Part shown: positions 1 to 64,000 of the stretch, piece after piece
Layout of the letters: the number at the start of each line of letters is the position of its first letter
Position numbering within the stretch: the stretch's first letter is position 1
Source: Naegleria gruberi
Taxonomy: Eukaryota
Strand: one strand, 5' to 3'
DNA: 64,000 nt
NCBI GenBank assembly: GCA_000004985.1
Contig: GG738856.1
Notes under the pieces: model-generated
What the model was told of the DNA's origin: nothing
Seen by the model: the letters and a program-made list of their open reading frames with translations, nothing else
Database searches by the model: none
Position numbers and translations under genes: made by a program

Positions 1-560
1 TTTGGTGATGAAGAAGCCAAATTGATAAGTGAAATGAAACAATTAACATCACTTGATATTTCTGGCAATCGAATTGGTGATGAAGGAGCCAAATATCTAA
101 GTGAAATGAAACAGTTGATATCACTCAATATTGGTGAAAATGAAATTGGTGATGAAGGAGCCAAATTGATAAGTGAAACCAGACAATTAGCATCACTTAA
201 TATTTGTTTCACTCAAATTGGTATAGAAGAAGCCAAATTGATAAGTGAAATGAGACAATTAACATCACTTAATATTTCTGACAATCGAATTTGTGTAGAA
301 GGAGCCAAATGGATAAGTGAAATGAGACAATTAACATCACTTGATATTTCTGGTAATCGAATTGGTGATGAAGGAGCCAAAACCATAAGTGAAATGAAAC
401 AATTAACATCACTTGATATTTCTTACAATCGAATTGGTGATGAAGGAGCCAAATTCATAAGTGAAATGAAACAGTTGATATCACTCAATATTCGTGGCAA
501 TCGAATTGGTGATGAAGGAGTCAAATATATAAGTGAAATGAAACAATTAACATCACTTAC
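1..560. repeat. 72-bp tandem coding repeat (one LRR unit per copy)
   Basis: The motif agtgaaatgaaacaattaacatcacttgatatttctggcaatcgaattggtgatgaaggagccaaa recurs with a 72-nt period and small substitutions. Confidence 0.6.
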
Positions 561-579
561 ATATAAGGGATTAAATTGA
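1..579 (+). CDS. Leucine-rich repeat protein (ribonuclease-inhibitor-type LRR), 5'-partial
   Basis: Frame 1 is open from base 1 to TGA 577-579. About eight 24-aa units ISEMKQLTSLDISGNRIGDEGAK occur, the same unit as in the F-box/LRR genes further along. Confidence 0.7.
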   Translation, partial: FGDEEAKLISEMKQLTSLDISGNRIGDEGAKYLSEMKQLISLNIGENEIGDEGAKLISETRQLASLNICFTQIGIEEAKLISEMRQLTSLNISDNRICVEGAKWISEMRQLTSLDISGNRIGDEGAKTISEMKQLTSLDISYNRIGDEGAKFISEMKQLISLNIRGNRIGDEGVKYISEMKQLTSLTYKGLN

Positions 580-1309
580 GTGAAGGTTAAGCTTTCCAGA
601 TCCCCAGTTTGAAATTTTTTTCTCATCCCTTAGTAACACTTTGATAAGTTATGGAATAATGTTTCATTTCTTCAAACAACACGGATCAATCTTCAGTATT
701 GAGATTGCAAGTATGAAAGAATGACTGTTGAAAATGTCGATTCCTATCCTCCTCCATTATTATTCCATCCAAGCAAGATTTGAACAGGGCAATACATGAG
801 GGCAGAGGGAGGTAAAAACATGGGGTGTGTAATTTTTATGACTTCCCTTATTGAATGATTGGAAGAATGTTTCACGTATTGTTTCGGTTTCCTTGAGTTT
901 AATCTAGTAAGGAAATTTCTGCTTCCTAAGATAAAAATAATATTCCGTATGAGCGTGAAAAATTTTAAAGCAAAATCAACAACAAACTATTCCAAGACAA
1001 TTTTCTTATCCAAATTGGAGAGAAACTTCATTCAATGATTATCAATATCCAACATTTTGAAATACTGTTAAAAAAATTCCACTTTTGATTTCTCATTTCT
1101 CCACAATCAAAATTTATGTTTTTGATTGAATAGTGCTTCAAACGTTTTGAGATTTGAAATTGATTCTAATCATAAGAGAAGGATATTTTCCAAACCCTAA
1201 ACACGCTAAAAGCAATCAACTCATTGAGTAATGAAAGAAACCAATTCAGTGCTGTACATTAATATTTGTTTGTTGAAATTTCAGTGAGAGCTCAAAAGGC
1301 GAAGCAACA

Positions 1310-1383
1310 GCCTTCCTAGCTCAGTTGGCAGTAGCGCTGTCCTAGTAAGACAGAGGTCTTGGGTTCGATTCCCAAGGGAGGCA
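1310..1383 (+). tRNA. tRNA-Thr (anticodon AGT)
   Basis: Cloverleaf: acceptor GCCTTCC/GGGAGGC; anticodon stem CTGTC/GACAG with loop CTAGTAA; T-arm TTGGG-TTCGATT-CCCAA; discriminator A. Confidence 0.85.
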
Positions 1384-1440
1384 TTCTTTTACGGTGAAAT
1401 CCTCTACATTGTTTTGCATTTTTTTTTATCAATTCTTCTT

Positions 1441-3075
1441 TCAATTATTTGAGTTTTGATAAAAACGTTCTCTAAGTGCTTTGAGAATGGCTTCAGCTCC
1501 TTCATGTAGAATTTCTTTAGAAATTTCGTCTCCATTTTCCCACTTACATTTATCCAAACCAAAAAAGGAAACATTAATCAATTCACAATACTCAACTGGA
1601 ATATTCTCCAAACATGGATTTTCAGCAATATTTAACATTCTTAAATATTTGAGTTTTGACAATTCTTTTGGAAGGTATTTGACATTATTTCTATAAAGAG
1701 AAATTGAAGCCAATTCACTAATTTCGGATAATTCCATTGGAAGGGTTTCGATTTGATTTTTATCAAACCAAAGAGCTCCCATTTGTTTACAATGACTCAA
1801 TTCAGGCGGAACTTGTGTTAACTTATTATTCATGATGAATAATTCATTCAAATTAAGTAAGGAGCAAATTTCTATTGGAAATTCAGATATTTGATTATTG
1901 TTCAAGTTGAGTCGAGTAAGTTTTTTCAAAATTGATAATCCATTGACATGTGTCAGTAAGTTATTGTCAAGATTTAAACTGGATATGAATGTAAAATCCA
2001 AAGTTTGAGTCAATTCTTTTGGAATTTCCAATAATTGTAAACTTTTCAATTCAATAGTGGAACCTCCTTCATTCAAAATCTTTTCCACTTTCATTTCCAT
2101 CCAATTTCCGTCATTATTCAGACTATTATCGTAAAGATTCTCCCATTGATTATTATCTTCCTGATATCGTTCTCCTTTAAATGCTCTTCCACGATCGTGA
2201 GAGCCACGACTTTCCCAAAACCCTTTTTCATTTTCCTTTGAAAATTTGAGTCCACATAAGAATTTACATCCTTTCCAGCCAAATAGTTGAGGAATCATGA
2301 GACGAATGTAACCATGCTCTTTGGAAATGAATTCTTCATTATATTTGAGAGCTAGAAATGAATCTGGTGTGTCCACGTCCTCTCTGTGGACATTCACAAC
2401 ATAACCATCAATTCCTGTTTGAATGAGAAATTTCCAGTCTGGATCTGGTTTTAGATAATTGATAATGGATTGAAAGGAAAGACCTTCCATGTGCATGTCC
2501 ATAACACTCCATGTGGTTACACAATGTAAATCAATTGTATATTTGGATAATGGGATAGATTCAAGTAATTCTGTGAGTGTGATTGTCTTGATCGGATGAT
2601 CATCTCCAAGGATTATTTCAAGTTCCCATGAGTTAATATCCATTTCTGGATGATACCCCAAATCGAGGACAGGCCACTTTTTAACTATTTTTTGGCCTTT
2701 TGGAAGTTTACTATTATCTTCTTCATCGAAAATTTGATAGTTTCCAGTGGTTTTAAAAGTACTTTGTCTTATTCTTTCAAGCTTTTCAATGTGAGATTCG
2801 TCTAATTTTAATTGTCTTTTTGCTTCGTTTACTGTTTTGATTTCCGAAATATTCTTTTGATCAGTGATTTTCTTTGTTACTTGATTCTTGGGTGACGATA
2901 TTTCTCTAGTTCTGCAAATATAAAAAGCCACCATTGATCCAAATATTATTAATGATGAAAATAATGGATTAGATTCAACTGGCAATATTGCAATGGTAAC
3001 GAAAACAAGACAGGCAAAAAATAGAAAATCAAGAGCTTGTGTGTTCATTGTATTTTTTTGATAAAAGTTCATCAA
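1441..3075 (-). CDS. Membrane-anchored MsrP/YedY-like molybdopterin oxidoreductase domain fused to C-terminal leucine-rich repeats
   Basis: The 544-aa ORF has N-terminal hydrophobic segments. The central region carries HCVTTWS, GYIRLMIPQLFGWKGCKFL and FWESRG, which resemble the sulfite-oxidase-family Mo domain of MsrP (CVEGWS, PxRLxxP, KYGFKxxK). The C-terminus has about six LxxLxLxxNxL repeats. Confidence 0.5.
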   Translation of the reverse strand: MMNFYQKNTMNTQALDFLFFACLVFVTIAILPVESNPLFSSLIIFGSMVAFYICRTREISSPKNQVTKKITDQKNISEIKTVNEAKRQLKLDESHIEKLERIRQSTFKTTGNYQIFDEEDNSKLPKGQKIVKKWPVLDLGYHPEMDINSWELEIILGDDHPIKTITLTELLESIPLSKYTIDLHCVTTWSVMDMHMEGLSFQSIINYLKPDPDWKFLIQTGIDGYVVNVHREDVDTPDSFLALKYNEEFISKEHGYIRLMIPQLFGWKGCKFLCGLKFSKENEKGFWESRGSHDRGRAFKGERYQEDNNQWENLYDNSLNNDGNWMEMKVEKILNEGGSTIELKSLQLLEIPKELTQTLDFTFISSLNLDNNLLTHVNGLSILKKLTRLNLNNNQISEFPIEICSLLNLNELFIMNNKLTQVPPELSHCKQMGALWFDKNQIETLPMELSEISELASISLYRNNVKYLPKELSKLKYLRMLNIAENPCLENIPVEYCELINVSFFGLDKCKWENGDEISKEILHEGAEAILKALRERFYQNSNN

Positions 3076-3081
3076 TATTTA

Positions 3082-6000
3082 TTACATCATCAATACAGCA
3101 ACCAAGGCCAAAATGAGCATCAAAGCGTTAACAGCAACATTAGAACTTGCATTAACTTTGGTACTCTTCACTGGAGTTACAGTTGAAGGTTTTGGAGTTG
3201 TTGAAGAGCCTGGTGTAACAGTGGTTTGAGAAGTAATGATATAAGTACCAGTGCTTGAAACAGAAGCAGTGATAGTACCGTCGTTGTTCGTAGTTAAGGT
3301 GCATCCAGAGGCAGTTTCATACGTGTTAGTAACAGTATTGAGTACCTTACATGTGTTGACAGTTTCCATCAAAGTTCTTGATTTCTTTGTGAGTTCAAAG
3401 ACCAAATCAGCAATAGAAGAAGAATTAGAAACAGTGACAGCAGTTCCATCAACCAACTTGAAATCAATAGCCTTAGTAATAGTATTATCAACACCAGTAA
3501 CATCAATAACTTTAGCCATAACATTGACAGTCTTGAGAGAAGCAATTTGACTCAATTGAGCAAACTTGGAAGATAACTTGATCTTATTGTTACCAAGAAT
3601 CTTTTCAGAGAGGGAGTTCAAGGTAGCAATGTTAACCTTACGAGTAAGAGTTGTTACACCACCAGCATTAACAATGGTAGATGGCAAGTCAGCAATAGTG
3701 TCCTTAACAGACAAAGTTGCCAAATTGGTATAAACAGTGTTAATGTTTGCAAGGTCAACCTTACTGAAAACTCTCTTTCTTTGTTGACCTTTTTGAATAA
3801 CTTCAAGGAATTTGTCAGCAGATTTCTTTACATTGTCAATCATTTCACTTCCAAGTTCGATGCCGTTAGTGTTAACATTTCCTGTAGTATTTGCGAGACT
3901 GTCAACAACCTTGGCTGTAGTACTATCAGCAACCATTCCAGAAGAAACAGAAGTACTGAATGATGAAGCAAAAGACAGACCATTTTCAGCAGAGCTCTTG
4001 GAAACAGAAATACTATCAGTTTTGGCTTGTTGGTCTAGGAAGGCATCTGCAATAGCAGAAGCAGCTTGCTTGATAGAATCAATTTGTGAAGAGTTCAACT
4101 TGTTAATATCAACACTACCAATAACAGACATGGCAGATGAAGCAGCAGACAATGTGACAGTACCCTTAGAGGTGGCCATTGAAGACAAGGCAGAAACAGA
4201 TTCTTCAGCAGATGGCTTGGTAATAGTAACATCAAAAGTAGCATATGAAGAAGCACCCAAAAAGTCGTACACAACAGCCTTAACAGTCAAAATATTACCA
4301 GATGTTGGTGCTGGGAGTGAGATACTTGCGGATGGTTCTTCAGTTCTGTCAGTAAGAGGGTTCCACTTGTTACCCTTGTTATCGTAGAACATGAATTGAT
4401 AAGTCAATGGTGTTTGAGGATCAGACCAACCATTACCACACTTGATATCGAAAATATCGCTCAAAGCTTTACCAGTGATTGGATAGACATCGAATTGACC
4501 TTGAGTTGGTGGAGAGTTGACAGTGAATGTAACCTTAGCAGAACCTTCCTTGACACCATCAGTGACAGCCAAAGAAACAGTATATGAGTCACCTGGAGAA
4601 AGCAAGCTGGATGGAATCTTCAAATAGCTTGAAGTGGTGGAGGTATTAGTGTTGAGTTCAAAGTTTTCAGCAGACCAAGTAAATGATGGGCTTGATAATT
4701 GAACACCCCATGTAGTATAGGTCAAATACAAGTCCTTAGATGGATCAACAACAGTCAAGTCAACATTTGAAGTAATTGAAACTTTGAGAAGAGTATCCTT
4801 TGCTTGCTCAAGGAGAGTAACAAACAAGTAACGAGTAGCACCTCTTGATCCCTTAGTTACAGTTGCAGTGAATTGGTATGCTCCAGCAGTGAATTGAGTG
4901 CTTGTGAATGAAGAAACATATCCAGGTTGAATGGTACAGTCTTGGCCATTAGTCAAATCATAACAAGTGATGGATACATTTTGGGCATCATTGGTATTAC
5001 TTGGATCAACAACCTTAATATTAAATGAAATTGGATCTTGATTAGATTGAATAACATTGTCAATGGAATAGGAGAGGATCAATGGTTGAGCAATAGCAGT
5101 TACCTTGATTGAGGTTGAGGATGATTCTGCTCCATTAGCTGTGGCAGTGACTGTAAAGTAGTAATCACCTTCTTGATTAATTTCAGTAAATCCCTTACCA
5201 AGGACCAGCATTCCATTCTTTGTTTTTGGTGTAACAATGGATGCAGATTGAGAAGCATCTAAAGTATAACTGTATTGAACTTGACCATTTCCGTTGTAAC
5301 AGGATGGGAATTTGATAATTGGATTAATAGTTGAAACAGAACCAATCATAAACTTGCTTTCAGCACCTTGCTTAATGAACACAGCTGGAACAGCATTGGC
5401 AATAACTGTGAAAGAGAAGGACTTGGTATCCGATTTACCGAAACTACTGGTGACAGTAACAGAAACAATGTAAGTACCAGCAGACAAACCGAGCTCGTTC
5501 AATTTGATTCTCAATCCACCTCGAGTTTCACTCTTGATAGCAGTTGAGAGCTTATCTTCATCTGAACTTGATGGTCCCGAAGCAACAGACCAGGAGAAAG
5601 TTAATGGACGACGATCCAAAGAAACTGAACCATAAGCATTCAAGAACAAATCATCGCATGTTGAAACAACGCTCTTGTCACCAATCAAGGAAACAGTTGG
5701 TGAAGCAGCAATGAATTCACCACTTTGAACTTCTGCATTAGTAGCTTCCTTACTACCTGGATATTTCAATGGTCTAAGAACATCTGAGGTAGTAACAGCA
5801 GCATTAGGTCCCAAAATTACTTCCAAAGTGCTCTTGTCAGTATTGAAAACACATTGAGATCTATCACCAAGCTTTAAAACATCTTGGAAGATTTGATCAC
5901 ATGGAATTGGTCTCTTGAGGGTGGAGTAAACAGTTGCAACAAGTCTGTCACCGTTGGCATTGAACTTGAGAGAGGATGTATCAAATTTATAGTCACAATT

Positions 6001-7864
6001 ATCACCAGCATATTGGTTGAGACAAACACCTGGAGCACATTTAGCAGCTGGGTCAACATTTGGACTATTACAAGTGCAAGAGCCATCATAGGTACAAGTT
6101 CCTCTACCATTGCAAGTGGATGGGTTACAAGAAATTGAACAATTTGCACCAACAAATCCACCAATACACTTTTCACAATATTCACCAGCATAATTTCCAT
6201 CACATTTACATTTCAAACCTTGACATTTACCCTTGCCACCACAAGTACCAGCATCTGTACACACTGGTTCTTTACAATCATCTCCCTTAAATGCAGGACT
6301 ACAACTAGAACAATTACGAGAACCAGTCCAAGCAGAATCACATTGACAAGTATCTGGACCAACACACTTACCGTGTTGAGAACAAGCATATTGACTATTT
6401 CTATCAACACCATGGCATGAGAATGATTGACAAGATGATCCTTCGAAACCAGCCAAGCATTTACAAGCATTTGGACCTTGGCATGAACCCTTACCATTAC
6501 ATACTGATCTATCAGTAGCTGGAGTATTGTAACATATTGGAATTTCACAATTTGCACCAGTGTATCCAGCAATACACTTCAAACAGTAGGTGCTAGGATC
6601 AAAATTACCTCTACATTGACAAACGTCGACATCAGTACATTTACCATTGAAGGAACAACCACCAGCTTGTTCAGTCTTACCATTACAAGTTTTGATATCG
6701 CATTCAATTCCTGAATAACCAGCTTTACAATTACAAGTATTTGGAGCAACACATTTACCTTTGCCACCACAAACTTGAGCCTCATCTTGAGGTTTACCGA
6801 AACAAGTTGNNNNNNNNNNNNNNNNNNNNNNNNNNNNNNNNNNNNNNNNNNNNNNNNNNCAGTTCCATTCACACAGCACCATTCTTACATTGAATATTAG
6901 CACATGGATCAACTGGACCTGGTGGAGGATTTGGATTGCTTCCATTATTATTAGTATTATTATTACCTGGATTTGGATTAGGTGTTGGACTACTTCCATT
7001 ATTATTATTATTATTAGGATTTGGATTTGGGTTGCTTCCATTGTTGTTGGTGTTATTATTACCTGGATTTGGATTAACAACTTGATCACAATGAGGACCA
7101 GTGAAACCTTGTTGACATTCACATGTTCCATTCACACAAGTACCATTACCACAGTGAATATTAGCACATGGATCAACTGGACCTGGTGGAGGATTTGGAT
7201 TGCTTCCATTGTTATTAGTATTATTATTACCTGGATTAGGATTAGGTGTTGGACTACTTTCATTATTGTTATTAGTATTATTATTAGGATTTGGATTTGG
7301 ATTAGGGTTAGGATTTGGGTTGCTTCCATTGTTATTGGTATTATTATTACCTGGATTTGGATTAACAACTTGATCACAATGAGGACCAGTGAAACCTTGT
7401 TGGCATTCACATGTTCCATTCACACAAGTACCATTACCACATTGAACATTGGCACATGGATCAACTGGACCTGGTGGAGGATTTGGATTACTGTTGTTAT
7501 TATTTCCAAGAACTACTTCACAATGAACACCATCAAAACCTTGATTACATTCGCACATACCAGAGGTCATGTTACAAACACCATGACCGCAATCAGAATT
7601 ATTAGAGCACAAAGGTGCACAGAGAGTATCATTATAATAGTAGCTAAGACTTCCATCGCAGCCACATGTGCCATTAAGACACACCAAATTTACACCATTC
7701 ATAGTTTGATTGAGTACATTATCATAGAAAGGATAATTACACTCAGAATCATTTTGGCACCCTTTCACTACAAAGCCATTAAGCAACAGCAGTGTAGAAA
7801 ACAGGGACACCAAAGCAAATACAAAAGTTAGCCTTGTTGTCTGCATATTTTTTCTTGAGGTCAT
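3082..7864 (-). CDS. Giant secreted/surface glycoprotein with EGF-like repeats, N/P-rich linkers, a Ser/Thr-rich region and a hydrophobic C-terminus; interrupted by an assembly gap
   Basis: A signal peptide (MTSRKNMQTTRLTFVFALVSLFSTLLLLNG) sits at 7864. Repeated CANIQCGNGTCVNGTCECQQGFTGPHC EGF modules follow. After the gap there are more EGF/tenascin-type Cys repeats, then about 1000 aa of S/T-rich beta-rich sequence, ending in ...NVAVNALMLILALVAVLMM (TM or GPI signal). The two ORF-track pieces differ in frame because the gap length is unknown. Confidence 0.6.
6810..6859. other. Assembly gap (50 N)
   Basis: A run of N lies inside the EGF-repeat gene. Confidence 0.95.
6861..7500. repeat. ~243-bp tandem repeat (about 2.6 copies) encoding EGF module + GNNNTNNNGSNPNP linker
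   Basis: Near-identical blocks start near 6890, 7133 and 7375 (ccattcacacaagtaccattaccaca...ggatttggattgcttccatt). The array abuts the N-gap. Confidence 0.7.
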
Positions 7865-8373
7865 CTATAAGCAAGGAGCAAAAAATACTTAAAGGCTTTG
7901 GAATGCAGTTGTGACAGTTTGTGTAGACATCATCGCGGCCTTAATATGAGCATGGATTACCTTAACGGGAGCGGTTTTGAGCATTAAGATTATGCGCAAC
8001 CATACAATGAACTTGTGTGTAACGTTGAAATGCACCTCTTGGTTCCTAGTAACGGATCAGCTAATTTAAGTTGTTGATTCTTCTACTTCCTTAATATAAG
8101 CTTCATTCTAATAAGCAATAGATGTAATATATTCATGTAAGTGGACCTTGTTTGACAATGAGAGACTTTTGTCCATGAAAAACGCGGAAAGCTCAAACCT
8201 TGGTGTATAATGCCTCAATTTTTCACTGAGTTGGTCCATCAAAATATTGACATTAAGGAAGATTGAGTTCGAATCCACAATGCAAACAAAGGAAACCAAA
8301 TTAAAGAACTTGGGTTGATCTTTGTAATTATCATCATTGAGCAATCTATTTTTACCAATTCAGAAAAAATACA

Positions 8374-9000
8374 ATGAACGAGAGAAACAAGGGCAGATTT
8401 GGCGTAAAAACCAATCAAACACTCAAGTTTAGTCATCAATTAAATGTAGAAAGAGAGAAGGGATGTATATTTGAATGGCAAGATGTCTCGGGACTCTACG
8501 GAAGACAACATGTAGTCTCTCATTCACTTGATAAACATAGAAGATGGGAATTGGTCCCAGAAGATGGTGATCAAGAAACCTCTTCTTCTTCTTCGCAATT
8601 CGAAGAGAAACAAGAGAGAAAGGAAAAGAACAAGGATGACAAGAGAGAGGACTTTCAGAGAAAGACTGATAAAAGTAAACATACTAAACGTTTGGAGAGA
8701 AAGGAACAAAACAAACAAGCAGCAATTTTGGAAAAGCAAAAGGAATCCCAGGCTCAAACTCAGCCACCAGAACACCAACAAGATGATGAAAAAGTTGTTA
8801 AAATTTACACATCAGGTTCTCAAATTAGAGGTAATTTGACTGCTGACAAGGCTCCGGATTTGAATATTTATGTTCCTGAGAATGAAGGTGTTAGAATGAA
8901 GAAGGGACAAAATAGACATCGTGAAAAGTATATTTACGGTGGAGATGTTGAACCTAGAAGAGAAAAGAAGGAACAATTTGTGAAGAGTATTTTTTTGTAA
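8374..9000 (+). CDS. Hypothetical highly charged (K/E/R-rich) protein, probably nuclear
   Basis: The 208-aa ORF starts at ATG and includes a charged stretch KEKNKDDKREDFQRKTDKSKHTKRLERKEQNK. No family is recognised. Confidence 0.45.
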   Translation: MNERNKGRFGVKTNQTLKFSHQLNVEREKGCIFEWQDVSGLYGRQHVVSHSLDKHRRWELVPEDGDQETSSSSSQFEEKQERKEKNKDDKREDFQRKTDKSKHTKRLERKEQNKQAAILEKQKESQAQTQPPEHQQDDEKVVKIYTSGSQIRGNLTADKAPDLNIYVPENEGVRMKKGQNRHREKYIYGGDVEPRREKKEQFVKSIFL

Positions 9001-9045
9001 TCAATTAATTAGATAATATTACAATAATTATTATAGAGTATTCTA

Positions 9046-9990
9046 CTAGCAAAGAATACACTTTTTATCTTTCTTTCGATGGCTAGTATGAGTTTCAAAG
9101 CTTTTTATAACTTGAACGAGTCTGTGATATCTAATTAGAATACTGAAGGCATTGGAAACTGTTTCATTGTGTGCAGCGGATGCCATGATAATGGGACAAT
9201 ACTTTAGTTTCGGATTTCTTGTGAAAATTTCATAAACATCCTTCAAGTTAAATTGATATGCTGAAGAATCAACATCAACCTTATTCACAACAATGACATA
9301 GGATTTGTACATTTTCTTCTCCTTAAAATTTGATTTTAGAACCTCCTCTAGCTCTGTAAGAGATTGTCTATCATTTATCGAACAAACTAACATGAAACAC
9401 TCTCCAAATTTATATTCCATTCCAAAAGAGAAAGAATCCTCAATAACTAATCTCGTAGGATAATCATCAACAATGGCATTCTTCCATGTAGTTTCCTCAA
9501 TAGTTGGATCTATCTTTACTCCATCAAAATAGTTCATGACATATTGAACTGTCAGAGCTGTCTTTCCAACATTTGCTATTCCACCAACGAATATTTTGAA
9601 ATCAGCTTGTCCGTAATAATTCTTATTATTTGATTCCTTTTCAAGTTGCAAACTCTTATAATTCTCCTTAAACTTGTGCATTAATTGAGCGTATCGACTT
9701 CTGTTACTCATTGTTGATGGCCATGGTATTTCTTCATCTTGTTTTGCCAATACTTCCTCTGTCCATTCCCGATGAGAGAGTCTTGCCCAACCCATCACTA
9801 AATACCTCCAATAACCATCCTGTAAATATTGATCAATTGGAGAGTCTTTCTTGAATGAGAGAGCCATCGAACAAGCTGCCTTACTTCTCATAGTTTCACC
9901 TTCCTTGTATTTAAAATTCAAAGGCTCTTGATTCAGACCACAATAATTCAAAATGATAATAATTAATTCATCGGGCAATCTGTTCGTCAT
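9046..9990 (-). CDS. F-box-like + Ras-like small GTPase with C-terminal CaaX (CILC)
   Basis: The N-terminus LPDELIIIILNYCGL is F-box-like. The GTPase has a P-loop GGIANVGKT, a G4 motif VVNKVD and a G5 motif SAAH. It ends in KKCILC. Confidence 0.65.
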   Translation of the reverse strand: MTNRLPDELIIIILNYCGLNQEPLNFKYKEGETMRSKAACSMALSFKKDSPIDQYLQDGYWRYLVMGWARLSHREWTEEVLAKQDEEIPWPSTMSNRSRYAQLMHKFKENYKSLQLEKESNNKNYYGQADFKIFVGGIANVGKTALTVQYVMNYFDGVKIDPTIEETTWKNAIVDDYPTRLVIEDSFSFGMEYKFGECFMLVCSINDRQSLTELEEVLKSNFKEKKMYKSYVIVVNKVDVDSSAYQFNLKDVYEIFTRNPKLKYCPIIMASAAHNETVSNAFSILIRYHRLVQVIKSFETHTSHRKKDKKCILC

Positions 9991-10168
9991 ATTGTATCAA
10001 AGTTAATTAAATCCTTATATTTAAATAAATTAATAATAATTATATAATATCAAATTAGACAATTAATAGTTTCATTTTTTAAAGTTCATACAACAACAAA
10101 TGATTTGAGATGTGTATTAATTATCTTGATACATTTAATCTTCAATAATTAATATTACAAAAAACAAC

Positions 10169-11451
10169 ATGAAGAGAAGCAGGTTCGGAATATCTTCTTC
10201 ACCAACTTCACTTTCCGAAGAAGAACAAGAAGAACAAAAACACACCAATCTTGGTAATGATGATGAAGAATTTCAACTAGTAACTTTGTCTTCTCCTTCC
10301 AATGAATATGAATCAAAACAAAAGAAGGCTAAATATGATACCAATGAATTAATTAATATTACTCATGATGATTATAATTATAATAATATTACAAGAGTAA
10401 TTCTAATTGATTTGATGGAAATATTAAATACAAATCATCATCAATTAATTAATAATTCAAATAATTCACAAATGGAAGAAATTAAATTCCTCTTCAACAA
10501 ATTAAGGAGGAAAATGAATGGTGGTGATTTTGTAGAACGTGCCTTCTCAACAAACTTTCATCACTCGAGGACAATTATTGGAATGGAGAATGAAGAAGAG
10601 GAAAAGTTTACATTGTGAAAATTTGTTACAATTCGAAATTGGTATTTGTGAGTGGAACAGATGAATCAAAATTAGTGGTCTATAGTTTGGATGATTACAA
10701 ATTCATTAAAACTATTGAATTGGAAACAATGCCAACTAATTTATGTATTGAAGAATGGGATAAATATTCGAATGATATTATCATTTCTGGAAATAATACT
10801 CATGTTTACAAGTATAGTTTAGAGGAATGTATGAAATCAAAACCGAAACCATTGTGGATTTGTGATAAGATTAATTCACCAAATGGAATAATATCTGTCA
10901 GTGATAGGAATAATTCAAACGAAAATTATAGAAAAGAGACCTCTCTTCTCTATGTTTGTGATATGTTTACTGAATTGATTAGCATTGTCAAATCACAAAC
11001 AGGACAAGTCATTGGAAATATATCTCTGCTAAGTGAAATGATTAATGTATCCTGTCCATGGAGTATTGGAATGAATAATTTGGGACAATTCATAATTAGT
11101 GGTCTACAAAACTCTAGCAAACATATTATTGAAATAATTGAGAGACAATTCGATCAAAAAAAGAATCAATACGAGTGGAAATCTATTAAAGTCATTGAGA
11201 ACGAGGAAGACAAGTTAAAATATCCTTTCGGACTTGTGGTAGATAGTGTATCTTTGAATATCATTGTATGTGATAGTTTGAATCACAGATTAATGGTATT
11301 CAAACAAGATGGAACTCTGTTAAAAGTATTTGGATCGAAAGGAAGGGAAACTTTTCAATTATCAACACCTATGGGTCTCTGTATTAACAAATTGAATGGA
11401 GAATTACTCGTGGCAGATTCAGAAAATCATCGAATATTATGTTACAAATAA
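10169..11451 (+). CDS. Acidic N-terminal region + NHL-repeat (beta-propeller) protein; proposed two-exon model
   Basis: ORF 10169-10618 and ORF 10615-11451 are in different frames. A 47-nt GTTTAC...GTGAG candidate intron (10606-10652) joins ...MENEEEEK to NGTDESKLVVYSL. The second part has NHL-type repeats (CDSLNHRLMVF, VADSENHRILCY). The ORF-track start of the second ORF is GTG. Confidence 0.45.
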
Positions 11452-11527
11452 GTGATATTTAATGTACATTTTCTGAATTCAGAAAAATAGATTATTAGAA
11501 TAGATAGACTATAGAATAGGCACATAT

Positions 11528-12547
11528 TTAATGTAAGAGACGAGTCAAGTGTTTCATTCCCTTCACATACTTCACTCCTTCTTCCCCTATTCTGTTGAAA
11601 CTAATATCAAGAAGTCTCAATTGTTTCATTTCACTAATAGATTTGGCACCTTCAGGACCAATTCTATTTCCATCAATTCTAAGATCAGTCAAGTTTGGCA
11701 TTTGACTAATAGCCTTTGCTCCCTCATCTCCAATTTCATTATAACAAATATTGAGTGTGGTTAATTTATCTAGTTCACTTATAAAAATTGCTCCTTCTGA
11801 CCTTAGAGAATTAGTATAGGCTTTCAGATAAGTCAATTGCTTCATTTGGCTAATGGATTTTGCACCTTCAGCACCCAAATTATTTCCACAAATGTCAAGT
11901 TTAGTTAAATTTTTCATTTCACTGATACTTTTGATTCCTTCTTGATCTATATTACTGGAACTGATATTGAGGAACGTTAAATGATCCATGCCACTAATTG
12001 ATTTTGCACCTTCTGCGCAGAGATAATTTGCACTAATATCAAGTTCAGTCAATTTAGTCATTCCACTAATTAATTTTGCACCTTCTGTACCAATTTGACT
12101 CGAGTCAATGTATAGACTAGTTAATTGCTTGAATTCACTGACGATCTTTGCTCCTTGCAACCCAATTTCATTTCCGCCAACACAAAGTTTAGTCAAATTT
12201 CGCATTAGGCCAACAAGCTCCAAATACTTAATATCAAACACTTCCTCTACGGAAATAAATTTCAGAGATGTAAAACTCTCCAAAAATTGACTTTTCCTAA
12301 CAGCATTGAATTTGCTATCGGTAATGTTTTTGAATTCAATTGAAAGTTTTGCACGTTCATTGATCACATTTAAAAATTGCTTTGAAATGAGGGAACACTT
12401 GTACAAGATGAATTTTGGATTTTCAATATAGGATATTATTTCAAAGCAAACATCATCAGAAAATATTTCCTTCTTGCCGAGTTCGGTTTGCTGAGACAAA
12501 GGGGTTTCAACAAGTTCACTCATTTTTTTTGAGATGTCAAATTTCAT
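11528..12547 (-). CDS. F-box-like + ribonuclease-inhibitor-type LRR protein
   Basis: The N-terminus is ...EIFSDDVCFEIISYIENPKFILYKCSLISKQF. It is followed by about ten GNEIGxEGAKxIS LRR units. Confidence 0.7.
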   Translation of the reverse strand: MKFDISKKMSELVETPLSQQTELGKKEIFSDDVCFEIISYIENPKFILYKCSLISKQFLNVINERAKLSIEFKNITDSKFNAVRKSQFLESFTSLKFISVEEVFDIKYLELVGLMRNLTKLCVGGNEIGLQGAKIVSEFKQLTSLYIDSSQIGTEGAKLISGMTKLTELDISANYLCAEGAKSISGMDHLTFLNISSSNIDQEGIKSISEMKNLTKLDICGNNLGAEGAKSISQMKQLTYLKAYTNSLRSEGAIFISELDKLTTLNICYNEIGDEGAKAISQMPNLTDLRIDGNRIGPEGAKSISEMKQLRLLDISFNRIGEEGVKYVKGMKHLTRLLH

Positions 12548-12705
12548 GGAAGGTCATTTTTCTATAGAAGTATGGTATTGATCCAGAGCTTAATATCTCA
12601 ATGAATACTTGATAAAATCTCACGAAAAAAGAGAATATCGTAGAATAACATGTCGAGATTATGATGTACAAAATTTAAGTAATGGTATTAAAAAATCGTT
12701 TGAAT

Positions 12706-12711
12706 AAAAAA
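12706..12711 (-). terminator. Pol III T-run downstream of tRNA-Gly (T6 on minus strand)
   Basis: The plus-strand aaaaaa at 12706-12711 lies 8 nt past the tRNA 3' end on the minus strand. Confidence 0.5.
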
Positions 12712-12718
12712 TAATTTC

Positions 12719-12789
12719 TGCGTCGACCGGGAATTGAACCCGGGTCACGGCGATGGCAACGCCGTATTCTACCACTAAACCATCGACGC
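12719..12789 (-). tRNA. tRNA-Gly (anticodon GCC)
   Basis: Reverse complement: GCGTCGATGGTTTAGTGGTAGAATACGGCGTTGCCATCGCCGTGACCCGGGTTCAATTCCCGGTCGACGCA. The anticodon stem CGGCG/CGCCG encloses loop TTGCCAT. Confidence 0.85.
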
Positions 12790-12950
12790 TTCTTATTATG
12801 CATCAATTGTATGTCACTGTGAAAGTATTATTAAAGTTCGGAAATATCTTTTGGGCAATGAATTTGAATTATTTGTGAAATATTCATTTTCGATTAATTT
12901 TAAACAATCCACTTGATATTTCAAAAATTCAATATATTTACTATTTAAAT

Positions 12951-14013
12951 TTAAGCAGTAACATTGAACAAGGCATGAGTTTCAGCCAAAATTCTGCTGT
13001 TTGGATGCTTAGAACCGCATTCACCTTCACAAGCAGCAGCAACAAATTCGTAAGTACCAACTCCCCAAGAGACTAGAATTGAAAATTAATAATTGTCAAA
13101 TATCATAAATACATACTGTTGTTGTTTGGATCATCTTGAGCTTGGATTTGGATTTGAATTTCAAAAGTACCTGGTTGGAAACCTTCAGCAAGCAATTCTC
13201 CACCAGAAATATCACCAGTGACTGGACCATTACTAATATATTTGATTAATTGTAACTGTTAATCAAAATTACTTACACTTCGAAAGCAAGTTCACCAGTA
13301 CCAGTTTGATTGTAGACTCTCAATTGAGAAACAGCAGTGAAAGTAGTACCCTTTGGAGCAGATTGTGGAACAACTCTAGTATTGAAGAATTGAGCACAAG
13401 TTGGGAGCTTGCAGTTGTGAACTGGACAGATACCAACTAATTGACAACCATAGATAGCATCCAAATCAGCCTTCTTGATCAAGTTAATGAATTCTTCAAC
13501 ACCCAAATAATCACAGACCAAGTTACAGGCAGCAATAGTGAGGGAACCAAAGTTGGACAAGTATGAGCACAAGACACCACAACTTCCTATTGTTTTTGTA
13601 TCAAAAAAGATTGTGTGAAAAGAATTGACAATTCTCAGTAAACTGTTCATGTGAAAAAACTTACCAATAACACCAGAGTTCAAGATAACGTTCAACAATT
13701 GGTTAATAGTTTGATCCAACAATTGAATACACATTGGACACAAGGAGAAACCAGCCTTTGGCAAGGTAACCTTGGCACCAGTTTGCTTGACGGAGAAATT
13801 CAACAACTTTTGAGTCAATTGTTCATCCTTCAAAATATTTTCACGGATTTCATTCTTCAATTGTTGGAAAGTAGTTGGTTGGTGATGATTACGAATAGCC
13901 ATACAGAATGGTGTAACGTAAATTGCCAAAATCATGGCAACCAAGAGGATTTGAGTAATCTTCATCTTAGTGTTTTTGTTTTTTTTTTGAATCAAAATTG
14001 TTTTCCTTGCCAC
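12951..14013 (-). CDS. Saposin-like (amoebapore/naegleriapore-type SAPLIP) precursor with conserved C-terminal Cys-containing extension; 3-4 exons
   Basis: A signal peptide (MKITQILLVAMILAIYVTPFCMA) is followed by LCPMCIQLLDQTINQLLNVIL...LVCDYLGVEEFINLIKKADLDAIYGCQLVGICP, which matches the amoebapore pattern LCNLCTGLINTLENLL...LCTKVLDFGIDKLIQLIED...AICAKI. Introns lie at about 13563-13662, 13208-13270 (GTAAGT after ...AFEV) and 13087-13130 (GTATGT...TCTAG). The terminal exon is ...SWGVGTYEFVAAACEGECGSKHPNSRILAETHALFNVTA with stop at 12951. A paralog is at 47984-49106. Confidence 0.6.
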
Positions 14014-14829
14014 AATTCGCTAATCGCCCCGCCATCTCGCTGCGATTTTGCCTCTGCATTACGGTTGGCGTTGATTACGGCCAGTGTTCTGTTGGGTCAT
14101 TTTGGAATCATTGGCTTGTTCTCTTCCTTGTCTTCTTCGACAAAAGCTTTGTTGTGTTTGGTTGGAAGAAGATAGAAAGTGGTGGCACGTTCGATAAATG
14201 GAGATTTTCAGGTTAGATCTATCAACAGAAGAAGAGATGAAAGGAAGAGGATCGTATTTGAGAAGAGAGGTGGACTCTGTGAATGTATGGGTAATTCGGA
14301 GTCTTTGGAAACAATGTTGCAGCAAGGAAGAAGTTACGGAACCATTCACATGTGATTTGATTGGTGGAATATTGAAAGATGACACTTATTCCGGTCAATA
14401 TTTTGTATTCAATAAAAATAATGAATGGCGCCATTGGTTTCTACTGCTTGCCTTTACAGAAATTGCTCCATGACAAAACTCTTGTTCTGAAATATTTGGA
14501 ATTCGCTTGTGTGAATTTGAAATATTTCACATCAGTGATATCCAAGATATTTTCCATATTCAAGGTGGTTTTTAAATATCAGAAATATTTGAATTTATCC
14601 CTTTCCCGCCCTCAACAAAAAATCTTCATCCTTATTTGTGCGTTCAAGAGAAGATTCAAATATATTTGAGTTGATTTTTTTCACACAAAGAAGATGTGAA
14701 AGAGATTTTTTTTCTTCAAGTTTATTGGATTTAAGATGGAGTTTGGTTTTTTGTTTAATATTCGAAAGTGAGGAAGAAAAAGCAGGAATTTCGAATAATA
14801 GAAAAGAAATTCATCACTTTCAAGAATTA

Positions 14830-15285
14830 TTTAAAAAAATGAATTATACACCATAGCCATTCCTCCTCCAATTCCTGCAATGTTCTCTTCTGATGATTTT
14901 GTTATGAAATTCTATCCTATTTCCATGAGGAAAATGATGGAAAATTTATTCTACTGAATTGTTCGTTTATTTCCAAGCAGTGGATGAAGAAATTCGGACA
15001 GATTTCAATTCAATATTTGAAATAGATTCTCTACTTCATTGGCAAGGTGTTAATTTGCAAAAAGTTGAATGTGAAAAAATTCGGAAAGATTTCAATTAAT
15101 ATTCTAGAAAAAATCAATTTTTGGAATGTTTTGGGAAATTTGGAATTTATTTGAAAGATTTTGCAAAGTTTCATGAAATAATTAAAATGATGAAAAATTT
15201 AAAAAGTCTTTCTATTGGAAATGATTCTATTGGAGAGGAGGATTTGAAATTTATTGGAGAAATGAATCATTTAACTGAACTTGTT
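14830..15285 (+). pseudogene. Degenerate duplicated fragment of the 5' end (F-box region + first LRRs) of the F-box/LRR gene at 18245-18670
   Basis: It is about 85-90% identical to 18245-18670 (…gaaattctatcctatttccatgaggaaaatgatggaaaatttattctact…gaaatgaatcatttaactgaacttg). Indels break the frame, and similarity ends abruptly at 15285. Confidence 0.6.
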
Positions 15286-16260
15286 TGACTGACGATAAAG
15301 AATGTTGGACCCAGTTAGCTATGCATGAATTCCGAGTTAGATTGGAGTTAGATGATAAACATCTTCATCTAAAGGACATCTGCATACCATCCATGGAATT
15401 TGGTGCTCTCACTTTGAAAGTATCATGCTTTGTGTTTATATTCATAATGTTTCTAATAACAAATTGAGATATTACAACCGAATGAAGACCTCTTTTACTC
15501 AATATATATTGTTTGGATGTGTTACTATCTACTATAAGGAGCTTATTGGTGGTATTTCTATGGATTTAAAGACAAAGAATTTCGAAACTGTCAATTATCC
15601 CTTTGGATGAATTTACTCACTCATAAAAAATTGAAACCAAGATGGACCTAATGGCTAATTGGTAATATCAATTAAAAGGGTCATATTATCACAACACATA
15701 CTAAACACTATCTAGTGTATGATGTCAAACGTTTTTTTTGATGATTGGGCAGCAATCATGAAAAAGAGCTTGATCAAAATTTGGCAAGCATCCAGAGAAT
15801 ACAAATAATCCTTACACTAATGAATAAATTGCACAACTGATTCAAATGTCACAATTTTTATATTTTACTATGGACCATTTTCCTGAATTCATATTTCGAA
15901 TGCAAAACCCAGGAACTGAACCACCTTATTGGTGAATCTGCATGGAACCTGCAATTGAAGGATACAAATCTTTATTGAATAAAACTCGATAATTCCGAGA
16001 AATTGATTGGTGGTTGGATATGATATAGTGTTTTGTCTCTTCTTTGAGGTTTGTTTCTTGTTAACTCTACTTGAGATTCGAATAACTATTTGAGCATCAC
16101 AAATTTGGAATTGAGGTTGCTTATTAAAGGTATCAGACCATTGATAATTCTTTGTTAATTTACAATCGGAAACAACTCCATTCCTCATAAACATTCAACA
16201 TATTTTAATTTTTATTTCATCAATGGAAAATAAACATATTTCCTTAACAATTCAAAAAAA

Positions 16261-18150
16261 ATGAACAACACTAAGCGTACCCCTCGGTTTGTAAAGCCGT
16301 TAGCTTTGGTTAATAAAATTGAAGATCAAGGCTCCTCCAACAACAAGCGTTCCTTTGAAAACCCTGTAGGCGAAATGTATTCGGAGGCGACACTATTTGA
16401 TTGTGAATCAACAGACTTATTTTCATGTGTTTCATTGCCACCTAAAAGACGGTTGGTAGAATCGTCATTGCTTAATACTTTTGAAGATACAGATTCTTTT
16501 GACAGACCTATTATTGAGAAATCGTTAGAAATAGTACCTAATACCTCCATTGAAATTAAATGTAATATAGGAAACATACCATCTCTGGACATGAACAGAA
16601 CAGTCGATCTACTTTCTGATAAAACAATAACAAATGATGATACAAGTGCAAGCAACTTGAGAATAGATATAATATCAAAAATCAGTTTGGATACTGTTAT
16701 TTACCGTGATAATATGAATAATAGAAAAAATGTGTTGAATAATTACACTCAGCTCCTTCAGTTCGTTAATGATTGCCCTAATCTTAATGTTCTTGGAAAT
16801 ACGAAAGCTGCCTTTCACATTCAAGTAGAAGGGTATGCCAGAACTGGAAAGACAACTCTTTCATCAGTAGTTCTTCCTTATTTACTATCAAAATACAAAT
16901 ACAATACCTATTCGAAATATAGAACAATACTAATCAATACCAGAAATTTTGAAAGGACTTGTTTATTTGGTGATTACATTCTACAAACCTTGCAATTCGA
17001 ACTGAAGGTTCCACCACCACAATTAAAACCTTTCACACAGGCTTACTCATTTTGGCCTAATTGGTTAGCAAAACATTTAGATCCTCAAACTTTTTATTTT
17101 TTTTGCTTAGATGATATTCAATTATTGAACGAAAATGAAATGCATGAAGCAAAATGCTTTTTCAAATCAGGTTTTAATCCTGAGAATATGGTTGCCATTG
17201 TTACTGGTTCTTCACAGTCAATGTTCTTGAAGAGAATTGCTTCTGTGAGGTCGAATGGTTTTTCCTTAAATGAATGTGTTAGCAAATATGTTATTCCGAA
17301 AGAGATCACATTCAATGAAATTCAAGAAACAGTAACAGCTTTAAAATCAATTAATCAAAATGGATCCCTTACCGTTGATCATATCAAGCAATTGAAAATT
17401 GTTTTTCGAGAAATTCTTCCATCTCATCTATCAATACTTCATCATGAAAAGGAGTATTCAGTAGAAAAATTGGTTAAGGAATACCAAGGAATTTACTTGA
17501 AGGATTTTCCATTTCTGAAAAGTTATGAATTAACTGAATCTGACAAACGAATAATCAAATTTCTACTAAAGGGAGATTTTTCACATTTGGAAGGAAATCA
17601 AAGAATTGCTCCTGAGGGACTTTTTTTCTATATCGAGAAAAAAGAAGATGGCGAGTACAGATTAAGGGATCTAGTGTTGGACAAGATGTTACACTTTTGT
17701 TTCCAAATAGATCCCACATTCGGTAAGGTTATAAGAAAGGATAATCTATCTGAAACTTTTTATTATGATTTCTTTCTTTTACTTCCTGTCTCAGAATTTG
17801 GCAAAACACTTTCTAAAAATATATTCTTTCTTAATAGGTTGACTTATCCATCCTTCACTCCAAATACTAAGCAAATCAGTAGAATGCGTAATGCTTTACT
17901 AAAAGAAGCAAAATATCATTTCACAATTGACAAAACATTCCATTCAATTATTATTGGAGTGAGAAATCATGTGCTAAACAACATTCCCAATTCATCAGTT
18001 GTTTGCAACTTGTTTTTGACTCATTGGTTCAATAATTCCATTTCACAATTTCATTCATTTCTGGAAGACCTCATAGAAGTCAATTCAATCAACCTTAAAG
18101 CTTGTAAAGCACAAAAAAACAAATCAAAAAAAAATAGGAAATGGAAATGA
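16261..18150 (+). CDS. Hypothetical AAA+-like P-loop NTPase
   Basis: The 629-aa ORF has a Walker A motif GYARTGKTTL and a Walker B-like motif FYFFCLDDIQLL about 90 aa downstream. A sensor-1-like IVTGSS follows. Confidence 0.45.
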   Translation: MNNTKRTPRFVKPLALVNKIEDQGSSNNKRSFENPVGEMYSEATLFDCESTDLFSCVSLPPKRRLVESSLLNTFEDTDSFDRPIIEKSLEIVPNTSIEIKCNIGNIPSLDMNRTVDLLSDKTITNDDTSASNLRIDIISKISLDTVIYRDNMNNRKNVLNNYTQLLQFVNDCPNLNVLGNTKAAFHIQVEGYARTGKTTLSSVVLPYLLSKYKYNTYSKYRTILINTRNFERTCLFGDYILQTLQFELKVPPPQLKPFTQAYSFWPNWLAKHLDPQTFYFFCLDDIQLLNENEMHEAKCFFKSGFNPENMVAIVTGSSQSMFLKRIASVRSNGFSLNECVSKYVIPKEITFNEIQETVTALKSINQNGSLTVDHIKQLKIVFREILPSHLSILHHEKEYSVEKLVKEYQGIYLKDFPFLKSYELTESDKRIIKFLLKGDFSHLEGNQRIAPEGLFFYIEKKEDGEYRLRDLVLDKMLHFCFQIDPTFGKVIRKDNLSETFYYDFFLLLPVSEFGKTLSKNIFFLNRLTYPSFTPNTKQISRMRNALLKEAKYHFTIDKTFHSIIIGVRNHVLNNIPNSSVVCNLFLTHWFNNSISQFHSFLEDLIEVNSINLKACKAQKNKSKKNRKWK

Positions 18151-18225
18151 TAATATTCAGGTAGATGAGAATGCGATGGGCTATTGTTTCAGTATGGTTC
18201 AATAAATGACATTTCAACTTGTTGA

Positions 18226-19577
18226 TACCTTTCGAATATTCATTTTAGAAATTATTTAAAAAAAATAATCAAATACGAATCACCATTCGCCTCCAATTCC
18301 ACCAATTCCACAATATTCTCTGATGATATTTGTTATGAAATTCTATCCTATTTCCATGAGGAAAATGATGGAAAATTTATTCTACTAAATTGTTCGTTAA
18401 TTTGCAAGCAGTGGATGATGAGTGTGAAGAAATTCGGAAAGATTTCAATTAATATTAGAAATAGACTTTCGGATTCATTGATAGAAACAATCAAGAGAAA
18501 TCAATTTTTGGACTGTTTTGTGAAATTTGGAATTTATTCGAAAGATTTTGTAAAGTTTCATGAAATAATTACAATGATGAAGAATTTAAAAAGTCTTTGT
18601 ATTGGAAATGATTCTATTGGAGAGGAGGATTTAAAATTTATTGGAGAAATGAATCATTTAACTGAACTTGAATTGTGTGAATGTTTGACCGGAGATAAAG
18701 ATATTAGACCAATTAGTAGAATGTCTCAATTGACTAGATTAAATATTAGTAAGAATGTAAAGTATCATTTAAGCGATATCATTGAATTGAAGCAATTAAA
18801 AATACTAGAAATTGGAGAAAATTTCATAGGAGATGAACAAGTTGAACTACTTTCCAATCAATTGAAACAATTGACCATTTTACGAATTAATAATAACTTG
18901 ATTCATTCGCAAGGGGCTGAACATTTGAGTAAATCGGATCAATTGACTGAATTAGATTTAAGTGGAAATGCTTTAAATTATACAATTGGCTATGAAATTG
19001 CAAAAATTGAACAATTGAAAACTCTTCACCTTAGCAAACTTTCAATATATCAAATGGGATCAAGACGTCCAGTTGGATCAAGATTGAGTTCACAATTTGG
19101 ACAATTATTTCAATTGACCAGTCTTAGTATAAGTAATACTAATATTGGAGATGAGGGAGCCAAAGAAATTAGTAATTTAACACAATTGACTGAACTATAT
19201 GTACATGGAGCTGGAATTGGAAATACAGGAGCCAGATCATTAAGTGTTTTACATCAATTGGCCAAACTAGATATCAGTACTAATCAAATTGGAGATGAGG
19301 GAGTTAGATTATTCAAACAATTATCAAAATTAACAGAACTTGTTGTGTTTAATAATAGAATAGGAGATGTTGGAGCACAACTAATAAGTGAAATTCCTCA
19401 ATTGACCAATCTTGATGTTAATAACAATCAAATTGGAAATGAAGGGGCAAAATCAATGGAAATCAAATTGATGATCAAGGAGCTAAATTATTATGTGAAA
19501 TGAATCAAAGAAAAATTGAACTTTATGGAAATAATATTAGTAATGATTTCAATTATTTAATTGAATTATTGAGCTGA
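18226..19577 (+). CDS. F-box-like + RI-type LRR protein, apparently disrupted (no in-frame ATG ahead of the F-box; +1 frameshift near 19455)
   Basis: The frame opens at 18226 with IFSDDICYEILSYFHEENDGKFILLNCSLICKQW, but the first ATG is at 18412. The LRR units run to ...NNNQIGNEGAKS. The sequence then continues only in the +1 frame as NGNQIDDQGAKLLCEMNQRKIELYGNNISNDFNYLIELLS (stop 19575-19577). Confidence 0.5.
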
Positions 19578-19717
19578 TTTTAGGAATTTGTGATAACTCC
19601 AGCAGTCAGTCTGGCTCCTTAACCCTATTTAATTCTTGTTAGAGGAAAGGGCTGGAGCTATTCTTTTGATAATAGTTTAAATTGTCAAGATCTTTTAAAC
19701 TTTGAAACTTTGAAAAA

Positions 19718-20743
19718 TCATTGAATGAAACATTTTCCAATGGATGATGATTCCAAATCAATATCTGAATCTGGATTTCTAAATGCTATTGATTTGATAA
19801 GTAGTTCTAAAATTTTATCAAAATCATATCCTCTCACTGTTGATGATTCCATATAAGAAATTGCTCCAATTTTCTTTGCAAAATCAATGCCGTCCTTTGG
19901 CGAGACAGTTAGTGTATTTCTATTTCTATAATTCCTCAAATCAGTCATACATCCCATTACTACATATGGAGTTTGAGGAGAGAAGTGAGAAATTAAAGGT
20001 AAAATCTCCTTTTCAATTGTAATAAAATCAGGACACTGATCAATGGTTGGAATATTGATTTGTTGTTGATCATCAAAATTATGAAATGTGCTAAAACACA
20101 AACAATACAGATCCACATCCAATAATGCATTATCTACTTCTGAATTGTTATCTTCACCGGGAAATCTGCTATATTCACATAATTTAACAGTTGCAATTTT
20201 AAGATTATTCAATTTTGATGAGTATTGAAATTGATATTCAGAATTGGAATCCCACGTGTTATGAATTAATGGAATAGTCAACAAATTCTTTTGAATTATA
20301 CTTGATTTCCCACAAGATTTTGATCCAATAAACGTCACTTTAAAAATTGGCAATTTTCTTCTAATTTTCTTCATATTCAACACATCCTGATCCGAAACAT
20401 TCTTTCTAATAAACTCCTCCGATCTAAAACATGATAAATTCGATGAAAATTTCATTTCTGAAATTAAATATTCAAATTTCTTCCTTTCTGAACTAAAATT
20501 TTTCTTCCCAACTTGATCGCACAATAATGAATATTTCATCATGGTTAATAAATTAATTTTCCTCTCATTCATCAATTGTAAATTCTGCTCCGAAAGAAAT
20601 CTTTCATTGACACATTGTGTTAGGACAAAATTCGAATTAATTATTCGGAAGGACAAGATTTCTTCAAAGGGAAGAAAATTCAAAATAGAAAAAATAATTT
20701 CAGAGGGAAGAGATGAAAGGTGGCTTGTTAGGTTTTGTTGCAT
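19718..20743 (-). CDS. F-box-like + Rho-like small GTPase with C-terminal CaaX (CFIQ)
   Basis: The N-terminus is LPSEIIFSILNFLPFEEILSFRIINSNF. The GTPase has a P-loop FIGSKSCGKSS, CLCFSTF, MGCMTDLRN and ESSTVRGYDFDKI. It ends in GKCFIQ. Confidence 0.6.
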   Translation of the reverse strand: MQQNLTSHLSSLPSEIIFSILNFLPFEEILSFRIINSNFVLTQCVNERFLSEQNLQLMNERKINLLTMMKYSLLCDQVGKKNFSSERKKFEYLISEMKFSSNLSCFRSEEFIRKNVSDQDVLNMKKIRRKLPIFKVTFIGSKSCGKSSIIQKNLLTIPLIHNTWDSNSEYQFQYSSKLNNLKIATVKLCEYSRFPGEDNNSEVDNALLDVDLYCLCFSTFHNFDDQQQINIPTIDQCPDFITIEKEILPLISHFSPQTPYVVMGCMTDLRNYRNRNTLTVSPKDGIDFAKKIGAISYMESSTVRGYDFDKILELLIKSIAFRNPDSDIDLESSSIGKCFIQ

Positions 20744-20814
20744 TTTTTTTTGAGAGTTTTTTTTACTTTAAAGTGCTTTACAATAGGTTTTACAATGAAT
20801 GTGACGAATAAGGA

Positions 20815-20887
20815 GAGACTGTAGCTCAGATGGGAGAGTATTCGTTAACCCAACGAATGGTCTTAGGTTCAAATCCTAACTGTTTCT
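20815..20887 (+). tRNA. tRNA-like element with atypical anticodon loop (possible pseudo-tRNA)
   Basis: The D-arm is GCTC-AGATGGGA-GAGT and the T-arm is TTAGG-TTCAAAT-CCTAA. The acceptor GAGACTG/CTGTTTC has one mismatch. The anticodon stem TTCGT/ACGAA encloses loop TAACCCA, which has A at position 33 and no standard anticodon assignment. Confidence 0.35.
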
Positions 20888-20888
20888 C

Positions 20889-20894
20889 TTTTTT
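20889..20894 (+). terminator. Pol III T-run (T6) 2 nt after the tRNA-like element
   Basis: tttttt at 20889-20894. Confidence 0.5.
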
Positions 20895-21268
20895 AGGATT
20901 TCTTAATTTCGAAAGCAAGAAACCATACCACTACAAATCCATTAACACAATTTACAAATATACCAGCAACCCTTTCCAACCATACGTAAAGGGTGCACCA
21001 CATTACAAAGATATCAAATGTAGAATTTATTATTGTCATTCAATTCAAAATTGAAATTGACACATCGCTCTCTATCAATAAAATTCTAACGTAGCTCTTT
21101 CAATAAACGTTGCTATAATTAATTTATTTATTTACAATTTTCATTCCAGTTTTTCTTTTAGTTTTATTGAATGTGTATCAATTTCAATTTTGAATTGAAC
21201 GAGACATTAATAACGCAACGTTCTTTGCTTTTTTAAAGTATGATTAAGGGATTAATCCTTGGATATAA

Positions 21269-21341
21269 GCTGGCGTAGCTCAGCCGGTAGAGCGTTGGTC
21301 TAATAAGCCATTGGTCGCCGGTTCAATCCCGTCCGTCAGCA
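21269..21341 (+). tRNA. tRNA-Ile (anticodon AAT)
   Basis: GCTGGCG-TA-GCTC-AGCCGGTA-GAGC-G-TTGGT-CTAATAA-GCCAT-TGGTC-GCCGG-TTCAATC-CCGTC-CGTCAGC-A. There is one U:U at 27:43 and one C:U in the T-stem. Confidence 0.75.
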
Positions 21342-21357
21342 GATAATTTTGCCTTTC

Positions 21358-21894
21358 TTAAAAAAAGTATTGTTTTATTGTAGCCACAAATGTCAATAAA
21401 GTTAAAGGAAATAATATGGTATGCTCCAGAGAGGGAACAATTTCAGATTTCAATTTTGGCAGAATTCTCAAAGCGTCTCCAAACAGCAATTCATATTGTT
21501 TCATCTTCTCCTCAGAAGCATGCCAAATAGTGCGTGCATTCAACAAGTAAGGAAACCACCAATAAACACATTGCATTACCATAAATAATGTCAAATATAA
21601 ACTATAAATGATTTTAAATGTCATTATTTGATTGTTGCTGTCAGAACTCAAATAAATGGCAGCAATTAAGTGAGGAAATGAATTGATCCAACTTGTCAAA
21701 ATATAACCATTATGTGAAACAATTCCTAGTTTAATCCTTTTGAATGATGACAGAAGGGAGGTAATTCCAATTGCCAAACTGCCAACTCGTAGACAAACAG
21801 CAATATTTGAAATAGTTTCGCATACATTCGTATTGTTTTTTTCGAATGGATAAACTAATATTATTTCAACAAAACCATTTAATTTCATTTTCAA
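21358..21894 (-). CDS. Hypothetical multi-pass membrane protein (possibly one exon of a larger gene)
   Basis: The 178-aa ORF has about four hydrophobic helices. No family is recognised. Confidence 0.3.
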   Translation of the reverse strand: MKMKLNGFVEIILVYPFEKNNTNVCETISNIAVCLRVGSLAIGITSLLSSFKRIKLGIVSHNGYILTSWINSFPHLIAAIYLSSDSNNQIMTFKIIYSLYLTLFMVMQCVYWWFPYLLNARTIWHASEEKMKQYELLFGDALRILPKLKSEIVPSLEHTILFPLTLLTFVATIKQYFF

Positions 21895-24039
21895 TCAAAT
21901 TCAATCAATTTTTGATAAAACACTTTGAAATTAAAAGATTTTGATTTGATACCAATGATATCCGATCTTTTTCATTTTTTAATTCAGGAGTTATTAAAAG
22001 AAAATTGGAAATTTCATATTACCCAACTCCATTGATCAATTTTTACAATGGATAAAATTTCATTTGATTATTGGATTCTTTATCCGCATTGAATTTAATC
22101 GGCTTAAAAAAAAGGGAAAATCTGAAGCTCATCCTCACATCATTGAAATGTTGTTTGTGATGATCATGTAACAAGAGAGAATAATCATCGGGTTAAATGT
22201 GTAGTGAATCTTATTGTTGTTGTTCATATTATTTTGATTGGACGGCTAATTGGAAAATTGATTCTCTAGAATTTAGAAATATATTATTATTATGATGATG
22301 ATGAATTAAATAATTAAGCCTCTGATGATGATGATGATCAAATTAGCCTTTTAGGATATGTTGTCTATTAACTGATAATTTGGCGTCATCAAAATGTTTG
22401 TGTTGTATCATCTACAGTTGGGAAGATCATATGATTTTGTATGAGCCTCTTCTCATCTACAGTAAATACATTGGAACAACAAGAACTACAGTTTCAACAA
22501 CAATAATTCCTCTCTACATTTCCGTAATTAAACAGTCTATCCTTTTAAGATGATGCACTTGCACCTCATCAAAATAATCAAAATATAATTTGGTAATAAT
22601 TTCTAATTAATTATGATGAACAAGGAATACTCAAAGACTGTTTCCACTGTATATGACTAATTCAAAGTCGTTGTATTAGATGATCATCATCTTGTGTATC
22701 ATCATGATTGTAATCTTCTTCATTATATTATTGATGAGAAGAATCGATTCGGAATGATCCGAAGAAAGAAGTTAATGGCGAAACACAATATTAGTGTAAT
22801 CACCGAATGGAAATAATGTTATCAATATTAATTATTGGATAGTTACGATTGTTGCCATTCATAACTGGATGTTACTTCGTTTTTCGGCAAGCACCAACAA
22901 TTTTGGTGAATCATGCTTTAACTAGTAAATGATTGCATTTTGCCAAGTATTTCTGCACTGACATACATAATTAGATAGTGAAACTAACAATTTGAAACAA
23001 TTGGAAATGATTCGTCATGGTTTACAATGTTTTCTCACTGTTTGTCAAACATGGACTGCATACATGACTAGCCAATTCAGAATTTTTATAATAACGACAA
23101 GTATGATCTGGTTTACTGTCATTAATGAAACAAGATCCTCTTCATTCTAGAATAGTCATCTGATATTCGTTGATGGGTCTATTCGAATGGCAACTAGAAA
23201 GAGGAGTTATCAAATAATAATTGAGCAGTGGTAGTAGTTATATAATTCGCTCCATGAAAATGTGATGAGATCATCTCACGTACTTTGTCGTTGCTTTAAC
23301 AATCCTTAATAGGTATTTCATTGAGATTTATAATATTATTTACAAGATTTTTTACAATTTCCTCGCTCGGGTTTCGTAAGCTCACAAAACAACGACTACG
23401 AAGGAAAATATTAAAAGGACGAAACCAATAACTAGAATTGACCAACTTTTGAGGATGTTTGAATAATATATTTATCCATTGCATAAGTGTTGATACAAAC
23501 GGCATTTTACAAAAATAACAGAGCTGCCTTCAATAATCTCAATAATTTGACAACTTTTTCCAGTAACAACCAATAAGGGATGGGCACAACACAACCTGTC
23601 ATAGACGAATCTTCTAATTCAATAGCCCACAATGTGCCTGTCAGGGTTTTTCCAAGCCTTTGGACCTTGTTTGAATTAATCCTCTGTTGTCAATTGTCTA
23701 CAATCTTTAGGCGGTAGTTTCTCAAAGTTAGAAGAAGCGTTGTTTTTGACATCAGCTCTCACCGTTTTTTCTATGGAAAATTCAATATTTATTTCGCGAC
23801 CTTCGTGCATTTTACTTGATTGGAGTTGCAACATTTTGTATCAACACAAGCTTTTGGTGGTGAATGCATTTCGTCTTGTTTCAACAGCTTCCTTTCCACA
23901 GCAAAAGTTTCGAATTACACAATCATGCAAACTTTGCGTTAAATAGCTTGCTGAGAAATGCAGAACTTTATCAAAAAGAAAGCGACCCTCACAAACGCTC
24001 ACAAAAACTCTTAACAAATCACCAGAAACGAAACCCAAC

Positions 24040-25125
24040 TTGAAAATGTTGAATCAACAAGATTGCATTCTTCCACAAGAAACAACAAACTGCTTCTCAA
24101 GAGAATTATTCAGCATTCTCTCCACAAGTGACCACAATGAAATCCTGAATATTTGCATGAATAATGTTGATCCTTCTCTTACTTGCGTTTCGAATAATAC
24201 GTTCCCATTACTATTTGAAAATCAAACAACACAACAACTCTCACCTGTTAACAACAACAACAATATGACGAACAACGCTTCCTCTGTTGCTCTTTCACCT
24301 TCTCTCAATTGTACCAGTGCAATGATTGAACAAACTAATATTTCACACTCATCTGATACTCACTCCTCACCAAATCCTTCGACCAACTTTCAAACAACTG
24401 CTACCAGCAGCAATATTTGCAGTGTTGAATCATCTCCCTTACTGAAATTACTACAACAATCATCTGTGTCTCCTTCCTCCTCACAACCATCCATGTTTGG
24501 TCAAGTCAACAATCAAATTGTTGATTCTTCATCCATGTACACAAATTCGATAACAGAAAGCTGTTATCAATTAATTGATGAAGCTTTGAAAGATACACAA
24601 TCTTCACTTGGTTTGATTTGGAGCAAGTTTGATTCGAATAATACTACGTCGAACTCCAAAGGTATTTGCACAACCAGCAATGTTTCTAATAGAACTGCTG
24701 TTAGCACTTCAACCCTTGAACAAATTTATCAGCAACAACAACCAATTGCTAGTTTTGTTGCTTGTGTTTCTAACCAATCATCACACAACAATGGAATGGA
24801 CATCTTTCCATTTAATCTAGATTCTAATGCTATTAACATGCTAACTAGTGAAAAGAAGAAAAACCTCAAACGAAAACAATCAACCATTGAATCTAATTTA
24901 CCAACCAAGAAACAAACCATCACTTATGAAATTCTGCCAATGTCCCAAACTGCAATCCCAAGGCCTTCACCAATCCAACATCAATCTTCATTCAATAATA
25001 GAATTACCACAACAGATAGAAGAAGAAAATACAAGGTCAGATTTGGTCCAAATATGTTTGATGAAATTTCTATCAAGAAAAATAATGATAAACTTTCAGA
25101 AGTTGTTGCTGATGCCAGAAAATAA
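24040..25125 (+). CDS. Hypothetical Ser/Thr/Asn-rich low-complexity protein
   Basis: The 361-aa ORF contains LxxLL (SPLLKLLQQ) and a C-terminal basic patch RRRKYKVRF, which is a possible RVxF-type motif. Confidence 0.4.
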   Translation: MKMLNQQDCILPQETTNCFSRELFSILSTSDHNEILNICMNNVDPSLTCVSNNTFPLLFENQTTQQLSPVNNNNNMTNNASSVALSPSLNCTSAMIEQTNISHSSDTHSSPNPSTNFQTTATSSNICSVESSPLLKLLQQSSVSPSSSQPSMFGQVNNQIVDSSSMYTNSITESCYQLIDEALKDTQSSLGLIWSKFDSNNTTSNSKGICTTSNVSNRTAVSTSTLEQIYQQQQPIASFVACVSNQSSHNNGMDIFPFNLDSNAINMLTSEKKKNLKRKQSTIESNLPTKKQTITYEILPMSQTAIPRPSPIQHQSSFNNRITTTDRRRKYKVRFGPNMFDEISIKKNNDKLSEVVADARK

Positions 25126-25605
25126 ATTGTATTTATTATAAAAATTAACATGTTAGGGGACTACTCTCGCTCTCTCACACTAATGTTTTTCATGTGGTGA
25201 TGATTGGTTAGTCTCTCATCAAACTGGTCAACTGTTAACAGTTGGTCAACCAAGTTTTAAATAACATGATATGGGGAAACATTGTCAAAATAGTAAATTT
25301 ATACTCTTGAGAGTATCGAATCGTCTTTCGGAAATGTTATCCTCCCTTACGACATGAAATGCATTTGCGGTCCGAAAATAGTCCTCTCCGAAACTTCATA
25401 CTTGAATATAATACTTAATTGTATATTATTTAGTTTACAATATAGTCTAGGACTAGTAGATGTTGTTGTGGAAGACTCCATAATGATCTACTGTATTTTT
25501 CAATTCTAAAACAAACAAACAACAATTTCATTTGTAAAAGTTGAAATTGAAAATTTTTCATTTTGATCAAAAACAAAAAAATTATCAGCACATCTTCATG
25601 AAGGA

Positions 25606-26418
25606 TTGCACAAAATCAAAATCAAAATATTAATTATATTCACCATCATCATCATCGTCATCATGACCCGATCATTTCTCAAAACAAATGCCAAAGTAGA
25701 TAGTTGTAAAACAAGTCATCGACAAGATCCGTTCAATTTTACCTCAGAAAATTCATTTAATTTGCAATCATTTGAAGATAAAAAGAAGGTGAATAGAAAG
25801 AAGGAACAAAATTCGTATAGAAAATCTTTGAGGAGTACAATGCAATCGTGTGAGAGAATTGAAGAGATTGTTGCTCAGGGATTTGATCAATGCATGTCAA
25901 AGAAAAAGTCATCAAAAGGTTTGGCACCACATCACCATATAAAAGTTGTGGAAGATGATTTGGAATATCTTAACATTTTTACAAATATGTTAGACAGACA
26001 TATTAGAAAGAAGGAACCAATCATGACACACAACTTGCATTTAAAGAGACAATTGAAGGAAAATGTAGATAACAAATTGGAACAATTAAAGCAAGATTTG
26101 GAAGAGAAGCAAGATCAGGAATTCTTAGATAAATATTTGGATAAAAGATCCAAGAAGGCTGCCAACAAGTTGAGGAAGAAAATGGAGAGAGAAGGAGAGG
26201 ATTTCAAGAAGAATATCGTCGAACGTGAGGAATACTTATTGAGGAAAGAAAATGTTACAACTGAGAAAAGAAGTGAAGACTCATTGAACAAATTGAAAGT
26301 GAGCTACATTAACAGTCTGACAATTGAGGAAAAGATTGCACTCAAAGAATTGGAAAAGTTCGAACAAACCCAAAGTCCTCAAGTTTTCAAACATTATAGA
26401 AAGACTAAATCCAAGTAA
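25606..26418 (+). CDS. Hypothetical K/E-rich coiled-coil protein (true start may be the internal ATG at about 25660)
   Basis: The 270-aa ORF has a charged heptad-like C-terminal half. Confidence 0.4.
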   Translation: MHKIKIKILIIFTIIIIVIMTRSFLKTNAKVDSCKTSHRQDPFNFTSENSFNLQSFEDKKKVNRKKEQNSYRKSLRSTMQSCERIEEIVAQGFDQCMSKKKSSKGLAPHHHIKVVEDDLEYLNIFTNMLDRHIRKKEPIMTHNLHLKRQLKENVDNKLEQLKQDLEEKQDQEFLDKYLDKRSKKAANKLRKKMEREGEDFKKNIVEREEYLLRKENVTTEKRSEDSLNKLKVSYINSLTIEEKIALKELEKFEQTQSPQVFKHYRKTKSK

Positions 26419-26474
26419 TGGGAGACTATGCTGACATATGTCATAAAACCTTAATGTTTCAGATTAGAATGTAA

Positions 26475-26546
26475 GGGACCATGGTCTAGTGGTATGATTC
26501 TCGCTTTGGGTGCGAGAGGCCGTGGGTTCGATTCCCACTGGTCCCC
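26475..26546 (+). tRNA. tRNA-Pro (anticodon TGG)
   Basis: GGGACCA...CTCGC-TTTGGGT-GCGAG...GTGGG-TTCGATT-CCCAC-TGGTCCC-C. It closely resembles canonical eukaryotic tRNA-Pro. Confidence 0.85.
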
Positions 26547-26644
26547 TTTCCCATTTTATGTTATGTTTTATTGAGGAATAATTTGTTATGTTTTTTATTA
26601 AATTTAAATAAATTAGATTATTAATTTAGAATAATGTTATTATC

Positions 26645-27733
26645 TTATTTGCCAGGAATGAATAGCATAGTTCCAACCAAATTATAAGCATTAGAAACTT
26701 GGTAGGTCAAAGTTTCAAGATTAATCTTTACAAAGAAAGATTGAGCTTGATGATTTTCATAGAAAACATAATAAAATTGAGAATCAATTGCAACAGCTCC
26801 TAATTGTCTAAAACCAATCTTTGAAAGATCCAAATTTGTGGTTGTCATCTTGCCAGTTTTCAAATCAAGAATTGTAAATACTTCATTGACAGTTCCTACA
26901 AGTCTATTTCCAAATCTATCAAATTGAGCATTATCCAAAGATGATGGAACATTAATTTTTGCTTCCAAATTTCTTTGCATTACATTATAGACATAATATT
27001 GATTAGATCCATTTCTATTCGAAACTGAAACATAATACTTGTGATTGATAGAGTCATAGGCATTTGAATTTCCTTCAATTCCCTCAATTCCATCCAAATA
27101 AATCAAAACACTCTTATTACCACTCTTCAAGTCATAGGTCACAATAGCAAATCTCGAACCTTCACCTGAAAGTGAAACCAATTTACCAGGAAAACTCAAA
27201 TCATATTGAATATCCATTGGTGCATCATTTCCCTCCAAAACAATCTCATGCAACATTGTCAAATCATCGACATTCCACACATCGAGAGTATTCATTCCAT
27301 CTGAAACTCCATACATGTAGGCATGATGAGAAAGTGGATTATAGGCAATGTTATCATACATTTCAATGTAGGAACCGTATTCAGTGGAGGAACGAGTCAA
27401 GTTTCCATCAATTGTGGAGAGGAAAGAGATGGTATCATTTTGTTTGGATGTGAAAGTTGTGGCGAGAATGGAACCTTTTACTGCTGCTTGTTTTCTTGTT
27501 TCGAAAGAATTTTTTAAATTGCTATTCGAAAGTCCAATATTCAAGGCTGCGGAGATTGGATTCAAGAGACATGACACTACACAACATACTGTGAAGAGAG
27601 TGAAGAGTGAGAGCGAGAGGGTCTTTTTAAAATCGTGCATTTTTTTCTTGGAAAAAATCTTTTTTGCTGTGGAATAATTGACTTGAACATTTTTGTAATT
27701 TTCGGAGTTGTTAGCAAGTATTATTCTTAACAT
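26645..27733 (-). CDS. Hypothetical secreted protein (signal peptide at internal Met: MHDFKKTLSLSLFTLFTVCCVVSCLL)
   Basis: The 362-aa ORF is beta-rich and low in Cys. No family is recognised. Confidence 0.4.
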   Translation of the reverse strand: MLRIILANNSENYKNVQVNYSTAKKIFSKKKMHDFKKTLSLSLFTLFTVCCVVSCLLNPISAALNIGLSNSNLKNSFETRKQAAVKGSILATTFTSKQNDTISFLSTIDGNLTRSSTEYGSYIEMYDNIAYNPLSHHAYMYGVSDGMNTLDVWNVDDLTMLHEIVLEGNDAPMDIQYDLSFPGKLVSLSGEGSRFAIVTYDLKSGNKSVLIYLDGIEGIEGNSNAYDSINHKYYVSVSNRNGSNQYYVYNVMQRNLEAKINVPSSLDNAQFDRFGNRLVGTVNEVFTILDLKTGKMTTTNLDLSKIGFRQLGAVAIDSQFYYVFYENHQAQSFFVKINLETLTYQVSNAYNLVGTMLFIPGK

Positions 27734-28297
27734 GATGATAGTAGTGGTGTTGGAAACAGAATTTTAGTTGTTTTCTTAATTTTCACAAGAACTGTTCCAG
27801 AAACAGTGCAAAAATTGTGAATTTTCATCATGAAATTATTCATCAATAGTATTTGATGTTAATAGCATTAATACAATATCCACAATATCTATCTCTTTAC
27901 ATTCCACATGCTTTCCTTTCAATATTTTCCTTGAAATTTTTCACAGTTATGTCCTCATTGAATTTTCTTTCGATTTTGTGTGAAACAGTAAGGTGGAAAT
28001 CTTGCAAACACGATGGATAAATAATCTAGATGACTGATGATCAAGCAAGATGATCTTTGTTTTCTTTGTTGAAAATTCACACAAATTGTTAAGATTTCCT
28101 TTTTGGGACAATATTAGATCCTCAATTCAATCAAAATGAATCGCTTGAAATCAACTAGACAATCAATTTGATTGTAAACAGACGAAAGATCTCCTTTTTT
28201 GTCCAATTTGGCTATTTGTTGATGTTGAATTTCAACAAGTTTATTATGAAGGAAGAGGAGTTGGTTAATATTCAATTAATTTCATTAAAAAGTTGTC

Positions 28298-29062
28298 TTG
28301 ATCATGATGCAGTATTCATTCCCACTTGCTCCTCCATCAAACATGAGCAGTTTGTCTAGTGACATGTTACCAATACGAAAGGAAGATAAGTGTAATCTTG
28401 TCGAAAAGAAACGAAAGGTCAGAAGTGGTAAGGAAAGACCACACCAAGATTTTATATTTCACTTAAAGATGGAAAATGAAACAAGGAAGAAGAGAAAGAA
28501 AAATCCTTCAACTTCCAATATCAATTCCACAACAGAAATTATTTCAAATTCTGGAAAATCATCAACCACCTCAACTGTTTCAACAACAAGAACAAATATT
28601 TCAATAACTGATCAAACTAAAGTGACAACTACAACTACCACTACAACCACAACTACCACCTCAACAAGTAATATTCCAATTTCACATAATATTTCATCCA
28701 GTGACACTTCAGTTGTCAAAAAAGACAAAAGTTTGGCATCCATGATCTTTAAAATGTATAATCTACCTCCCAAGAAGGCCTATTCTCTATCCAACACTAA
28801 ATTCTATCAAAATCTGAAAGATTCCACTTCCACTCAATCGAACTCTTTCACATGTCAAGAAATTCCAAAATGCAAAAAAGTCAACCTACCACCAACCACT
28901 ACAAAATCATTACTTCCACTTCCAATCAAAGAAAATTCAATTAAGAGCATGTTACTGCCCAATTTGACAAGTGAAGGGCTGCAAGATGATGAATGGCATG
29001 ATATTCCAATGTTTCACATTCCACATTTTTCATTCATTTCGAATGTGTCAAAAATTAAATAA
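28298..29062 (+). CDS. Hypothetical Ser/Thr-rich protein with a poly-Thr run and basic NLS-like patches
   Basis: The 254-aa ORF contains KKRKVRSGKERP and KVTTTTTTTTTTTTST. Confidence 0.35.
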   Translation: MIMMQYSFPLAPPSNMSSLSSDMLPIRKEDKCNLVEKKRKVRSGKERPHQDFIFHLKMENETRKKRKKNPSTSNINSTTEIISNSGKSSTTSTVSTTRTNISITDQTKVTTTTTTTTTTTTSTSNIPISHNISSSDTSVVKKDKSLASMIFKMYNLPPKKAYSLSNTKFYQNLKDSTSTQSNSFTCQEIPKCKKVNLPPTTTKSLLPLPIKENSIKSMLLPNLTSEGLQDDEWHDIPMFHIPHFSFISNVSKIK

Positions 29063-29121
29063 TAGAATGTAATATTTTTCATTTATTTACAAAATTTACA
29101 ATACTACTACTACTTACAGAA

Positions 29122-31149
29122 TTACCACTTCTTTTTGGGAACTCTCTTTTCAATGACATTTCTGAAAAATGTTTTTTGAGATCTGAGCAATAATTTCAAA
29201 TTTAACAAGACTGAAATGGCTCCAGATTTGGAAATATTAGATCCATCCACAGTAAATGATTGTAATTCTTGCATGAATTGACTAGTTGCAATGTATCCAA
29301 TTCCTTCATCAGTTATTTGATTGATTTTATAACATCTGAGACTTGTCAAAACGCATCCAATTTGTGAAATTAATTTCAATGAAGTATCGGTGAGAGATGT
29401 GTTTTCTGAAAGTGATAATGCAATTAAATTGACTGGTTGGGAAGAAGCCAAATATTGAATTCCTTCATCTGTTATTTGATTATTAGATAAATGTAAGATT
29501 TTCAATTTGGTAGTCAATGCAGATGATTCGAATCCTTTCATTCCCTTATCTCCAATTTTGTTATTGCTAACATTCAATGATGTCAAATTAACTAAATACG
29601 GACTAGTTAAAATTTCAATAAAATCCTGATCATTCAAATTGCAAAATGAAATATTCAACCGAGTCAAATTTAAAAATGCTGGATTTCTTGTAATTGAGGT
29701 GATTCTTCCATTTAGGTCCATATTATTTTCTTGAGAATACCAAGTAAAAAGTTCTCCTAAACCTAATTGTTTCAAATTGTGAAGGTATGGACTCTCAATG
29801 ACATCCTTTATCAATTCGAAATTACAGGAGAAACAAATACTTGTTAAATTTGACATGGTTGGTTGCGGAATTAATTTAGAGCTCATATCTGGCAATCTAA
29901 CGTACAATCTGTTCCTCTTGGTGAGATTGGTTAACTTGAGGAATGGGCTTTCGAATAGAATATTTAAATTCAATGAGATCCATTCAGCAGTTGGATACAC
30001 CTCCAAATAGGTCAGAGATGCAAAAGTTGGACAATTAGCAATATATCCCAAACATTCATCGTCCAAATTGTTATGACACAGATCCAGTACTTTCAAATTA
30101 GTTAAATAACAAGGCTTCTCAGTGAGAATTTTGAGTTTCTCTGAACCTATTCCAGAACATCCCACATTTAAAATTTCCAAATTACCCAAATATGGACTTG
30201 CAAATATTTGCGCATTTACTCCATTATCATATAAATTCAATATTCTCAATTTTGAAAATACTGGACTATTTGCAATGTGTAAAGATCCTTCCACAGAGAT
30301 ACAATTAAATTGCAAGTTTAAATTTGTTAAATTTGACAAATGTGTGCTCGTGGATAAATGTCTAAGGCCTTCATCTCCGATATAGTTATGCTGCAGATTG
30401 AGTGTTGTTAAATTCCTCATTTCAATATTATTCGAAAGCTCTATTGCGAATGCATTTCCAATATCACAATATCTCAAATTCAAACTTTTCAAATTTTTTA
30501 AATAGGGGCTTTTTACCAATTTCTGATAAGATTCGTCATTTGTTCTATACTCCATCATGAACGCACGTCTAGGACGATTACTAGATGCATTTGTGGAATT
30601 GTACAAATTGAGTTCTGTTAAATTTTTGAAATTTTCACTTTCTGTTAAAACTTCAAAACTTTCCTTTCCCAAATTATTAAATCTCAAATTCAAACTTTTC
30701 AAATTCTTGATAAATTCACTCTTTGAAAGAGCATTAATTCCTTCAAAATTAATTCCATTACTTCTCAAATTCAAATGTTGCAATTGACCAAAATCGGCAC
30801 AATTTGCAAGTAATTTCACTCCCTTATTTCCAATATAATTGAACGAAACATTCAAACTAGTAATATTCCTTCTCCAATTCACTTCAAAATCATCTTCCAT
30901 TGTCTCTGTGAATTCTTCATCATTGGCATTCGAATTGAAAAATAAATTCAACTTGTGTGGATGAATTTTGTGAATAGAAAAATCAAGATTCAATGCAAAT
31001 CTACTTGCTGCTTGTCTCCAATCCTTGGAAACAAGTGAAAATCGTTTGATAATTTGCAAATGATCAATAAATGTCATGATGTGAAAAATCATGTCCAGTG
31101 GAAGAATCACTGTTTGGTCAACAATATTCGGAGGAGGATTCATTTGCAT
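29122..31149 (-). CDS. F-box-like + RI-type LRR protein (675 aa)
   Basis: The N-terminus HIMTFIDHLQIIKRFSLVSKDWRQAASRF is followed by more than 15 LRR units of the form NLRxNxIGxEGxxxLS. Confidence 0.7.
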   Translation of the reverse strand: MQMNPPPNIVDQTVILPLDMIFHIMTFIDHLQIIKRFSLVSKDWRQAASRFALNLDFSIHKIHPHKLNLFFNSNANDEEFTETMEDDFEVNWRRNITSLNVSFNYIGNKGVKLLANCADFGQLQHLNLRSNGINFEGINALSKSEFIKNLKSLNLRFNNLGKESFEVLTESENFKNLTELNLYNSTNASSNRPRRAFMMEYRTNDESYQKLVKSPYLKNLKSLNLRYCDIGNAFAIELSNNIEMRNLTTLNLQHNYIGDEGLRHLSTSTHLSNLTNLNLQFNCISVEGSLHIANSPVFSKLRILNLYDNGVNAQIFASPYLGNLEILNVGCSGIGSEKLKILTEKPCYLTNLKVLDLCHNNLDDECLGYIANCPTFASLTYLEVYPTAEWISLNLNILFESPFLKLTNLTKRNRLYVRLPDMSSKLIPQPTMSNLTSICFSCNFELIKDVIESPYLHNLKQLGLGELFTWYSQENNMDLNGRITSITRNPAFLNLTRLNISFCNLNDQDFIEILTSPYLVNLTSLNVSNNKIGDKGMKGFESSALTTKLKILHLSNNQITDEGIQYLASSQPVNLIALSLSENTSLTDTSLKLISQIGCVLTSLRCYKINQITDEGIGYIATSQFMQELQSFTVDGSNISKSGAISVLLNLKLLLRSQKTFFRNVIEKRVPKKKW

Positions 31150-31662
31150 GTTGTTTGGTTAATATTAACTGGTTGATTGGGTGGTGTGGGTGGTCGTTAA
31201 AAGAATATTTGGTTTTTTTCAACAACACAAGAAACAAATTGATGACCAAGTTTGAAATTTAAAGCAATTTTCAAAAAGCTTTTTTTAGATCGAAGGAAGG
31301 TTACGTTGGAATTATTACTTTTATCCTACAATCAACTCTAAATTCTAGCTTACTGTATCTATAATTTTTCCTTTTTCTCAAGATTATTCTTATTAATGGA
31401 TTCCGAGCAAAACATCTTTATCATTTTTTTAAATATTAATTGTTTTATTAAGAGTTTGATGTTTTGTATCATGAAAAAATCCACAACAATGAAGTGATTA
31501 AGAATTGTATCCATGATGAAGGAAGGATTCGTCATAACCAAATCATCTAATATTGGCCAATACACCAAGTTCATCCTTTGTTCAAACTCGTCAATACATC
31601 AATTTTAATTCTAATTAATTAGAAAAAAACAACAATTGTTGATAATTTCAGATCCAATCAAT

Positions 31663-32716
31663 ATGGAAACAATCAAGTGTGTACTTGTTGGTGCGAATAA
31701 TGTTGGTAAAACGTGTAGTTTAATTTCCTATACGACCAATTATTTCCCAGAAGATTACGTTCCAACAGTTTTTGATAATTACAGTGCTAATGTTATGGTT
31801 GATGGCAAGCCTTTTTCATTGGGTTTGTGGGATACTGGTATGTATATTGGTTATGATCATGATCATGATCATCTTGAATCGATGATCGGGTGATTATTTA
31901 CAATGAATTTAATTATTTAATTGATGATGATCTTTTAATTGGAAAATAATTTTAGCTGGACAAGATGAATACGACAGATTGAGACCATTAAGTTATCCAC
32001 AAACTGACATTTTCCTGGTCATGTTTGATGTTGGTGATCGTTCTACATTGGATAGTGCACTTGGTAAATTTGTTAATGAAATTCAACACCATTGTCCAAA
32101 TGTTCCAAAATTGTTAGTTGCTAATAAGATTGATTTGGATAAGAGACAGGTCAGTAGAGAAGAAGGTGAAAGATCAAGTAGAGTGAAGGGATTTGATGGT
32201 TATTTTGAAGTTTCTGCTCGTACTCAACAAGGATTGAAGAATATATTTGATGAAGCTTGTAGAATTGCAAGTAGTAGAAAGGCTGATAGAAAGCCAGTTT
32301 CTTATGATTCAGATGCTTCATCTGAAGCTGAAGAAGAAACTGAATGGGATAAGAAGGCAAGAGAAGTTGAAGATCCATTCCCAGAAAAATACAAATTTGG
32401 TATTTATTTAATTGATCAATATGGAAAGACTGTAGAGGATAAATTCATTTTGAAAACAGAAGTTGCAAGCTATTGGAAATTACTTGTTGCACTGGTTAAG
32501 AAATTGAGAGATTTTGGTGGAAAGAAAGATGAAGAAGAGGAAGAAGAGGAAGAAAAGAAACTCGTTGCAAACTACTTTGACGATAATCAATTTAAAATTT
32601 ACATTGAAGATCCAGATTTTAAGGATTTCTTCTTATTGGATTCTTTTGAATTATTGAAAGAAGTTGGTGAAAAGTCCAATAATAATGTCAAGTTGCAATT
32701 GGTTGGTAGTTGGTAA
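31663..32716 (+). CDS. Rho-family GTPase (Rac/Cdc42-like) with long acidic C-terminal extension, no CaaX; 2 exons
   Basis: Exon 1 (31663-31837) encodes [17 protein letters not shown]...LGLWDT. A 118-nt intron (GTATGT...TTTTAG) follows. Exon 2 (31956-32716) encodes [22 protein letters not shown]...LVANKIDL. About 150 extra residues follow, including a poly-E tract, ending in VGSW. Confidence 0.75.
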
Positions 32717-32868
32717 AGGTGATGTCTTGCATTCATGAACAGTAGATCAATAAACTATTTTCTATAGTGAGAACGATTTGAACCCCCAAATTTGGTCAAC
32801 CATATTTGATTCCATTACAACAAGTTGGTAGATGTGCACGTTGTTGTAAAAGTTGTCTTTCAAAAAAA

Positions 32869-33087
32869 ATGGAGCATTCCGCCCCAGTAACTTCACCAAC
32901 TTCACAATGCAAGCAAAGTTGTGTTTGTTTTTACTGTCCTAAACCTGACACTCTCATTGAAGATTTCAAAACTGGATGTTTAATTTGTTATGAGTGTGGC
33001 TATACTATTCAGTCAACTTATGAGTGGATGGATAGATCGGATGGTCCAATAGATTACCAATCGAGTTATGATATTATTTACCGATAA
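32869..33087 (+). CDS. Small protein with TFIIB-type zinc ribbon
   Basis: CFYCPKPDTLIEDFKTGCLICYECGYTI matches the TFIIB N-terminal ribbon (CPxHPDAxLVEDxxxGDxICxECGxV). There are no cyclin folds; the ORF is only 72-93 aa. Confidence 0.4.
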   Translation: MEHSAPVTSPTSQCKQSCVCFYCPKPDTLIEDFKTGCLICYECGYTIQSTYEWMDRSDGPIDYQSSYDIIYR

Positions 33088-33206
33088 ATATTTGATATTA
33101 GTCCATGTTTCGTAATTATGGATAACGAAATGCTGTCCAATCTTCAAATCCAACTATTTGAGTAATAAAGAAACTTCTTCGAATAATCTATTGGCCAATA
33201 GTTATT

Positions 33207-34801
33207 TTAATTAGTTCTCTTGCTAATAGAAATCTTCAAATTATCCGGTTTGGTAGTAACACTAATCTTTTTCCCAACTGGATCCACACTCTCATCATTC
33301 AACAATTCAAAATCAAATTTCCTCAATAGAGAACTAAGAATTGCTGTAATTTCTGCTAAAGCCATTTTGTATCCTATGCATTTACGATTTCCCAAACTGA
33401 AAGCAATCCATGTGAAATCATTTTGAGCTCTTTCTTTTTGCTCAGGAGTGAGGAATCGTTCTGGAATGAATTCTTGTGCATTCGTCCAATATTTTTCATT
33501 TCGGTTGACTTCACAGAGAAGGAGATGAAGGGAAGTTCCTTTTGGAACTGCAAATTCTCCAATGGTTGCATTCTTCTTACAAACATATTTGGCAACTTCA
33601 GCTATTGGTGGATGTAGTCTCAATCCTTCGAATATTACTGCATTGAGATAATGGAAATTGTTGTAATCATCCAATGACATCCCTTGTTTTCCTTTCAAGA
33701 CCGTGTCGATTTCTTGTTGGCATTTGAGTTGAATTTCTCTTCTTTTGGCCAATTCATAGATTATCCACTTTGAATAGGCTTAATAACATCATCGAATAAG
33801 AAACTTACGGAAATGGCTGTTGAAGTTGTTTCAAATGCAGCTAAAGCAAACAAAATTACATTACTTTTCAATTCCATATTTGTCAAAATATTATCTTCCA
33901 TGTTGGCTTTTACCAACAAGCTTAACAAATCTCTTCTTCCTTCTGTTGTGTCATTCATTTTGAATTCCTTCTTTCTCTCACTAATGGCATTATCCAACAC
34001 GTTGCCCACAACATTTAATGCATTTTCCACTCCACTAATCTTTGAAAATATTGGGAACAACCAATCCTTCTCATCGAAGAATCTTCTCAAAATCAATGCT
34101 CTTTTCATGATTAATTGTAAACTTGAAATGAATTCATGATTTTCATTCTCAAAAATTGAAACATTTTTCAATCCAAAAGCTGCTTTCAATAAAACATTGG
34201 AGGTAATCTTGTCGAAATCTGTCAATTCCAAAAGAGAACTGTCAGATGTTTTGTTTGACCATTGTTCCATAATTTTTTCACTCGATTTCACAGCAACATC
34301 ACAAACCAATTCCAAATTAGCAGTAGAAAATGCAGGAGATGCCACTCTATGGTGCTTCTTCCAATTTTCATAACTGTCAGCAGACAAGATATTTTCACCA
34401 AACAAACTAAACATTTCATAAATAAAACTTGGCTTTCCAAAACTGCTTGCCTTACTCACACAAACCTCCTTCATCAATTCCTTATCAGTAATCCACACTG
34501 TATTATGATTAAACATGGAAACTTTAAACAATGGCAATGGAACTTTTGAATTGTTATTCAATTTCAAAGTATGAGAAGCCGTCTGCTCAGCTCCAATAAA
34601 ATAGACATACGGAGAAATGATCGGAATGGCCATTGGAGTGATCGTGAATTGAACAAAGCCTGGAATATGTTGCAAGAGTTTGTAATTTTGGTAAATTTTG
34701 GTGGAAATGTAAATGATCAGTGAAGCGATCAAGCAGGTAAGAAGAGTCATCATCACACTCGTATTTTCCGTAAGGGAAAAAGTGGATTCACTTTGAGACA
34801 T
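33207..34801 (-). CDS. Cytochrome P450 (2 exons, 41-nt intron 33768-33808)
   Basis: An N-terminal TM anchor is present. The I-helix is AAFETTSTAIS. After the intron the sequence reads WIIYELAKRREIQ, with ExxR (FEGLRLHPP), PERF (FIPERF) and heme loop FSLGNRKCIGYKMA. Confidence 0.8.
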
Positions 34802-34959
34802 TTTTTTTAATAATAAAATTAAAGAATTATTGAAATTATTGAAATTAAATTTATTTTACATGTAATACTATTGAAATTATTGAAAATAGATTACGAATCA
34901 AGGAAGACTATTTTTGTAAAGTATTTAATTATGTAATATTTTACAAAATCCTAAAAAAG

Positions 34960-36645
34960 TTGGAAAAATTAATCAAAAAAAAATGTCATCACTATTGTAT
35001 CATCACCTTGATTGATTTTCACTCCCCGAACACAACCAGCACACAACAAACAGCATCGGCATCATTTCTTTATTCCTTACTCCGAGAATTTTATGCAACC
35101 GTACAAGAAAAACAAGTAAAACGTTTAATGCAAATGGATATGCTTAGGCTGATTGAGTATGATCCGCACAATTTTCATTTATTGATGGAGGATTGTGAGG
35201 CACGAGATGAATTGTTGGATAATGAGGAGTTTATGATGAAAGTTGTGAGTTGTGATGGAAGATTATTCGAATATGTGAGTGTGAGATTGAAAGAGTATTT
35301 TCCACTCATGTTGGAGGCTGTTAAACAGAATGGTATGATGATAGGTGAAATGGAAGAAGAATTTTATACGAAAGAATTAGTGTTACAAGCTGTGAAAGAA
35401 GATGGACAGGCTTTTCCAGGGTTTGGGCAATATGATATGGAAATTGCAAGAACAGCTGTTGAAAATAATGGACTAGCTCTGGAGAATATAAGTGCCTCAT
35501 TAATGACAGATGAAATAATTCATTTAGCTTGTGAAGAGAATCCAATGGCAAGAGAGTTAGTCCTTAATCAACGAATCAGGAACGAACATGTGGCGAATTT
35601 AGTGGCGGGGGAATTGATTGGGATTCCAAAGATGATTCAATTGCAGAGAAGATACTCAAAACAGTCATGAAAGAACACCCAGAATCTTGTGAATACTTGG
35701 ATAACTTTCATCTCTCAGAGGAAAAGTATTTCCAATTAACCAAAACTGCTCTCAAATATTCGCAAGATTTGACTATTTTAGATTTTAGTAGAGGTTTCAC
35801 AAATGAAGAATATGAAGAATTGGCTAAATATGATGGCGATATATTATCCATGGTTGATGCATATTTTCACACGAGACGAATGGTTTGTAATGCTGTGGAA
35901 AATAATGGAGCTTTAGATTTAGCTGCTGAGGAATGGCTTGATGATTGCTGCTTGATGAAGGACTTGCATTGGGATTTGCATCAGAAGAATTGCAGAGAGA
36001 TGAGGAAATTGTAATGGCAGCTATAAGTAATTGTGGACTAGCTCTTGAATATGTGGATGATAAGTTTTATTATGATAGGGATGTAATTTTGAAAGCTGTT
36101 TCTCAGAATGGACTTGCTTTGGAACACGCCAGTTACCAAGATGAGGAAATAATTAAGGCTGCACTCAATCAAACCGTGCTAGCTTCGTTTCATTCGTTCA
36201 ACATGAATTGCTCACAAAAGAAATTATAATTACAGTTCAGAAATTTGGAGGAAATTTACGTTATGCATCGACATTGAGATCTGATAAGGAAGTTGTGTTG
36301 GCTGCTGTAAATTCTTGTGGATTGTCCTTGAAATATGCTGATAGCAAGTTGTTGGATGATCCTGAGATTGTGAAAGCTGCCATTCTCAATAATCCTTTCA
36401 GTATAAGGTATGCCTCCAAAAAATTAAGATTGGATCTGAGCTTTGCTAGACTTGCCAAAGAACTGAGAGAAGCTGACCTTTCCAGATTTGATACATGGCA
36501 AGACATTACATGTATGTACAAAAAACGAAGTAGAGCTACCTTTGATGATTCTGAATCAGATACAGACGATGAGGATGAGGAGGAAGAAACCGAGAGTGAT
36601 AAAGATGAATTGTCCCAACCACCAAAACAATTCAAAGTTGAGTAA
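34960..36645 (+). CDS. DUF4116-like repeat protein (AVxxNGLALEYAS...DEEIV units) with at least three frame changes; possible pseudogene or low-quality sequence
   Basis: Four consecutive ORFs (34960-35670, 35667-36014, 35945-36229, 36208-36645) lie in different frames. All carry the same approximately 30-aa repeat. No GT..AG interval restores the frame. Confidence 0.4.
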
Positions 36646-36648
36646 AAA
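36644..36648 (-). terminator. Pol III T-run (T5 on minus strand) just after tRNA-Ser
   Basis: The plus-strand aaaaa at 36644-36648 lies immediately 3' of the tRNA on the minus strand. Confidence 0.45.
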
Positions 36649-36650
36649 TT

Positions 36651-36731
36651 CGCGGTCTACAGGATTCGAACCTGTGCGGGTCGCCCCAATTGATTTCTAG
36701 TCAATCACCTTAACCACTCGGTCAAGACCGC
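36651..36731 (-). tRNA. tRNA-Ser (anticodon AGA), long variable arm
   Basis: Reverse complement: GCGGTCTTGACCGAGTGGTTAAGGTGATTGACTAGAAATCAATTGGGGCGACCCGCACAGGTTCGAATCCTGTAGACCGCG. The anticodon stem ATTGA/TCAAT encloses loop CTAGAAA. Confidence 0.85.
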
Positions 36732-36814
36732 TTCTCCTTAATATTGTGATAAATCCTCTGCTGTCATTTTACTTCTAATATGTTGCAACTTCCAAAAAAT
36801 TGCATAATGCTACC

Positions 36815-38005
36815 TCACCTAAATTTTTCAATGGCAAGAAATTCATAATTGTTATTATCTAGAAGCTTTCTCAATTCCACACTTATTGAAGGGTTATTTG
36901 AAATGGCCAAAAGCTTTAGCCATGTCATGTCTAGTATTGAAGTAACTCCCTGATCACCAACAGTGCAATAATTGACAAAAAGAGAGTGCAGTTTTTTCAT
37001 TCTACTTATAAATTCAATTCCAATATCACCAATAGGATTGTGATTAATGCTGAGAATTTTCAATTTGGCAAGCTTACTCAATACTTTCGCTCCAGAAGGA
37101 CCAAAATCATTACAATCAGCATGTAAGCATGTCAAGTTTTTCAATTGGCCAACAATTTGTGCTCCAGCATCCCCAATATTATTATAACTAACATCAAGAA
37201 AAGTCAAATTATAAAGTTTTTCCATAAATAATGATCCCTCAATACCAATATCATTGCTTCTAATGTCCAGTTTTGTTAAATTAGTCAATTTACCTATGAA
37301 ACTCCTCCTTTACTCCAATCTTGTAGCCTAGAATATTCAAATCTGTCAAGTTTGTTAGCTGGCTCAAACATTGAGCTACCTCAGCACCAATATANNNNNN
37401 NNNNNNNNNNNNNNNNNNNNNNNNNNNNNNNNNNNNNNNNNNNNNNNNNNNNNNNNNNNNNNNNNNNNNNNNNNNNNNNNNNNNNNNNNNNNNNNNNNNN
37501 NNNNNNNNNNNNNNNNNNNNNNNNNNNNNNNNNNNNNNNNNNNNNNNNNNNNNNNNNNNNNNNNNNNNNNNNNNNNNNNNNNNNNNNNNNNNNNNNTCAC
37601 CAAACGACTATTTACAATGTCCAACTCTTTTAATTGTTGCAAATCGCCAATCCTTCGGACGAGTGCCATATCATTAATTCCACTAAACGAAACTCTAACT
37701 AAATTAGGCATCATAATCATTGCCTCCAAAACATTCACATTTCCACTATTTAAATTTACACATGTAATCCTCTCCAAAAATTGACTCTGTTTTAACAATT
37801 CGGCCCGTCCACCATCAAATTCCCTTTTAAAATCAAGCGATAATCGAATTGTTTGCTTGATAATTCTTTTCCATTGTTTGGAAATCAATACGCAATTTTT
37901 CAAAATAAAAAACGAGTCGAGATGAGTCAAAATTTCATAGCAAACATCATCAGGAAATTCGCAGCCGCCGCCGATGCGAGCAGGAAGTAGAAGGCTTTCA
38001 ATCAT
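36815..38005 (-). CDS. F-box-like + RI-type LRR protein spanning a 203-N gap, with one frameshift near 37300
   Basis: The N-terminus is MIESLLLPARIGGGCEFPDDVCYEILTHLDSFFILKNCVLISKQWKRII. The C-terminal ORF 36815-37288 carries LRR units. Between them ...ILGYKIGVKEEFHR-stop continues in the +1 frame as IGKLTNLTKLDIRSNDIG. Confidence 0.55.
37394..37596. other. Assembly gap (203 N)
   Basis: A run of N lies inside the LRR gene. Confidence 0.95.
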
Positions 38006-39044
38006 TTTTTTTAAAAAGTTACATGATTATTGAGCAAGTCAACCGAGTTCGTTTGGATTACAATTGATTGAAAGAAGTGACTATCTAACATTAAGGTGTT
38101 TCTCAATTTCAGCAACTGTATTTGAGGGTTAAATCATTTCCCGCCAAAACCGCATAATAACCAAAAATGACAAAAATTCCATTCATTCTCTCGCAACATC
38201 CATATTAATAACAATAATCAATAGAAGGCAACAACAAATTGTAAAGCATGCATTGTATAAAATATACAACTTGTGATAGCAATATTGTAATGAAGAAAAA
38301 TTGTCCTCAGATTCGCATAAGTTTCATCCTTTACCATACATGGATGTAAAAATACAAAAGAATCTCTAGAAATCCAAAAACTCAAGATATGTGATATCAC
38401 ATCAAAAAAAGCATATATTCAATGAACCTTTCCACTATGTGTCGGCGGTGTGAAAACCTTTCGAAATTTGTTGTCATCCAATACACAGCCCAATACAGTT
38501 CATTTCTAATAGATGCCATCTTGCATGTTTCAATTATTGTAAGAAATTATTCGATTCACCTTGCAAATTCTGAACCATTCGAATCTTAACTTTCTATATG
38601 TGTGCGCGCTAAAACATTGATTCACCATGAGCTCTCCCAAACACGTGTAGTAAGTCCTTGAACGTGATTTGTCACACACAACCGACAATTTTTTCTTGCT
38701 TTCTTGTTCATCAGAGAACGTGAACAAAATTTTACTGTTTGTTGGTTGTGGGAAAAACGTGAAGAAAAAAAACCAAGTTTTTGACTCGTTGAAGATTTTT
38801 AAAGTCAACAACTGTTGGTTGTTTATTATTAATAGGGGAGCTTACGAAGGGGTTTACAAAGTGAATTCACAACCAGCAATCACGTTTAACATCCAATTAA
38901 TACCCTACCATTTGATTGTATCATTTTTCATTTCCTATTTTGTAGATTGCCTTACGAAGAGAACAATTGCTTTACCAAATAAGTCTTGTAGGAACAAAAC
39001 GCAAACAAATTTAAAAAAAAAACCGCAACAACACAAGCTGCTGT

Positions 39045-40415
39045 TTGAGCCACCCAAAACCTCCCATCAAGCCACATCATCATCATCAGCTGCTTCAGCA
39101 AGAAACAGTAAAATTCGCCTCCAACACAATGATGATGATCACACAACAACAGCAACAACAACAACAACCTTTCACTATTAATAACAATTATAACACAACT
39201 CCTAAAACAGTAGAAGAAGAAGCAATAAGAAGTAGAAGCAGAAGAAATATCGGTCAAATGTTGAACAAGATAAAGAAGAGTCTATTCAAGAGATTTGGTA
39301 CTCAGAGTCAAATCTATAATAACAACGACATTAACAATAATAATAATTCAACTTCAACAACTACAATACGACATGTTGATAATACATGTAATGACAGAAG
39401 TTCGAGAATTTCATGGTCGTTGGTGATGGAAAATTCTCAAGCCGAATTCCTCTATCAAAATATCTTCTCGTGGCTTGATCATACAACGGTGATGAGACTT
39501 TCAATGGTAAATCGATACATGAGAGCAATTTGTGTAGAGTTTCATCCAGTGTGCTTTAGGATGGAATGGTGGAATTTGACAGAATATAAAAAGACGAGTT
39601 GTGAATTCCCATTTGAAAAGGTGATTCGTGTACAGTTGGAAGGAGAACCAATGCTTGAATACATGCCAAGGATTAACTGGGAAAATGTTCAATCCTTGCG
39701 AATGAATGTTCACTATTATAAGAATGTCGACGAGTGTAGCAAGATTATTGGTCATGCCCTTGAAGAATCCTCGCTGCTCCTGAGAGAATTAGTATTGAAT
39801 GGAAAGCAACGTGAGATGAATGAGAGATTTACACTGACCAATGTACTGGACAAGGTTAATGTGAGAGGTTTGAAATTGGAGAGATTGACCACTAATCTTC
39901 CAGTAGATGTAAATAGACTCCTCCAATATGAAATGACCATCAATAAGATTATCATTGGAGAATACTTTTGTACAGACAGTCCTTCTGCTGCTTTCTCTAT
40001 GAGTCAATCGACAAGTTCAGTTTGTTGTGGTTCAGCAACATCCTCTACAAGCATGATGAATGAAATTGTACAATCTACTCCCACTGTAAATAGAACTAAT
40101 CAATGCCTTATCAAAGTCTTTCGATGCAAAGTTACAGAGAAGAATCTGAAAGAATTTTGTGCATTAATTGCCATGCCTCAATTCCAAACTCAAATTTTGG
40201 AAATTACACTCACACCAGCACTCATTGCTCCAGAAATTCTGTCCACACTCATTGATTTGTTTGTTGCCCACCTGAAACATGTAAAGAAAGTTGCCATTGC
40301 TAGTAGTCTTGATCCACTTTTACTCAAGAAGGTATTCGGATCCTTTCGAACAAATTCTAATACTTTTGAATTGGTTTTGGTTAAAAAACAAGACAAGCAT
40401 CATAAAAAATGTTAA
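39045..40415 (+). CDS. Hypothetical protein with poly-His/poly-Gln N-terminus and F-box-like motif
   Basis: The 456-aa ORF contains KPHHHHQLLQQ, ITQQQQQQQQP and an F-box-like FLYQNIFSWLDHTTVMRLSMVNRYMRAIC. A paralog is at 60255-61868. Confidence 0.5.
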   Translation: MSHPKPPIKPHHHHQLLQQETVKFASNTMMMITQQQQQQQQPFTINNNYNTTPKTVEEEAIRSRSRRNIGQMLNKIKKSLFKRFGTQSQIYNNNDINNNNNSTSTTTIRHVDNTCNDRSSRISWSLVMENSQAEFLYQNIFSWLDHTTVMRLSMVNRYMRAICVEFHPVCFRMEWWNLTEYKKTSCEFPFEKVIRVQLEGEPMLEYMPRINWENVQSLRMNVHYYKNVDECSKIIGHALEESSLLLRELVLNGKQREMNERFTLTNVLDKVNVRGLKLERLTTNLPVDVNRLLQYEMTINKIIIGEYFCTDSPSAAFSMSQSTSSVCCGSATSSTSMMNEIVQSTPTVNRTNQCLIKVFRCKVTEKNLKEFCALIAMPQFQTQILEITLTPALIAPEILSTLIDLFVAHLKHVKKVAIASSLDPLLLKKVFGSFRTNSNTFELVLVKKQDKHHKKC

Positions 40416-40556
40416 ATTAATATTCAAAATTTATTCATTCTCATTATTGAAATTGATATCTTTTTAATACTATTAAATACTACTTTACAATATTAAAAAT
40501 TGAGCCCATTTTTGGTCATTTGCTAAACACATCCAAATTTAACACTTCAAAAAAAA

Positions 40557-41126
40557 ATGCTCGAAAGATACTTGAAATCCCTGCTGACAGGAAGCAAATT
40601 CAATCTACCAACAACCTTCTCTCAACTTTTCCGATCCCCTCATTTCGAAACCATGATGGGCATGGGTAATTTAGATTATGCTCATCCGGAGGTGAAACGA
40701 ATTCTTCGTCATCACTCTCACGATCCAAAGACTTTCTTTGTATTCGAGCCTCCAATCGATGTCAGAGAACACGAGAAGAAATTCATCATTCATGCAGATG
40801 TTCCAGGCTTTCACAAGAATAATATTTCAGTGACGGTCACTGATGAAGAAAGAGGAGAAATTTGTATTAAGGGAAATTTAGTAGATTTAGAGGAAAAACA
40901 AATGAAAGAGGAGGAACAAGTTTTTGGAAAGTATCTCATACAGGAAAGAGTTTTAGTTCCAGAATTTGAAAGGAAAGTAGTCTTGCATAATCCATCAGAA
41001 ATTGATTGGGATAATATTAATGCTTCCATTGCTCATGGTCAACTCAATATTGATATTCCAAAGAAGGATGTTCCTTCCAAACCACCAAAGGAATCAAAAA
41101 TTATTCCAATCTCTGAAGAACCTTAA
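40557..41126 (+). CDS. Small heat-shock protein (Hsp20 / alpha-crystallin domain)
   Basis: The 189-aa ORF carries the motifs DVREHEKKFIIHADVPGFHKNNISVTV, FERKVVLHNPSEIDWDNINASIAHGQLNIDIPKK. Confidence 0.8.
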   Translation: MLERYLKSLLTGSKFNLPTTFSQLFRSPHFETMMGMGNLDYAHPEVKRILRHHSHDPKTFFVFEPPIDVREHEKKFIIHADVPGFHKNNISVTVTDEERGEICIKGNLVDLEEKQMKEEEQVFGKYLIQERVLVPEFERKVVLHNPSEIDWDNINASIAHGQLNIDIPKKDVPSKPPKESKIIPISEEP

Positions 41127-41577
41127 TTAAAAGTATGTGTAAATATATTTAAGAAACTTTGTTTGATAGGTAACATAATAGGTTTGTGAAGTTGGCTGAA
41201 CCAAGTTCATTGTTCTCTCATTTTTCATCTTTGAAAAAAACGAACTAAAATTTATTGTGGTTTTTTGTTGTTTAATATTGGATAGTGGACAACGAATTTT
41301 GATTTTCCTTGTAATTGTTGTGTTTGATTGGAAAACAAAAACGATAATAGGAGTTAATAGCGCACCTGTGTTGGATTTTTTGGTGCTTTTGATTCTTCTG
41401 TGATCATATTCGGATAAGAGGAAAATTATCATCATCAATTATTTAATTTAATTTATTATTATTAAAATCTTAGAGTCGACTTGTAAAATTGTAGAATAAC
41501 GACATTATCAAACACCTGTACTACTAGTTTAATTTATTATTATTATTGTAAAATACCTTTAAAAATCTTCACGAATA

Positions 41578-42736
41578 ATGGATCAATATTAGTAAGTACA
41601 AGACATGATGATTGTGGATTTAATCAATGATGCGGATATTCAAACAACAGTATCATTAAAATCTTGGGAAGAGGTTCTGAAGGTAAGTGGCTTGGTGAAA
41701 TGTTCATGTCACTAATCAATCAATAGGACAAGTATTGTTAGCAGAACACAAGAAAACTCATGAAGAAGTTGCCATCAAGCGTATGGAATGGGCTTCTTTC
41801 GACGATGCTAACCTTCATTTAAACGAAGCTCAAAAGTTGCGAGATTTAAATCACAAGAATATTATGAAATACCTCAAGGTATTCTTGAACAAGTATAGTA
41901 CAGACACTCACTTTGTTTGTCTGTGTATAGAGTACTGCCCTGGAGGAGATTTACAACAATTCATTTCGAGTACATGCAAGAAGGGAAAAATAGCAGAGAA
42001 GGATATTCTCAGCTATGCAGAACAAATAGCAGCAGGTCTTCAATATTTACACGAGCACAATATTATTCACAGAGATTTGAAACCTCAGAATATTTTAATT
42101 GCTGCAGGTAGGTCACAAACATTTTCAATTGATTTTACAAATATTATAAGATGGTACACTTAAAATTGGAGATTTTGGAATTAGTAGACAATTGGGAACT
42201 CAATCTATGGCCAATACTCAATGTGGTACTATTCAATATATGAGCTATGAAATGCTTAACATGGCACCTTATGATCAAGCAACTGACATGTACTCATTTG
42301 GAGTGTAAGTTGATTTTAAAAAGCTCATATATTTTTCTAACTATTATGGTCAACCATTTCATTGGATAGAATTCTTCTTCAAATGATTACTGGAAAGCAA
42401 ATGATGATTCCTATGGAACTGAGAAAGAATCCAAACTTTCTCGTTGAATTGGAACATCAATGTGTCAAGACATTGGGCTACTCTCAGGAATTATTTGCCC
42501 TAGCCAAAAATTTAGTGAGCTATGATCCAAGAGAACGGCCAACGGCAGAGAAGGTTCTCAAATCCCTGACAAAAATCAGATCGAGCGACAAGCATGGAAA
42601 TTTGAAATTGGTATTTAAGGATTTTAACCAATTATCTGACGTTTTAAAAATTAGAGTATTTTCCTTTTTACAAATTGAAGACATGTATCATGTAGGTCTA
42701 TCATGTAGACAATATTATTGGTTATGGGAACAACAT
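41578..42736 (+). CDS. Ser/Thr protein kinase with C-terminal F-box-like motif; 5 exons
   Basis: Exons lie at 41578-41591, 41651-41682, 41727-42107, 42151-42304 and 42370-42736. The introns are 59, 44, 43 and 65 nt, all GT..AG. The spliced product reads MDQYYIIKILGRGSEGQVLLAEHKKTHEEVAIKRM...[25 protein letters not shown]...DMYSFGVILLQMITGK...LSDVLKIRVFSFLQIEDMYHVGLSCRQYYWLWEQH. Confidence 0.7.
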
Positions 42737-42887
42737 GTAAGTTTTTTTCAATTCCTAACCTCCTCATCAATTCATATTTTTTTGCATGTATTCAATTCAA
42801 TATTTCCTTTAACTTTTTACCAAATTGGTAATAACTTGAATGCATACAACATTTACATTCAATTTTACATAGTGGTGGAGCCAATTT

Positions 42888-44076
42888 ATGAATACCAAAG
42901 CAGGAGAGGAGATTTTAAAGAATTCTTCCTCAATCTATTCCAAACCAACTCCAAGAAAACGAGCTGGGAGCGCCAACAATAATCACAGACCTGGTAGTGA
43001 GCTATCTCTAGAATCAATGACCACCAGTGCTGAGAAAGTTTCTTCTCCCCTATCCACATCACTCCCAACCACACAAACAGAAAAGAATATTTTCAAACAA
43101 CAAGCATTCAACTATGTCAAAATCCAAAAACCTAAAAAGAGACGTGACATGAATAAGAGAGGTAAAAGTGTTGTCAGTGAAATACATCCATCACAAGTCC
43201 AAGAAGCAGCTACCTTCCTCATGAATTGTTTCAAATCTCCAAACTTTAACAAGTATTCCTCCACTAACGATGCTGAAAATACAGCTCCAATTACATCTTC
43301 CAATTATGAATCAGGCCAAACATCCAAAACGTCCGAGCAAAGCAAACGAGACAGTGGCATTACTGCTGAAACCTCTACCACATCCACACTGATGGAAACT
43401 AACGAATTGCACCCACTCTTGAGTTACATTTTCAAAACTGGGATTATGGAAGATGTATCGGATGAAGCTCTTCTGTTCCTCTGTACCATGATCGTCAAGT
43501 ACGGTATCAAATATGGTAGGATTTATGTCAGTACACACTATCCACTCAATAATGAATCAAAGGAGATTCAAGCCATTTCCATATGGCAACATCCATTCAA
43601 CTCAAAGGGAGTAGATTTGTGGAAATTAGTAAGACTGGGTATTGGGAAGGCTCCCAAAGCTCTGTAAGTATTTTTTTATGTAATGCTCATATTTGATTCA
43701 TCATTATGATGATGGTTGTTGTTTGCTATTTAGTGGTTTCAAAGGTCTATATCGAGTCAACAAGGCTGCCAAAGCATTAGAAATGGTACATGGTAAGCTT
43801 CTTCCCCAAAACGATAAACCACATTGGACTCTTCTAAGTTTGGTTGTCAAACCAGAATTGAGACGCAGGGGCCTTGGCTCTGAAGTTATTCTACCAATCA
43901 TTAGATTATCAGATGAAGCAACACTCCCCATCTATACATTTGTTTATCACTACGAGTCCAAAACAAAAGAAAATAAGCTCATCAATTTCCTTAAAAGGCA
44001 AGGTTTTGATGTTCGTGAAAACATTGCTCCAGCAAACGGCCCTCCTTTTACAGTTCTGATAAGGTATGGCAATTAA
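42888..44076 (+). CDS. GNAT-like acetyltransferase-domain protein (2 exons); may instead be the 3' part of the kinase gene
   Basis: Exon 42888-43663, a 70-nt intron (43664-43733, GTAAGT...TTTAG), then exon 43734-44076. The C-terminus LSLVVKPELRRRGLGSEVILPII resembles GNAT motif A. A 136-nt canonical intron (42737-42872) would splice the kinase in-frame to 42873 onward. Confidence 0.45.
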
Positions 44077-44606
44077 TAAAACAAAATTGTCAAATTCCAT
44101 CTCAAGAGCATGAATTGACAAACATAGAACAGCTCAACAGGAAATTAGCACTGCTTAAAATCCACTACCACCATTTTGAGTGCTGTAAATTGTTTGAACA
44201 TTTTTGAACTCAGTTGTGGCCTCAAATTGTCAGATTCATTTCCTCGCAAAATATTGTGCATATTATTAAGATGCATAACTCTAACACCTCAGCTTGTCTA
44301 TTAATAATTATTTCACTGGATTGATCAACAATACGCAATATATTCAAAATGGTCTTGATAAAGTGGAAGCTCTTCTCCACACGCATGATCAAAAAGGTTT
44401 TCCCTTATTCATGCTCGATTTGTGGGATCCTCACACTTAATAAAACCACCAGAAAAAAAACCCAATCACAGCCACCATCATCCTCTCTCTCCGTTTTTCC
44501 TTAAAAAATTACCGCAAAGAAGAGTTTGATTTTTCCAATTTACACCACCAACAAGCCTCATTATCCTCCTCTTCAATTATAATAATCTAAATACAACAAC
44601 AACATC

Positions 44607-45011
44607 ATGCCTAATAATAATAGTATATCGAACGTACCAATCTTGGACTCACAATTAGTCAGTAAGGTAAAGCTGGAATTGAAAATGAAGGAGGAAACAA
44701 TTAAGGAATTAAGAAATCAATTGAAATATTATCAGGAAACACAATGTTCTGCCTGTTTAGCCAATAGATCCTATCACGCCCCTCCTTCGGATGATGAGCA
44801 TGACGAAGATGAACATGATCAACATCATTTGGAGAATTATACAATTACTAAAACAACCACGGAACCAGGGGTTGTCTATAACACTGAAGCACACAATATG
44901 GGTCTTAAGAACGATTGGCTTGCACCAGCAACAACAGGAAGAAGACAATCCATACAATTGAATAACATATATGAAAGTGAAATTCAAGATTTAATTGCAA
45001 AGAAGAAATAG
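44607..45011 (+). CDS. Hypothetical small coiled-coil protein
   Basis: The 134-aa ORF starts at ATG. No family is recognised. Confidence 0.35.
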   Translation: MPNNNSISNVPILDSQLVSKVKLELKMKEETIKELRNQLKYYQETQCSACLANRSYHAPPSDDEHDEDEHDQHHLENYTITKTTTEPGVVYNTEAHNMGLKNDWLAPATTGRRQSIQLNNIYESEIQDLIAKKK

Positions 45012-45260
45012 TAGTAATTAGCTGCCTCCATAGATTGGAAGAAATAACACACTATTGTGTTGCGCACATTGAACATAATGACCATTAGTCTTATGGATCA
45101 TCCTTAATAAATATTTAACCACCAACGCCAGGAATTTTCTACGTTACCGTAAATCTTTAGCCAGATTGGAAATCTTGACCAAATCCTCATATCCATTCAT
45201 AACAAACCATTCCTTATCCAGAGTGAAAAATTAGAGAACAAATGGATAAATGGAAATTTT

Positions 45261-47807
45261 TTATTGGTAGGTTGGTTGGGTGTAAAGTTGAATCAATTGT
45301 GCTTTGAGAGGATGATTGTGTGGATCGTGGGCAATGTGGAATAAAATGTGGTGGAATTGAGGGAGATTTCTTGGGATTAACTTTAAAATATTGGAAAGGA
45401 TTGGGTACAGGATATCAGGAGTCAATGTGTGATAATATGACATAAAGAAAGGAATAAATTGTTGGATGAGAGTTTGATACCACATATTGAGTTGTACCAT
45501 TTGCTGTTGTTGATATTTAGGAGAGAGTATGGTAATAGCTCTATTGAGCAAGGCGTTGAGGAATTCAATGGAGGAAGGTGGACTTCTCATTAATTGTACC
45601 AACACTAGTGTAATTGTACCAATATTGACTATCGAATTCAAGCTCTTAATCATGGATTCTACAAGTTGAGGATTGGTGGAATGTTCAGCAATCAAAATTG
45701 GAATCATATCAAGGAGCAACTTGGTATTGAAAGGTTGTGGAAGAATATTGAGACACTTGCAAATAAATTTCTTTCCTTTTGGAATATTCCAAATTTCTTG
45801 GTGATATAAAAGATAGGAAGCAACAGTTTGACAATTAACATAAGAAGATTCAGCAACTTTTGGAGAAATTTCCTTAGAATGTTGAGCAACAGTTTGGAAT
45901 TCTTCAATTTCAATCAAAAGAGTCAAACCATTCTCAATGCATGTTCTCAATTGAATTGGATTGTTATAGACAAGTCTAGTACGTAACTCTGATGGTATTC
46001 TCTTATGTTTGTAATATTGGTCGACAACTTCATCACGGAATACATTAGTATCAAAGCATGTTCTTGGAGTTCTGACATTTTGAGATGGAATTCTACCAAA
46101 TAATCTAGCAGGTGGTGTTGTTGTTGTTGTGGTGGTTGTAGAAGTATTATTGGTTCCTTGTTGTTGATTAGATGTGGCTGTTTGTCTGGCATTTTCTCTT
46201 TCTTCCTCTTCTTCAGTTAGATGCTTGCTAAGAAGGTCAATAGTTTGTTCAGTATTGTTATTTTTCACAAAGTAATAATAATCATCAGAGTATCCATTGT
46301 GTACTTGTAAATCTACCATTTGTTGACGAATAATAGTTTCCACTTCATCAATTCTCATAAATTGGATAATTCTATGTGGTTTTTCATTGTTATTATTATT
46401 GTTGTTGTGAGATCTATTATTATTGTTAAATCTGTGGAACTTGTTTCTTTGATCTTGAGGTGTTGGAATCTTGTTCAAAACTTCATTAACTACAACCTTG
46501 TTAATAACATTGTAACAGTCAGTCTTATCTTCAGTATTATAAGTATTATATTTAACCATCAAATAGGAAGGTGTAGAAGTTTGTTGATTTGTTGTTGTTC
46601 CTCCTGATGTAGTATTGTTGGTAGTACTTGTTGTTGTTGGTGCTTGTTGCTTTTCTCCCTTTACTAATTCGGGATGTTTGTGAGCAACAGTAGTTGGTAA
46701 AAATTCGAGAGGTTCCAAACCACCAGAGATTGGAATTCTTGAATTTGCTGCAATAGTAGCACTAACTTCAGTATTGGTAAATCCAAAAGGTGAATTGGCA
46801 CCACTTGATAATTGATGAGTACTAGATCTACCACTTCCACTGCTCTTATCATCTTCATCTTCCTCAGAAATCAAGTCTGTGATATAGTGAAGTCCTGTAC
46901 TTTGTTTTGTAGAAGAACCAGAAGTTGTGTGGTGATGAGTGCCTACAGTTGATACACCTCCTGATGAACCACTACCGGAACCAGCAAAGAATGAACCAAG
47001 GAAGGCATCATCATTTTGATTATCATTAGCAGTACCCCACAAGGAAGCACTTCCATTATTACTTCCTTGACGAATGTGTTGTCCTCCACCAATAATTGAT
47101 GATTGTGTAGCACCACTATTTGGACTGGCTCCCAAAATATTAGAAAGGAATGAACCAGAAGGTGATGTAGCGGAAGGAGAACCTAACAAGATATTTGTTG
47201 CTCTTGGTGAAGAAATAACTGGTTGATGTGTAAAACTTCCAAAACTACCACTATTATTACTACCAAAACTACCAAAAGAACCAGTGTTTGTATGGTGATG
47301 AGAAGGTGTTCCACCAGGAATATAATTTGATGGTGAAGATGGTGAATGTCCAATAGGAATACCAAAACCGCTACCAGTGCTACTTCCACTTGTATTTAAA
47401 GAAGAGTGAGCATTGTGAAAACCAGCAGCACTTCCTCCTGGAGAGCTAGTAGAGCCAAACAAGGAATGTTGTTGTTGAGAATGTTGATAGTGGTGTTGTT
47501 GTGAATGTTGTGGGAGGCTTGATGTTGTATGGCTGGAAAAAGCCTTCTTTCCATTCCAATCATCATCCACAGAATAGTATGGACGGGATCCACGAACAAG
47601 ATCAGAAGCATCATTGTTAGAAATAAAAAAGCCTCCATCATCACCTTCATCACCAAAAGTTTCATCATTTTTATCATCATCATACTCATTAACGGATAGT
47701 TTTTTAGCGAGACGATTATCCAAGTCATCGAACGAACCCTGTCCTAAATCATCATTCAACAAGGAAGGGTTGAAAAAGTCATTATCATCCTCACTTGGCG
47801 AAGACAT
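45261..47807 (-). CDS. PAT1 homologue (mRNA decapping activator / Topo II-associated protein PAT1)
   Basis: The N-terminus DDNDFFNPSLLNDDLG...NDETFGDEGDD...SVDDDWNGKKA parallels PATL1 DEDEDAFQGLG...NDDTFGSGAVDDDWQ. Mid-region SDDYYYFVKNNNTEQTIDLLSK parallels DPYLDDFYYQNYFEKLEKLS. A long S/G/H-rich low-complexity middle is followed by a helical C-terminal domain. Confidence 0.7.
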   Translation of the reverse strand: MSSPSEDDNDFFNPSLLNDDLGQGSFDDLDNRLAKKLSVNEYDDDKNDETFGDEGDDGGFFISNNDASDLVRGSRPYYSVDDDWNGKKAFSSHTTSSLPQHSQQHHYQHSQQQHSLFGSTSSPGGSAAGFHNAHSSLNTSGSSTGSGFGIPIGHSPSSPSNYIPGGTPSHHHTNTGSFGSFGSNNSGSFGSFTHQPVISSPRATNILLGSPSATSPSGSFLSNILGASPNSGATQSSIIGGGQHIRQGSNNGSASLWGTANDNQNDDAFLGSFFAGSGSGSSGGVSTVGTHHHTTSGSSTKQSTGLHYITDLISEEDEDDKSSGSGRSSTHQLSSGANSPFGFTNTEVSATIAANSRIPISGGLEPLEFLPTTVAHKHPELVKGEKQQAPTTTSTTNNTTSGGTTTNQQTSTPSYLMVKYNTYNTEDKTDCYNVINKVVVNEVLNKIPTPQDQRNKFHRFNNNNRSHNNNNNNNEKPHRIIQFMRIDEVETIIRQQMVDLQVHNGYSDDYYYFVKNNNTEQTIDLLSKHLTEEEEERENARQTATSNQQQGTNNTSTTTTTTTTPPARLFGRIPSQNVRTPRTCFDTNVFRDEVVDQYYKHKRIPSELRTRLVYNNPIQLRTCIENGLTLLIEIEEFQTVAQHSKEISPKVAESSYVNCQTVASYLLYHQEIWNIPKGKKFICKCLNILPQPFNTKLLLDMIPILIAEHSTNPQLVESMIKSLNSIVNIGTITLVLVQLMRSPPSSIEFLNALLNRAITILSPKYQQQQMVQLNMWYQTLIQQFIPFFMSYYHTLTPDILYPILSNILKLIPRNLPQFHHILFHIAHDPHNHPLKAQLIQLYTQPTYQ

Positions 47808-47983
47808 TTTTTTTAAATAATATTAAAAATTTTAAAATATTTTTAAATTCCTGATGATAATTCTTATTTGGATTTTTAACAGTTGTTGTTGTTTGCTTTG
47901 GAACTTGAGCAGAATGTGAGAGTCGCATTTTGTAAATGAAGCTAGTCCATAGGATTGAATAATTAATGAAAATAAATAATTAT

Positions 47984-49106
47984 TTATTGATCAGTGAGAG
48001 TAAAGTTGGCAGTGGTGGTAGCAAGAACTCTACTATTTGGATGCTTGGATCCACATTCACCTTCACAAGCAGCAGAGAAGAAAGTATATTTACCTGGTTC
48101 AAAGACAATTTGGTTTTGTTCATCATCTTGAGTTTGGACTTTAACTTGAATTTCAAAAGTACCTGGTTGGAAACCGTTAGCAACCAATTCACCTCCAGAA
48201 ATGTCAGCAGTAGTTGGTCCATCACTGTGATAGTATCATTCCACAAAATATGTTCCAACAAGTGTGTGTGAAAAATCAATGATTAATATTGTAAAATATG
48301 AAAATGATTAGAATCATAAAATTAGATTGATACAAACACTTCAAAGTAAAGTTCACCAGTACCAGTTTGATTGTAGACTCTCAATTGAGTAACAGCAGTG
48401 AAAGTGGTACCCTTTGGAGCAGATTGTGGAACAACTCTAGAGTTGAAGAATTGAGCACAAGTTGGGAGCTTGCAGTTTCTGACTGGACACAAGGAGACCA
48501 ATTGGCATCCATAGATAGCATCCAAATCAGCCTTATCAATCAAATTGATGAATTCGTTAACACCCAAGTAATCACAGACCAAGCTACAGGCAGCAACAAC
48601 GAGAGAACCAACTCCCTATTGTTATGGTTGTATTCACAATCACACATTGGTTGTAACAATGTTGTCAAAATGTCAAGTGTTAAATGTCATGACGGTTTTA
48701 AGAAATATTTGATTAGTTTGATCAGAGACTTGTCAAGATAACTTACCTTCAAATATCCACACAATTCACCACATGATCCAATAACACCAACGTTCAAGAT
48801 AATGTTCAACAATTGGTTGATGGTTTGATCCAACAATTGAATACACATATCACACAATTCATAATCACCCTTGATCATTCTTGATCTCATTTGGGTGGCC
48901 ATAGCTGGGTTTGATTCTTCAACCTTGTTAATAGCAAAGCTCAAAATCTTTGACTTTAAAGCAGAACTTCCATGAATTCTAGCCTTGATTTGATTCTTCA
49001 AACTTTCTTGATCAGCACCGAATCTTGGTGTAGCCTTCATCATGACAAAAGGAGTCAAGTACAAACACAAGACAACGAGTGCGAGGACGATTTGTGTAGC
49101 CTTCAT
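47984..49106 (-). CDS. Saposin-like (amoebapore/naegleriapore-type SAPLIP) precursor, paralog of 12951-14013; 3 exons
   Basis: The signal peptide is MKATQIVLALVVLCLYLTPFVMM. ...LCDMCIQLLDQTINQLLNIILNVGVIGSCGELCGYLK is followed by an intron (GTAAGT...CAATAG), then GVGSLVVAACSLVCDYLGVNEFINLIDKADLDAIYGCQLVSLCP...GELYFEV, a second intron, then DGPTTADISGGELVANGFQPGTFEIQVKVQTQDDEQNQIVFEPGKYTFFSAACEGECGSKHPNSRVLATTTANFTLTDQ. Confidence 0.6.
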
Positions 49107-49673
49107 CTCTGAGTTTTAATTGTTTTTTTTCGAGAATGTTTTTCTGTGAGCGCAAAGCCTTCTTGTTCCTTTCACTTCCGCATTCTCTGCTGAACCACAC
49201 AAGCAAAAGCCTTTTGCTTTGAGATTATCTCTCGCGTTTTTTCTTCTGTGATTATCGGGCCTTATTTTACGTAGAGAAATGCGCGCCAAAAATACTGTGC
49301 CGTTACAATGGTCATCAAGCAAATTTGATTGGTTTGTGAAAAAGTTGTGATGTGAAATGTGAAAGAAGTGATCTTCTATTGTGGCTCTTGGTGGGCTTGC
49401 ATGAAGATTTTGAATAGAATGTGTTTTTGGTTTTTTGGTCAACCGTAGTGTGATAGTTTTACTGTAATCTTGATATCATTAGTAGAGTTGTTGTGAAATA
49501 AGAACTTCCTGCAATGATTTGTGTGGTTTCAAGTAAACATCAACTCGAATTTTAAAATTGTTATTAGGAGAATTTGAAAAACCGTTGGTGTGAAATTTTT
49601 TCACATCATGTCCTGACAGAGGAAGCTCAATATTCGAATAAGTAGTGGGTCAATTGTTGAACACATCAAAACT

Positions 49674-50321
49674 TTGTTTAAAAAAATGCAAAAACAACTC
49701 ACCATCACATTTTTGATTACAATTCTTCTTTCATTAGTCCTTCTTCTTTCGTCTAACATTTCTGCCGAAAGTACAACATGCAATTTTGATGAGAAGATTT
49801 TTATGTTATCACCAGGAGAAAGTTACTTTCCACTCGAATGCACCATTTCACCATTCAATGAAATTCGTACCGATATCGAACTTGTCGGAAGAGGCATCAC
49901 GTTATACTTGTTGACAGCTGACCAAAAACAAGATTACCTCCAAAAAACAAAAGATGACATTTACTATCTACCTACCTTCTCCAATTCCCTTCAAAGTTTT
50001 GTCCTCCAAGATGAGTCAACCACTTCAATTTCACTCTCCTCAACCAAGAGAATGGATGGCATTGATAAGGTTTTCATTCTCATGAAGGAACACAAGACCT
50101 ACACTGTGGAATCTTCAGTTAGAGTTAAAATATTGATTACTCCACAACAAGCTACTGATTCGAGTAATGCTGGAGCAATTGTTGGAGGAATTTTGGGAAC
50201 TTTTACAATTTTGGGATTGTGTGTAATTGGTGGAGTGATTGGAGGAGCTATTTTGTGGAAGAAGAAGATTTTGCAACGTTGGTTGAAACGTGGTGGAGAG
50301 GAATATCAAACTGTTTTATAA
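49674..50321 (+). CDS. Hypothetical type I single-pass membrane protein
   Basis: A signal peptide MFKKMQKQLTITFLITILLSLVLLLSSNISA is followed by an ectodomain, a TM helix GAIVGGILGTFTILGLCVIGGVIGGAILW and a short basic tail. Confidence 0.45.
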   Translation: MFKKMQKQLTITFLITILLSLVLLLSSNISAESTTCNFDEKIFMLSPGESYFPLECTISPFNEIRTDIELVGRGITLYLLTADQKQDYLQKTKDDIYYLPTFSNSLQSFVLQDESTTSISLSSTKRMDGIDKVFILMKEHKTYTVESSVRVKILITPQQATDSSNAGAIVGGILGTFTILGLCVIGGVIGGAILWKKKILQRWLKRGGEEYQTVL

Positions 50322-50427
50322 AGAGATTTCGCTATAGAATATATTGTGTAAAACAAAGTTGGAATAAACAATATAGGAAATGAGTGAAGTTAAGAACATT
50401 TGGAGTAATTTATTTTAGTGGATGTGA

Positions 50428-50500
50428 TCCCCCTTAGCTCAGTCGGTAGAGCGTCAGACTGTTAATCTGCAGGTCGGTGGTTCGAGCCCACCAGGGGGAG
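50428..50500 (+). tRNA. tRNA-Asn (anticodon GTT)
   Basis: TCCCCCT-TA-GCTC-AGTCGGTA-GAGC-G-TCAGA-CTGTTAA-TCTGC-AGGTC-GGTGG-TTCGAGC-CCACC-AGGGGGA-G. There is a U:C at 27:43. Confidence 0.8.
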
Positions 50501-50505
50501 ATTAC

Positions 50506-50510
50506 TTTTT
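50506..50510 (+). terminator. Pol III T-run (T5) 6 nt after tRNA-Asn
   Basis: ttttt at 50506-50510. Confidence 0.45.
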
Positions 50511-50556
50511 GCTACAACAAATTTTTAACTAAATCCTTGCATCAATTTAAAAAAAA

Positions 50557-51675
50557 ATGGGAACAAAGCCATCACGTACCTTGATGCCAATACGAACCAT
50601 CATTCAACAGAAATTAACTAAAAAAGTTCTATTACTCGGTACCTCCGATTCTGGTAAATCCACATTATTCCACATGTTGCAATTGATAACTTTCGGCCAT
50701 AAAGTTGATGAAAAGTTTGAAAATAATTTGCGAATTGTTTGCTCATGGGTTGTTGAGCGAATTTGGGAAGTGATGGGAGAGCAAGACCGAAATCACTTGA
50801 AAGATCTCATCAACCCAGAACTGAGATTAGTGTTCGAAACTGCACGAAATACTTGTTTAGCTACTGAATTGCAAAATAGAGATTGTTGTGAAATATTGGT
50901 CAATCTTTGGAAAATTCCATTCTTTAGAGAGTTTTACGAATCAGTGTGGAGTAGAGATGGAATCACAATGTACGAAAATGTCAAGGAATTAGTTTCAAGA
51001 ATTGAAAACAGGAAAATCTTTTCTCCATATTCATTAATTCATTGTAGGACGGCTGGAATGTCGACAGACGAACCAATCAGAAACAACATTGAACTGATCG
51101 ATGTTGGAGGACAGAGAAAAGAAAGAAGGAAATGGATTTATTGCTTTGAAGATGTTCATACAGTGATTTATATGGTTTCTCTTTCAGAATTTAATCAATT
51201 TTTATTTGAAGATAACATTACTAATAGAATGGAAGAATCACTATCCTTATTTAGTGAGGTTATGAATTCGAGATGGCTTGGTCCTGCTCGTAACATAATT
51301 CTCTTTGTAAAACCAGATGTTCTATGGAAAAAATTGGAAAATGGAGTGAAATATGATAGAGAACTCAATACTAATATTATAGCAGAGCTAGACAGAATTC
51401 CTGATCAGTATCTTAAACTGGTTATCAACTCGATCATTTCAGAATATTTCAAGAAAATAGATAGAACTACAATTGATTCCTATCATATTGTGAATACAAT
51501 CTCAGAAGAGGATATCAAATCTGTTTGTGAAATAATCTTTGGAGAGAGAATAGATCAAAAAACAACCTTCATCTCACCATGTATCATTCCTGACAACAAT
51601 AGAATGATACGGTGCCTCTTCAATAATTATCTGAATGAAAAATTGACAGATATACAAATCATTACTTCCGACTGA
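50557..51675 (+). CDS. Heterotrimeric G-protein alpha subunit (divergent)
   Basis: MGTKPS (Gly2) at the N-terminus. The P-loop is VLLLGTSDSGKST. ...IHCRTAGMSTDE...IDVGGQRKERRKWIYCFEDVHTVIYMVSLSEFNQ...NRMEESLSLFSEVMNSRWLGPARNIILFVKPD aligns with G-alpha DVGGQRSERKKWIHCFE...NRMHES..LF...IILFLNKKD. Confidence 0.75.
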   Translation: MGTKPSRTLMPIRTIIQQKLTKKVLLLGTSDSGKSTLFHMLQLITFGHKVDEKFENNLRIVCSWVVERIWEVMGEQDRNHLKDLINPELRLVFETARNTCLATELQNRDCCEILVNLWKIPFFREFYESVWSRDGITMYENVKELVSRIENRKIFSPYSLIHCRTAGMSTDEPIRNNIELIDVGGQRKERRKWIYCFEDVHTVIYMVSLSEFNQFLFEDNITNRMEESLSLFSEVMNSRWLGPARNIILFVKPDVLWKKLENGVKYDRELNTNIIAELDRIPDQYLKLVINSIISEYFKKIDRTTIDSYHIVNTISEEDIKSVCEIIFGERIDQKTTFISPCIIPDNNRMIRCLFNNYLNEKLTDIQIITSD

Positions 51676-51818
51676 GATGTTAACTTATTAGGATAAATAG
51701 AGCTACATACAGATTTCAATTCATCTTTGCCAATTCGTCGTTAATTCAGAAGAGAGTGAAGGATACAATATTGAGAAAAAGATATTTACGAATCATGTAG
51801 TTTATTATTTAAAATAAT

Positions 51819-53426
51819 TTAAAGAGTTGGATATTCTGCCTTATCATAACCATGAGGACGAGGAGGAATTAAGAATTGATTAACAGTTTGACTCATTTGA
51901 ACAACTGGTTTCAGATATTTTACAGGTTGATAACTGAATGGAGTTTCTTCAAAACAACCAAGATGTTCCAATAAACGTGGAGCTCTCTTAATCATTCCCA
52001 TCAATGACTTGGTTGCCAATGCAGCCATTGTATCAAAATGACGATATGGGACACCAAATTTCTCATTCAATTCCTTCATCTCATCAGCTGAATATTCACC
52101 AAGATCTTGAACCCAATCATTGTACTTGGTCAGAGAGGTTGTTACATGATAGGATCCTCCTTGTTTGGATCTTCTCCAAAGACCATCGAGAGCACCACAA
52201 GTTCCCATCACTCCACAGCAATAGTCTGAGATTGGTAAGAGTGGCAAGACTGGTTCATCCAATCCTAAGGCCTTTCCTTGTTTCCAAGCAAGACCAGAGA
52301 CACAATCAGCAATTTGTTGCCAACCAGATCTGTATGAAAGTGGACCATCATTTCCATAACAATTCTCAGAGACATAGACAATACCATAACCACGATCCTT
52401 TACCATCTCTGTTACTTGTTTGAATCCAAAACCTAATTTTTCCAAAGCTCCTGGTCTGTATCCTTGAACGAAAATATCACACTCCTTAATGAGCTCCCTC
52501 AGTTTTGATTTTCCTTCTTCAGTTTTCAAATCAATAAAACATGAATTTTGTCCAATATTATCCAATTGGAATGCACTTCCATCAGGACTGTGTGGTCCAA
52601 TAACTTTCAAAACTTGAGCTCCATATTCTGATAAATTACGACCAATGACAGGACCTGCAATAGCTCTCCCCAAACTCAAAACTTTAACACCATCAAGAAT
52701 ATTTCTTGTACCAGTAATTGGCTGAGGTTTTCCTTCTGAAATACTTTCAACTTCCCACAATGGCTTTGCATGAATGATTTGTCCGTGTTCACTTTCCAAA
52801 AATTCCTCTCTCGTCAAGCAAGTAACACCTGCTTGTTTGTATTGTTCATTTGAAACTTTCTCAATATCAGAAGAGTTCCATTCCAATACCTTTTCTTGAA
52901 TAAATGCAAATGCTTCAGCTGCATTGAGATTTTGATTATGTGGAATTCCCAACATGTCAAAAGTTGGTGTAGCATTCAAAGAACCATGCAAGTGATAGAA
53001 TTTACCATCCTTACATTTGTAAATATTGGTACTTGCAAATCGATATTCATTACTGAATGTATCATGATAATCAGTATTTGGTAAAATCTTCATAAGAGCT
53101 GGAGTGGCAGCAAACAGTACAGTATTCAAGTACATCAAGGCACGATCCAAATTGACTGTGACATTTTGCTCACCAAATCTTTCCTTACCAAGTAAATTTG
53201 CCAAACTTCCTTCAATTCCCTTCAGTACAGAAACTGCTTCTTGTTGTTTGACAGGACATGGAAGTATTGGTTCCACAAGTCCAATACTTGATTCAAATTT
53301 GACCTTCTCCAAGAGTTCAACCACCTCTTGATCAATTCCAACTGGTAAATCCTTACCGATCGATTCAACAATTGTTTTAATAGTCTCTTCAAGTCTTGCC
53401 ATTATAATAATACACAGATCACACAC
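51819..53426 (-). CDS. CoA-transferase family III (CaiB/BaiF-type) protein with about 230-aa N-terminal extension
   Basis: ILDGVKVLSLGRAIAGPVIGRNLSEYGAQVLKVIGP matches the family III glycine-rich N-terminal motif. DIFVQGYRPGALEKLGFG and NDGPLSYRSGWQQIADCVSGL are also typical. Confidence 0.7.
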   Translation of the reverse strand: MCDLCIIIMARLEETIKTIVESIGKDLPVGIDQEVVELLEKVKFESSIGLVEPILPCPVKQQEAVSVLKGIEGSLANLLGKERFGEQNVTVNLDRALMYLNTVLFAATPALMKILPNTDYHDTFSNEYRFASTNIYKCKDGKFYHLHGSLNATPTFDMLGIPHNQNLNAAEAFAFIQEKVLEWNSSDIEKVSNEQYKQAGVTCLTREEFLESEHGQIIHAKPLWEVESISEGKPQPITGTRNILDGVKVLSLGRAIAGPVIGRNLSEYGAQVLKVIGPHSPDGSAFQLDNIGQNSCFIDLKTEEGKSKLRELIKECDIFVQGYRPGALEKLGFGFKQVTEMVKDRGYGIVYVSENCYGNDGPLSYRSGWQQIADCVSGLAWKQGKALGLDEPVLPLLPISDYCCGVMGTCGALDGLWRRSKQGGSYHVTTSLTKYNDWVQDLGEYSADEMKELNEKFGVPYRHFDTMAALATKSLMGMIKRAPRLLEHLGCFEETPFSYQPVKYLKPVVQMSQTVNQFLIPPRPHGYDKAEYPTL

Positions 53427-53915
53427 AACAATTATTCAACTCAAAAAGCCAATGATGACAATTAATGTTAATTTTTTTTTAATTCATTTCCCGACGACGC
53501 ACAGTTAAACCTTTTTAAATCAATTACCGCCTCATCAAAAGAAATGGAAATATAACGCTTTTGCTGATCAATATGATGACGATGATTGGAACTGAATGGT
53601 TTTGATAATATGTGCTGGTAGTAGCATTGTAAGGCGTAGCCTGCTTTAAATAATTTTCATTTTTTTTGTAAGCGGGATTGAACGCAGCGGTAAAGACTTT
53701 CCCGCCAAGCCCGAAATTGTGCTATTTGCTGATTTTGAGTGGGAACCCGAAAATGTTAGATTGATCCGAAGCCCAGTTGGTATTTTGAATAATTAGAAGG
53801 AAGGTTGTGACAAATTTTCAAAATAAAAACAATCAAATTGATCTCTGTAAAGTGTTTGATCAGTTTTTGAAGAGTATTTGTAAAATTGTAAAGTAATTGT
53901 GAAGAATTTGAGAAA
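53427..53915. promoter_or_regulatory. Putative bidirectional promoter between divergent CoA-transferase and AtuA-like genes
   Basis: A 489-bp AT-rich intergenic spacer separates the two start codons at 53426 (minus) and 53916 (plus). Confidence 0.3.
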
Positions 53916-55721
53916 ATGAAGAGACCTCTAAATATTGCAGCTTGTTCTGGAGTAACTGGTGACAATCCGAATGCAATTTATGATCAAGCAGTTGGTGATC
54001 ATCCAATCGATGTCATTATTGGTGATTATTTGGCTGAGGTTAATATTGCATGGCATGCATTGGCTAGAAAAACAGATCCATCCAAAGGATACGATGAGGG
54101 TTTCGTTGAGAATTTGAAACCAGCATTGCCAGTTTTAAAGGAGAAAGGTATCAAGGTTGTTGTGAATGCTGGGGCCTTGAATCCTTCAGGTTTAGTCCAA
54201 GAATTGAGAAAGGTCTTGAATGAGCAAAAGATTGAAATGAATATTGCTTGGATTGAAGGTGATGACATTGTAAGAAAGATTCCTGAATTAATTGAAACTG
54301 GAAATGAGTTTATTCACTTGGATAATCCAAATGTCAAGTTATCCGAATGGAGATGCACTCCAATTTCTGCAAATGCTTATTTGGGTGCTTGGGGAATTGC
54401 CAAAGCATTGAATGAAGGAGCAGACATTGTCATTTGTCCAAGAGTTACTGATGCTTCACTTGTGGTTGGATGTGGTATTTGGTGGCATGATTGGAAAAAA
54501 GATCAATTTGACATTTTGGCAGGTGCTGTCATGACAGGACATTTAATTGAATGCAGTGCTTATATTACAGGAGGAAATTATGCAGGTTTTAGAAATGTCA
54601 AGAATAATGTCGATTTACCATTTCCAATTGTTGAACTAGCTCATGATGGCAGTTGTGTCATTACAAAACATTCAAACACAAATGGTGAAATCTCACTTGG
54701 AACTGTCACTACCCAATTCCTATATGAAATTCAAGGACCTATCTATTTAAACCCTGATGTAACCTGTCATCTCAGTACTGCTCAAATTACAGAAATTGCT
54801 CCTGACAGAGTTGCATTGACAGGTATTAAGGGAAGTGCTCCATCCAAGCAAACTAAAGTTGCCATCTGTGGAATTGGTGGCTATCAAGTTGAATTCTCTG
54901 TTTACATGACAAGTCCAAACGTCCAAGAAAAGGAAGATCATTTCAGAAAGCAAATGATGAGGATGGTCAACCCAGAAAAATTCCTAGTTCTTGATGTGAC
55001 CAGATATGGAGGACAAGTTCAAGATCCAAAATCTCAAGCAGAGGCAACTTGTCAAATTCGTGTTTTTGCTCAAGCTATTGATGCCGAAACAGTTTCGTTT
55101 AAGAATTTCACTGGACGAATCTTGTCAACTGGAATGCAAGGATTTGGAGGTTTCCACTTGAATATGGATTTCAGAACTGCTCAACCAAAACCTTTCATTG
55201 AATATTATCCAGCACTTCTTGATGTATCCTCTCTAGAACACACAGTTTTTGTAAACGACAAGGAATTCATTGTAAACGATTTGGAAATTCCAAGACAAGA
55301 AATTTCCTGCTCAGTCAACCAACTTCCAACTCTCGAATTTGACCCTTCTAAATATCCAGAAACAATCAGGGCTCCACTAGGAAGAGTAGCCCTTGCTCGT
55401 TCTGGAGATAAAGGAGGAAACATGAATGTTGGAATCTATGTCCTTCATGACCAAGCATGGCCATGGCTTAAATCCTTCCTCAACGAGGAAACTTTTAGAA
55501 AATTGCTTGGAAATGATAATTCTCCCGACTATATTATCGAAAGATGTGAATTTGAAAATTTGAGAGCTGTTCACTTTAAAGTGATTGGAATTTTGGGAAA
55601 GGGAGTTTCAAGTACTGCAAGAATGGATTCATTCGCCAAATCTTGGGGTGAGTTTTTGAGAGCTCGACATGTGGACATTCCATTGGAAATTTATGAAAAT
55701 TGCAGTGTAGATTTATTGTAA
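53916..55721 (+). CDS. AtuA-like protein (DUF1446 N-terminal domain; acyclic-terpene-utilisation AtuA family)
   Basis: The 601-aa N-terminus NIAACSGVTGDNPNAIYDQAVGDHPIDVIIGDYLAEVNIAWHALARKTDPSKGYDEGFVENLKPALPVLKEKGIKVVVNAGALNP matches the family signature (SGFWGDRP...YLVGDYLAE...KDP..GY...GIKVVSNAGG.NP). Confidence 0.55.
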   Translation: MKRPLNIAACSGVTGDNPNAIYDQAVGDHPIDVIIGDYLAEVNIAWHALARKTDPSKGYDEGFVENLKPALPVLKEKGIKVVVNAGALNPSGLVQELRKVLNEQKIEMNIAWIEGDDIVRKIPELIETGNEFIHLDNPNVKLSEWRCTPISANAYLGAWGIAKALNEGADIVICPRVTDASLVVGCGIWWHDWKKDQFDILAGAVMTGHLIECSAYITGGNYAGFRNVKNNVDLPFPIVELAHDGSCVITKHSNTNGEISLGTVTTQFLYEIQGPIYLNPDVTCHLSTAQITEIAPDRVALTGIKGSAPSKQTKVAICGIGGYQVEFSVYMTSPNVQEKEDHFRKQMMRMVNPEKFLVLDVTRYGGQVQDPKSQAEATCQIRVFAQAIDAETVSFKNFTGRILSTGMQGFGGFHLNMDFRTAQPKPFIEYYPALLDVSSLEHTVFVNDKEFIVNDLEIPRQEISCSVNQLPTLEFDPSKYPETIRAPLGRVALARSGDKGGNMNVGIYVLHDQAWPWLKSFLNEETFRKLLGNDNSPDYIIERCEFENLRAVHFKVIGILGKGVSSTARMDSFAKSWGEFLRARHVDIPLEIYENCSVDLL

Positions 55722-55751
55722 ACGTAACAAGTTTCGATTCGAACTTTAAAA

Positions 55752-56681
55752 ATGTTGGAAAAAATGCAACAAGAAGAAGAAAAATCAAAGAATTGTTTTG
55801 CTCTCTTTTCTGATCATGATGAAACAATTTGTTCTACCAAGCCGAGTCCACAATTAGCACCTCCCGATCATCAATTTTTCAATAAATTTGGGAAAATCAA
55901 GATGGTTGTATGTCGAGTAAATAATTGTTTTGTAGTTTCGGAACACGATGAAGTATTTGTTGGTAGTAAGAGCGGGTGGCAACGATTGGGAACAAGTTTT
56001 AAATTTACCAATGAGAAAATAGTGCATATCAGTGCAAGTTATCATATTCTTGTTATGATTTTACAATCTGGCAATACTACAAATATTGGGACAAGAGTAT
56101 TTTGGTGTTTTATTAATACTAATGGAGGTGGTAATAAATTTGGAGAGACAATTACTGAATGTACAGAGTTGGTGGATCATTTCTCCAATAAGGAAGGACC
56201 TCAAACTACTACTTGGTATCATTTGCAAGATTTTGAATTGATGGATGGGGAATATGTTAATTATACTTCATGTGCTGCATATGCCTGTACATTTATTACA
56301 TCCCATGGAAGACTTTTTGCATGTGGTAGTAATCAATTTGGTGAAATAGCTCAACCAACAATTAGTTTTAGAACAAGTAATGTTATTTGCAAAGTTAATC
56401 TTTGTAATCTTGATCCTTTGAATGAATGTAAAAATCCATTCTTTGTCAAATCAGTGAATGGGGATCACAATATTATTGCCTTGACAAAGGATCATAATAT
56501 TTTCTATTGTGGATATCAAATGGAAGCTGGAGGTAAAGATCTACCAATGATGAGACAATTGAAACGACATGACACAATGGAACCTTATGAATACAGGAAT
56601 ATCAAGAAAAAAGACGAGTTCAAGCACTGTTTTATGCCATGCAAGGGCTTGTGGAGCAACGATTTGGAATGGAATCTTTGA
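55752..56681 (+). CDS. Hypothetical protein with RCC1-like repeats
   Basis: VFVGSKSGWQRLGTS, LFACGSNQFGEIAQP and IFYCGYQMEAGG resemble RCC1 blade motifs. Confidence 0.4.
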   Translation: MLEKMQQEEEKSKNCFALFSDHDETICSTKPSPQLAPPDHQFFNKFGKIKMVVCRVNNCFVVSEHDEVFVGSKSGWQRLGTSFKFTNEKIVHISASYHILVMILQSGNTTNIGTRVFWCFINTNGGGNKFGETITECTELVDHFSNKEGPQTTTWYHLQDFELMDGEYVNYTSCAAYACTFITSHGRLFACGSNQFGEIAQPTISFRTSNVICKVNLCNLDPLNECKNPFFVKSVNGDHNIIALTKDHNIFYCGYQMEAGGKDLPMMRQLKRHDTMEPYEYRNIKKKDEFKHCFMPCKGLWSNDLEWNL

Positions 56682-57778
56682 GGTCAATTGAGAAATGCCG
56701 AGAATTGCTCTCGAAAAATTTTGACAATTTCACAAATTATACAGTGGCTTGCACTTATAAATTACTGAGTCGATATGAAATGGGATATGGAAGGGTTAAT
56801 TATTCGAGATTCTATCTGAATTGTGTCAAGTCCTATTTTGATGGAAATGAGCCAAAGAATTCATTTGAGAGGAATATGAAACAATTGATTAGAACAGCTG
56901 AAATTGTGGACTCACATAATGAGATGGGTCATTTATTTGTCAAGAATTTGCCAGAAATATTTGAAGCAATTACCAATCTTCCATTACCAGATGAAATTAT
57001 TAAGGTATTGCAGCAAGACTCCGTCAACTCAACTAATTATTTGGATCAAATGAAAATTATTGAAATAATTGTAAATCACACTGTCCAATTCTCTAAAGAA
57101 AAGACAAATTCCTATAAGACAGAAGAACAGAGAAAGTTTATTGACAACTATCTTGAGAATTTCAAATCCATCTTTTTGAATGGTTTGAGCATTTCAATGC
57201 TTATGCGCTCTGGACAGGGAAATGAACTAATTGAAGAAGCTGCTTTGAAAGTTACCTATTCATCAGAGACTGAATACTTTCCCTTGCTTCCTATATTTGT
57301 TCTGCCATATGTTGCTTTGGCCAGTCGTTTCCATTTACAAATAGTGAAACAGATCGAAAATGGGCAAACACAACAGGAAAGCAAGAAGAATCCAACAAGT
57401 GTAGATTATTACGAAATTCTAGCCAAAGATTTACTAGCTTTGAGAGTGCTTGCAAAGAGATACAAACGAGTTGAATTTTCTTATGGAACCATGATGAATG
57501 AAATGGACGAAATTTTAAAGAAGAAAGTTGAACAATCATCTCAACAGAATGTGGAATTCAGCACAACTTCTGACGTGGCCACGCCACAAACTACTCACGT
57601 GGAGAGTTCTTGTCTAATTGATGAACAGCCACTTTCCTTTTTATTGGGATTTGTTAATGAGGCAGCTCAACACTCACAACCATTCGAAAGTTCAAACCAA
57701 CACATTGCAGAAAATCCATTCCACTTTCTTTCTGAGGATTTTTCACAAATGCTCTCTCCCGATTTTTCATTCTTTTAG
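56639..57778 (+). CDS. Hypothetical alpha-helical protein (may be the 3' part of the RCC1-like gene after a 1-nt frame change)
   Basis: The frame is open from 56588 and overlaps the end of the previous ORF by about 90 nt in a different frame. No family is recognised. Confidence 0.3.
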   Translation: MQGLVEQRFGMESLRSIEKCRELLSKNFDNFTNYTVACTYKLLSRYEMGYGRVNYSRFYLNCVKSYFDGNEPKNSFERNMKQLIRTAEIVDSHNEMGHLFVKNLPEIFEAITNLPLPDEIIKVLQQDSVNSTNYLDQMKIIEIIVNHTVQFSKEKTNSYKTEEQRKFIDNYLENFKSIFLNGLSISMLMRSGQGNELIEEAALKVTYSSETEYFPLLPIFVLPYVALASRFHLQIVKQIENGQTQQESKKNPTSVDYYEILAKDLLALRVLAKRYKRVEFSYGTMMNEMDEILKKKVEQSSQQNVEFSTTSDVATPQTTHVESSCLIDEQPLSFLLGFVNEAAQHSQPFESSNQHIAENPFHFLSEDFSQMLSPDFSFF

Positions 57779-57805
57779 TTTTCACACAAATATATTTGAG
57801 TTTAT

Positions 57806-58732
57806 TTAGAATAATGAGAAAATAATCATGGCAACCATCAGGACAAAACCACCCAAACTCAATCCTGAAGCTCCACTAGTAGAACGATCTTTAGTCAAGG
57901 TTGTCAAAAGAGTTCCAAAGATATTCTCAGCTGTAATTGTAATACTGAAAGATTCAGCAGTAGTAGAAACAGGGAATGTAAAAATAGTTGAGCCAGAGTA
58001 GATGTTTAAAGTTGAAACAGTTGCAGAATAGGAAGCACTCTTAGCAGTTACAGTAATGGTAGAACCAGAATAGATCCACAACTTTCCATCATTTCCGTAC
58101 AATTCAACCAAAACTTTCAACTTTCCATCTTGGAAATAACTTGTTGCATTAATATTATTCAATCCAATATAACAAGTTCCAGTATACTTGTACTTGGTTG
58201 TGCAAGTAGTAGCATTAGCAACTGAAGATTCACATCTGTAAGTGGTAATGACATTTGGAGAATTGAAAATAGTTCCAGAAGCACTCAAACAATTGGTGGT
58301 TAAAGGACTTGGAGAAATTGGAACAGCAGTATTACCAGCATCAAACTTTCTGAATTCAGCTTCTTTGAAGTAGTATATTCTGTACATTTCTTTAGTATTG
58401 TCAGAACCCAAGTTGATAGAATTGGAGGCAAAGTTTCTGGAATCCAAACATGTAGTGTTAAACTTGTAGAATTGTTGGTTGACATCTGTGAAAGTGGTAC
58501 AACCAGAACAAGCACAATCAAGGGAAGCTCTTGGAGCAGCGATGGATTTGAAATTGTTGTTGGATGGGAGGATGAATGATTTGGCTGAATCCATGGTTGA
58601 CCTAACGAGAGGAGATGATTCTTCGTAGGTTGAACCCATTGGACCACCTAAACCTTTTTCAATGGAAATGGTGGAGCTTTGGACAAGTTGACACAAGACC
58701 AAGATGAGAGCGATAGCAATAATTGATTTCAT
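57806..58732 (-). CDS. Hypothetical Ser/Thr-rich secreted protein with probable GPI-anchor signal
   Basis: The signal peptide is MKSIIAIALILVLCQLVQSS. The C-terminus is ...SGASGLSLGGFVLMVAMIIFSLF. Confidence 0.45.
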   Translation of the reverse strand: MKSIIAIALILVLCQLVQSSTISIEKGLGGPMGSTYEESSPLVRSTMDSAKSFILPSNNNFKSIAAPRASLDCACSGCTTFTDVNQQFYKFNTTCLDSRNFASNSINLGSDNTKEMYRIYYFKEAEFRKFDAGNTAVPISPSPLTTNCLSASGTIFNSPNVITTYRCESSVANATTCTTKYKYTGTCYIGLNNINATSYFQDGKLKVLVELYGNDGKLWIYSGSTITVTAKSASYSATVSTLNIYSGSTIFTFPVSTTAESFSITITAENIFGTLLTTLTKDRSTSGASGLSLGGFVLMVAMIIFSLF

Positions 58733-59146
58733 TTTGTTTTTTTCAATGGACTGTCCAGAGGCATGGTTGCGTTGTGAATTTAAATGTTTTTCACACTGTT
58801 ACACTGCTTTATTGATGGGCTTCAAAATACATTTACTTTAGTCCAACACATGCCCTCTCATGGAAAGGGAATTTATTTTTTTCAAGTGAAAACCAATGAA
58901 ATAGAGAGTTTACAACAGTTGAGTGAACATTTCTGTCTGAATATGGAAATTGGTTTTATCCAAAGGGCGAGGGTTCCATGATTTTAATTGGTTGCTGAAG
59001 AAGATTATGAACATTTTCCCTGTTTTTCAGTTGACTATTTGTTCAAACTTCAAGAGTTGTTGGAAACCAAATGCCAACGCCCACAACTTTTTAAAGTGCA
59101 TTCCTTAAACGGTAAGTGTCGTATTAACAAAAATTTTGTAAATAAT

Positions 59147-60064
59147 TTAATATTTATCTTTCAGGTCACGTACAGTTTGCAAGATTTTAACACTTGACCA
59201 AGTCTTTAAATCATCCTCAGTGGCAGAACCATCTTTAATCATCTTATCAAAGAATTCTCTTCTTGTTTCAAAAGATTCCAAGAGGGCTGCTTTAAAGTAT
59301 GGATTGTACTCTTTCTCATCTTGCCATGTGGAAGGAACAGTTCCATGAGATTCCTCCATCAAGTTCTTATACTTGTTCAAATATTTTCTACTTGTTTCTG
59401 TATCAGAAATCTTATCCACAATGAATTGCATATTCTTGAGTGTATATTCATGACCACAACACAATAGCATTCTCTCTGGATCTTTAATTTCCTTATTCAA
59501 TTTTACAATATTATCAAACATTTGTTGAGCAGTTCCTTCAAAGAATTTTCCACATCCTCCCACAAAGAATGTATCTCCACAGAATAAACAATCGAAATTG
59601 CCTCCCTCTTCATCTGATGTTCTGACAAGATAACAAACATGTCCATTGGTATGACATGGAGTGTGATAAGCCTGAACCACAGTCTTATCATCAAAGATTG
59701 TAAATGACTCCAAATCACTCTTCAATTCTTGATTGACTCCTTCACATTCTCCATTTCCAACAACTTGTACTTTTTCCAATGATGAAAATTCCTTCCAATT
59801 CTTTACAAAATACAAATTACCTCCGGCATGATCCCAATGTTTATGAGTCGTCAGAATAGTAGAAAGACTCTTTTGATTGAATAATGATTGTCCCTCATTG
59901 CTATTCAAATATTGATGAATCTTTTTAGAATCGGAAGGATCAACCATTGCATATTGATTAGTATGATGATTGATCAGAAAATAACAATAATTATCGGAGA
60001 GGATTGGTAGAATATGCAGTGAGAGTTTGCGACTGAGAGGAATGGTGCGTGTATGGATGGACAT
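59147..60064 (-). CDS. Glyoxalase II (hydroxyacylglutathione hydrolase, metallo-beta-lactamase fold), with possible N-terminal presequence
   Basis: HILPILSDNYCYFLI, THKHWDHAGGN (HxHxDH), CCGHEYTLKNMQF, and a C-terminal substrate-binding tail ...YNPYF.... Confidence 0.8.
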   Translation of the reverse strand: MSIHTRTIPLSRKLSLHILPILSDNYCYFLINHHTNQYAMVDPSDSKKIHQYLNSNEGQSLFNQKSLSTILTTHKHWDHAGGNLYFVKNWKEFSSLEKVQVVGNGECEGVNQELKSDLESFTIFDDKTVVQAYHTPCHTNGHVCYLVRTSDEEGGNFDCLFCGDTFFVGGCGKFFEGTAQQMFDNIVKLNKEIKDPERMLLCCGHEYTLKNMQFIVDKISDTETSRKYLNKYKNLMEESHGTVPSTWQDEKEYNPYFKAALLESFETRREFFDKMIKDGSATEDDLKTWSSVKILQTVRDLKDKY

Positions 60065-60254
60065 TTTTTTTTTAATTTGAAAATTTAATAAATTTCAATC
60101 TTTGAGTGCGTATTAATTTATTTGGAAAGTTTACAATTTTGTAAAGAGAATTGGAATATTTTTTAATGAGCGCGTGCGTACGCATCTGGATGAATATTTG
60201 CTCTTGTTGAATTGAGGGGATTGGCTTGGAAATGAATGAAAAAATTCAAATTTA

Positions 60255-61868
60255 CTATGGAAGTATTTTCAAATAAGGAAAGTAAGGTTTACACTTTTTG
60301 AATTTCAAATCTAGTAAGGTACAATTATCTTTGAGGAATTGGGATTCATTCTTTCGTTTGTTAATTTTCTGCAATCGATCAAAATTAAACTTGCTAGCAC
60401 CTATTATATTATCCGATTCTAAACTATTCGTTCTCCTGTAAAATAGAATATTTGAAAGTTGCAGCTTGTTGGAATTGGTAAACTCATACTTGGCTATTGT
60501 GAAAATTTTCTCATTCTCGCAGACAACACATAATAATTCCATTTTTGGAAGTCTCTTCAATATTTCAATGAATTCAGAAAGCTCACTTTCATTCTCTATT
60601 GAAACACTAATTGAGAATATTCTAGAATTGAACCAACATGACTCGAATTCAGAGAATTTGATACAAATCGGATCTTTGATCACTATTTCAGTTTGTTGTA
60701 AGGTAGTTTGTGAGTTCAGTAGTTTGAATAAACTGACACCATCAACAGATTGATGAAATATTACAGTTTTGATCATTTTTTGATTAACTTGTTCTATAAT
60801 TCTAGATAGGAATGGAAGAACAGATGCATTTCCTTGAATTTCCAATTGTTTCACTTTAAACTTTTCATGATTGACTAATTTTTCAAACTTGTGCAAATTA
60901 TATGAAGTTAATTGACATTTAAACAAGTTCAAACAAACATCATCATGAACCTTCTTCCACTTGATACTGAAAATTGATCCAACAATCAAATTTTCCACTC
61001 TGAAATATTTCAATAAAACATGCATCCTTATTGGAATTAAACATGTTATTGTTGGAATTGGGATTCCTTTCCTTTTTTTCATCATGTGGATGATATTTGG
61101 TAAATTGAGTGATGTATTCTCATTCAGATTGAAAGTATTTTCAATTTGCAAATGTTTCATTTTGGTAAATTGTTGTTGATTTTCAATATTTTCAAGAAAA
61201 TGTTCCAAAATTTTGCTCATCTCGCTAACATTACTATAATAATGAACATTGAATGCCAAACTTCTCAAATGTTTGAAACTTTCAATGGTGGGAATTTGAT
61301 AAAACTTTGGATTTCCAATTATGGAAAATTTCACAACCTTCTTGAATGGCAAAGAGCTCTTAATTTTTTCCACCAGAACATTCCCACTCCCCACAACATA
61401 CACTGAAAAGTTCTCATCATGAACTTGATCCACACTCTCACTACCCTCCACATCTTCACTCAAATTTAACACAGCATGATTTGCATTCCTCTTACATGCC
61501 ACATCCACATGAAGAATGTTTTCATCCAAATGACTATCATACTTGATGTGTATTGGTAAATAACAACAGCAAATTTGTCGAAAGTATCGACAGACATGAC
61601 TAAGGCAATTCATCACTTCATCATGACAAAACCACTTGAACACATTTTCATAGACAAAATCTGGATGAAACTGTTCCAACAAGATGTAATACTCCATCAA
61701 TTTCTGCCTATTCTGCTGTTGCTGCTGCTGATGATGATGTTGATGTGTAAGTGTTGTTGTTGCTGAATTGGATTGTCTTCTCCGAAAGGGTTTCATAAAT
61801 CGTGTTTCCTCTCCATCTTCATTACAGACAATCCATCCCATGCAAGAAGTCAATGTTTCCTTCATCAT
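60255..61868 (-). CDS. Hypothetical poly-Gln/His + F-box-like protein (paralog of 39045-40415)
   Basis: The 537-aa ORF contains LTHQHHHQQQQQQNRQ and an F-box-like VYENVFKWFCHDEVMNCLSHVCRYFRQIC. Confidence 0.5.
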   Translation of the reverse strand: MMKETLTSCMGWIVCNEDGEETRFMKPFRRRQSNSATTTLTHQHHHQQQQQQNRQKLMEYYILLEQFHPDFVYENVFKWFCHDEVMNCLSHVCRYFRQICCCYLPIHIKYDSHLDENILHVDVACKRNANHAVLNLSEDVEGSESVDQVHDENFSVYVVGSGNVLVEKIKSSLPFKKVVKFSIIGNPKFYQIPTIESFKHLRSLAFNVHYYSNVSEMSKILEHFLENIENQQQFTKMKHLQIENTFNLNENTSLNLPNIIHMMKKRKGIPIPTITCLIPIRMHVLLKYFRVENLIVGSIFSIKWKKVHDDVCLNLFKCQLTSYNLHKFEKLVNHEKFKVKQLEIQGNASVLPFLSRIIEQVNQKMIKTVIFHQSVDGVSLFKLLNSQTTLQQTEIVIKDPICIKFSEFESCWFNSRIFSISVSIENESELSEFIEILKRLPKMELLCVVCENEKIFTIAKYEFTNSNKLQLSNILFYRRTNSLESDNIIGASKFNFDRLQKINKRKNESQFLKDNCTLLDLKFKKCKPYFPYLKILP

Positions 61869-62401
61869 GTTATATGTACTCTTATTCCTTTCTAATGATG
61901 ATGATGATGATTAAAATAGTAAGTTGATATTGAATATTAAGGTTTTGCTGTTTTTTCTTCTTCTATAATTTAAGTCCATTGAATGAACATGAACACCCTT
62001 TTCGCCCTAATTGATATATAGTCCAAATGGAGTTGATCTCTTTCTCTTATATCCCTTCTTACTGTATTCAAAGTGACTGTAATGCAAAAAGAGGTGCAGT
62101 TTGTGATCATGTGATAGTGAGGAAGGATGTTGTGATGTTAATGCTGTGTGCACACAGTATAGGAAGAATACAACGTAAGGAGCATGATGTAGTGATTTGG
62201 ATTCAATATATCTCTTGGGATCTTTTGGATTTTAAAGAAAATATGGATTAAGAGTTGAAAGGGTTATTAAGGAAATTTTGAGGAATGGAGATATGATTGA
62301 ATAATGGAACGTCTTGATTTGGGAGTGTATTAAGTAATAATATTGTAATTAAATTATTTAATATTTAATTATTTAAATATTTAAATAGTATTTAAAAAAA
62401 A

Positions 62402-64000
62402 ATGTCAAAAGATGATCGGCACATATCGGGATTTAACAATACAATAACTTATCAACAAGATGCCGGCACGACTGATGCAACGACGAACAGGATAGCTCTC
62501 ACCGAACAATCATCCCTTCTCCATCATCAGGAAAATAATAATTTAAATAATAATCGTGATGATGATGAGGAAAATCACACTTTGGAAGGCTTTGAAAATT
62601 CAAATCACATCGAGGATGATAATGAGAATTATTTAAATAATTACTTTACCCAATCAATTTCTAAACATTATAGGAAAACTCTCTACTCTCAATGTTTTGC
62701 CTTGATTTTGAATAGGAGAATTGAAAATGTTGCCTCCTTTATGTGTTCGATTGTTTTGGCAGTAGCTTTGGCCATGATTGCGTCGACACTCTCGGCCACT
62801 CACACAATGATTGAAGATGCCGACTGTACTGCTGCATTACAAGTGAAGGAGATGTGTAAGGTGTGGAGTAGTGAATTGAACTGTACGAGATATGATGGAC
62901 AAGAGTTGAGGATTGGTGGATATGTATTTGATGAGAGTTCTCTCTTTTATGCCAACGTAAATAGGAGCAAATCGATGGGAAGGTGGTACCAGCGAAATAG
63001 TATTGCATTGGCTTGTCCTGTTTTGTGTAGTTCGGATAATGTAACTTGGAGTTATAAGGATTGTGAAAATGTGGAAAATCAAACACTCATTGATAATGTT
63101 TGTTTAAAGTTCGATTCAGTCTTTTGCTCTGCGAACATGTTGGTAGAAGAAACGATATTTTCAGTATTTGCCAAATTGAAGGACAGTAGCTTTGATGTAT
63201 GGTTATCTTTTGCACCACTTCAATCACCAATTGTAATTTTATTGTTGAAGGCATTCATGTCTATTCCTTCAAGTATTTTCAAAATTGATCATATGCTGTA
63301 TATTTTGGTACCATTCTTCATGTCTTGGATTGCTGTCAAGGCGAGAATTCTTGCCATTTTGGGAGTTTATAATGTGGCTGAAGAGGCTGTGCCTTTTATA
63401 TTCTCAATTATTTTACAATTATTGTCTGATATTATATTCCCCTTCTTTGGAGCTTTTTTTGAAACCATTGGTCACATGTTGGGAAAATTAGGAAGCAAGA
63501 TTGCTCAATCATGTAAACCACCAAAAGAAGACGATTGTTGTTACTGCTGTGTGAATTGTCCACCATGCCCAACTTGTCATTTTGGATTAATTGAATATTT
63601 CAATACGGATATTTCTATTGCTGATTATATTTTCCCAGATAGAAAAGGAAGGTATTATACCATGTTTTCAATTTGGTTTGGAACTCACAAAGAAAATGAA
63701 ATACCAACGTCAAAGGATTACGGATACATTGGAGGATGGAGAATATTCATTGGAATTGTTATTGTGATGGTTTGCATTCTTGCCATGACCATCATTGTGA
63801 TTATCAACAACTTTTTCCCAATTCTGAGTCATGAACGAATTATGATTGTCTATTTCTTTTTATTTTACTCTGTTTTACATCATTCTTATGGATTTATCAG
63901 CGTCATTCTCTACTTGATTCACATGAAAAGAGGAAAGAATATGTATATTAGGGTCGTATTTTTACTGGTTAGAGTAATTGGATTATTCTTGATTATTGGA
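62402..64000 (+). CDS. Hypothetical Cys-rich multi-pass membrane protein, 3'-partial (runs off window)
   Basis: ATG at 62402 opens a frame with no stop through 64000, which is why it is missing from the ORF track. At least six hydrophobic helices are present, plus a CCYCCVNCPPCPTC cluster. Confidence 0.45.
   Translation, partial: MSKDDRHISGFNNTITYQQDAGTTDATTNRIALTEQSSLLHHQENNNLNNNRDDDEENHTLEGFENSNHIEDDNENYLNNYFTQSISKHYRKTLYSQCFALILNRRIENVASFMCSIVLAVALAMIASTLSATHTMIEDADCTAALQVKEMCKVWSSELNCTRYDGQELRIGGYVFDESSLFYANVNRSKSMGRWYQRNSIALACPVLCSSDNVTWSYKDCENVENQTLIDNVCLKFDSVFCSANMLVEETIFSVFAKLKDSSFDVWLSFAPLQSPIVILLLKAFMSIPSSIFKIDHMLYILVPFFMSWIAVKARILAILGVYNVAEEAVPFIFSIILQLLSDIIFPFFGAFFETIGHMLGKLGSKIAQSCKPPKEDDCCYCCVNCPPCPTCHFGLIEYFNTDISIADYIFPDRKGRYYTMFSIWFGTHKENEIPTSKDYGYIGGWRIFIGIVIVMVCILAMTIIVIINNFFPILSHERIMIVYFFLFYSVLHHSYGFISVILYLIHMKRGKNMYIRVVFLLVRVIGLFLIIG

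What the first reader, a model, noticed from the sequence alone, without database searches (positions are those of the whole stretch)
1441..3075. MsrP/YedY-type molybdopterin domain on a membrane anchor fused to leucine-rich repeats
The central 200 aa carry the diagnostic features of the sulfite-oxidase-family Mo domain as found in bacterial MsrP (HCVTTWS ~ CVEGWS, GYIRLMIPQLFGWKGCKFL ~ PVRLVVPWKYGFKSIK). This domain sits between two N-terminal hydrophobic helices and a C-terminal LRR array. MsrP repairs oxidised methionines in the bacterial periplasm. Coupling such a catalytic domain to an LRR protein-binding module in a eukaryote is unusual and suggests targeted redox repair or modification of a specific partner.
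Basis: partly seen in the sequence, partly recalled or inferred. Interest (0 to 1): 0.65.

Follow-up and report, generated by a model that had tools for sequence, protein, structure and literature searches.

The report
Membrane-anchored molybdenum-enzyme domain fused to LRRs
This Naegleria gruberi gene encodes a membrane-tethered protein that joins a sulfite-oxidase-fold molybdenum-cofactor domain to leucine-rich repeats, a rare layout seen here only in a few amoebae and belonging to an unstudied eukaryotic branch of this enzyme family, not to bacterial MsrP.

Summary
Window 1441-3072 (- strand) is one intronless 543-aa gene. It has two N-terminal hydrophobic helices, a disordered linker, a PF00174 molybdopterin-oxidoreductase domain (E=1e-20) with the Mo-ligand cysteine (Cys184, HCVTTWS), and eight leucine-rich repeats with a helical cap. 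The same collinear layout recurs in Naegleria lovaniensis, the amoebozoan Soliformovum irregulare (a transcript) and three environmental sequences, so it is not a gene-model artefact.

The "MsrP/YedY-type" label is only partly right. The fold and the CVxxWS motif resemble YedY. However, the NCBIfam MsrP model scores 32-36 bits against a 207-bit cut-off. There is no Tat signal and no MsrQ gene among the ORFs scanned. By profile and by structure the domain is about as far from YedY as from sulfite oxidases and nitrate reductase.

It belongs to the small, uncharacterised "sulfite oxidase-like oxidoreductase" clade. Within that clade it sits in or at the base of a eukaryotic subclade (algae, a chytrid, a labyrinthulid) whose members are often membrane-anchored.

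Most likely it is a cytosol-facing, membrane-tethered Moco oxidoreductase whose LRRs dock a protein partner. Substrate, electron donor and Moco loading are untested. I rate it a new variant of a known kind, of moderate interest.

The parts
1441..3072 (-). Complete intronless CDS of the TM-Mo-LRR protein (543 aa plus TGA stop at 1441-1443). ATG at 3072-3070; an alternative ATG lies at 3048.
   Evidence: The N. lovaniensis orthologue P0001 is collinear over 92% of the first 334 aa, and its gene is also intronless.
2977..3033 (-). Hydrophobic helix 1 (aa 14-32, LDFLFFACLVFVTIAILPV).
   Evidence: Kyte-Doolittle mean 2.54. AlphaFold helix 10-29. Conserved in N. lovaniensis.
2911..2964 (-). Hydrophobic helix 2 (aa 37-54, LFSSLIIFGSMVAFYIC). 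It is followed by a basic stretch (RTRE...KNQVTKK), and the short acidic/Pro turn ESNP separates the two helices.
   Evidence: Other fused homologues have a single N-terminal TM followed by KKK/KPKK.
2713..2907 (-). Low-confidence, lysine-rich linker (aa 56-120) with one predicted helix (92-109).
   Evidence: pLDDT 28-47. Only 35% identical to N. lovaniensis and 11-19% to the other fused homologues.
2164..2712 (-). SUOX-fold molybdopterin-binding domain (aa 121-303).
   Evidence: PF00174 E=1e-20. AlphaFold model of aa 118-310 has pLDDT 92. Foldseek probability 1.0 to YedY, nitrate reductase, sulfite oxidase and SorA. 70% identical to N. lovaniensis and 49-52% to the other fused proteins.
2521..2523 (-). 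TGT codon of Cys184, the predicted Mo ligand in HCVTTWS.
   Evidence: Read directly. Invariant in alignments A1, A3 and A4. Aligns to Cys102 of YedY. In the model it is the last residue of the first strand of a long beta-hairpin (A3 residue 67; strands 58-67 and 71-82), which matches the SUOX description in PMC11194511.
2068..2163 (-). Poorly conserved inter-domain linker (aa 304-335).
   Evidence: pLDDT 36-61. 5-20% identity to homologues.
1504..2067 (-). Eight leucine-rich repeats (aa 336-523) with a period of about 23 residues; the last repeat is degenerate.
   Evidence: Pfam LRR_4, LRR_8 and LRR_14. Strands at 339, 365, 387, 410, 433, 456, 479 and 503. Repeat register. PDB matches to LRRD1, SHOC2, LRRC8 and RSU1. 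No LRRNT or LRRCT cap hit.
1444..1503 (-). C-terminal helical cap (aa 524-543; the model helix spans 519-541).
   Evidence: The G(A/T)xA(I/V)(L/M) motif is conserved in all fused homologues.

Best explanation
Shown: this is a real, intronless N. gruberi gene for a modular protein. An N-terminal hydrophobic hairpin (a single TM helix in other species) comes first. A flexible basic linker then leads to a molybdenum-cofactor domain of the sulfite-oxidase (SUOX) fold, followed by eight leucine-rich repeats and a helical cap. The Mo domain belongs to the small, stand-alone 'sulfite oxidase-like oxidoreductase' clade, about 200 aa with no dimerisation or haem domain. It is neither MsrP nor a true sulfite oxidase.

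Inferred:
1. The catalytic and LRR parts face the cytosol. Basic residues follow the anchor. The LRRs are of the SHOC2/LRRD1/RSU1 type, which is cytosolic in other eukaryotes (my own knowledge), and they lack extracellular caps.
2. Cys184 ligates Mo of Moco, and the domain performs an oxygen-atom-transfer redox reaction. Reduction of an S- or N-oxide is most likely, fed by a separate flavoprotein or cytochrome, by analogy with mARC.
3. The LRR solenoid docks a specific protein. That protein could be the substrate, the electron donor or a scaffold, which would localise the chemistry at one membrane surface.
For: - Domain calls: PF00174 at E=1e-20 plus LRR families.
- Conserved collinear architecture in N. 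lovaniensis P0001, Soliformovum irregulare P0002 (a transcript), the environmental eukaryote-like contigs P0003 and P0004, and the fragment P0009.
- Purifying pattern: the Mo domain (49-70% identity) and LRRs (37-63%) are conserved, while the linkers are not (5-35%).
- Cys184 and about 25 other positions are invariant across fused and stand-alone relatives.
- A confident SUOX-fold model (pLDDT 92) matches YedY, nitrate reductase, sulfite oxidase and SorA with probability 1.0. The Cys sits at the end of the long hairpin that defines Moco-binding SUOX proteins.
- Membrane anchoring recurs. 19 of 44 full-length stand-alone relatives in the eukaryotic clade carry an N-terminal hydrophobic anchor.
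- Reductive direction: prokaryotic relatives occur fused to FAD_binding_6+NAD_binding_1 (P0092) or to Pyr_redox_3 (P0149). The closest prokaryotic relative, P0160, has an FNR-like flavoprotein gene one gene away.
- Moco use in the genus is suggested by a sulfite oxidase detected in the N. fowleri proteome (PMC11964265).
Against: - No biochemical data exist for any member of this clade, as far as the library searches showed.
- Moco biosynthesis genes of N. gruberi could not be examined.
- Flavoprotein fusions or neighbours are rare. An FNR-like neighbour appears in 3 of 82 prokaryotic loci, and no neighbour is conserved overall. The reductase direction is therefore weakly supported.
- Topology rests on the positive-inside rule and LRR type only.
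- The full-length model has pTM 0.46, so the relative placement of the Mo and LRR domains is unknown.
- No N. gruberi or N. fowleri protein with this domain was returned, so expression in N. gruberi is unverified.
Confidence: 0.55

Rival explanations
1. One reading: an MsrP/YedY-type protein methionine-sulfoxide reductase of bacterial origin, whose LRR targets it to repair or modify one specific partner protein.
For: - YedY is nominally the best PDB match by sequence profile (67.5 bits) and by Foldseek (E=2e-11).
- It shares the CVxxWS motif and the single-domain build.
- MsrP acts on protein-bound Met-O (PMC12525009 abstract), and an LRR is a protein-binding module.
Against: - The NCBIfam MsrP equivalog scores 32-36 bits against a cut-off of 207.
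- Identity to YedY is 18%.
- SorA, sulfite oxidase and nitrate reductase score almost the same as YedY.
- There is no Tat signal, and no MsrQ-like gene among the window ORFs scanned.
- Glu of CVEAWS is Thr here.
- The domain groups with eukaryotic proteins, not with MsrP.
Confidence: 0.15
2. A non-catalytic pterin/Moco-binding sensor or scaffold, comparable to PruR. The SUOX fold would bind a pterin and the LRR would relay that state to a signalling partner at the membrane.
For: - PruR proteins have the same fold and are recovered as weaker matches (34 bits; TM-score 0.5).
- PruR regulates a partner protein by binding it (PMC11194511).
- LRRs of the SHOC2 type are signalling scaffolds (my own knowledge).
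Against: - PruR lacks the Mo-ligand Cys (Trp instead) and has a truncated hairpin and cleft.
- Here the Cys is invariant and the hairpin is full length.
- The whole 169-position PF00174 profile is matched.
Confidence: 0.12
3. A genuine sulfite-oxidising enzyme for sulfite detoxification, anchored to a membrane.
For: - PF00174 family membership.
- NCBI names the bacterial relatives 'sulfite oxidase-like oxidoreductase'.
- SorA and plant sulfite oxidase score nearly as well as YedY.
Against: - SoxC, SorA and SorT equivalog models score 13-54 bits against cut-offs of 420-600, for this protein and for its relatives.
- There is no dimerisation domain and no haem or cytochrome domain.
- The motif after the Cys is VTTWS, not the Arg-containing motif of sulfite oxidisers (the latter from my own knowledge).
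- Relatives are fused to NAD(P)H-flavin reductase modules.
Confidence: 0.08
4. Annotation or assembly artefact: two unrelated genes, or an untranslated ORF extension behind the upstream gene, read as one protein; or a decaying pseudogene.
For: - The ATG lies only 7 nt after the TAA TAA stop of the upstream gene, in the same frame.
- No N. gruberi protein with this domain was returned.
- The scaffold has gaps.
Against: - The 1,632-nt ORF is uninterrupted.
- The same order of anchor, Mo domain and LRR occurs in five other independent sequences, including a transcriptome ORF.
- The N-terminal helices are conserved with N. lovaniensis, where the upstream neighbour is a different gene 309 nt away.
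- All catalytic-motif positions are intact.
Confidence: 0.03

Closest known systems
Small prokaryotic 'sulfite oxidase-like oxidoreductase' proteins of about 200-220 aa (COG2041-type; YuiH-like by my recollection). Examples here are P0160, P0008, P0005 and the Neorhizobium proteins P0188/P0189.
   Same: Same single-domain SUOX fold, with the HCVT(T/G/S)WS Cys motif and the HG..R..P.LY.WK..K motif. Identity to the Mo domain is 35-50%.
   Different: They are soluble, stand-alone proteins with no TM anchor and no LRR. They end in a ...H..GDPW.EERY tail, where the fused and eukaryotic proteins have ...H.RGR...ER(W/Y). No function was found in the library.
Eukaryotic stand-alone relatives, about 250-350 aa: Gonapodya prolifera KXS19169, Tribonema minus, Tetraselmis striata, Pavlovales sp. 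and Aplanochytrium.
   Same: Same Mo-domain subclade. They share a one-residue-shorter HG..RL segment and the H.RGR motif. 19 of the 44 full-length members scored carry an N-terminal hydrophobic anchor followed by a basic linker. In the NJ tree the fused proteins lie inside or at the base of this clade.
   Different: No LRR array. Identity is only 33-46%. All are annotated merely as 'molybdopterin-binding oxidoreductase'.
E. coli MsrP (YedY), PDB 1XDQ/1XDY.
   Same: SUOX fold without a dimerisation domain, and a Cys ligand in CVxxWS. It is nominally the best solved-structure match.
   Different: MsrP is periplasmic, Tat-exported and fed by the membrane flavocytochrome MsrQ (PMC4228395 and PMC12525009 abstracts). 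Identity is 18%, and the equivalog score is far below cut-off.
Eukaryotic sulfite oxidase and nitrate reductase Mo domains (PDB 1SOX, 1OGP, 2BIH).
   Same: Same fold, with TM-scores of 0.63-0.72.
   Different: Those enzymes carry a dimerisation domain and haem/FAD domains. Identity is 15-18%.
mARC (mitochondrial amidoxime reducing component).
   Same: Functional analogy only: a eukaryotic Moco reductase. By my own knowledge it is held on a membrane by an N-terminal anchor with the catalytic domain in the cytosol, and it is fed by cytochrome b5 and its reductase.
   Different: MOSC-domain family with no sequence relationship. mARC is counted among the five known eukaryotic Mo enzymes (PMC10637980 abstract); this clade is not.
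PruR pterin-binding proteins (PDB 7KOU, 7KOM).
   Same: Degenerate SUOX fold that acts through protein-protein contact.
   Different: PruR has no Mo-ligand Cys and a truncated cleft, and it is periplasmic. The match is much weaker.
SHOC2 / LRRD1 / RSU1 / LRRC8-type LRR domains.
   Same: 23-residue LxxLxLxxNxLxxLPxxL repeats matching at E=1e-59 to 1e-16.
   Different: Only eight repeats, and they are attached to a redox domain.

Membership tests
SUOX (sulfite oxidase) fold / Pfam PF00174 Oxidored_molyb | Score above the Pfam gathering threshold over the whole domain. | tested here: met
   74.5 bits against 24; profile positions 4-169 of 169.
SUOX (sulfite oxidase) fold / Pfam PF00174 Oxidored_molyb | Conserved cysteine that ligates Mo, at the end of a long beta-hairpin (PMC11194511). 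| tested here: met
   Cys184 is invariant and aligns to YedY Cys102. It is the last residue of strand 58-67 in the hairpin 58-67/71-82 of the model (definition).
SUOX (sulfite oxidase) fold / Pfam PF00174 Oxidored_molyb | Three-dimensional fold of the Moco-binding domain. | tested here: met
   AlphaFold pLDDT 92. Foldseek probability 1.0 and TM-score 0.59-0.72 to YedY, nitrate reductase, sulfite oxidase, SorA, SorT and SoxC. This is a prediction, not a solved structure.
SUOX (sulfite oxidase) fold / Pfam PF00174 Oxidored_molyb | The protein actually binds Moco, and the organism makes Moco. | not testable with these tools
   Indirect only. A sulfite oxidase was detected in the N. fowleri proteome, and MogA-MoeA fusions are reported in Discoba. 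Naegleria is absent from the Mo-utilisation survey tables that are held.
MsrP (YedY) methionine-sulfoxide reductase catalytic subunit | NCBIfam equivalog NF003767 at or above its cut-off of 207 bits. | tested here: not met
   32 bits for the full protein and 35.8 bits for the Mo domain.
MsrP (YedY) methionine-sulfoxide reductase catalytic subunit | Twin-arginine (Tat) signal peptide and extracytoplasmic location. | tested here: not met
   The N-terminus MNFYQKNTMNTQALDFLFF... has no RR motif, and two hydrophobic helices are followed by basic residues. Location itself was not tested.
MsrP (YedY) methionine-sulfoxide reductase catalytic subunit | Partner MsrQ/YedZ ferric-reductase-like membrane protein encoded alongside. 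| tested here: not met
   No such domain in 31 window ORFs scanned against Pfam, including this gene, nor in the precomputed Pfam hits listed for called genes in loci L001-L003. A gene elsewhere in the genome is not excluded.
MsrP (YedY) methionine-sulfoxide reductase catalytic subunit | Active-site motif RCVEAWS. | tested here: inconclusive
   C, V, W and S are kept, but Glu is replaced by Thr and Arg by His (HCVTTWS).
Sulfite dehydrogenases/oxidases (SorA, SorT, SoxC, eukaryotic SO) | Equivalog-level score, and presence of the C-terminal dimerisation domain. | tested here: not met
   SoxC scores 12.9-15.3 bits against 420, and there are no SorA or SorT hits for this protein. No Mo-co_dimer Pfam hit. 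The domain ends after about 190 aa.
Small 'sulfite oxidase-like oxidoreductase' clade (about 200 aa, single domain) | Closest relatives are members of this clade, and the domain limits coincide. | tested here: met
   P0005-P0008, P0160 and L004 match end-to-end at 35-50% identity and E=1e-29 to 1e-65. NCBI's name for the bacterial members is seen. No curated model of this clade was available to score against.
Leucine-rich repeat proteins | Tandem LRR units forming a solenoid. | tested here: met
   LRR_4 scores 41.6 bits against 27. Eight beta-strand/helix units with a 23-residue period and pLDDT 85-95. PDB matches at E=1e-59 to 1e-37.

The most novel reading that the evidence does not exclude
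The protein would be the LRR-bearing member of a sixth, so far unrecognised family of eukaryotic molybdenum enzymes: small SUOX-fold reductases held on the cytosolic face of a membrane. In amoebae the fused LRR would recruit a specific protein whose oxidised residue (for example methionine sulfoxide) the Mo centre reduces. That would make it a substrate-targeted Moco protein-repair enzyme.
Probability: 0.2. Interest if true: 0.75.

Novelty: new variant of a known kind. Interest (0 to 1): 0.5.

Why it matters
Reviews count five eukaryotic molybdenum enzymes: sulfite oxidase, nitrate reductase, xanthine oxidoreductase, aldehyde oxidase and mARC (PMC10637980 and PMC6321594 abstracts).

This gene belongs to a further eukaryotic clade of SUOX-fold proteins that is often membrane-anchored. 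It occurs in algae, a chytrid, a labyrinthulid and amoebae, and I found no experimental work on it.

The amoebal form is a natural domain fusion. It says the Mo domain works together with a protein-binding module, which gives a concrete handle (the LRR partner) for finding the substrate or electron donor of the whole clade.

A large survey of molybdoprotein domain fusions did not list an LRR fusion. The gene also appears to be missing from the public N. gruberi protein set.

Tried and rejected
Lookups and collection scans:
- Exact-product look-ups of three window ORFs found nothing on record. The species was instead identified with a homology search.
- A viral-contig scan for the Mo domain gave no confirmed relative, so a giant-virus vector is not supported.
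- The AFDB50 fold library was unavailable.

Literature:
- Searches for YuiH, SUOX 'group 3', and Naegleria with Moco, molybdopterin or molybdenum utilisation gave nothing usable.
- The 2011 Zhang/Rump/Gladyshev review is not held.
- The 2018 survey's supplementary tables do not include Heterolobosea.

Gene context:
- I tested whether an FNR-like flavoprotein is a conserved neighbour of prokaryotic relatives. It appears in only 3 of 82 loci, and no other neighbour is conserved. I therefore rejected conserved gene context as support for the reductase direction. Only a few fusions and neighbours remain as evidence.
- I considered stop-codon read-through from the upstream REJ/EGF gene, which is in the same frame. 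I rejected it because there are two consecutive TAA codons and the N. lovaniensis orthologue has a different upstream neighbour.

Phylogeny:
- I considered a recent bacterial transfer into Naegleria. I rejected it because no prokaryotic genome match exceeds 48% identity and the fused proteins group with eukaryotic sequences.
- dN/dS against N. lovaniensis was not attempted because synonymous sites are saturated at about 55% protein identity.
Full report
**1. What is in the sequence**

On the minus strand an uninterrupted ORF runs from 3075 to 1441. The TTG at 3075 is only the first possible start after a stop. The first ATG is at 3072 and a second at 3048. Read from 3072, the product is 543 aa.

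The window comes from Naegleria gruberi. The AtuA-like ORF at 53916-55721 is 100% identical over its full length to an NCBI "predicted protein [Naegleria gruberi]". GC content of about 33% and the many RNI-type LRR and Ras-family genes in the window fit that source.

**2. Domain content**

- Pfam finds PF00174 (Oxidored_molyb) at E=1e-20 and 74.5 bits (cut-off 24). The match covers aa 142-287 and essentially the whole profile.
- C-terminal to it, LRR_4 scores above its cut-off, and LRR_14 and LRR_8 score just below theirs. PDB sequence matches to LRRD1, SHOC2, Leptospira LIC LRR proteins, LRRC8 and RSU1 range from 1e-59 to 1e-16.
- Two hydrophobic segments, aa 14-32 and 37-54, are separated by the turn ESNP and followed by a basic stretch.
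- An AlphaFold model of the whole protein gives the following layout (mean pLDDT 74.7). Helices lie at 10-29 and 36-55. A disordered linker runs to about residue 120. A well-defined beta-rich domain spans about 125-300, followed by a second short disordered linker. Eight strand/helix LRR units then run from 339 to 505 at pLDDT 85-95, ending in a terminal helix at 519-541.
- The repeat register has a period of 23 residues.

**3. Is it one real gene?**

- A search with the first 334 aa returned N. lovaniensis XP_044541684 (P0001, 573 aa, 51% identity over 92% of the query). It has the same Pfam content, including LRRs.
- The same search returned three more proteins of 470-478 aa with PF00174 plus LRR. 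P0002 is a complete ORF from the transcriptome of the amoebozoan Soliformovum irregulare. P0003 and P0004 are from JGI metagenome contigs.
- The P0003 contig carries anoctamin, cNMP-binding and MAPEG genes. The P0004 contig carries protein-kinase genes. Both look eukaryotic.
- A fifth sequence, P0009, is a fragment with the C-terminal half of PF00174 followed by LRRs.
- All align collinearly.
- Conservation follows the domain structure:

| Region | vs N. lovaniensis | vs the other fused proteins |
|---|---|---|
| Mo domain | 70% | 49-52% |
| LRRs | 63% | 37-39% |
| First linker (aa 56-120) | 35% | 11-19% |
| Second linker (aa 304-335) | 20% | 5-15% |

- The two N-terminal helices are 41% identical between the two Naegleria species. 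The other species have a single N-terminal TM helix followed by KKK or KPKK.
- The N. lovaniensis gene is also intronless. It has a different upstream neighbour, 309 nt away.

An artefact, a read-through product or a pseudogene is therefore very unlikely.

**4. What kind of Mo domain?**

- The Cys of HCVTTWS (Cys184, codon 2523-2521) is invariant in every alignment made. It aligns to Cys102 of E. coli YedY.
- A model of aa 118-310, built on 26 sequences, has pLDDT 92. Cys184 is the last residue of the first strand of a long beta-hairpin. This is the arrangement that the PruR paper gives as the hallmark of Moco-binding SUOX proteins, and that PruR itself has lost.
- Foldseek against the PDB gives probability 1.0 to all SUOX enzymes. 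TM-scores are nearly equal: YedY 0.67-0.71, nitrate reductase 0.69-0.72, chicken sulfite oxidase 0.64-0.70 and SorA 0.66-0.67, at 16-19% identity. PruR scores 0.5.
- A family profile scores YedY at 67.5 bits, SorA at 64 and plant sulfite oxidase at 62.
- NCBIfam's MsrP equivalog model gives 32-36 bits against a cut-off of 207. The SoxC, SorA and SorT models are even further from their cut-offs.

The domain is thus a bona fide SUOX-fold Moco domain. It shares with YedY the lack of a dimerisation domain and the CVxxWS motif, but it is not an MsrP orthologue and not a sulfite dehydrogenase.

**5. Which clade, and where from?**

- A profile of the five fused Mo domains was searched against 1.84 billion representative proteins. 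It found 4,892 relatives at E<=1e-3.
- Scores fall sharply from the fused proteins (333-360 bits) to the next hit (218 bits).
- Most relatives are single-domain proteins of about 190-230 aa. NCBI names the bacterial ones "sulfite oxidase-like oxidoreductase" and IMG labels them with the generic COG name.
- A distinct set of 240-370-aa proteins shares two features with the fused proteins. One is an HG..RL segment that is one residue shorter than bacterial HGGPVRL. The other is an H.RGR...ERW tail in place of H..GDPW.EERY.
- Named members of that set are eukaryotic: Gonapodya prolifera, Tribonema minus, Tetraselmis striata, Pavlovales sp. and Aplanochytrium, plus EukProt/MMETSP transcripts.
- Of 44 full-length members, 19 have an N-terminal hydrophobic anchor.
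- In a neighbour-joining tree of 169 sequences the fused proteins lie inside this eukaryotic group.
- Bootstrap support out of 200 was as follows. The two Naegleria sequences pair in 200. The fused proteins fall within a clade holding all named eukaryotes in 166, on a relaxed criterion. Monophyly of the four fused sequences kept in the tree appears in only 77.
- The nearest prokaryotic sequences are about 208-aa proteins from uncultured groundwater organisms. These include P0160 at 49-50% identity and a Woesearchaeota MAG contig at 48%. Other prokaryotes are at 31-40%.
- NJ on one short domain is a weak method. The direction and age of any transfer are open, but a recent bacterial acquisition by Naegleria is not supported.
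- No relative was found in viral contigs.

**6. How it probably works**

*Topology (inferred).* In the single-TM homologues the helix starts at residue 2-5 and is followed by a lysine cluster. In Naegleria two helices form a hairpin, again followed by basic residues. By the positive-inside rule both arrangements put the Mo-LRR part in the cytosol. The LRRs are of the SHOC2/LRRD1/RSU1/LRRC8 type. They carry no LRRNT or LRRCT cap and end in a helix, which agrees with a cytosolic location.

*Chemistry (inferred).* An intact Cys ligand and a fully matched, conserved domain argue for a catalytic Moco centre performing oxygen-atom transfer.

*Direction (weakly supported).* Some prokaryotic relatives are fused to an FNR-type FAD/NAD module (P0092) or to a Pyr_redox_3 flavoprotein (P0149). 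P0160 has an FNR-like gene one gene away, among DoxX, glutaredoxin and DsbA-like genes. Such links are rare, however: 3 of 82 loci, with no neighbour conserved overall.

*By analogy (my own knowledge).* mARC is a membrane-anchored, cytosol-facing Moco reductase served by cytochrome b5 and its reductase. I therefore favour a reductase fed by a separate donor.

*LRR role (inferred).* The LRR array is nearly as conserved as the catalytic domain across very distant amoebae, so it most likely binds a specific protein.

*Untested.* Which membrane, which substrate and which partner are all unknown. The full-length model (pTM 0.46) says nothing reliable about domain packing.

**7. Moco supply**

The window holds no such gene among the ORFs scanned, and the tools give no access to the rest of the genome.

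Indirect evidence favours Moco use. A sulfite oxidase is detected in the N. fowleri proteome (PMC11964265). MogA-MoeA fusion proteins are reported for Discoba, while kinetoplastids, the other well-sampled Discoba, lack the trait. Strict conservation of the Cys and surrounding motifs in two Naegleria species points the same way.

**8. Comparison with what is known, and novelty**

- The parts (SUOX fold, LRR, TM anchor) are all known kinds.
- The combination is rare. Four representative entries among the best 150 of 1.84 billion carry it. I checked Pfam content for ten of the longer other hits and found only flavoprotein fusions or no extra domain. The large fusion survey of Peng et al. does not list it.
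- The surrounding eukaryotic clade of small, often anchored SUOX proteins is not among the five recognised eukaryotic Mo enzymes. I found no experimental paper on it.
- I therefore classify the finding as a new variant of a known kind. It is a real and somewhat unusual architecture with unknown function, not a new type of system.
- Interest is moderate at 0.5. It would rise if the protein proved to be a Moco enzyme that acts on an LRR-recruited protein.

Noticed in passing
window 3070-3084: The ATG of the Mo-LRR gene (3072) lies 7 nt after the double stop TAA TAA (3084-3079) of the upstream 1,349-aa REJ/EGF-domain gene, in the same reading frame. The upstream gene's 3' end and this gene's promoter and 5' UTR must therefore overlap coding sequence. 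The N. lovaniensis orthologue has a 309-nt gap and a different neighbour.
   Followed up: partly
window 1441-3072: No N. gruberi protein containing this Mo domain was returned by the homology search, although a neighbouring N. gruberi protein was returned at 100% identity. The gene may be missing or mis-modelled in the public N. gruberi annotation. No N. fowleri orthologue was returned either.
   Followed up: partly
window 1310-1383 (+): A tRNA-Thr(AGT) gene lies 58 nt beyond the stop codon on the opposite strand, so the mRNA 3' end probably overlaps it antisense.
   Followed up: no
window 20815-20888 (+): ARAGORN calls a tRNA-Gly with anticodon ACC, which is unusual for glycine. The window holds seven tRNA genes in all.
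   Followed up: no
L002 11813-13537 (-); L003 4434-5264 (+): A PF13640 2OG-Fe(II) oxygenase gene sits directly next to the Mo-LRR gene in N. lovaniensis and 1.7 kb from it on the environmental contig L003. The two are 33% identical over the domain. None was found in the N. gruberi window ORFs scanned, nor among the precomputed Pfam hits for L001, so this may be chance.
   Followed up: partly
L084 1549-6192 (= L085): The closest prokaryotic Mo-domain protein (P0160, 208 aa, 49-50% identical) lies on a groundwater contig next to ribosomal S7/S12 genes. It is surrounded by redox genes: DoxX, an FNR-like FAD/NAD flavoprotein, a glutaredoxin and a DsbA-like protein.
   Followed up: partly
P0024, P0039, P0054 (no locus): Eukaryote-type relatives that group next to the fused clade have the Trp of CVTxWS replaced (HCVTQAS, HCVTSAS, HCVTTCS). 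P0039 and P0054 carry several hydrophobic segments at both ends.
   Followed up: no
window 51819-55721: A CoA-transferase family III gene (-) and an AtuA-family gene (+) lie next to each other. The best non-Naegleria AtuA matches are fungi and actinobacteria at 44-47% identity, which could reflect an old lateral acquisition.
   Followed up: no
window 6810-6859 and 37395-37596: Runs of N (50 and 202 bases) mark assembly gaps. The first interrupts the upstream REJ/EGF gene.
   Followed up: no
window 22-579, 11528-12547, 18415-19503, 29122-31149; 9046-9990, 19718-20743, 31979-32716: The window is rich in RNI-type LRR_6 proteins (one with an F-box) and Ras-family GTPase genes. These LRRs are of a different class from the repeats fused to the Mo domain.
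   Followed up: no

What the first reader, a model, noticed from the sequence alone, without database searches (positions are those of the whole stretch)
9046..9990. F-box-like head fused to a Ras-like GTPase ending in a CaaX box
A single ORF combines an N-terminal F-box-like motif (LPDELIIIILNYCGL), a complete small-GTPase domain (P-loop GGIANVGKT, G4 NKVD, G5 SAAH) and a C-terminal CILC. F-box proteins normally act as substrate-recognition adaptors of SCF ubiquitin ligases. A prenylated GTPase in that position is not a textbook architecture. It suggests nucleotide-state-dependent, membrane-localised SCF targeting, or regulated turnover of the GTPase itself. A second independent example is 19718-20743.
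Basis: partly seen in the sequence, partly recalled or inferred. Interest (0 to 1): 0.7.

Follow-up and report, generated by a model that had tools for sequence, protein, structure and literature searches.

The report
Atypical Naegleria Ras with F-box-like tip
This is an intact Naegleria gruberi gene for a lipid-anchored, probably hydrolysis-dead Ras-like protein whose N-terminal extension starts with a motif like the first helix of an F-box; F-box–GTPase fusions are already catalogued in this organism, so it is at most a modest addition.

Summary
The ORF is real: 9046..9990, minus strand, 314 aa. It is identical to N. gruberi XP_002679896.1, annotated "ras small GTPase".

Confirmed:
- A Ras-family domain (Pfam 4.6e-12; R-Ras2 2.9e-14).
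- P-loop, switch-I Thr, NKVD and SAA motifs.
- A polybasic CaaX tail (HRKKDKK-CILC).

Not confirmed:
- A "complete" GTPase. Switch II has a 7-residue deletion that removes Gly60/Gln61, and Gly12/Gly13 are Ala/Asn. I expect nucleotide binding without normal hydrolysis.
- An F-box domain. Pfam gives no F-box hit even at E≤10. Only residues 5-17 (LPDELIIIILNYC) resemble F-box helix 1, which is better than 150/150 shuffles but is one helix only. AlphaFold2 models of the extension were too low in confidence to use.

The architecture is not new. Herman et al. 2021 (BMC Biol, Suppl. 4 and Table S8) report F-box fused to Rab-like, Rho, Ran and Gα domains in Naegleria, some with CaaX, and propose GTPase-dependent ubiquitination. 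TbFRP and ARF–F-box fusions are further precedents. That table lists this protein as "Ras" with no extra domain.

The second example (19718..20743) is better supported: its Pfam F-box hit passes the cutoff, and it has a Rho-like domain and a CFIQ CaaX. RefSeq truncates its F-box, and the gene is missing from the published catalogue.

Verdict: new member of a known kind; low to moderate interest.

The parts
9046..9990 (-). Whole coding sequence (314 codons + TAG stop at 9046-9048) = XP_002679896.1, N. gruberi 'ras small GTPase'; single exon
9610..9990 (-). N-terminal extension, residues 1-127. Predicted mostly helical but at low confidence. No detectable homologue outside this protein.
   Evidence: AF2 pLDDT <50 for residues 1-77. 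phmmer against 1.84 billion representatives returned only itself and three repeat artefacts. No Pfam family.
9940..9978 (-). F-box helix-1-like motif L5-P-D-E-L-I-I-I-I-L-N-Y-C17
   Evidence: hhalign against 10 Pfam-validated F-boxes: score 17.1 against a shuffle null of 8.4±1.9, 0/150. Pattern scan: 2 hits in 250 ORFs against 0.04 expected. No Pfam hit.
9121..9609 (-). Ras-family GTPase-like domain, residues 128-290
   Evidence: Pfam Ras 4.6e-12; R-Ras2 2.9e-14; Foldseek to K/H/N-Ras at 5e-11; pLDDT 80-90
9559..9582 (-). P-loop G137-I-A-N-V-G-K-T144 (GxxxxGKT). Ras Gly12 and Gly13 are replaced by Ala139 and Asn140.
   Evidence: alignment to R-Ras2; G137, G142 and K143 invariant among compared Naegleria Ras paralogues
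9490..9510 (-). Switch I / effector loop D161-P-T163-I-E-E-T (Ras YDPTIED); Thr35 equivalent kept
9397..9438 (-). Degenerate switch II: D185-S-F-S-F-G-M-E-Y-K-F-G-E-C. It is 7 residues shorter than in Ras and has no Gly60/Gln61.
   Evidence: HMMER alignment to R-Ras2; MAFFT alignments
9274..9285 (-). G4 motif N236-K-V-D239 (guanine specificity)
9172..9180 (-). G5 motif S271-A-A
9049..9081 (-). Polybasic stretch plus CaaX box: H304-R-K-K-D-K-K-C311-I-L-C314
   Evidence: read directly from the sequence; phmmer alignments to K-Ras4B run to residue 313
19718..20743 (-). Second example: 341-aa ORF with F-box (residues 9-39, 20627-20719), P-loop GSKSCGKS (20303-20326), Rho-like C-terminal half (19787-20050) with CMTD in place of NKxD, and CaaX CFIQ (19721-19732). 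The RefSeq model XP_002679899.1 starts only at Met97.

Best explanation
What it is. This is a single-exon gene with no relative found outside N. gruberi. It encodes an atypical, membrane-anchored Ras-family protein and belongs to the very large, fast-evolving Ras-superfamily expansion of Naegleria, in which many GTPase domains carry an N-terminal F-box.

Shown:
- The C-terminal 190 residues are a Ras-type G domain.
- The nucleotide-binding elements are intact: P-loop Lys/Thr, switch-I Thr, NKVD and SAA.
- The Ras effector loop DPTIEE is conserved.
- The tail is K-Ras4B-like: polybasic plus CaaX (CILC).

Inferred from established Ras biochemistry:
- The protein binds guanine nucleotide.
- It cannot run a normal GAP-assisted hydrolysis cycle, because Gly12→Ala, Gly13→Asn, Gly60/Gln61 are deleted and switch II is shortened.
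- It therefore behaves like constitutively loaded atypical GTPases (Rnd, RhoH, RhoBTB) and is controlled by abundance and location rather than by a switch.
- It is prenylated (farnesyl predicted from X = Cys) and held at a negatively charged membrane.

Inferred, least secure:
- The 127-aa helical N-terminal extension begins with a diverged F-box, of which only helix 1 is recognisable.
- Through Skp1 it ties the protein to an SCF (cullin-1) ligase.
- The result is either its own turnover or a membrane-tethered substrate receptor whose Ras effector face picks the targets.
For: - Identity, ORF and Ras domain.
- Motif states: the alignment, where G1 and G4 are invariant among the compared Naegleria Ras paralogues while switch II is degenerate in nearly all of them.
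- F-box helix 1 in this protein: hhalign score above all 150 shuffles.
- Pattern scan: the motif occurs only at the N-termini of the two N-extended GTPase ORFs in the window, against 0.04 expected.
- Same architecture in other N. gruberi Ras paralogues (Table S8): LPxEILxxILSF at the start of a ~110-150-aa extension, then the G domain, then KKCxxM or KKCILC.
- Their N-extension profile matches canonical F-boxes at hhalign probability 88-92%, E about 1e-6, score 36 against a null of 8.6±2.2.
- Their consensus sequence's top Pfam hits are PRANC, F-box-like_2, F-box-like and F-box, which is 4 of the top 5.
- Published precedent in the same genome, including the CaaX-bearing subgroup and the hypothesis of GTPase-dependent ubiquitination.
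- RhoBTB precedent for a GTPase domain with G12/switch-II deviations fused to a cullin adaptor, with auto-ubiquitination.
Against: - No Pfam F-box family hits this protein at E≤10.
- All F-box-clan hits to the paralogues and to their consensus are below Pfam cutoffs.
- The similarity covers helix 1 only. The region where helices 2-3 should lie gives no signal (P=0.35).
- A profile search of PDB sequences finds no F-box protein.
- A leave-one-out profile of the paralogue extensions does not recognise this protein's extension (7 bits).
- Its G domain is nearest to canonical Ras, not to those paralogues, so common origin of the extension is not shown.
- Both AF2 models of the extension are unusable (pLDDT <50).
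- No orthologue is listed in N. fowleri, since the accession occurs only once in Table S8.
- No relatives were found in any sequence search, so selective constraint could not be measured.
- No expression data could be consulted.
Confidence: 0.5

Rival explanations
1. Relic F-box. The N-terminal extension descends from an F-box but no longer binds Skp1. The protein is an atypical lipid-anchored Ras whose helical extension serves another role, such as intramolecular regulation of the G domain or binding a different partner.
For: Only helix 1 is recognisable, and helices 2-3 cannot be detected by profile-profile comparison. There is an insertion of about 18 residues after helix 1 relative to canonical F-boxes. 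There is no Pfam hit. This protein departs from the paralogue consensus at several conserved extension positions, and a leave-one-out profile fails to find it.
Against: The LPxE(I/L)(I/L)xxIL block, which carries the core Skp1-contacting residues of F-boxes (established structural knowledge), is conserved in this protein and is the best-conserved part of the paralogue extensions (8-9 of 9-10 sequences per position). That argues for a maintained interaction.
Confidence: 0.3
2. Decaying paralogue. The gene is a recent duplicate in a birth-and-death family under relaxed constraint, and both its F-box and its catalytic machinery are eroding. It has little or no function.
For: The published analysis notes pseudogenes and 'dynamic birth-and-death evolution' in the related expansions. 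No orthologue was found in N. fowleri or elsewhere. Switch II and the F-box are both degenerate. The neighbouring F-box-Rho gene shows loss of its start codon in another strain and pN/pS of 0.44 on few sites.
Against: A 314-codon ORF stays open in a 34% G+C genome; I estimate the chance of no stop at about 5e-11 from base composition. The residues needed for nucleotide binding and the CaaX box are all intact, which is not expected under neutral decay.
Confidence: 0.13
3. Chance motif. The LPDELIIIILNYC resemblance is coincidental in a hydrophobic, AT-rich-encoded N-terminus, and the extension is unrelated to F-boxes.
For: hhalign probability for the single sequence is only 5.8%. There is no Pfam hit. 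The matched stretch is 13-15 residues long.
Against: The score exceeds all 150 shuffles. The pattern is found in just two of 250 window ORFs, both at the N-terminus of an N-extended GTPase, against 0.04 expected. One of the two is a Pfam-significant F-box. The same placement recurs across dozens of Naegleria GTPases.
Confidence: 0.07

Closest known systems
Naegleria F-box-GTPase fusions (Rab-like, Rho/Rac, Ran, Gα), Herman et al. 2021, BMC Biol 19:142, Supplementary Material 4 and Table S8
   Same: Same organism and same layout: an N-terminal extension beginning with LPxE(L/I)…, then a Ras-superfamily G domain, and in some subgroups a C-terminal CaaX. The same functional idea is proposed ('GTPase-dependent ubiquitination'). 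The ORF at 19718..20743 fits the F-box-Rac group closely.
   Different: The paper reports F-box for Rab-like, Rho, Ran and Gα, not for the Ras family. This protein is listed there as 'Ras' with no additional domain. Its F-box is not detectable with Pfam.
N-extended Ras paralogues of N. gruberi listed in Table S8 (e.g. XP_002680941.1, XP_002677816.1, XP_002673059.1)
   Same: Extension of about 110-150 aa that starts with LPxEILxxILSF, followed by a Ras-type G domain with invariant P-loop and NKxD but degenerate switch II, and a basic CaaX end. XP_002680941.1 also ends in KKCILC.
   Different: Homology of the extension beyond helix 1 is not demonstrable. The G domain is no closer to them than to canonical Ras. 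This protein lacks their NFQS, FNEFWW and LKRKILL blocks in clear form.
RhoBTB (atypical Rho GTPase + BTB cullin-3 adaptor)
   Same: A GTPase-like domain with Gly12 and switch-II deviations is fused to a cullin-RING adaptor module. RhoBTB3 carries a CaaX. These proteins act as substrate adaptors and are themselves ubiquitinated.
   Different: The adaptor is BTB (Cul3) and lies C-terminal. Here the candidate adaptor is F-box-like (Cul1/Skp1) and lies N-terminal, and the G domain is Ras-type rather than Rho-type.
TbFRP (FYVE-F-box-GTPase) of Euglenozoa
   Same: An F-box lies upstream of a Ras-like G domain in another member of Discoba. Membrane targeting and rapid turnover have been proposed.
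   Different: TbFRP is targeted by a FYVE domain binding PI3P, not by a CaaX. Its G domain is Rab-like. Its authors found no orthologue in N. gruberi.
K-Ras4B / R-Ras2
   Same: These are the best sequence and structure matches for the G domain. They share the effector loop DPTIE and the polybasic + CaaX membrane anchor.
   Different: They have no N-terminal extension and have canonical Gly12, Gly13 and DTAGQE with a full-length switch II.

Membership tests
Ras family small GTPase (Pfam PF00071) | Profile match above the curated cutoff | tested here: met
   46.2 bits against a cutoff of 21.6, E=4.6e-12; nearest solved structures are R-Ras2, R-Ras and K-Ras
Ras family small GTPase (Pfam PF00071) | G1 P-loop GxxxxGK[ST] | tested here: met
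   G137-IANV-GKT144, but the Gly12/Gly13 equivalents are Ala/Asn
Ras family small GTPase (Pfam PF00071) | G2 switch-I Thr (Thr35) within YDPTIED | tested here: met
   D161-P-T163-I-E-E
Ras family small GTPase (Pfam PF00071) | G3 DxxG followed by the catalytic Gln (DTAGQE) | tested here: not met
   D185-S-F, then a deletion covering Gly60-Gln61-Glu62; switch II is 7 residues short
Ras family small GTPase (Pfam PF00071) | G4 NKxD and G5 SAx | tested here: met
   N236-K-V-D and S271-A-A
Ras family small GTPase (Pfam PF00071) | C-terminal CaaX prenylation signal | tested here: met
   C311-I-L-C314 is the very C-terminus and is preceded by RKKDKK. Actual prenylation was not testable.
F-box protein (Pfam clan F-box: PF00646, PF12937, PF13013, PF09372) | Profile match to the ~45-aa F-box above the curated cutoff | tested here: not met
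   No F-box-clan hit at E≤1 on the whole protein or at E≤10 on residues 1-76
F-box protein (Pfam clan F-box: PF00646, PF12937, PF13013, PF09372) | Helix 1 signature LPxE(L/I)(L/I)xxI(L/F)xx(L/F/Y/C) | tested here: met
   L5-P-D-E-L-I-I-I-I-L-N-Y-C17. hhalign to a validated F-box profile covers columns 8-22, score 17.1, 0/150 shuffles as high.
F-box protein (Pfam clan F-box: PF00646, PF12937, PF13013, PF09372) | Helices 2-3 (…VCKxW…LW) completing the three-helix fold | tested here: inconclusive
   No profile signal for that region (P=0.35). AF2 predicts helices at 35-45 and 60-72, but pLDDT is below 50.
F-box protein (Pfam clan F-box: PF00646, PF12937, PF13013, PF09372) | Binding to Skp1 | not testable with these tools
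   Needs AF2-Multimer with N. gruberi Skp1, or a pull-down
Published Naegleria F-box-GTPase fusions (PMC8296547) | Listed in Table S8 with 'F-box' as additional domain | tested here: not met
   XP_002679896.1 is listed as 'Ras' with the additional-domain column empty
Published Naegleria F-box-GTPase fusions (PMC8296547) | N-terminal extension upstream of a Ras-superfamily G domain in a Naegleria-restricted paralogue | tested here: met
   127-aa extension. Only the protein itself and canonical Ras domains were found elsewhere.
N-extended Ras paralogue group of N. gruberi | Extension recognisable by a profile of the other members | tested here: not met
   Leave-one-out HMM scores 7.1 bits, E=0.08 in a 253-sequence set, no better than random ORFs

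The most novel reading that the evidence does not exclude
The N-extended, CaaX-ended Ras paralogues of N. gruberi, this protein included, would be true Skp1-binding F-box proteins. They would form a family of membrane-tethered SCF substrate receptors whose recognition module is a hydrolysis-dead Ras effector face. That would extend F-box fusion to the one major Ras-superfamily branch (Ras proper) for which the published catalogue reports none. It would also give a direct wiring of Ras-effector recognition to ubiquitination at the membrane.
Probability: 0.3. Interest if true: 0.55.

Novelty: new member of a known kind. Interest (0 to 1): 0.3.

Why it matters
If the F-box-like tip is functional, Naegleria would have coupled every main branch of the Ras superfamily, including Ras proper, to cullin-RING ligases. 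That would strengthen the published but untested idea that GTPase-linked ubiquitination is a major regulatory mode in this amoeboflagellate. The genus also contains the brain-eating pathogen N. fowleri.

Two practical points for annotation follow from this work:
- F-box detection by Pfam, SMART or CDD under-calls these fusions. Helix-1-only remnants are missed.
- At least one F-box-Rho-like gene (19718..20743) is truncated in RefSeq and absent from the curated GTPase catalogue.

None of this changes textbook understanding, and there is no experimental evidence.

Tried and rejected
1. phmmer of residues 1-130 against 1.84 billion representatives. It returned the protein itself plus three hits, which are translated tandem repeats and a TPR protein. 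I rejected these as repeat artefacts.
2. Word-seeded homologue searches with the protein, with an N-extension alignment and with a full-length alignment. They returned only canonical Ras proteins and two fragments of another paralogue (P0017, P0018). The other paralogues were not retrieved, so no deep alignment could be built for structure prediction.
3. AF2 of the full protein and of a paralogue extension. N-extension pLDDT was below 50 and mean pLDDT was 42.6, so no fold inference was possible.
4. Foldseek of the model against PDB. It only re-identified Ras.
5. Profile search of PDB sequences with the extension alignment. No F-box protein appeared; the top hits (CspZ, ApoA-I) are noise.
6. 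hhalign of the helix 2-3 region, of an insert-trimmed alignment and of a '-M first' alignment against canonical F-boxes and against Naegleria Rab-like F-box extensions. Nothing aligned confidently beyond helix 1.
7. Exact-sequence contig look-up and a JGI metagenome scan for orthologues of this protein. Neither found anything, so no dN/dS could be computed for it.
8. Literature searches by accession and for Naegleria Skp1. Nothing specific turned up.
9. I considered and rejected a mis-joined gene model: the ORF is continuous and equals the RefSeq protein. I also rejected an upstream exon for the second ORF, because a tRNA gene sits 72 bp upstream.

Full report
**1. What is at the coordinates**

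The window is about 33% G+C eukaryotic DNA. On the minus strand, 9046..9990 is an uninterrupted 314-codon ORF ending in TAG. Its translation is 100% identical over its full length to XP_002679896.1 / EFC47152.1 / UniProt D2V8B7, annotated "ras small GTPase" in Naegleria gruberi NEG-M. The public single-exon gene model and the ORF therefore coincide. An in-frame stop lies two codons upstream of Met1, so the LP motif starts at residue 5 of the protein.

**2. The GTPase half**

- Pfam Ras (PF00071) matches residues 133-287 at E=4.6e-12, 46 bits against a cutoff of 21.6.
- The nearest solved proteins are R-Ras2 (2.9e-14), R-Ras and K/N-Ras.
- The AF2 model is confident here (pLDDT about 80-90) and superposes on K/H/N-Ras.

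Reading the R-Ras2 alignment motif by motif:

| Element | State in this protein |
|---|---|
| P-loop | G137-IANV-GKT144 fits GxxxxGK[ST], but Ras Gly12/Gly13 are Ala139/Asn140 |
| Switch I | D161-P-T163-I-E-E keeps Thr35 and the Ras/Rap effector loop |
| Switch II | D185 (Asp57) is followed by S-F; Gly60-Gln61-Glu62 are deleted; the segment is 7 residues shorter than in Ras |
| G4 | NKVD (236-239), intact |
| G5 | SAA (271-273), intact |

By established Ras biochemistry, substitutions at Gly12, Gly13 or Gln61 abolish GAP-assisted hydrolysis. I therefore infer that the protein binds guanine nucleotide but does not cycle normally. This resembles Rnd, RhoH and RhoBTB, the last of which has the same kind of Gly12 and switch-II deviations yet still binds GTP.

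**3. The tail**

The protein ends in H-R-K-K-D-K-K-C-I-L-C. This is a CaaX box at the true C-terminus preceded by a polybasic run, the K-Ras4B arrangement. phmmer alignments to K-Ras4B extend to residue 313. With X = Cys, farnesylation is the textbook prediction. This rests on general knowledge and was not tested.

**4. The head**

This is where the finding is weakest.

- *Direct profile scans are negative.* No Pfam F-box, F-box-like, F-box-like_2 or PRANC hit appears at E≤1 for the protein or at E≤10 for residues 1-76.
- *The extension has no detectable homologue.* phmmer of residues 1-130 against 1.84 billion representative proteins found only the protein itself and three repeat artefacts. 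A JGI metagenome scan found nothing.
Each one was verified to hit PF00646/PF12937 above cutoff. Residues 4-18 of this protein align to helix 1 of that profile with an hhalign score of 17.1. Against 150 column-shuffled versions of the profile the score was 8.4±1.9, with a maximum of 14.4.
- *The pattern is rare in the window.* A relaxed helix-1 pattern occurs in just two of the 250 ORFs of 60 aa or more. Both hits are at the N-terminus of an N-extended GTPase ORF, this one and 19718..20743. Residue shuffling gives 0.04 expected.
- *Nothing beyond helix 1 can be shown.* The region where helices 2 and 3 should lie gives no profile signal (P=0.35).
- *Structure prediction did not help.* The AF2 model of residues 1-77 has pLDDT below 50.

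**5. Context from the literature**

Herman et al. [quoted passage not shown] Their Supplementary Material 4 makes these points:

- One of those subgroups has a conserved CaaX.
- This points "to GTPase-dependent ubiquitination".

Other precedents are TbFRP, a FYVE–F-box–GTPase of Euglenozoa (PMC3593210), and ARF-family–F-box fusions (PMC8358228).

In Table S8 this exact protein is listed as "Ras" with the additional-domain column empty. No Ras-family row that I read carries "F-box".

**6. A small extension of that catalogue**

Many "Ras" rows in Table S8 show the same layout as this protein:

- an extension of about 110-150 aa beginning LPxEILxxILSF;
- conserved NFQS, FNEFWW and LKRKILL blocks;
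- a Ras G domain with invariant P-loop and NKxD but degenerate switch II;
- a basic CaaX end. XP_002680941.1 also ends in KKCILC.

A profile of these extensions matches the canonical F-box reference as follows:

- hhalign probability is 88-92% with E about 1e-6;
- the score is 35-37 against a shuffle null of 8.6±2.2;
- this holds whether or not this protein is included in the profile;
- the confident alignment covers helix 1 only, 19-22 columns.

Individual members give only sub-threshold Pfam F-box-clan hits, with E between 0.005 and 0.2. For the family consensus sequence, four of the five top Pfam hits are F-box-clan models, all below their cutoffs: PRANC 0.004, F-box-like_2 0.03, F-box-like 0.06 and F-box 0.16. 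I read this as a diverged F-box with an insertion after helix 1. It is probable but not proven.

Two caveats apply to placing this protein in that group. A leave-one-out profile of the paralogue extensions does not recognise its extension (7 bits). Its G domain is closest to canonical N. gruberi Ras (31% identity, 1e-18) rather than to those paralogues. Its relation to them rests on shared architecture, not on demonstrated homology.

**7. The second example**

ORF 19718..20743 (minus strand, 341 aa) has these features:

- a Pfam F-box above cutoff (21.9-24.8 bits against 20.5; residues 9-39);
- a P-loop, GSKSCGKS;
- a C-terminal half most like RhoA (2.4e-6), in which NKxD has become CMTD;

It resembles the N-extended Rac entries of Table S8, several of which are flagged F-box and end in CLIQ, CFLQ or CIIC. 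It is therefore an independent case: a Rho-type rather than Ras-type fusion.

Its RefSeq model XP_002679899.1 starts at Met97 and so lacks the F-box. Neither the accession nor three sequence substrings occur in Table S8.

A 98%-identical metagenome contig (L001) carries a 53-bp deletion that removes this ORF's ATG and its first seven codons. pN/pS between the two copies is 0.44, but on only 14 differences, which is uninformative.

**8. How it most likely works**

My preferred account is this. The farnesyl-polybasic tail anchors the protein at an acidic membrane. The G domain sits permanently nucleotide-loaded and presents a Ras effector loop. The N-terminal F-box-derived helix recruits Skp1–Cul1, either to turn the protein over or to ubiquitinate whatever binds the effector face. 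This is analogous to RhoBTB–Cul3.

- Shown: domain identity, motif states and the tail.
- Inferred: nucleotide binding without hydrolysis, and prenylation.
- Speculative: Skp1 binding.

The rivals, with my rough weights, are:

- a relic F-box that no longer binds Skp1 (about 0.3);
- a decaying paralogue (about 0.13). The intact 314-codon ORF and the preserved binding residues argue against this;
- a chance motif (about 0.07).

**9. Verdict**

I classify it as a new member of a known kind and score interest at 0.3.

Noticed in passing
window 19718-20743 (-), especially 20456-20743: The RefSeq model for this gene (XP_002679899.1, 245 aa, 'predicted protein') starts at Met97 and omits the 96 in-frame upstream codons that hold a Pfam-significant F-box. 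The gene is absent from the published Naegleria GTPase catalogue (Table S8 of PMC8296547). It ends in a CaaX box (CFIQ), and its NKxD motif is degenerate (CMTD).
   Followed up: partly
L001:1-330 against window 20690-20775 (-): A 98%-identical ENA metagenome contig (ERZ929261) has a 53-bp deletion between short direct repeats. It removes the ATG and first 7 codons of the F-box-Rho ORF. The F-box codons stay in frame but have no upstream Met. This is either a start-codon polymorphism or an assembly artefact.
   Followed up: partly
window 20815-20888 (+): ARAGORN calls a tRNA-Gly with anticodon ACC, which is unusual for eukaryotes, 72 bp upstream of the F-box-Rho ORF. The L001 copy differs at two positions inside the tRNA, one of them next to the anticodon. 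It may be a pseudo-tRNA or a mis-call. Six other tRNA genes are scattered through the window.
   Followed up: no
window 31615-31890 and 31931-32716 (+): A third small GTPase gene is present: a canonical Ras (Pfam Ras profile positions 1-55 and 56-158) split by a short intron of about 40 bp after the switch-I/β2 region.
   Followed up: no
window 50557-51675 (+): A heterotrimeric G-protein α subunit gene (Pfam G-alpha, 1.9e-50). Four Ras-superfamily genes in 64 kb illustrate the Naegleria expansion.
   Followed up: no
window 11528-12547 (-) and 18415-19503 (+): Two LRR_6/RNI-type leucine-rich-repeat proteins flank the GTPase genes. The first has an F-box-like start (…DDVCFEIISYIENPKFILYKCSLISKQF…) that was not called by Pfam at E≤0.01.
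   Followed up: no
window 3082-7864 (-): Large EGF-like, Cys-rich, Asn/Pro-repeat secreted or membrane protein ORFs. A run of X in the translation shows an assembly gap (N run) inside the gene.
   Followed up: no
L002:469-1565 (+): The metagenome copy of N-extended Ras paralogue XP_002677816.1 is called as two genes: 136 aa ending at the P-loop, then 158 aa of Ras. This suggests an intron of about 210 bp right after GQGGVG in that paralogue.
   Followed up: no
window 16261-18150 (+): A 629-aa ORF with a Walker-A-like GYARTGKTT and only a weak AAA_14 hit (E=0.007); otherwise uncharacterised.
   Followed up: no

What the first reader, a model, noticed from the sequence alone, without database searches (positions are those of the whole stretch)
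41578..44076. Protein kinase carrying an F-box-like tail, possibly spliced in-frame to a GNAT-like domain
A five-exon Ser/Thr kinase has a good F-box-like motif after its catalytic domain (LSDVLKIRVFSFLQIEDMYHVGLSCRQYYWLWEQ). A textbook 136-nt intron (GTAAGT...TTTTACATAG, 42737-42872) would then join it in-frame to WWSQFMNTKAGEE..., a linker and a GNAT-like C-terminus (LVVKPELRRRGLGSEVI). The alternative is two genes separated by under 150 bp.
Basis: inference. Interest (0 to 1): 0.5.

Follow-up and report, generated by a model that had tools for sequence, protein, structure and literature searches.

The report
One gene: kinase, F-box, acetyltransferase
This stretch of the Naegleria gruberi genome is a single seven-exon gene for a 693-residue protein joining a protein kinase, an F-box (the handle that plugs a protein into a ubiquitin ligase) and an acetyltransferase-fold domain; relatives, including the brain-eating amoeba N. 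fowleri, carry the same three-part protein, and nobody has studied it.

Summary
The window is Naegleria gruberi. Exons 41578-41591, 41651-41682, 41727-42107, 42151-42304, 42370-42736, 42873-43663 and 43734-44076 join in frame into 693 aa. The protein has a complete Ser/Thr kinase, an F-box, a disordered linker and a GNAT domain most like puromycin N-acetyltransferase.

The proposed 136-nt intron (42737-42872) sits at the same codon boundary in three related loci, with lengths 81, 37 and 89 nt. It is absent from another relative, where one uninterrupted ORF crosses the junction. N. fowleri and N. lovaniensis are annotated with single 708- and 710-aa orthologues (N. fowleri 69% identical, full coverage). 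Two long genomic contigs carry uninterrupted ORFs across the F-box/GNAT junction. Polyadenylated transcript contigs from a more distant relative encode the whole three-domain protein. The "start" Met of a separate downstream gene is not conserved, whereas the WW..F residues before it are.

Function is inferred. Most likely it is an SCF ubiquitin-ligase receptor carrying two enzyme domains. The same GNAT subfamily is fused to a U-box in dictyostelids. Caveats: the window's own F-box score is below the Pfam cutoff, and the usual GNAT catalytic Tyr is Leu in Naegleria. I rate it an uncharacterised domain combination of moderate interest.

The parts
41578..41591 (+). Exon 1 (14 nt, MDQY + 2 nt)
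   Evidence: The N-terminus MDQYYIIKILGRGSEG is identical to the annotated N. fowleri protein P0010.
41651..41682 (+). Exon 2 (glycine-rich loop, GRGSEG)
41727..42107 (+). Exon 3 (kinase N-lobe to catalytic loop; VAIK 41768-41779, HRDLKPQN 42068-42091)
   Evidence: K33, E49 and H130-N137 are invariant in 12 family members.
42151..42304 (+). Exon 4 (DFG 42171-42179, activation segment)
42370..42736 (+). Exon 5 (kinase C-lobe plus most of the F-box)
41578..42574 (+). Ser/Thr protein kinase domain (residues 1-262, genomic span including introns)
   Evidence: Pkinase PF00069, E 3.3e-61, 207 bits. Best PDB relatives are NEK1, MARK and MAP4K4 at E ~1e-30, so it belongs to no specific subfamily.
42632..42890 (+). 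F-box (residues 282-322), interrupted by intron 5 before its last residues
   Evidence: The AlphaFold model of the N. fowleri orthologue gives three helices, 285-293, 297-306 and 308-325.
42737..42872 (+). Intron 5 (136 nt, phase 0, GTAAGT...CATAG, 25% GC). This is the intron in question.
   Evidence: The position is conserved in L001, L003 and L005, and the intron is absent in L004. It contains no AATAAA or ATTAAA and no Rfam match.
42873..43663 (+). Exon 6 (end of F-box, linker, and GNAT strand 1 through the helical insert)
42954..42974 (+). Conserved R-x-R-x-G-S-[AT] motif in the disordered linker (RKRAGSA, residues 344-350). Candidate phosphorylation site.
   Evidence: Conserved in 9 of 10 members that have this linker, within otherwise unalignable sequence. 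A role as a phosphosite is inference.
43080..43169 (+). Conserved basic helix (contains KPKKRR, 43128-43145), immediately before the GNAT domain. It resembles a nuclear localisation signal.
   Evidence: 81% identical to N. fowleri across residues 386-437. Predicted helix 3-25 in the model. The localisation role is inference.
43170..44073 (+). GNAT-fold domain (residues 416-693; genomic span including intron 6). A ~63-residue disordered insertion (43236-43424) lies between helices 1 and 2, and a helical insert lies between strands 3 and 4.
43664..43733 (+). Intron 6 (70 nt, phase 2)
   Evidence: An intron lies at the same place in L001, L003 and L004.
43734..44076 (+). Exon 7 (GNAT strand 4 to the C-terminus, with stop TAA at 44074-44076)
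   Evidence: The C-terminus GPPFTVLIRYG is conserved.
43861..43881 (+). Acetyl-CoA-binding motif R/Q-x-x-G-x-G/A (RRRGLGS, residues 623-629)
   Evidence: The G-x-G/A core is kept in 9 of the 10 members that cover it.
43987..44007 (+). GNAT motif B, FLKRQGF. The usual general-acid Tyr is Leu here.
   Evidence: Tyr in the environmental members and in PAC, Leu in Naegleria, Phe in the U-box fusions.
44075..44080 (+). AATAAA overlapping the stop codon. It is the only such hexamer between 42700 and 44300.

Best explanation
SHOWN, about 0.95. Positions 41578-44076 (+) are one seven-exon Naegleria gruberi gene encoding a 693-aa protein. Intron 5 (42737-42872) is a genuine spliced intron at the end of the F-box, not an intergenic gap. 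The protein has these parts, in order:
- a complete eukaryotic Ser/Thr kinase with every catalytic residue (residues 1-262);
- an F-box (about 282-322);
- a low-complexity linker with a conserved RxRxGS motif;
- a basic helix;
- a GNAT-fold domain of the puromycin-N-acetyltransferase-like subfamily (416-693), which keeps the acetyl-CoA P-loop motif.

INFERRED, about 0.45. The protein most likely works as an F-box receptor of an SCF (Skp1-Cul1-Rbx1) ubiquitin ligase. The F-box would dock on Skp1. The GNAT domain lies C-terminal to the F-box, where F-box proteins carry their target-recognition domain, so it would bind, and possibly acetylate, the target or sense acetyl-CoA. The N-terminal kinase would phosphorylate the same target, the ligase, or the conserved RxRxGS site in its own linker. 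Whether the GNAT domain is catalytic in Naegleria is about even odds.
For: Gene structure:
- In-frame assembly with canonical splice sites.
- Intron 5 is at an identical position in three related loci, with lengths of 81, 37 and 89 nt, each restoring the frame. It is absent in L004.
- N. fowleri FDP41_001909 (708 aa) is 69% identical over 100% of the model.
- N. lovaniensis C9374_009323 (710 aa) is in the same cluster. The N. fowleri sequence carries two GenBank accessions, KAF0978839.1 and CAG4711796.1.
- Uninterrupted ORFs on 31.7-kb and 35-kb genomic contigs.
- Poly(A)-tailed cDNA-like contigs encoding the full 720-aa homologue.

Domains.

Link between this GNAT subfamily and ubiquitin ligases:
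- An exhaustive profile search finds 3383 relatives, mostly ~205-aa standalone proteins.
- The nearest multidomain relatives outside the family are U-box + GNAT proteins of four dictyostelid species: Heterostelium PPL_06137, Acytostelium, Tieghemostelium DLAC_06282 and Cavenderia DFA_06050.
- F-box + GNAT ORFs with no intact kinase domain also occur (P0045, P0062).
Against: - No N. gruberi RNA evidence was available, so splicing here rests on conservation.
- The window's own F-box scores below the Pfam cutoff (15.6 vs 24.3 bits). The Leu-Pro of the canonical F-box is Leu-Ser here and varies across the family, so Skp1 binding is unproven.
- The Tyr that acts as general acid in many GNATs is Leu in Naegleria (FLKRQGF) and Phe in the U-box fusions. 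The domain may therefore bind rather than catalyse.
- Nothing identifies a substrate.
- The kinase lies N-terminal to the F-box, which is not the usual layout for F-box proteins.
Confidence: 0.8

Rival explanations
1. Two adjacent genes. A kinase/F-box gene ends shortly after 42736, and a separate GNAT gene starts at the ATG at 42888.
For: An ATG exists at 42888. If intron 5 is not spliced, the kinase frame stays open to a stop at about 42983, giving 397 aa. No N. gruberi transcript data were available.
Against: - The Met is not conserved (Thr in L005 and P0011, Val in L004), while the WW..F residues upstream of it are.
- Intron lengths of 136, 81, 37 and 89 nt always restore the frame.
- The junction is intron-free in L004, P0016 and P0018.
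- Single polyadenylated mRNA contigs exist in a relative.
- The retained-intron tail is unconserved junk, and it hits stops at once in the other species.
- The intron contains no AATAAA.
Confidence: 0.03
2. The fusion is real, but the F-box is a degenerate helical spacer that no longer binds Skp1. The protein would then be a bifunctional kinase/acetyltransferase with no link to ubiquitination.
For: The window F-box is below the Pfam threshold. The Pro of the Leu-Pro motif is missing in most members. The kinase-before-F-box layout is atypical.
Against: - The F-box hydrophobic pattern is conserved across about 40%-identical members. L33, D37 and W57 of the segment are invariant.
- Several members pass Pfam cutoffs: P0045 37.6 bits, P0062 33.7, P0059 29.4.
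- PDB profile hits are exclusively F-box proteins.
- The same GNAT subfamily is independently joined to a U-box, another ubiquitin-ligase module.
Confidence: 0.22
3. The fusion and the SCF docking are real, but the GNAT domain is a pseudo-enzyme. It would be a recognition or acetyl-CoA-sensing module, like the pseudo-acetyltransferase domain of O-GlcNAcase.
Against: The acetyl-CoA motif R/Q-x-x-G-x-G/A is retained in nearly all members. Environmental members keep the Tyr. Many GNATs work without that Tyr (general knowledge).
Confidence: 0.35
4. Regulated intron-5 retention produces two isoforms: the full three-domain protein, and a 397-aa kinase + F-box form with an unrelated tail.
For: Intron 5 is the longest intron (136 nt against 43-70). 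In N. gruberi alone it has no in-frame stop.
Against: The open frame is not conserved. N. fowleri, L003 and L005 hit stops within or just after the retained intron. No expression data exist.
Confidence: 0.08

Closest known systems
Naegleria fowleri FDP41_001909 (XP_044563552.1, UniProt A0A6A5C0Y0, 708 aa) and N. lovaniensis C9374_009323 (XP_044544674.1, 710 aa)
   Same: Orthologues with the same kinase / F-box / linker / GNAT order. N. fowleri is 69% identical over the full length: kinase 85%, F-box 71%, GNAT core 69%. The intron-5 position is the same.
   Different: They are annotated only as hypothetical protein or non-specific Ser/Thr kinase, and no paper mentions them. N. fowleri has two extra introns flanking a 10-nt micro-exon inside the catalytic loop, and it has the canonical Leu-Pro in the F-box.
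Puromycin N-acetyltransferase (PAC, PDB 7k09) and the ~205-aa standalone GNATs related to it
   Different: PAC is a small standalone bacterial enzyme acting on an antibiotic. Here the domain is the C-terminus of a 693-aa eukaryotic protein, is split by a disordered ~63-residue insertion, and has Leu in place of the motif-B Tyr.
F-box proteins that carry an enzyme domain: FBH1/FBXO18 (helicase) and KDM2A/KDM2B (JmjC demethylase)
   Same: An F-box combined with catalytic domains in one chain. The KDM2A/B F-boxes are among the PDB hits of the family profile. The FBH1 comparison is from general knowledge.
   Different: The enzyme types differ. No known F-box protein combines a protein kinase and a GNAT, according to the literature searches and to my own knowledge.
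Dictyostelid U-box + GNAT proteins (Heterostelium album PPL_06137, Cavenderia fasciculata DFA_06050 and others)
   Same: The same GNAT subfamily (profile E 6e-32) placed C-terminal to a ubiquitin-ligase module.
   Different: They have a U-box (a direct E2-recruiting domain) instead of an F-box, no kinase, and belong to a different eukaryotic supergroup. They are also uncharacterised.
Bacterial bifunctional AAC(6')-Ie/APH(2'')-Ia
   Same: A GNAT acetyltransferase and a kinase-fold phosphotransferase in one polypeptide (from memory, not tested here).
   Different: It modifies aminoglycosides, its kinase fold is not a protein kinase, it has no F-box, the domain order is reversed, and it is unrelated by descent.

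Membership tests
Eukaryotic protein kinase (Pfam PF00069) | HMM score above the curated cutoff over the full domain | tested here: met
   207.4 bits against a cutoff of 31.7; residues 6-259 match profile positions 3-260 of 263.
Eukaryotic protein kinase (Pfam PF00069) | Catalytic residues: VAIK Lys, helix-C Glu, HRD...N, DFG | tested here: met
   K33, E49, H130-R131-D132, N137 and D150 are present and invariant in 12 members.
F-box domain (PF00646 / PF12937) | HMM score above the curated cutoff in this protein | tested here: not met
   The window sequence scores 15.6-15.7 bits for PF12937, E 0.013, against a cutoff of 24.3.
F-box domain (PF00646 / PF12937) | Family-level homology to F-boxes | tested here: met
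   11 of 12 members hit PF00646 (best 8.8e-8) and 10 of 12 hit PF12937 (best 1.7e-8). P0045, P0062 and P0059 exceed the cutoffs. The profile hits only F-box proteins in the PDB: Skp2 1.8e-4, then Fbxw7, GID2 and KDM2A/B.
F-box domain (PF00646 / PF12937) | Three-helix fold | tested here: met
   Helices 285-293, 297-306 and 308-325 at pLDDT 70-81 in the model of the N. fowleri orthologue. This is a prediction and is not for the window protein itself.
SCF substrate receptor | Binds Skp1 and assembles with Cul1/Rbx1 | not testable with these tools
   Needs pull-down or co-expression. The Leu-Pro motif is Leu-Ser in the window.
GNAT superfamily (PF00583) | HMM score above the curated cutoff | tested here: inconclusive
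   21.2 bits for the downstream part alone and 20.1 bits in the full protein, against a cutoff of 20.7.
GNAT superfamily (PF00583) | GNAT fold (b1-a1-a2-b2-b3-b4-a3-b5-a4-b6) | tested here: met
GNAT superfamily (PF00583) | Acetyl-CoA pyrophosphate-binding motif R/Q-x-x-G-x-G/A after strand 4 | tested here: met
   RRRGLGS at residues 623-629. The G-x-G/A core is kept in 9 of the 10 members that cover it.
GNAT superfamily (PF00583) | General-acid Tyr in motif B (F-Y-x-R-x-G-F) | tested here: not met
   Leu in the window (FLKRQGF) and in N. fowleri. Tyr in PAC and in the environmental members. This Tyr is not universal among active GNATs.
GNAT superfamily (PF00583) | Acetyl-transfer activity | not testable with these tools
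   Needs an enzyme assay.

The most novel reading that the evidence does not exclude
A ubiquitin-ligase receptor that writes the marks it acts on. In one chain, a kinase phosphorylates a target, a GNAT domain acetylates it (or gates the ligase by acetyl-CoA level), and an F-box hands the target to SCF for ubiquitination. Pairing of this GNAT subfamily with ligase modules would have arisen independently in Heterolobosea (F-box) and Dictyostelia (U-box), pointing to a so far undescribed acetylation-ubiquitination coupling in amoeboid protists.
Probability: 0.2. Interest if true: 0.7.

Novelty: new variant of a known kind. Interest (0 to 1): 0.42.

Why it matters
- It settles the gene model at this N. 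gruberi locus. No N. gruberi protein for the locus was retrieved from the public collections searched, so the reference proteome may lack it. That is not proven.
- It defines a conserved, uncharacterised three-domain protein family in Heterolobosea, which includes the lethal pathogen N. fowleri. The family joins three protein-modification systems (phosphorylation, acetylation and ubiquitination) in one chain.
- The independent U-box + GNAT fusion in dictyostelids makes a functional link between this GNAT subfamily and ubiquitin ligases a concrete, testable idea.
- Each of the three domains is of a known type, and lineage-specific domain shuffling is common in protists, so the surprise is moderate.

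Tried and rejected
I used the N. fowleri orthologue as the modelled sequence instead.
- The exact-sequence look-up found none of four possible N. gruberi products in the 15-billion collection: the fused protein, the read-through protein, the separate downstream protein, or the 259-aa ORF.
- A look-up of the neighbouring annotated gene, meant to recover the reference gene calls around the locus, found nothing on record. I therefore could not read the reference annotation directly.
- The first homology search, with the downstream part alone, returned only four ORF fragments and missed the N. fowleri full-length protein. That tool is not exhaustive, so "absent from the N. gruberi proteome" is only a suspicion.
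- Local synteny with N. fowleri and L003 was checked. Only the gene itself matches; the neighbouring genes do not.
- The AFDB fold library was unavailable.
- Rfam found nothing in 41000-45000. No competing ORF of 80 aa or more lies on the opposite strand within the gene.
- Four literature searches found no description of this architecture or of the orthologue accessions.
- The kinase could not be placed in a named subfamily. NEK1, MARK, MAP4K4 and others all score about equally.
Full report
**1. What is in the sequence**

I read 41000-45000 and translated all frames. Seven exons join with GTAAGT/GTAGGT donors and AG acceptors into a 2082-nt reading frame of 693 codons with no internal stop. 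The exons are 41578-41591, 41651-41682, 41727-42107, 42151-42304, 42370-42736, 42873-43663 and 43734-44076.

- Introns 3 to 6 are 23-26% GC, against 34-40% for exons 2 to 7.
- If intron 5 is left in, the frame happens to stay open for another 81 codons of unconserved sequence and stops near 42983. That is why the two-gene alternative could not be dismissed from the sequence alone.

**2. Source organism**

Four long ORFs elsewhere in the window are exact matches to Naegleria gruberi proteins: D2V8D0, D2V8D3, D2V8D8 and D2V8E2, on a 602,266-bp scaffold. The window is therefore N. gruberi, a free-living heterolobosean amoeba. This fits the 29-40% GC across the window and the dense genes interspersed with seven tRNA genes.

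**3. Is intron 5 real? Comparative evidence**

Searching with the downstream part returned four ORF fragments called on environmental or Logan contigs. I fetched their contigs.

- In L001/L002, L003 and L005, kinase, F-box, linker and C-terminal ORFs lie collinear on one strand. L001/L002 are identical to N. fowleri.
- At the junction every one of them has GTAAGT immediately after the codon that aligns with window His316, and AG immediately before the WW codons.
- The intron lengths are 81, 37 and 89 nt, against 136 in the window. They give residues 0, 1, 2 and 1 modulo 3, and each restores the reading frame only when removed.
- Left unspliced, the other three run into stop codons at once.
- In L004 there is no intron. 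A single 358-aa ORF (P0003) runs from the kinase C-lobe through the F-box into the GNAT region (...FFKIWEEEWFKNFVTSTSIGKEI...).
- The Met that a separate downstream gene would need (42888) is Thr in L005 and P0011 and Val in L004. The WW..F residues upstream of it are conserved as protein.

Searching with the full spliced model gave the following.

- N. fowleri FDP41_001909: 708 aa, 69% identity, 100% coverage, no indel at the junction.
- A N. lovaniensis paralogue, P0011.
- A truncated Willaertia magna model.
- Environmental proteins of 626-864 aa with the same order of domains.

N. lovaniensis C9374_009323 (710 aa) clusters with the N. fowleri protein. The N. fowleri sequence carries two GenBank accessions.

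- P0018 is a complete uninterrupted ORF on a 31.7-kb genomic contig. P0016 is an uninterrupted ORF on a 35-kb contig that lacks only the first ~17 kinase residues.
- P0015 (720 aa, 41% identical) is found only on contigs of 2-5 kb. Several of these end in poly(A) about 25 nt after an AATAAA, and some start with sequencing-adapter remnants. They are therefore mRNA-derived and encode all three domains on one message.
- Between 42700 and 44300 the only AATAAA overlaps the final stop codon.

Taken together, the two-gene reading is effectively excluded. What is still missing is RNA evidence from N. gruberi itself.

**4. The three domains**

Kinase
- Pkinase scores E 3e-61 over the whole domain.
- The VAIK lysine, helix-C glutamate, HRDLKPxN and the DFG aspartate are invariant in 12 members.
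- PDB relatives (NEK1, MARK, MAP4K4, AMPK, CDPK) all score about E 1e-30, so it is a generic Ser/Thr kinase without a named subfamily.

F-box
- The window segment alone is sub-threshold (15.6 bits against 24.3).
- Of 12 family members, 11 hit PF00646 (best 8.8e-8) and 10 hit PF12937 (best 1.7e-8).
- More distant members exceed the curated cutoffs.
- A profile of the segment hits nothing but F-box proteins in the PDB: Skp2, Fbxw7, GID2, KDM2A/B, FBXL2/3, beta-TrCP and Cdc4.
- The full-length model of the N. fowleri orthologue shows the expected three helices.
- One weakness: the Pro of the Leu-Pro motif is Ser in the window and varies across the family.

GNAT
- Pfam is marginal (20.1-21.2 bits against a cutoff of 20.7).
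- The family profile matches puromycin N-acetyltransferase at E 2e-9 and NAA50 at 1.7e-7.
- The model shows that the conserved VVSEIHPSQVQEAATFL segment, far upstream in exon 6, is strand 1 and helix 1 of the domain. The GNAT is therefore split by a ~63-residue disordered insertion and spans residues 416-693.
- The acetyl-CoA motif (RRRGLGS) is conserved.
- The motif-B tyrosine is Tyr in the environmental members and in PAC, Leu in Naegleria and Phe in the U-box fusions. This Tyr is the general acid in many GNATs (general knowledge).

Linker
- A conserved R-x-R-x-G-S-[AT] motif sits inside otherwise unalignable sequence.
- A conserved basic helix (KPKKRR) precedes the GNAT.
- Roles as a phosphosite and as a nuclear localisation signal are inference.

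**5. How it probably works**

Nothing here measures function, so this part is inference. F-box proteins normally carry the F-box N-terminal to a domain that recognises the ligase's target. Here the GNAT domain has that position.

An exhaustive profile search with the C-terminal region found 3383 relatives, most of them ~205-aa standalone proteins. The nearest multidomain relatives outside the family are U-box + GNAT proteins of four dictyostelid species. There are also ORFs with an F-box and the GNAT but no intact kinase domain (P0045, P0062). The same GNAT subfamily has therefore been joined to two different ubiquitin-ligase modules in two distant groups of amoebae.

This is the main argument that the F-box is functional and that the GNAT is the working end of a ligase. 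I put this SCF-receptor reading at about 0.45.

The main rivals are:
- a bifunctional kinase/acetyltransferase whose F-box no longer binds Skp1 (about 0.2);
- within the SCF reading, a non-catalytic GNAT used for recognition or acetyl-CoA sensing (about even odds, given the Tyr to Leu change).

The kinase could prime targets or phosphorylate the conserved linker site.

**6. Comparison with what is known, and novelty**

Orthologues with this architecture are already deposited as hypothetical proteins. No paper in the searchable library mentions them or this domain combination.

Enzyme-bearing F-box proteins are known (FBH1, KDM2A/B), and so is a kinase-fold plus GNAT fusion in bacteria (AAC(6')-APH(2'')). 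I found no kinase + F-box + GNAT protein described. I class it as a new variant of a known kind: an F-box protein with an unusual pair of enzyme domains.

No N. gruberi entry for this locus came back from any search, although neighbouring N. gruberi proteins are in the collection. The word-index search demonstrably misses things (one search missed the N. fowleri protein), and I could not read the reference annotation. "Missing from the reference proteome" therefore remains a suspicion.

**7. Verdict**

Interest is moderate (0.42). The gene model is solid and the family is conserved in a pathogen-containing lineage. It suggests a testable link between acetylation and ubiquitination, but the parts are familiar and the function is unproven.

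Noticed in passing
Proteins P0056, P0061, P0107, P0150 (not in the window): Dictyostelids (Heterostelium album PPL_06137, Acytostelium subglobosum, Tieghemostelium lacteum DLAC_06282, Cavenderia fasciculata DFA_06050) encode U-box + GNAT proteins. Their GNAT belongs to the same subfamily as the one in this gene.
   Followed up: partly
Proteins P0085 and P0163 (not in the window): Proteins of about 1230 aa combine CLU, eIF3_p135 and SPRY domains with a C-terminal GNAT of this subfamily. Their organisms were not identified.
   Followed up: no
L001 5144-5153 (N. fowleri): A 10-nt micro-exon (ATCGAGATTT), flanked by two introns, encodes part of the catalytic-loop H-R-D-L in N. fowleri. L003 also appears to split the catalytic loop, but the exact-pattern search did not find the micro-exon there. 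The window has one continuous exon here.
   Followed up: partly
L005 and protein P0011 (N. lovaniensis C9374_001058, 800 aa): A second, more divergent paralogue of the kinase/F-box/GNAT gene exists in the N. fowleri / N. lovaniensis clade, with the same intron position. Whether N. gruberi has one too could not be checked.
   Followed up: partly
window 40557-41126 (+): The HSP20 gene just upstream has a 189-aa ATG ORF, but the N. gruberi database entry (D2V8D0) is 157 aa, so the annotated start or structure differs from the simple ORF.
   Followed up: no
window 1310-1383, 12719-12789, 20815-20888, 21269-21341, 26475-26546, 36651-36731, 50428-50500: Seven tRNA genes (Thr, Gly x2, Ile, Pro, Ser, Asn) are scattered between protein-coding genes in 64 kb. 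One is a tRNA-Gly with anticodon ACC.
   Followed up: no
window 3085-7131 (-): A 1349-aa single-exon ORF with EGF-like repeats and a REJ domain (E 6.5e-46), resembling polycystin-1 / sperm receptor for egg jelly. The exact sequence is not in the protein collection.
   Followed up: no
window 53916-55718 (+), 50557-51672 (+), 18415-19500 (+), 29125-31149 (-): Other gene content: an AtuA-family protein (acyclic terpene utilisation, E 2.5e-157; D2V8D8), a G-protein alpha subunit, and two leucine-rich-repeat proteins.
   Followed up: no
Tool behaviour: The word-indexed protein search with the 372-aa downstream query missed the 708-aa N. fowleri orthologue, although the two share a 28-residue identical stretch. 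Negative results from that tool should not be read as absence.
   Followed up: yes

What the first reader, a model, noticed from the sequence alone, without database searches (positions are those of the whole stretch)
51819..55721. Head-to-head pair: family III CoA-transferase and AtuA-like (DUF1446) gene
A CaiB/BaiF-type CoA-transferase and an AtuA-family protein are divergently transcribed from a 489-bp spacer. AtuA's biochemical role is unknown even in Pseudomonas, where it sits in an acyl-CoA-based terpene catabolic operon. A conserved pairing with a CoA-transferase in a eukaryote would be a functional clue (acyl-CoA substrate) and hints at a bacterial-derived module. The CoA-transferase also carries an unexplained 230-aa N-terminal region.
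Basis: partly seen in the sequence, partly recalled or inferred. Interest (0 to 1): 0.7.

Follow-up and report, generated by a model that had tools for sequence, protein, structure and literature searches.

The report
Conserved CoA-transferase / AtuA-lyase gene pair
The amoeba Naegleria gruberi carries a back-to-back pair of bacterial-type genes (a rearranged CoA-transferase and an AtuA-like protein) that sit in the same arrangement in fungi and side by side in actinobacteria, which points to a shared two-step acid-breakdown job for a poorly understood enzyme family.

Summary
Window 51819-53402 (-) encodes a 527-aa family III CoA-transferase. Window 53916-55721 (+) encodes a 601-aa AtuA + AtuA-ferredoxin protein. 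They are head-to-head across about 500 bp, on a Naegleria gruberi contig.

The pairing is not chance. The same head-to-head pair occurs in Aspergillus niger, Desarmillaria ectypa and 13 eukaryotic metagenome contigs. In 7 actinobacterial genomes, which hold the closest bacterial AtuA relatives, the two genes are directly adjacent and co-directional (7/13 versus 0/67, p = 5e-7). Only these two genes are conserved.

In NJ trees of both genes, Naegleria and fungi form one clade and the pair-bearing actinobacteria are the nearest bacteria sampled. This fits a transferred two-gene module.

The "unexplained" N-terminal 230 aa is the middle/small-domain part of the family III fold (Pfam positions about 133-325), placed in front of the catalytic half (positions 1-197). 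The enzyme is therefore a circularly permuted CoA-transferase, and this layout is already present in the bacterial partners.

Inferred function: CoA activation of a (di)carboxylic acid, then C-C cleavage by the AtuA-like lyase. AtuA is tentatively called a hydroxyacyl-CoA:acetate lyase, and ThnQS lyase activity is reported.

The association is facultative. N. lovaniensis keeps the transferase alone, and 0/3 bacterial transferase loci carry AtuA.

The parts
51819..53402 (-). CDS of a circularly permuted family III CoA-transferase (527 aa from the first ATG, stop included, no intron)
52701..53402 (-). N-terminal extension (aa 1-234): a displaced copy of the post-Rossmann helix plus the small domain of the family III fold
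52125..52697 (-). Catalytic Rossmann-like half (aa 236-426), matching Pfam CoA_transf_3 positions 1-197
   Evidence: Best solved relative is SUGCT 9br6, E 6e-23. hhalign to canonical sequences E 1e-27.
52224..52226 (-). Codon of Asp393, in the column of the Asp conserved throughout family III and presumed catalytic
   Evidence: Translation PISDYCC. Asp is invariant in 60/60 aligned sequences, including the canonical outgroup, and in alignment A1. It aligns to the MTD motif of SUGCT.
53403..53915 (.). Shared divergent intergenic spacer (513 bp, GC 0.33), presumed bidirectional promoter region
   Evidence: Sequence, GC. Comparable spacers of about 450-1060 bp in fungal pairs. Promoter function was not tested.
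53916..55721 (+). CDS of the AtuA-family protein (601 aa, stop included, no intron)
   Evidence: ORF. 100% identical to an N. gruberi predicted protein. 41-47% identity over 98-100% of its length to fungal and actinobacterial AtuA-family proteins.
53931..55247 (+). AtuA (DUF1446) domain, aa 6-444
   Evidence: Pfam PF07287, E 2.5e-157, 524.6 bits.
55374..55673 (+). AtuA ferredoxin-like domain, aa 487-586, with the invariant ARSGDKGG motif
   Evidence: Pfam PF23544, E 2.4e-13. R495-G500 invariant in alignment A2.

Best explanation
The locus is a stand-alone two-gene catabolic module of bacterial (actinobacteria-like) ancestry. It is now resident in the Naegleria gruberi nuclear genome, and fungi carry it in the same head-to-head layout.

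Gene 1 is a family III CoA-transferase with a rearranged domain order. The helix-plus-small-domain segment, which normally follows the catalytic Rossmann half, sits at the N-terminus instead. This is a circular permutation with a duplicated junction, as expected from tandem duplication followed by trimming. The conserved, presumed catalytic Asp is retained.

Gene 2 is a single-chain AtuA + ferredoxin-like protein.

Proposed mechanism (inferred, not shown):
1. The transferase converts a free carboxylic acid, probably a dicarboxylic acid with a 3-hydroxy-3-substituted (tertiary alcohol) centre, into its CoA thioester, using acetyl- or succinyl-CoA as donor.
2. The AtuA-like enzyme cleaves a C-C bond of that hydroxyacyl-CoA, in an HMG-CoA-lyase-like reaction. 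The products are a 3-oxoacyl- or acetyl-CoA plus a small acid that enter central metabolism.
3. The two genes are co-regulated from the shared spacer.

Shown here: gene structure, family membership, the permutation, conservation of the pair across three lineages, and congruent trees. Inferred: substrate class, lyase chemistry, co-expression and the direction of transfer.
For: Families and architecture.

Permutation:
- The catalytic half matches Pfam positions 1-197.
- N-extensions of homologues match positions 133-325, the bacterial one above the gathering score.
- hhalign maps aa 65-206 to canonical positions 187-340.
- The full model aligns over only about 260 residues sequentially.
- Asp393 is invariant.

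Pair conservation:
- Head-to-head in A. niger, Desarmillaria and 13 of about 36 eukaryotic metagenome loci with room upstream. Those loci are flanked by housekeeping genes such as CK2-beta and V-ATPase.
- All 16 eukaryotic pairs, counting the window itself, are divergent.
- Seven actinobacterial loci have the two genes directly adjacent on one strand.
- Those are 7 of the 13 bacterial loci with at least 41% AtuA identity, against 0 of 67 more distant ones (Fisher p = 5e-7).
- AtuA and the transferase are the only clusters shared by those loci.

Functional substitution: Colletotrichum AtuA is head-to-head with an AMP-binding acyl-CoA ligase, next to MaoC and enoyl-CoA hydratase genes. Saccharopolyspora AtuA sits among ligase, hydratase and acyl-CoA dehydrogenase genes. 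AtuA is thus repeatedly next to a CoA-activating enzyme.

Trees: the clade of transferases with the N-terminal extension has bootstrap 90 and its eukaryotic subclade 100. The AtuA eukaryote/bacteria split has 100, with N. gruberi sister to fungi.

Chemistry from the literature:
[quoted passage not shown] - A DUF1446 gene lies in methylaspartate/mesaconate clusters (PMC4682846).
- The best solved relative of the transferase is succinate-hydroxymethylglutarate CoA-transferase.
Against: - The association is facultative. N. lovaniensis has the transferase without AtuA, with no remnant.
- Three of three bacterial loci reached from the transferase side lack AtuA: Phenylobacterium, Novosphingobium and Pseudonocardia endophytica.
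- About 23 of 36 eukaryotic transferase loci lack AtuA.
- Fonsecaea, Hymenopellis and Moniliophthora AtuA genes are unpaired.
- No activity of any member of this AtuA/transferase clade has been measured. The ThnQS result is cited as unpublished, and ThnP is annotated elsewhere as 'CoA-transferase/acetyl-CoA hydrolase', so it may not be family III.
- A fungal AtuA homologue (VdAtuA3) was reported as a mitochondrial complex-I interactor that is not needed for citronellol use (PMC13399572).
- The N. gruberi N-terminal segment itself does not reach Pfam significance. The link runs through homologues and structure.
- The trees are NJ only. The position of Naegleria among the fungal transferase paralogues is weak (bootstrap 54).
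Confidence: 0.6

Rival explanations
1. The two genes are neighbours by shared descent only and do not work together. The permuted CoA-transferase is a generalist enzyme used in many pathways, and AtuA acts on a substrate supplied by other enzymes.
For: The transferase occurs without AtuA in N. lovaniensis, in 3/3 bacterial loci found from the transferase side, in Pyronema and in most eukaryotic metagenome loci. AtuA occurs alone in three fungi.
Against: Adjacency recurs in at least five separate eukaryotic lineages plus Naegleria, always divergent, and in seven actinobacteria, while every other neighbour changes. It is concentrated in one AtuA clade (p = 5e-7). Where the transferase is missing, a CoA ligase can take its place next to AtuA.
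Confidence: 0.15
2. The pair is functionally coupled, but AtuA is not a C-C lyase. It could be a hydratase, isomerase, decarboxylase or a non-catalytic or regulatory partner, as suggested for the mitochondrial VdAtuA3.
For: No solved structure or sequence relative in the PDB. Lyase activity is only tentatively assigned or cited as unpublished. VdAtuA3 is reported to bind a complex I subunit and to be dispensable for citronellol use.
Against: The lyase step is the one step of the Atu and Thn pathways that lacks another dedicated enzyme in those operons. AtuA-family genes sit among acyl-CoA enzymes in bacteria and fungi. Many residues are invariant from Naegleria to Proteobacteria, for example D37-E41, H209, E212, C213 and R495-G500, which argues for catalysis.
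Confidence: 0.2
3. Both genes are ancient eukaryotic genes, inherited vertically and lost in most lineages, rather than a laterally transferred module.
For: Eukaryotic sequences form one clade in both trees. N. gruberi AtuA is sister to fungi, not nested in them. The composition is fully native.
Against: Named eukaryotic hits are only fungi and Naegleria. AtuA is missing from the other Naegleria proteomes in the database. There is no synteny around the N. lovaniensis copy. The nearest outgroup in both trees is a narrow actinobacterial set that also has the genes adjacent.
Confidence: 0.1
4. The N-terminal 230 aa is an unrelated add-on domain (targeting, regulatory or oligomerisation) and not part of the CoA-transferase fold.
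For: The N. gruberi segment alone gives no significant Pfam or PDB sequence hit.
Confidence: 0.05

Closest known systems
thnP-thnQ-thnS of the anaerobic naphthalene (thn) operon of strains N47 and NaphS2 (PMC12016498, PMC6849830)
   Same: A CoA-transferase gene lies directly next to AtuA-like genes. The substrate is a dicarboxylic acyl-CoA carrying a tertiary hydroxyl. The transferase prepares the correct thioester and the AtuA-like protein is reported to cleave a C-C bond.
   Different: ThnQ and ThnS are two polypeptides, whereas here it is one fused 601-aa chain. The thn genes sit inside a large beta-oxidation-like operon of anaerobic Deltaproteobacteria. ThnP is annotated as 'CoA-transferase/acetyl-CoA hydrolase', and its family and any permutation were not checked here. 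No sequence comparison with the Thn proteins was possible.
AtuA of the Pseudomonas atuABCDEFGH acyclic terpene utilisation cluster
   Same: The same Pfam family gives the protein its name. [quoted passage not shown]
   Different: No geranyl-CoA carboxylase, AtuD/E or other atu genes are near the Naegleria, fungal or actinobacterial pairs. In Pseudomonas, CoA activation is by the synthetase AtuH, not a family III transferase. Pseudomonas AtuA itself was not aligned here.
Canonical family III CoA-transferases (SUGCT, formyl-CoA transferase Frc, CaiB, YfdE, mesaconyl-CoA transferase, MCR/AMACR)
   Different: The domain order is permuted: small-domain segment first, then the catalytic half, then a short C-terminal tail. 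Length is about 490 aa in bacteria and 527-580 aa in eukaryotes, against about 360-430 aa. NCBIfam scores are far below every equivalog cut-off, so no substrate can be transferred by homology.
Citrate lyase / citramalate lyase type CoA-transferase + acyl-CoA lyase cycles, and SUGCT + HMG-CoA lyase (analogy only)
   Same: The logic of activating a hydroxy-dicarboxylate by CoA transfer and then splitting the thioester. The acyl-CoA product could be reused as CoA donor.
   Different: The protein families are unrelated. No evidence here for an acyl-carrier subunit or for CoA recycling.

Membership tests
Family III CoA-transferase (Pfam PF02515, CaiB/BaiF) | Significant match to the family profile | tested here: met
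   134.2 bits against a cut-off of 23.3, E 8e-39, but only profile positions 1-197 of 366.
Family III CoA-transferase (Pfam PF02515, CaiB/BaiF) | Conserved active-site Asp that forms the acyl-aspartyl anhydride (established knowledge for Frc and related enzymes) | tested here: met
   Asp393 is invariant in 60/60 sequences, including canonical outgroups. It aligns with the Asp of the SUGCT MTD motif. Its catalytic role was not tested.
Family III CoA-transferase (Pfam PF02515, CaiB/BaiF) | Family III three-dimensional fold | tested here: met
Family III CoA-transferase (Pfam PF02515, CaiB/BaiF) | Canonical linear order: large domain (N part), small domain, large domain (C part) | tested here: not met
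   The order here is [profile 133-325]-[profile 1-197]-tail. It is a permuted variant.
Family III CoA-transferase (Pfam PF02515, CaiB/BaiF) | Interlocked homodimer and CoA-transfer activity | not testable with these tools
   No multimer modelling or assay was available.
AtuA family (PF07287 + PF23544) | Full-length match to the AtuA and AtuA ferredoxin-like profiles | tested here: met
   524.6 bits and 50.8 bits. 98-100% coverage against bacterial and fungal members.
AtuA family (PF07287 + PF23544) | Location in an atu-type cluster (geranyl-CoA carboxylase, AtuD, AtuE and others) | tested here: not met
   The neighbours are G-alpha and RCC1-like genes. The fungal and actinobacterial pairs also lack atu genes.
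AtuA family (PF07287 + PF23544) | Hydroxyacyl-CoA:acetate lyase activity | not testable with these tools
   Only literature assignments exist: tentative (PMC4847356) or cited as unpublished (PMC12016498).
ThnPQS-like CoA-transferase + AtuA-like lyase module | Adjacency of a CoA-transferase gene and AtuA-like gene(s) | tested here: met
ThnPQS-like CoA-transferase + AtuA-like lyase module | Sequence orthology to ThnP, ThnQ and ThnS | not tested
Laterally acquired gene cluster in a eukaryote | Integrated in a eukaryotic chromosome, with nearest relatives outside the host lineage and a patchy distribution | tested here: met
   602-kb N. gruberi contig with eukaryotic neighbours. The next-best AtuA hit is A. 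niger at 47%, then Actinobacteria, with no other Naegleria AtuA in the list. Trees.
Laterally acquired gene cluster in a eukaryote | Donor and direction of transfer resolved | tested here: inconclusive
   NJ trees only. N. gruberi AtuA is sister to all sampled fungi (fungal clade bootstrap 98). The Naegleria transferase sits among fungal paralogues with bootstrap 54.

The most novel reading that the evidence does not exclude
The permuted CoA-transferase and the single-chain AtuA protein form a self-sufficient two-enzyme cassette. It would activate and then split a tertiary-alcohol dicarboxylic acid, with the acyl-CoA product recycled as CoA donor as in citrate lyase. The cassette would have moved as a unit from an actinobacterium into an early fungus or other eukaryote, acquired a bidirectional promoter, and then passed between fungi and the Naegleria lineage. 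If true, this gives the first tractable, intron-free eukaryotic system for defining the chemistry of the AtuA/DUF1446 family, and the first described circular permutant of the family III CoA-transferase fold.
Probability: 0.22. Interest if true: 0.75.

Novelty: new variant of a known kind. Interest (0 to 1): 0.6.

Why it matters
AtuA/DUF1446 is a large family, with thousands of hits in bacteria and fungi. Its reaction has never been published with purified protein. It is the weak link in the acyclic-terpene pathway, and the AtuA-like ThnQS proteins fill the corresponding step of the anaerobic naphthalene pathway.

A minimal module of only two genes, conserved across three distant lineages, narrows the problem. 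The substrate must be something a CoA-transferase can load directly, and the products must be central metabolites. The N. gruberi genes have no introns and can be expressed directly.

The work also identifies a subfamily of family III CoA-transferases, about 800 clusters at 50% identity, with a permuted domain order. That is of interest for a fold known for its interlocked dimers. Automated annotation currently mislabels these proteins as racemase, formyl-CoA transferase or carnitine dehydratase.

Finally, it adds a clean example of a bacterial operon converted into a head-to-head eukaryotic gene pair that two eukaryotic supergroups share.

Tried and rejected
1. An apparent AtuA-CoA-transferase fusion ORF in Pseudonocardia kujensis (L019, 1064 aa stop-to-stop). 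The two parts are in different frames, and the long ORF is a high-GC artefact.
2. Synteny between N. gruberi and N. lovaniensis, suggested by an RCC1-like neighbour in both. No ORF other than the transferase is shared within about 10 kb, and there is no AtuA remnant.
4. Internal repeat test, hhalign of the N-terminal half against the C-terminal half, was not significant.
5. Search for a conserved third gene. Actinobacterial flanks vary: MFS, LysR, GntR, P450, luciferase-like, AMP-binding, MpaB. Fungal flanks are housekeeping genes.
6. Fusion proteins carrying the N-terminal domain plus another domain: none among the longest representatives.
7. Reciprocal look-ups from the bacterial transferase side found no AtuA. 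This lowers the claim from obligate to facultative linkage.
8. Literature searches for a permuted family III CoA-transferase, or for this Naegleria gene pair, found nothing.
9. NCBIfam gives only sub-threshold hits to oxalate, formyl, glutarate, mesaconate and carnitine transferases, so no substrate call can be made from homology.


Full report
**1. What is in the window**

The region holds two long, uninterrupted ORFs on opposite strands.
- ORF 51819..53426 (-) is 535 aa from a GTG. The first ATG at 53402 gives 527 aa, the length of a 99%-identical database protein.
- ORF 53916..55721 (+) is 601 aa.

Pfam assigns the first to CoA_transf_3 (E 8e-39). Only profile positions 1-197 of 366 match, at aa 244-434 of the 535-aa ORF. 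Pfam assigns the second to AtuA (E 2.5e-157) plus the AtuA ferredoxin-like domain (E 2.4e-13).

The AtuA protein is 100% identical to a 'predicted protein' of Naegleria gruberi on a 602-kb contig. The flanking genes are a G-protein alpha subunit and an RCC1-like protein. GC and third-position GC of both genes lie inside the range of the other long ORFs of the window. The locus is therefore a native, compositionally ameliorated part of the amoeba's genome. The spacer is 489 bp measured from the GTG-ORF and 513 bp from the first ATG.

**2. Is the pairing conserved?**

It is conserved in fungi.
- The best non-Naegleria AtuA hit, from Aspergillus niger (47% identity), lies head-to-head with a 570-aa CoA_transf_3 gene.
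- The basidiomycete Desarmillaria ectypa has the same layout.
- A scan of JGI metagenome contigs with the transferase alignment returned 80 loci. In 13 of them an AtuA homologue lies immediately upstream on the opposite strand. That is 13 of roughly 36 loci with enough upstream sequence.
- These contigs are eukaryotic. Their other genes include casein kinase II beta, V-ATPase subunit a, SPRY and GNAT proteins.
- All 16 eukaryotic pairs, counting the window itself, are divergent.

It is also conserved in a defined set of bacteria.
- Of the 80 best loci from 185,579 species genomes, seven have a family III transferase directly adjacent to AtuA on the same strand: Gordonia, two Amycolatopsis, two Actinomycetospora, Pseudonocardia and a Sporichthyaceae MAG.
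- These seven are among the 13 loci whose AtuA is at least 41% identical to the Naegleria protein. None of the 67 more distant loci has it (Fisher p = 5e-7).
- AtuA and the transferase are the only gene clusters shared by those seven loci. The rest of each neighbourhood differs: MFS transporter, LysR or GntR regulators, P450, luciferase-like oxygenase, AMP-binding enzyme.

**3. Limits of the association**

- N. lovaniensis has the transferase (57-62% identity) but no AtuA next to it and no remnant. Nothing else around it is syntenic with the window.
- No other Naegleria AtuA appears among the database hits.
- Pyronema has an unpaired transferase.
- Moniliophthora, Fonsecaea and Hymenopellis have unpaired AtuA genes.
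- Three bacterial loci reached from the transferase side carry no AtuA within 8 kb: Phenylobacterium, Novosphingobium and Pseudonocardia endophytica.
- In Colletotrichum truncatum, AtuA is head-to-head with an AMP-binding acyl-CoA ligase, followed by MaoC dehydratase and two enoyl-CoA hydratase genes. In Saccharopolyspora it sits among ligase, hydratase and acyl-CoA dehydrogenase genes.

The recurring theme is AtuA next to an enzyme that makes a CoA thioester. The permuted transferase is one option for that role, favoured in one clade.

**4. The N-terminal 230 residues**

The segment is conserved over the full length of fungal homologues. It has invariant residues, including a Y-x-H-L-H-G-S motif.

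A profile of it finds 806 clusters at 50% identity among 1.84 billion representatives. In the 150 best-scoring representatives listed, it sits at the N-terminus; those checked with Pfam are CoA_transf_3 proteins with no other domain fused.

Sequence evidence shows which part of the fold it is.
- hhalign aligns aa 65-206 with canonical positions 187-340 of 424, the helix after the conserved Asp plus the small domain (E 2e-4). The template profile was weak, built from four sequences.
- The C-terminal part (aa 235-450) aligns with canonical positions 17-240 (E 1e-27), and nothing after it matches the small domain.
- The homologous N-extension of the Actinomycetospora enzyme, scanned alone, hits Pfam CoA_transf_3 above the gathering score (29.0 bits, E 8e-7) at profile positions 133-323. 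Two fungal extensions hit positions 166-325 and 174-324.

The linear order is therefore [133-325]-[1-197]-tail. This is a circular permutation with a duplicated junction, the pattern expected from tandem duplication followed by trimming of both ends.

The bacterial AtuA-adjacent transferases (about 490 aa) already have this layout. The Asp in the column of the family's catalytic residue is invariant in all 60 sequences examined, including canonical outgroups. I found no paper describing a permuted family III transferase.

**5. Origin**

Both trees are neighbour-joining with 100 bootstraps, built with my own script.

Transferase tree:
- The proteins with the N-terminal extension form a clade (bootstrap 90).
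- It contains an actinobacterial AtuA-adjacent subclade (100) and a eukaryotic subclade (100).
- Inside the eukaryotes there are at least three fungal paralogue groups. Most AtuA-paired fungal genes fall in one group with the A. niger protein (100).
- The two Naegleria sequences (100) branch deep, only weakly (54) with a mostly unpaired fungal group.

AtuA tree:
- Eukaryotes separate from bacteria with bootstrap 100.
- N. gruberi is sister to all sampled fungi (fungal clade 98).
- The nearest bacterial group includes the pair-bearing actinobacteria.

The simplest reading is a single entry of an adjacent AtuA-transferase pair from an actinobacterium-like donor into a eukaryote, conversion to a divergent pair, and spread between the fungal and Naegleria lineages. 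Paralogy and repeated uncoupling in fungi followed, and AtuA was lost in the N. lovaniensis/N. fowleri branch.

Two alternatives are not excluded: independent acquisitions from related bacteria, or ancient vertical inheritance with massive loss. Donor and direction are unresolved.

**6. Likely function (inference)**

[quoted passage not shown] It also states that the adjacent gene thnP encodes a CoA-transferase that places the CoA on the correct carboxyl group (PMC12016498).
- A DUF1446 gene also accompanies methylaspartate/mesaconate genes in enterobacteria (PMC4682846). That pathway runs through citramalate, another tertiary-alcohol dicarboxylate.
- The closest solved relative of the Naegleria transferase's catalytic half is succinate-hydroxymethylglutarate CoA-transferase.

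Together with the gene-context data, the best-supported model has two steps. The transferase loads CoA onto a (di)carboxylic acid with a 3-hydroxy-3-substituted centre. AtuA then splits the thioester in an HMG-CoA-lyase-like reaction.

Because no third gene is conserved, the products are presumably central metabolites. The acyl-CoA product could serve as donor for the next round, by analogy with citrate lyase.

None of this chemistry was tested. NCBIfam scores are far below every equivalog cut-off, so the substrate is unknown. A contrary report describes a fungal AtuA homologue as a mitochondrial complex I partner (PMC13399572).

**7. Verdict**

AtuA has a tentative lyase assignment, and the N-terminal region is a permuted part of the transferase fold.

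The finding is a new variant of known kinds: a CoA-transferase plus acyl-CoA lyase module, and a family III transferase. Its most useful outcome is that the AtuA question becomes directly testable with a minimal, intron-free gene pair.

Noticed in passing
L010:7614-16469 (Colletotrichum truncatum): AtuA is head-to-head with an AMP-binding acyl-CoA ligase instead of a CoA-transferase. It is followed by a MaoC dehydratase, two enoyl-CoA hydratases, an MFS transporter and an SDR. This looks like a fuller fungal catabolic cluster built around an AtuA paralogue.
   Followed up: partly
Proteins P0024, P0025, P0046, P0063, P0099, P0118 (fungal AtuA homologues): Several fungal AtuA paralogues end in SKL, ARL, GRL or GRI, which are PTS1-like peroxisomal signals. 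The N. gruberi protein (ends VDLL) and the CoA-transferase-paired A. niger protein (ends PWV) do not. Paired and unpaired paralogues may work in different compartments.
   Followed up: no
P0427, P0433, P0454, P0472, P0500 versus L024; loci L173, L174: The bacterial permuted CoA-transferase is 64-69% identical between Actinomycetospora and Alphaproteobacteria (Phenylobacterium, Rhizorhabdus, Novosphingobium). That is unusually high across phyla and suggests recent transfer. In the alphaproteobacteria it sits among P450, SDR, TetR and TonB-receptor genes without AtuA.
   Followed up: partly
L098 and L099 (metagenome contigs OBUW01000080.1 and OKKB01000031.1): Two long contigs (75 and 103 kb) with GC 0.34 carry a full-length permuted CoA-transferase (37% identity to the window protein) and no AtuA. 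The AT-rich organism was not identified.
   Followed up: no
L001:10154-11913 (N. lovaniensis): The N. lovaniensis orthologue is annotated as 598 aa against 527 aa in N. gruberi. tblastn splits it into two segments about 100 bp apart near the N-terminus, so the annotated protein may include an unspliced intron or a lineage-specific insertion.
   Followed up: no
window 55752-57778 (+): The RCC1-like ORF (55752-56681) and the next ORF (56639-57778, no Pfam hit) overlap by 43 bp on the same strand in different frames. They may be one gene interrupted by a short intron or a frameshift.
   Followed up: no
PMC4682846: In enterobacteria and Dictyoglomus, a DUF1446 gene lies just downstream of methylaspartate ammonia-lyase and is often mis-annotated as that enzyme. 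This is another dicarboxylate context (mesaconate/citramalate) for the AtuA family.
   Followed up: no
Names given by sources: Members of the permuted transferase subfamily are annotated in public records under many names: alpha-methylacyl-CoA racemase, formyl-CoA transferase, carnitine dehydratase, succinyl-CoA-L-malate CoA-transferase subunit, and even 'CheY-like superfamily'. None of these names is supported by the sub-threshold NCBIfam scores for the window protein.
   Followed up: partly
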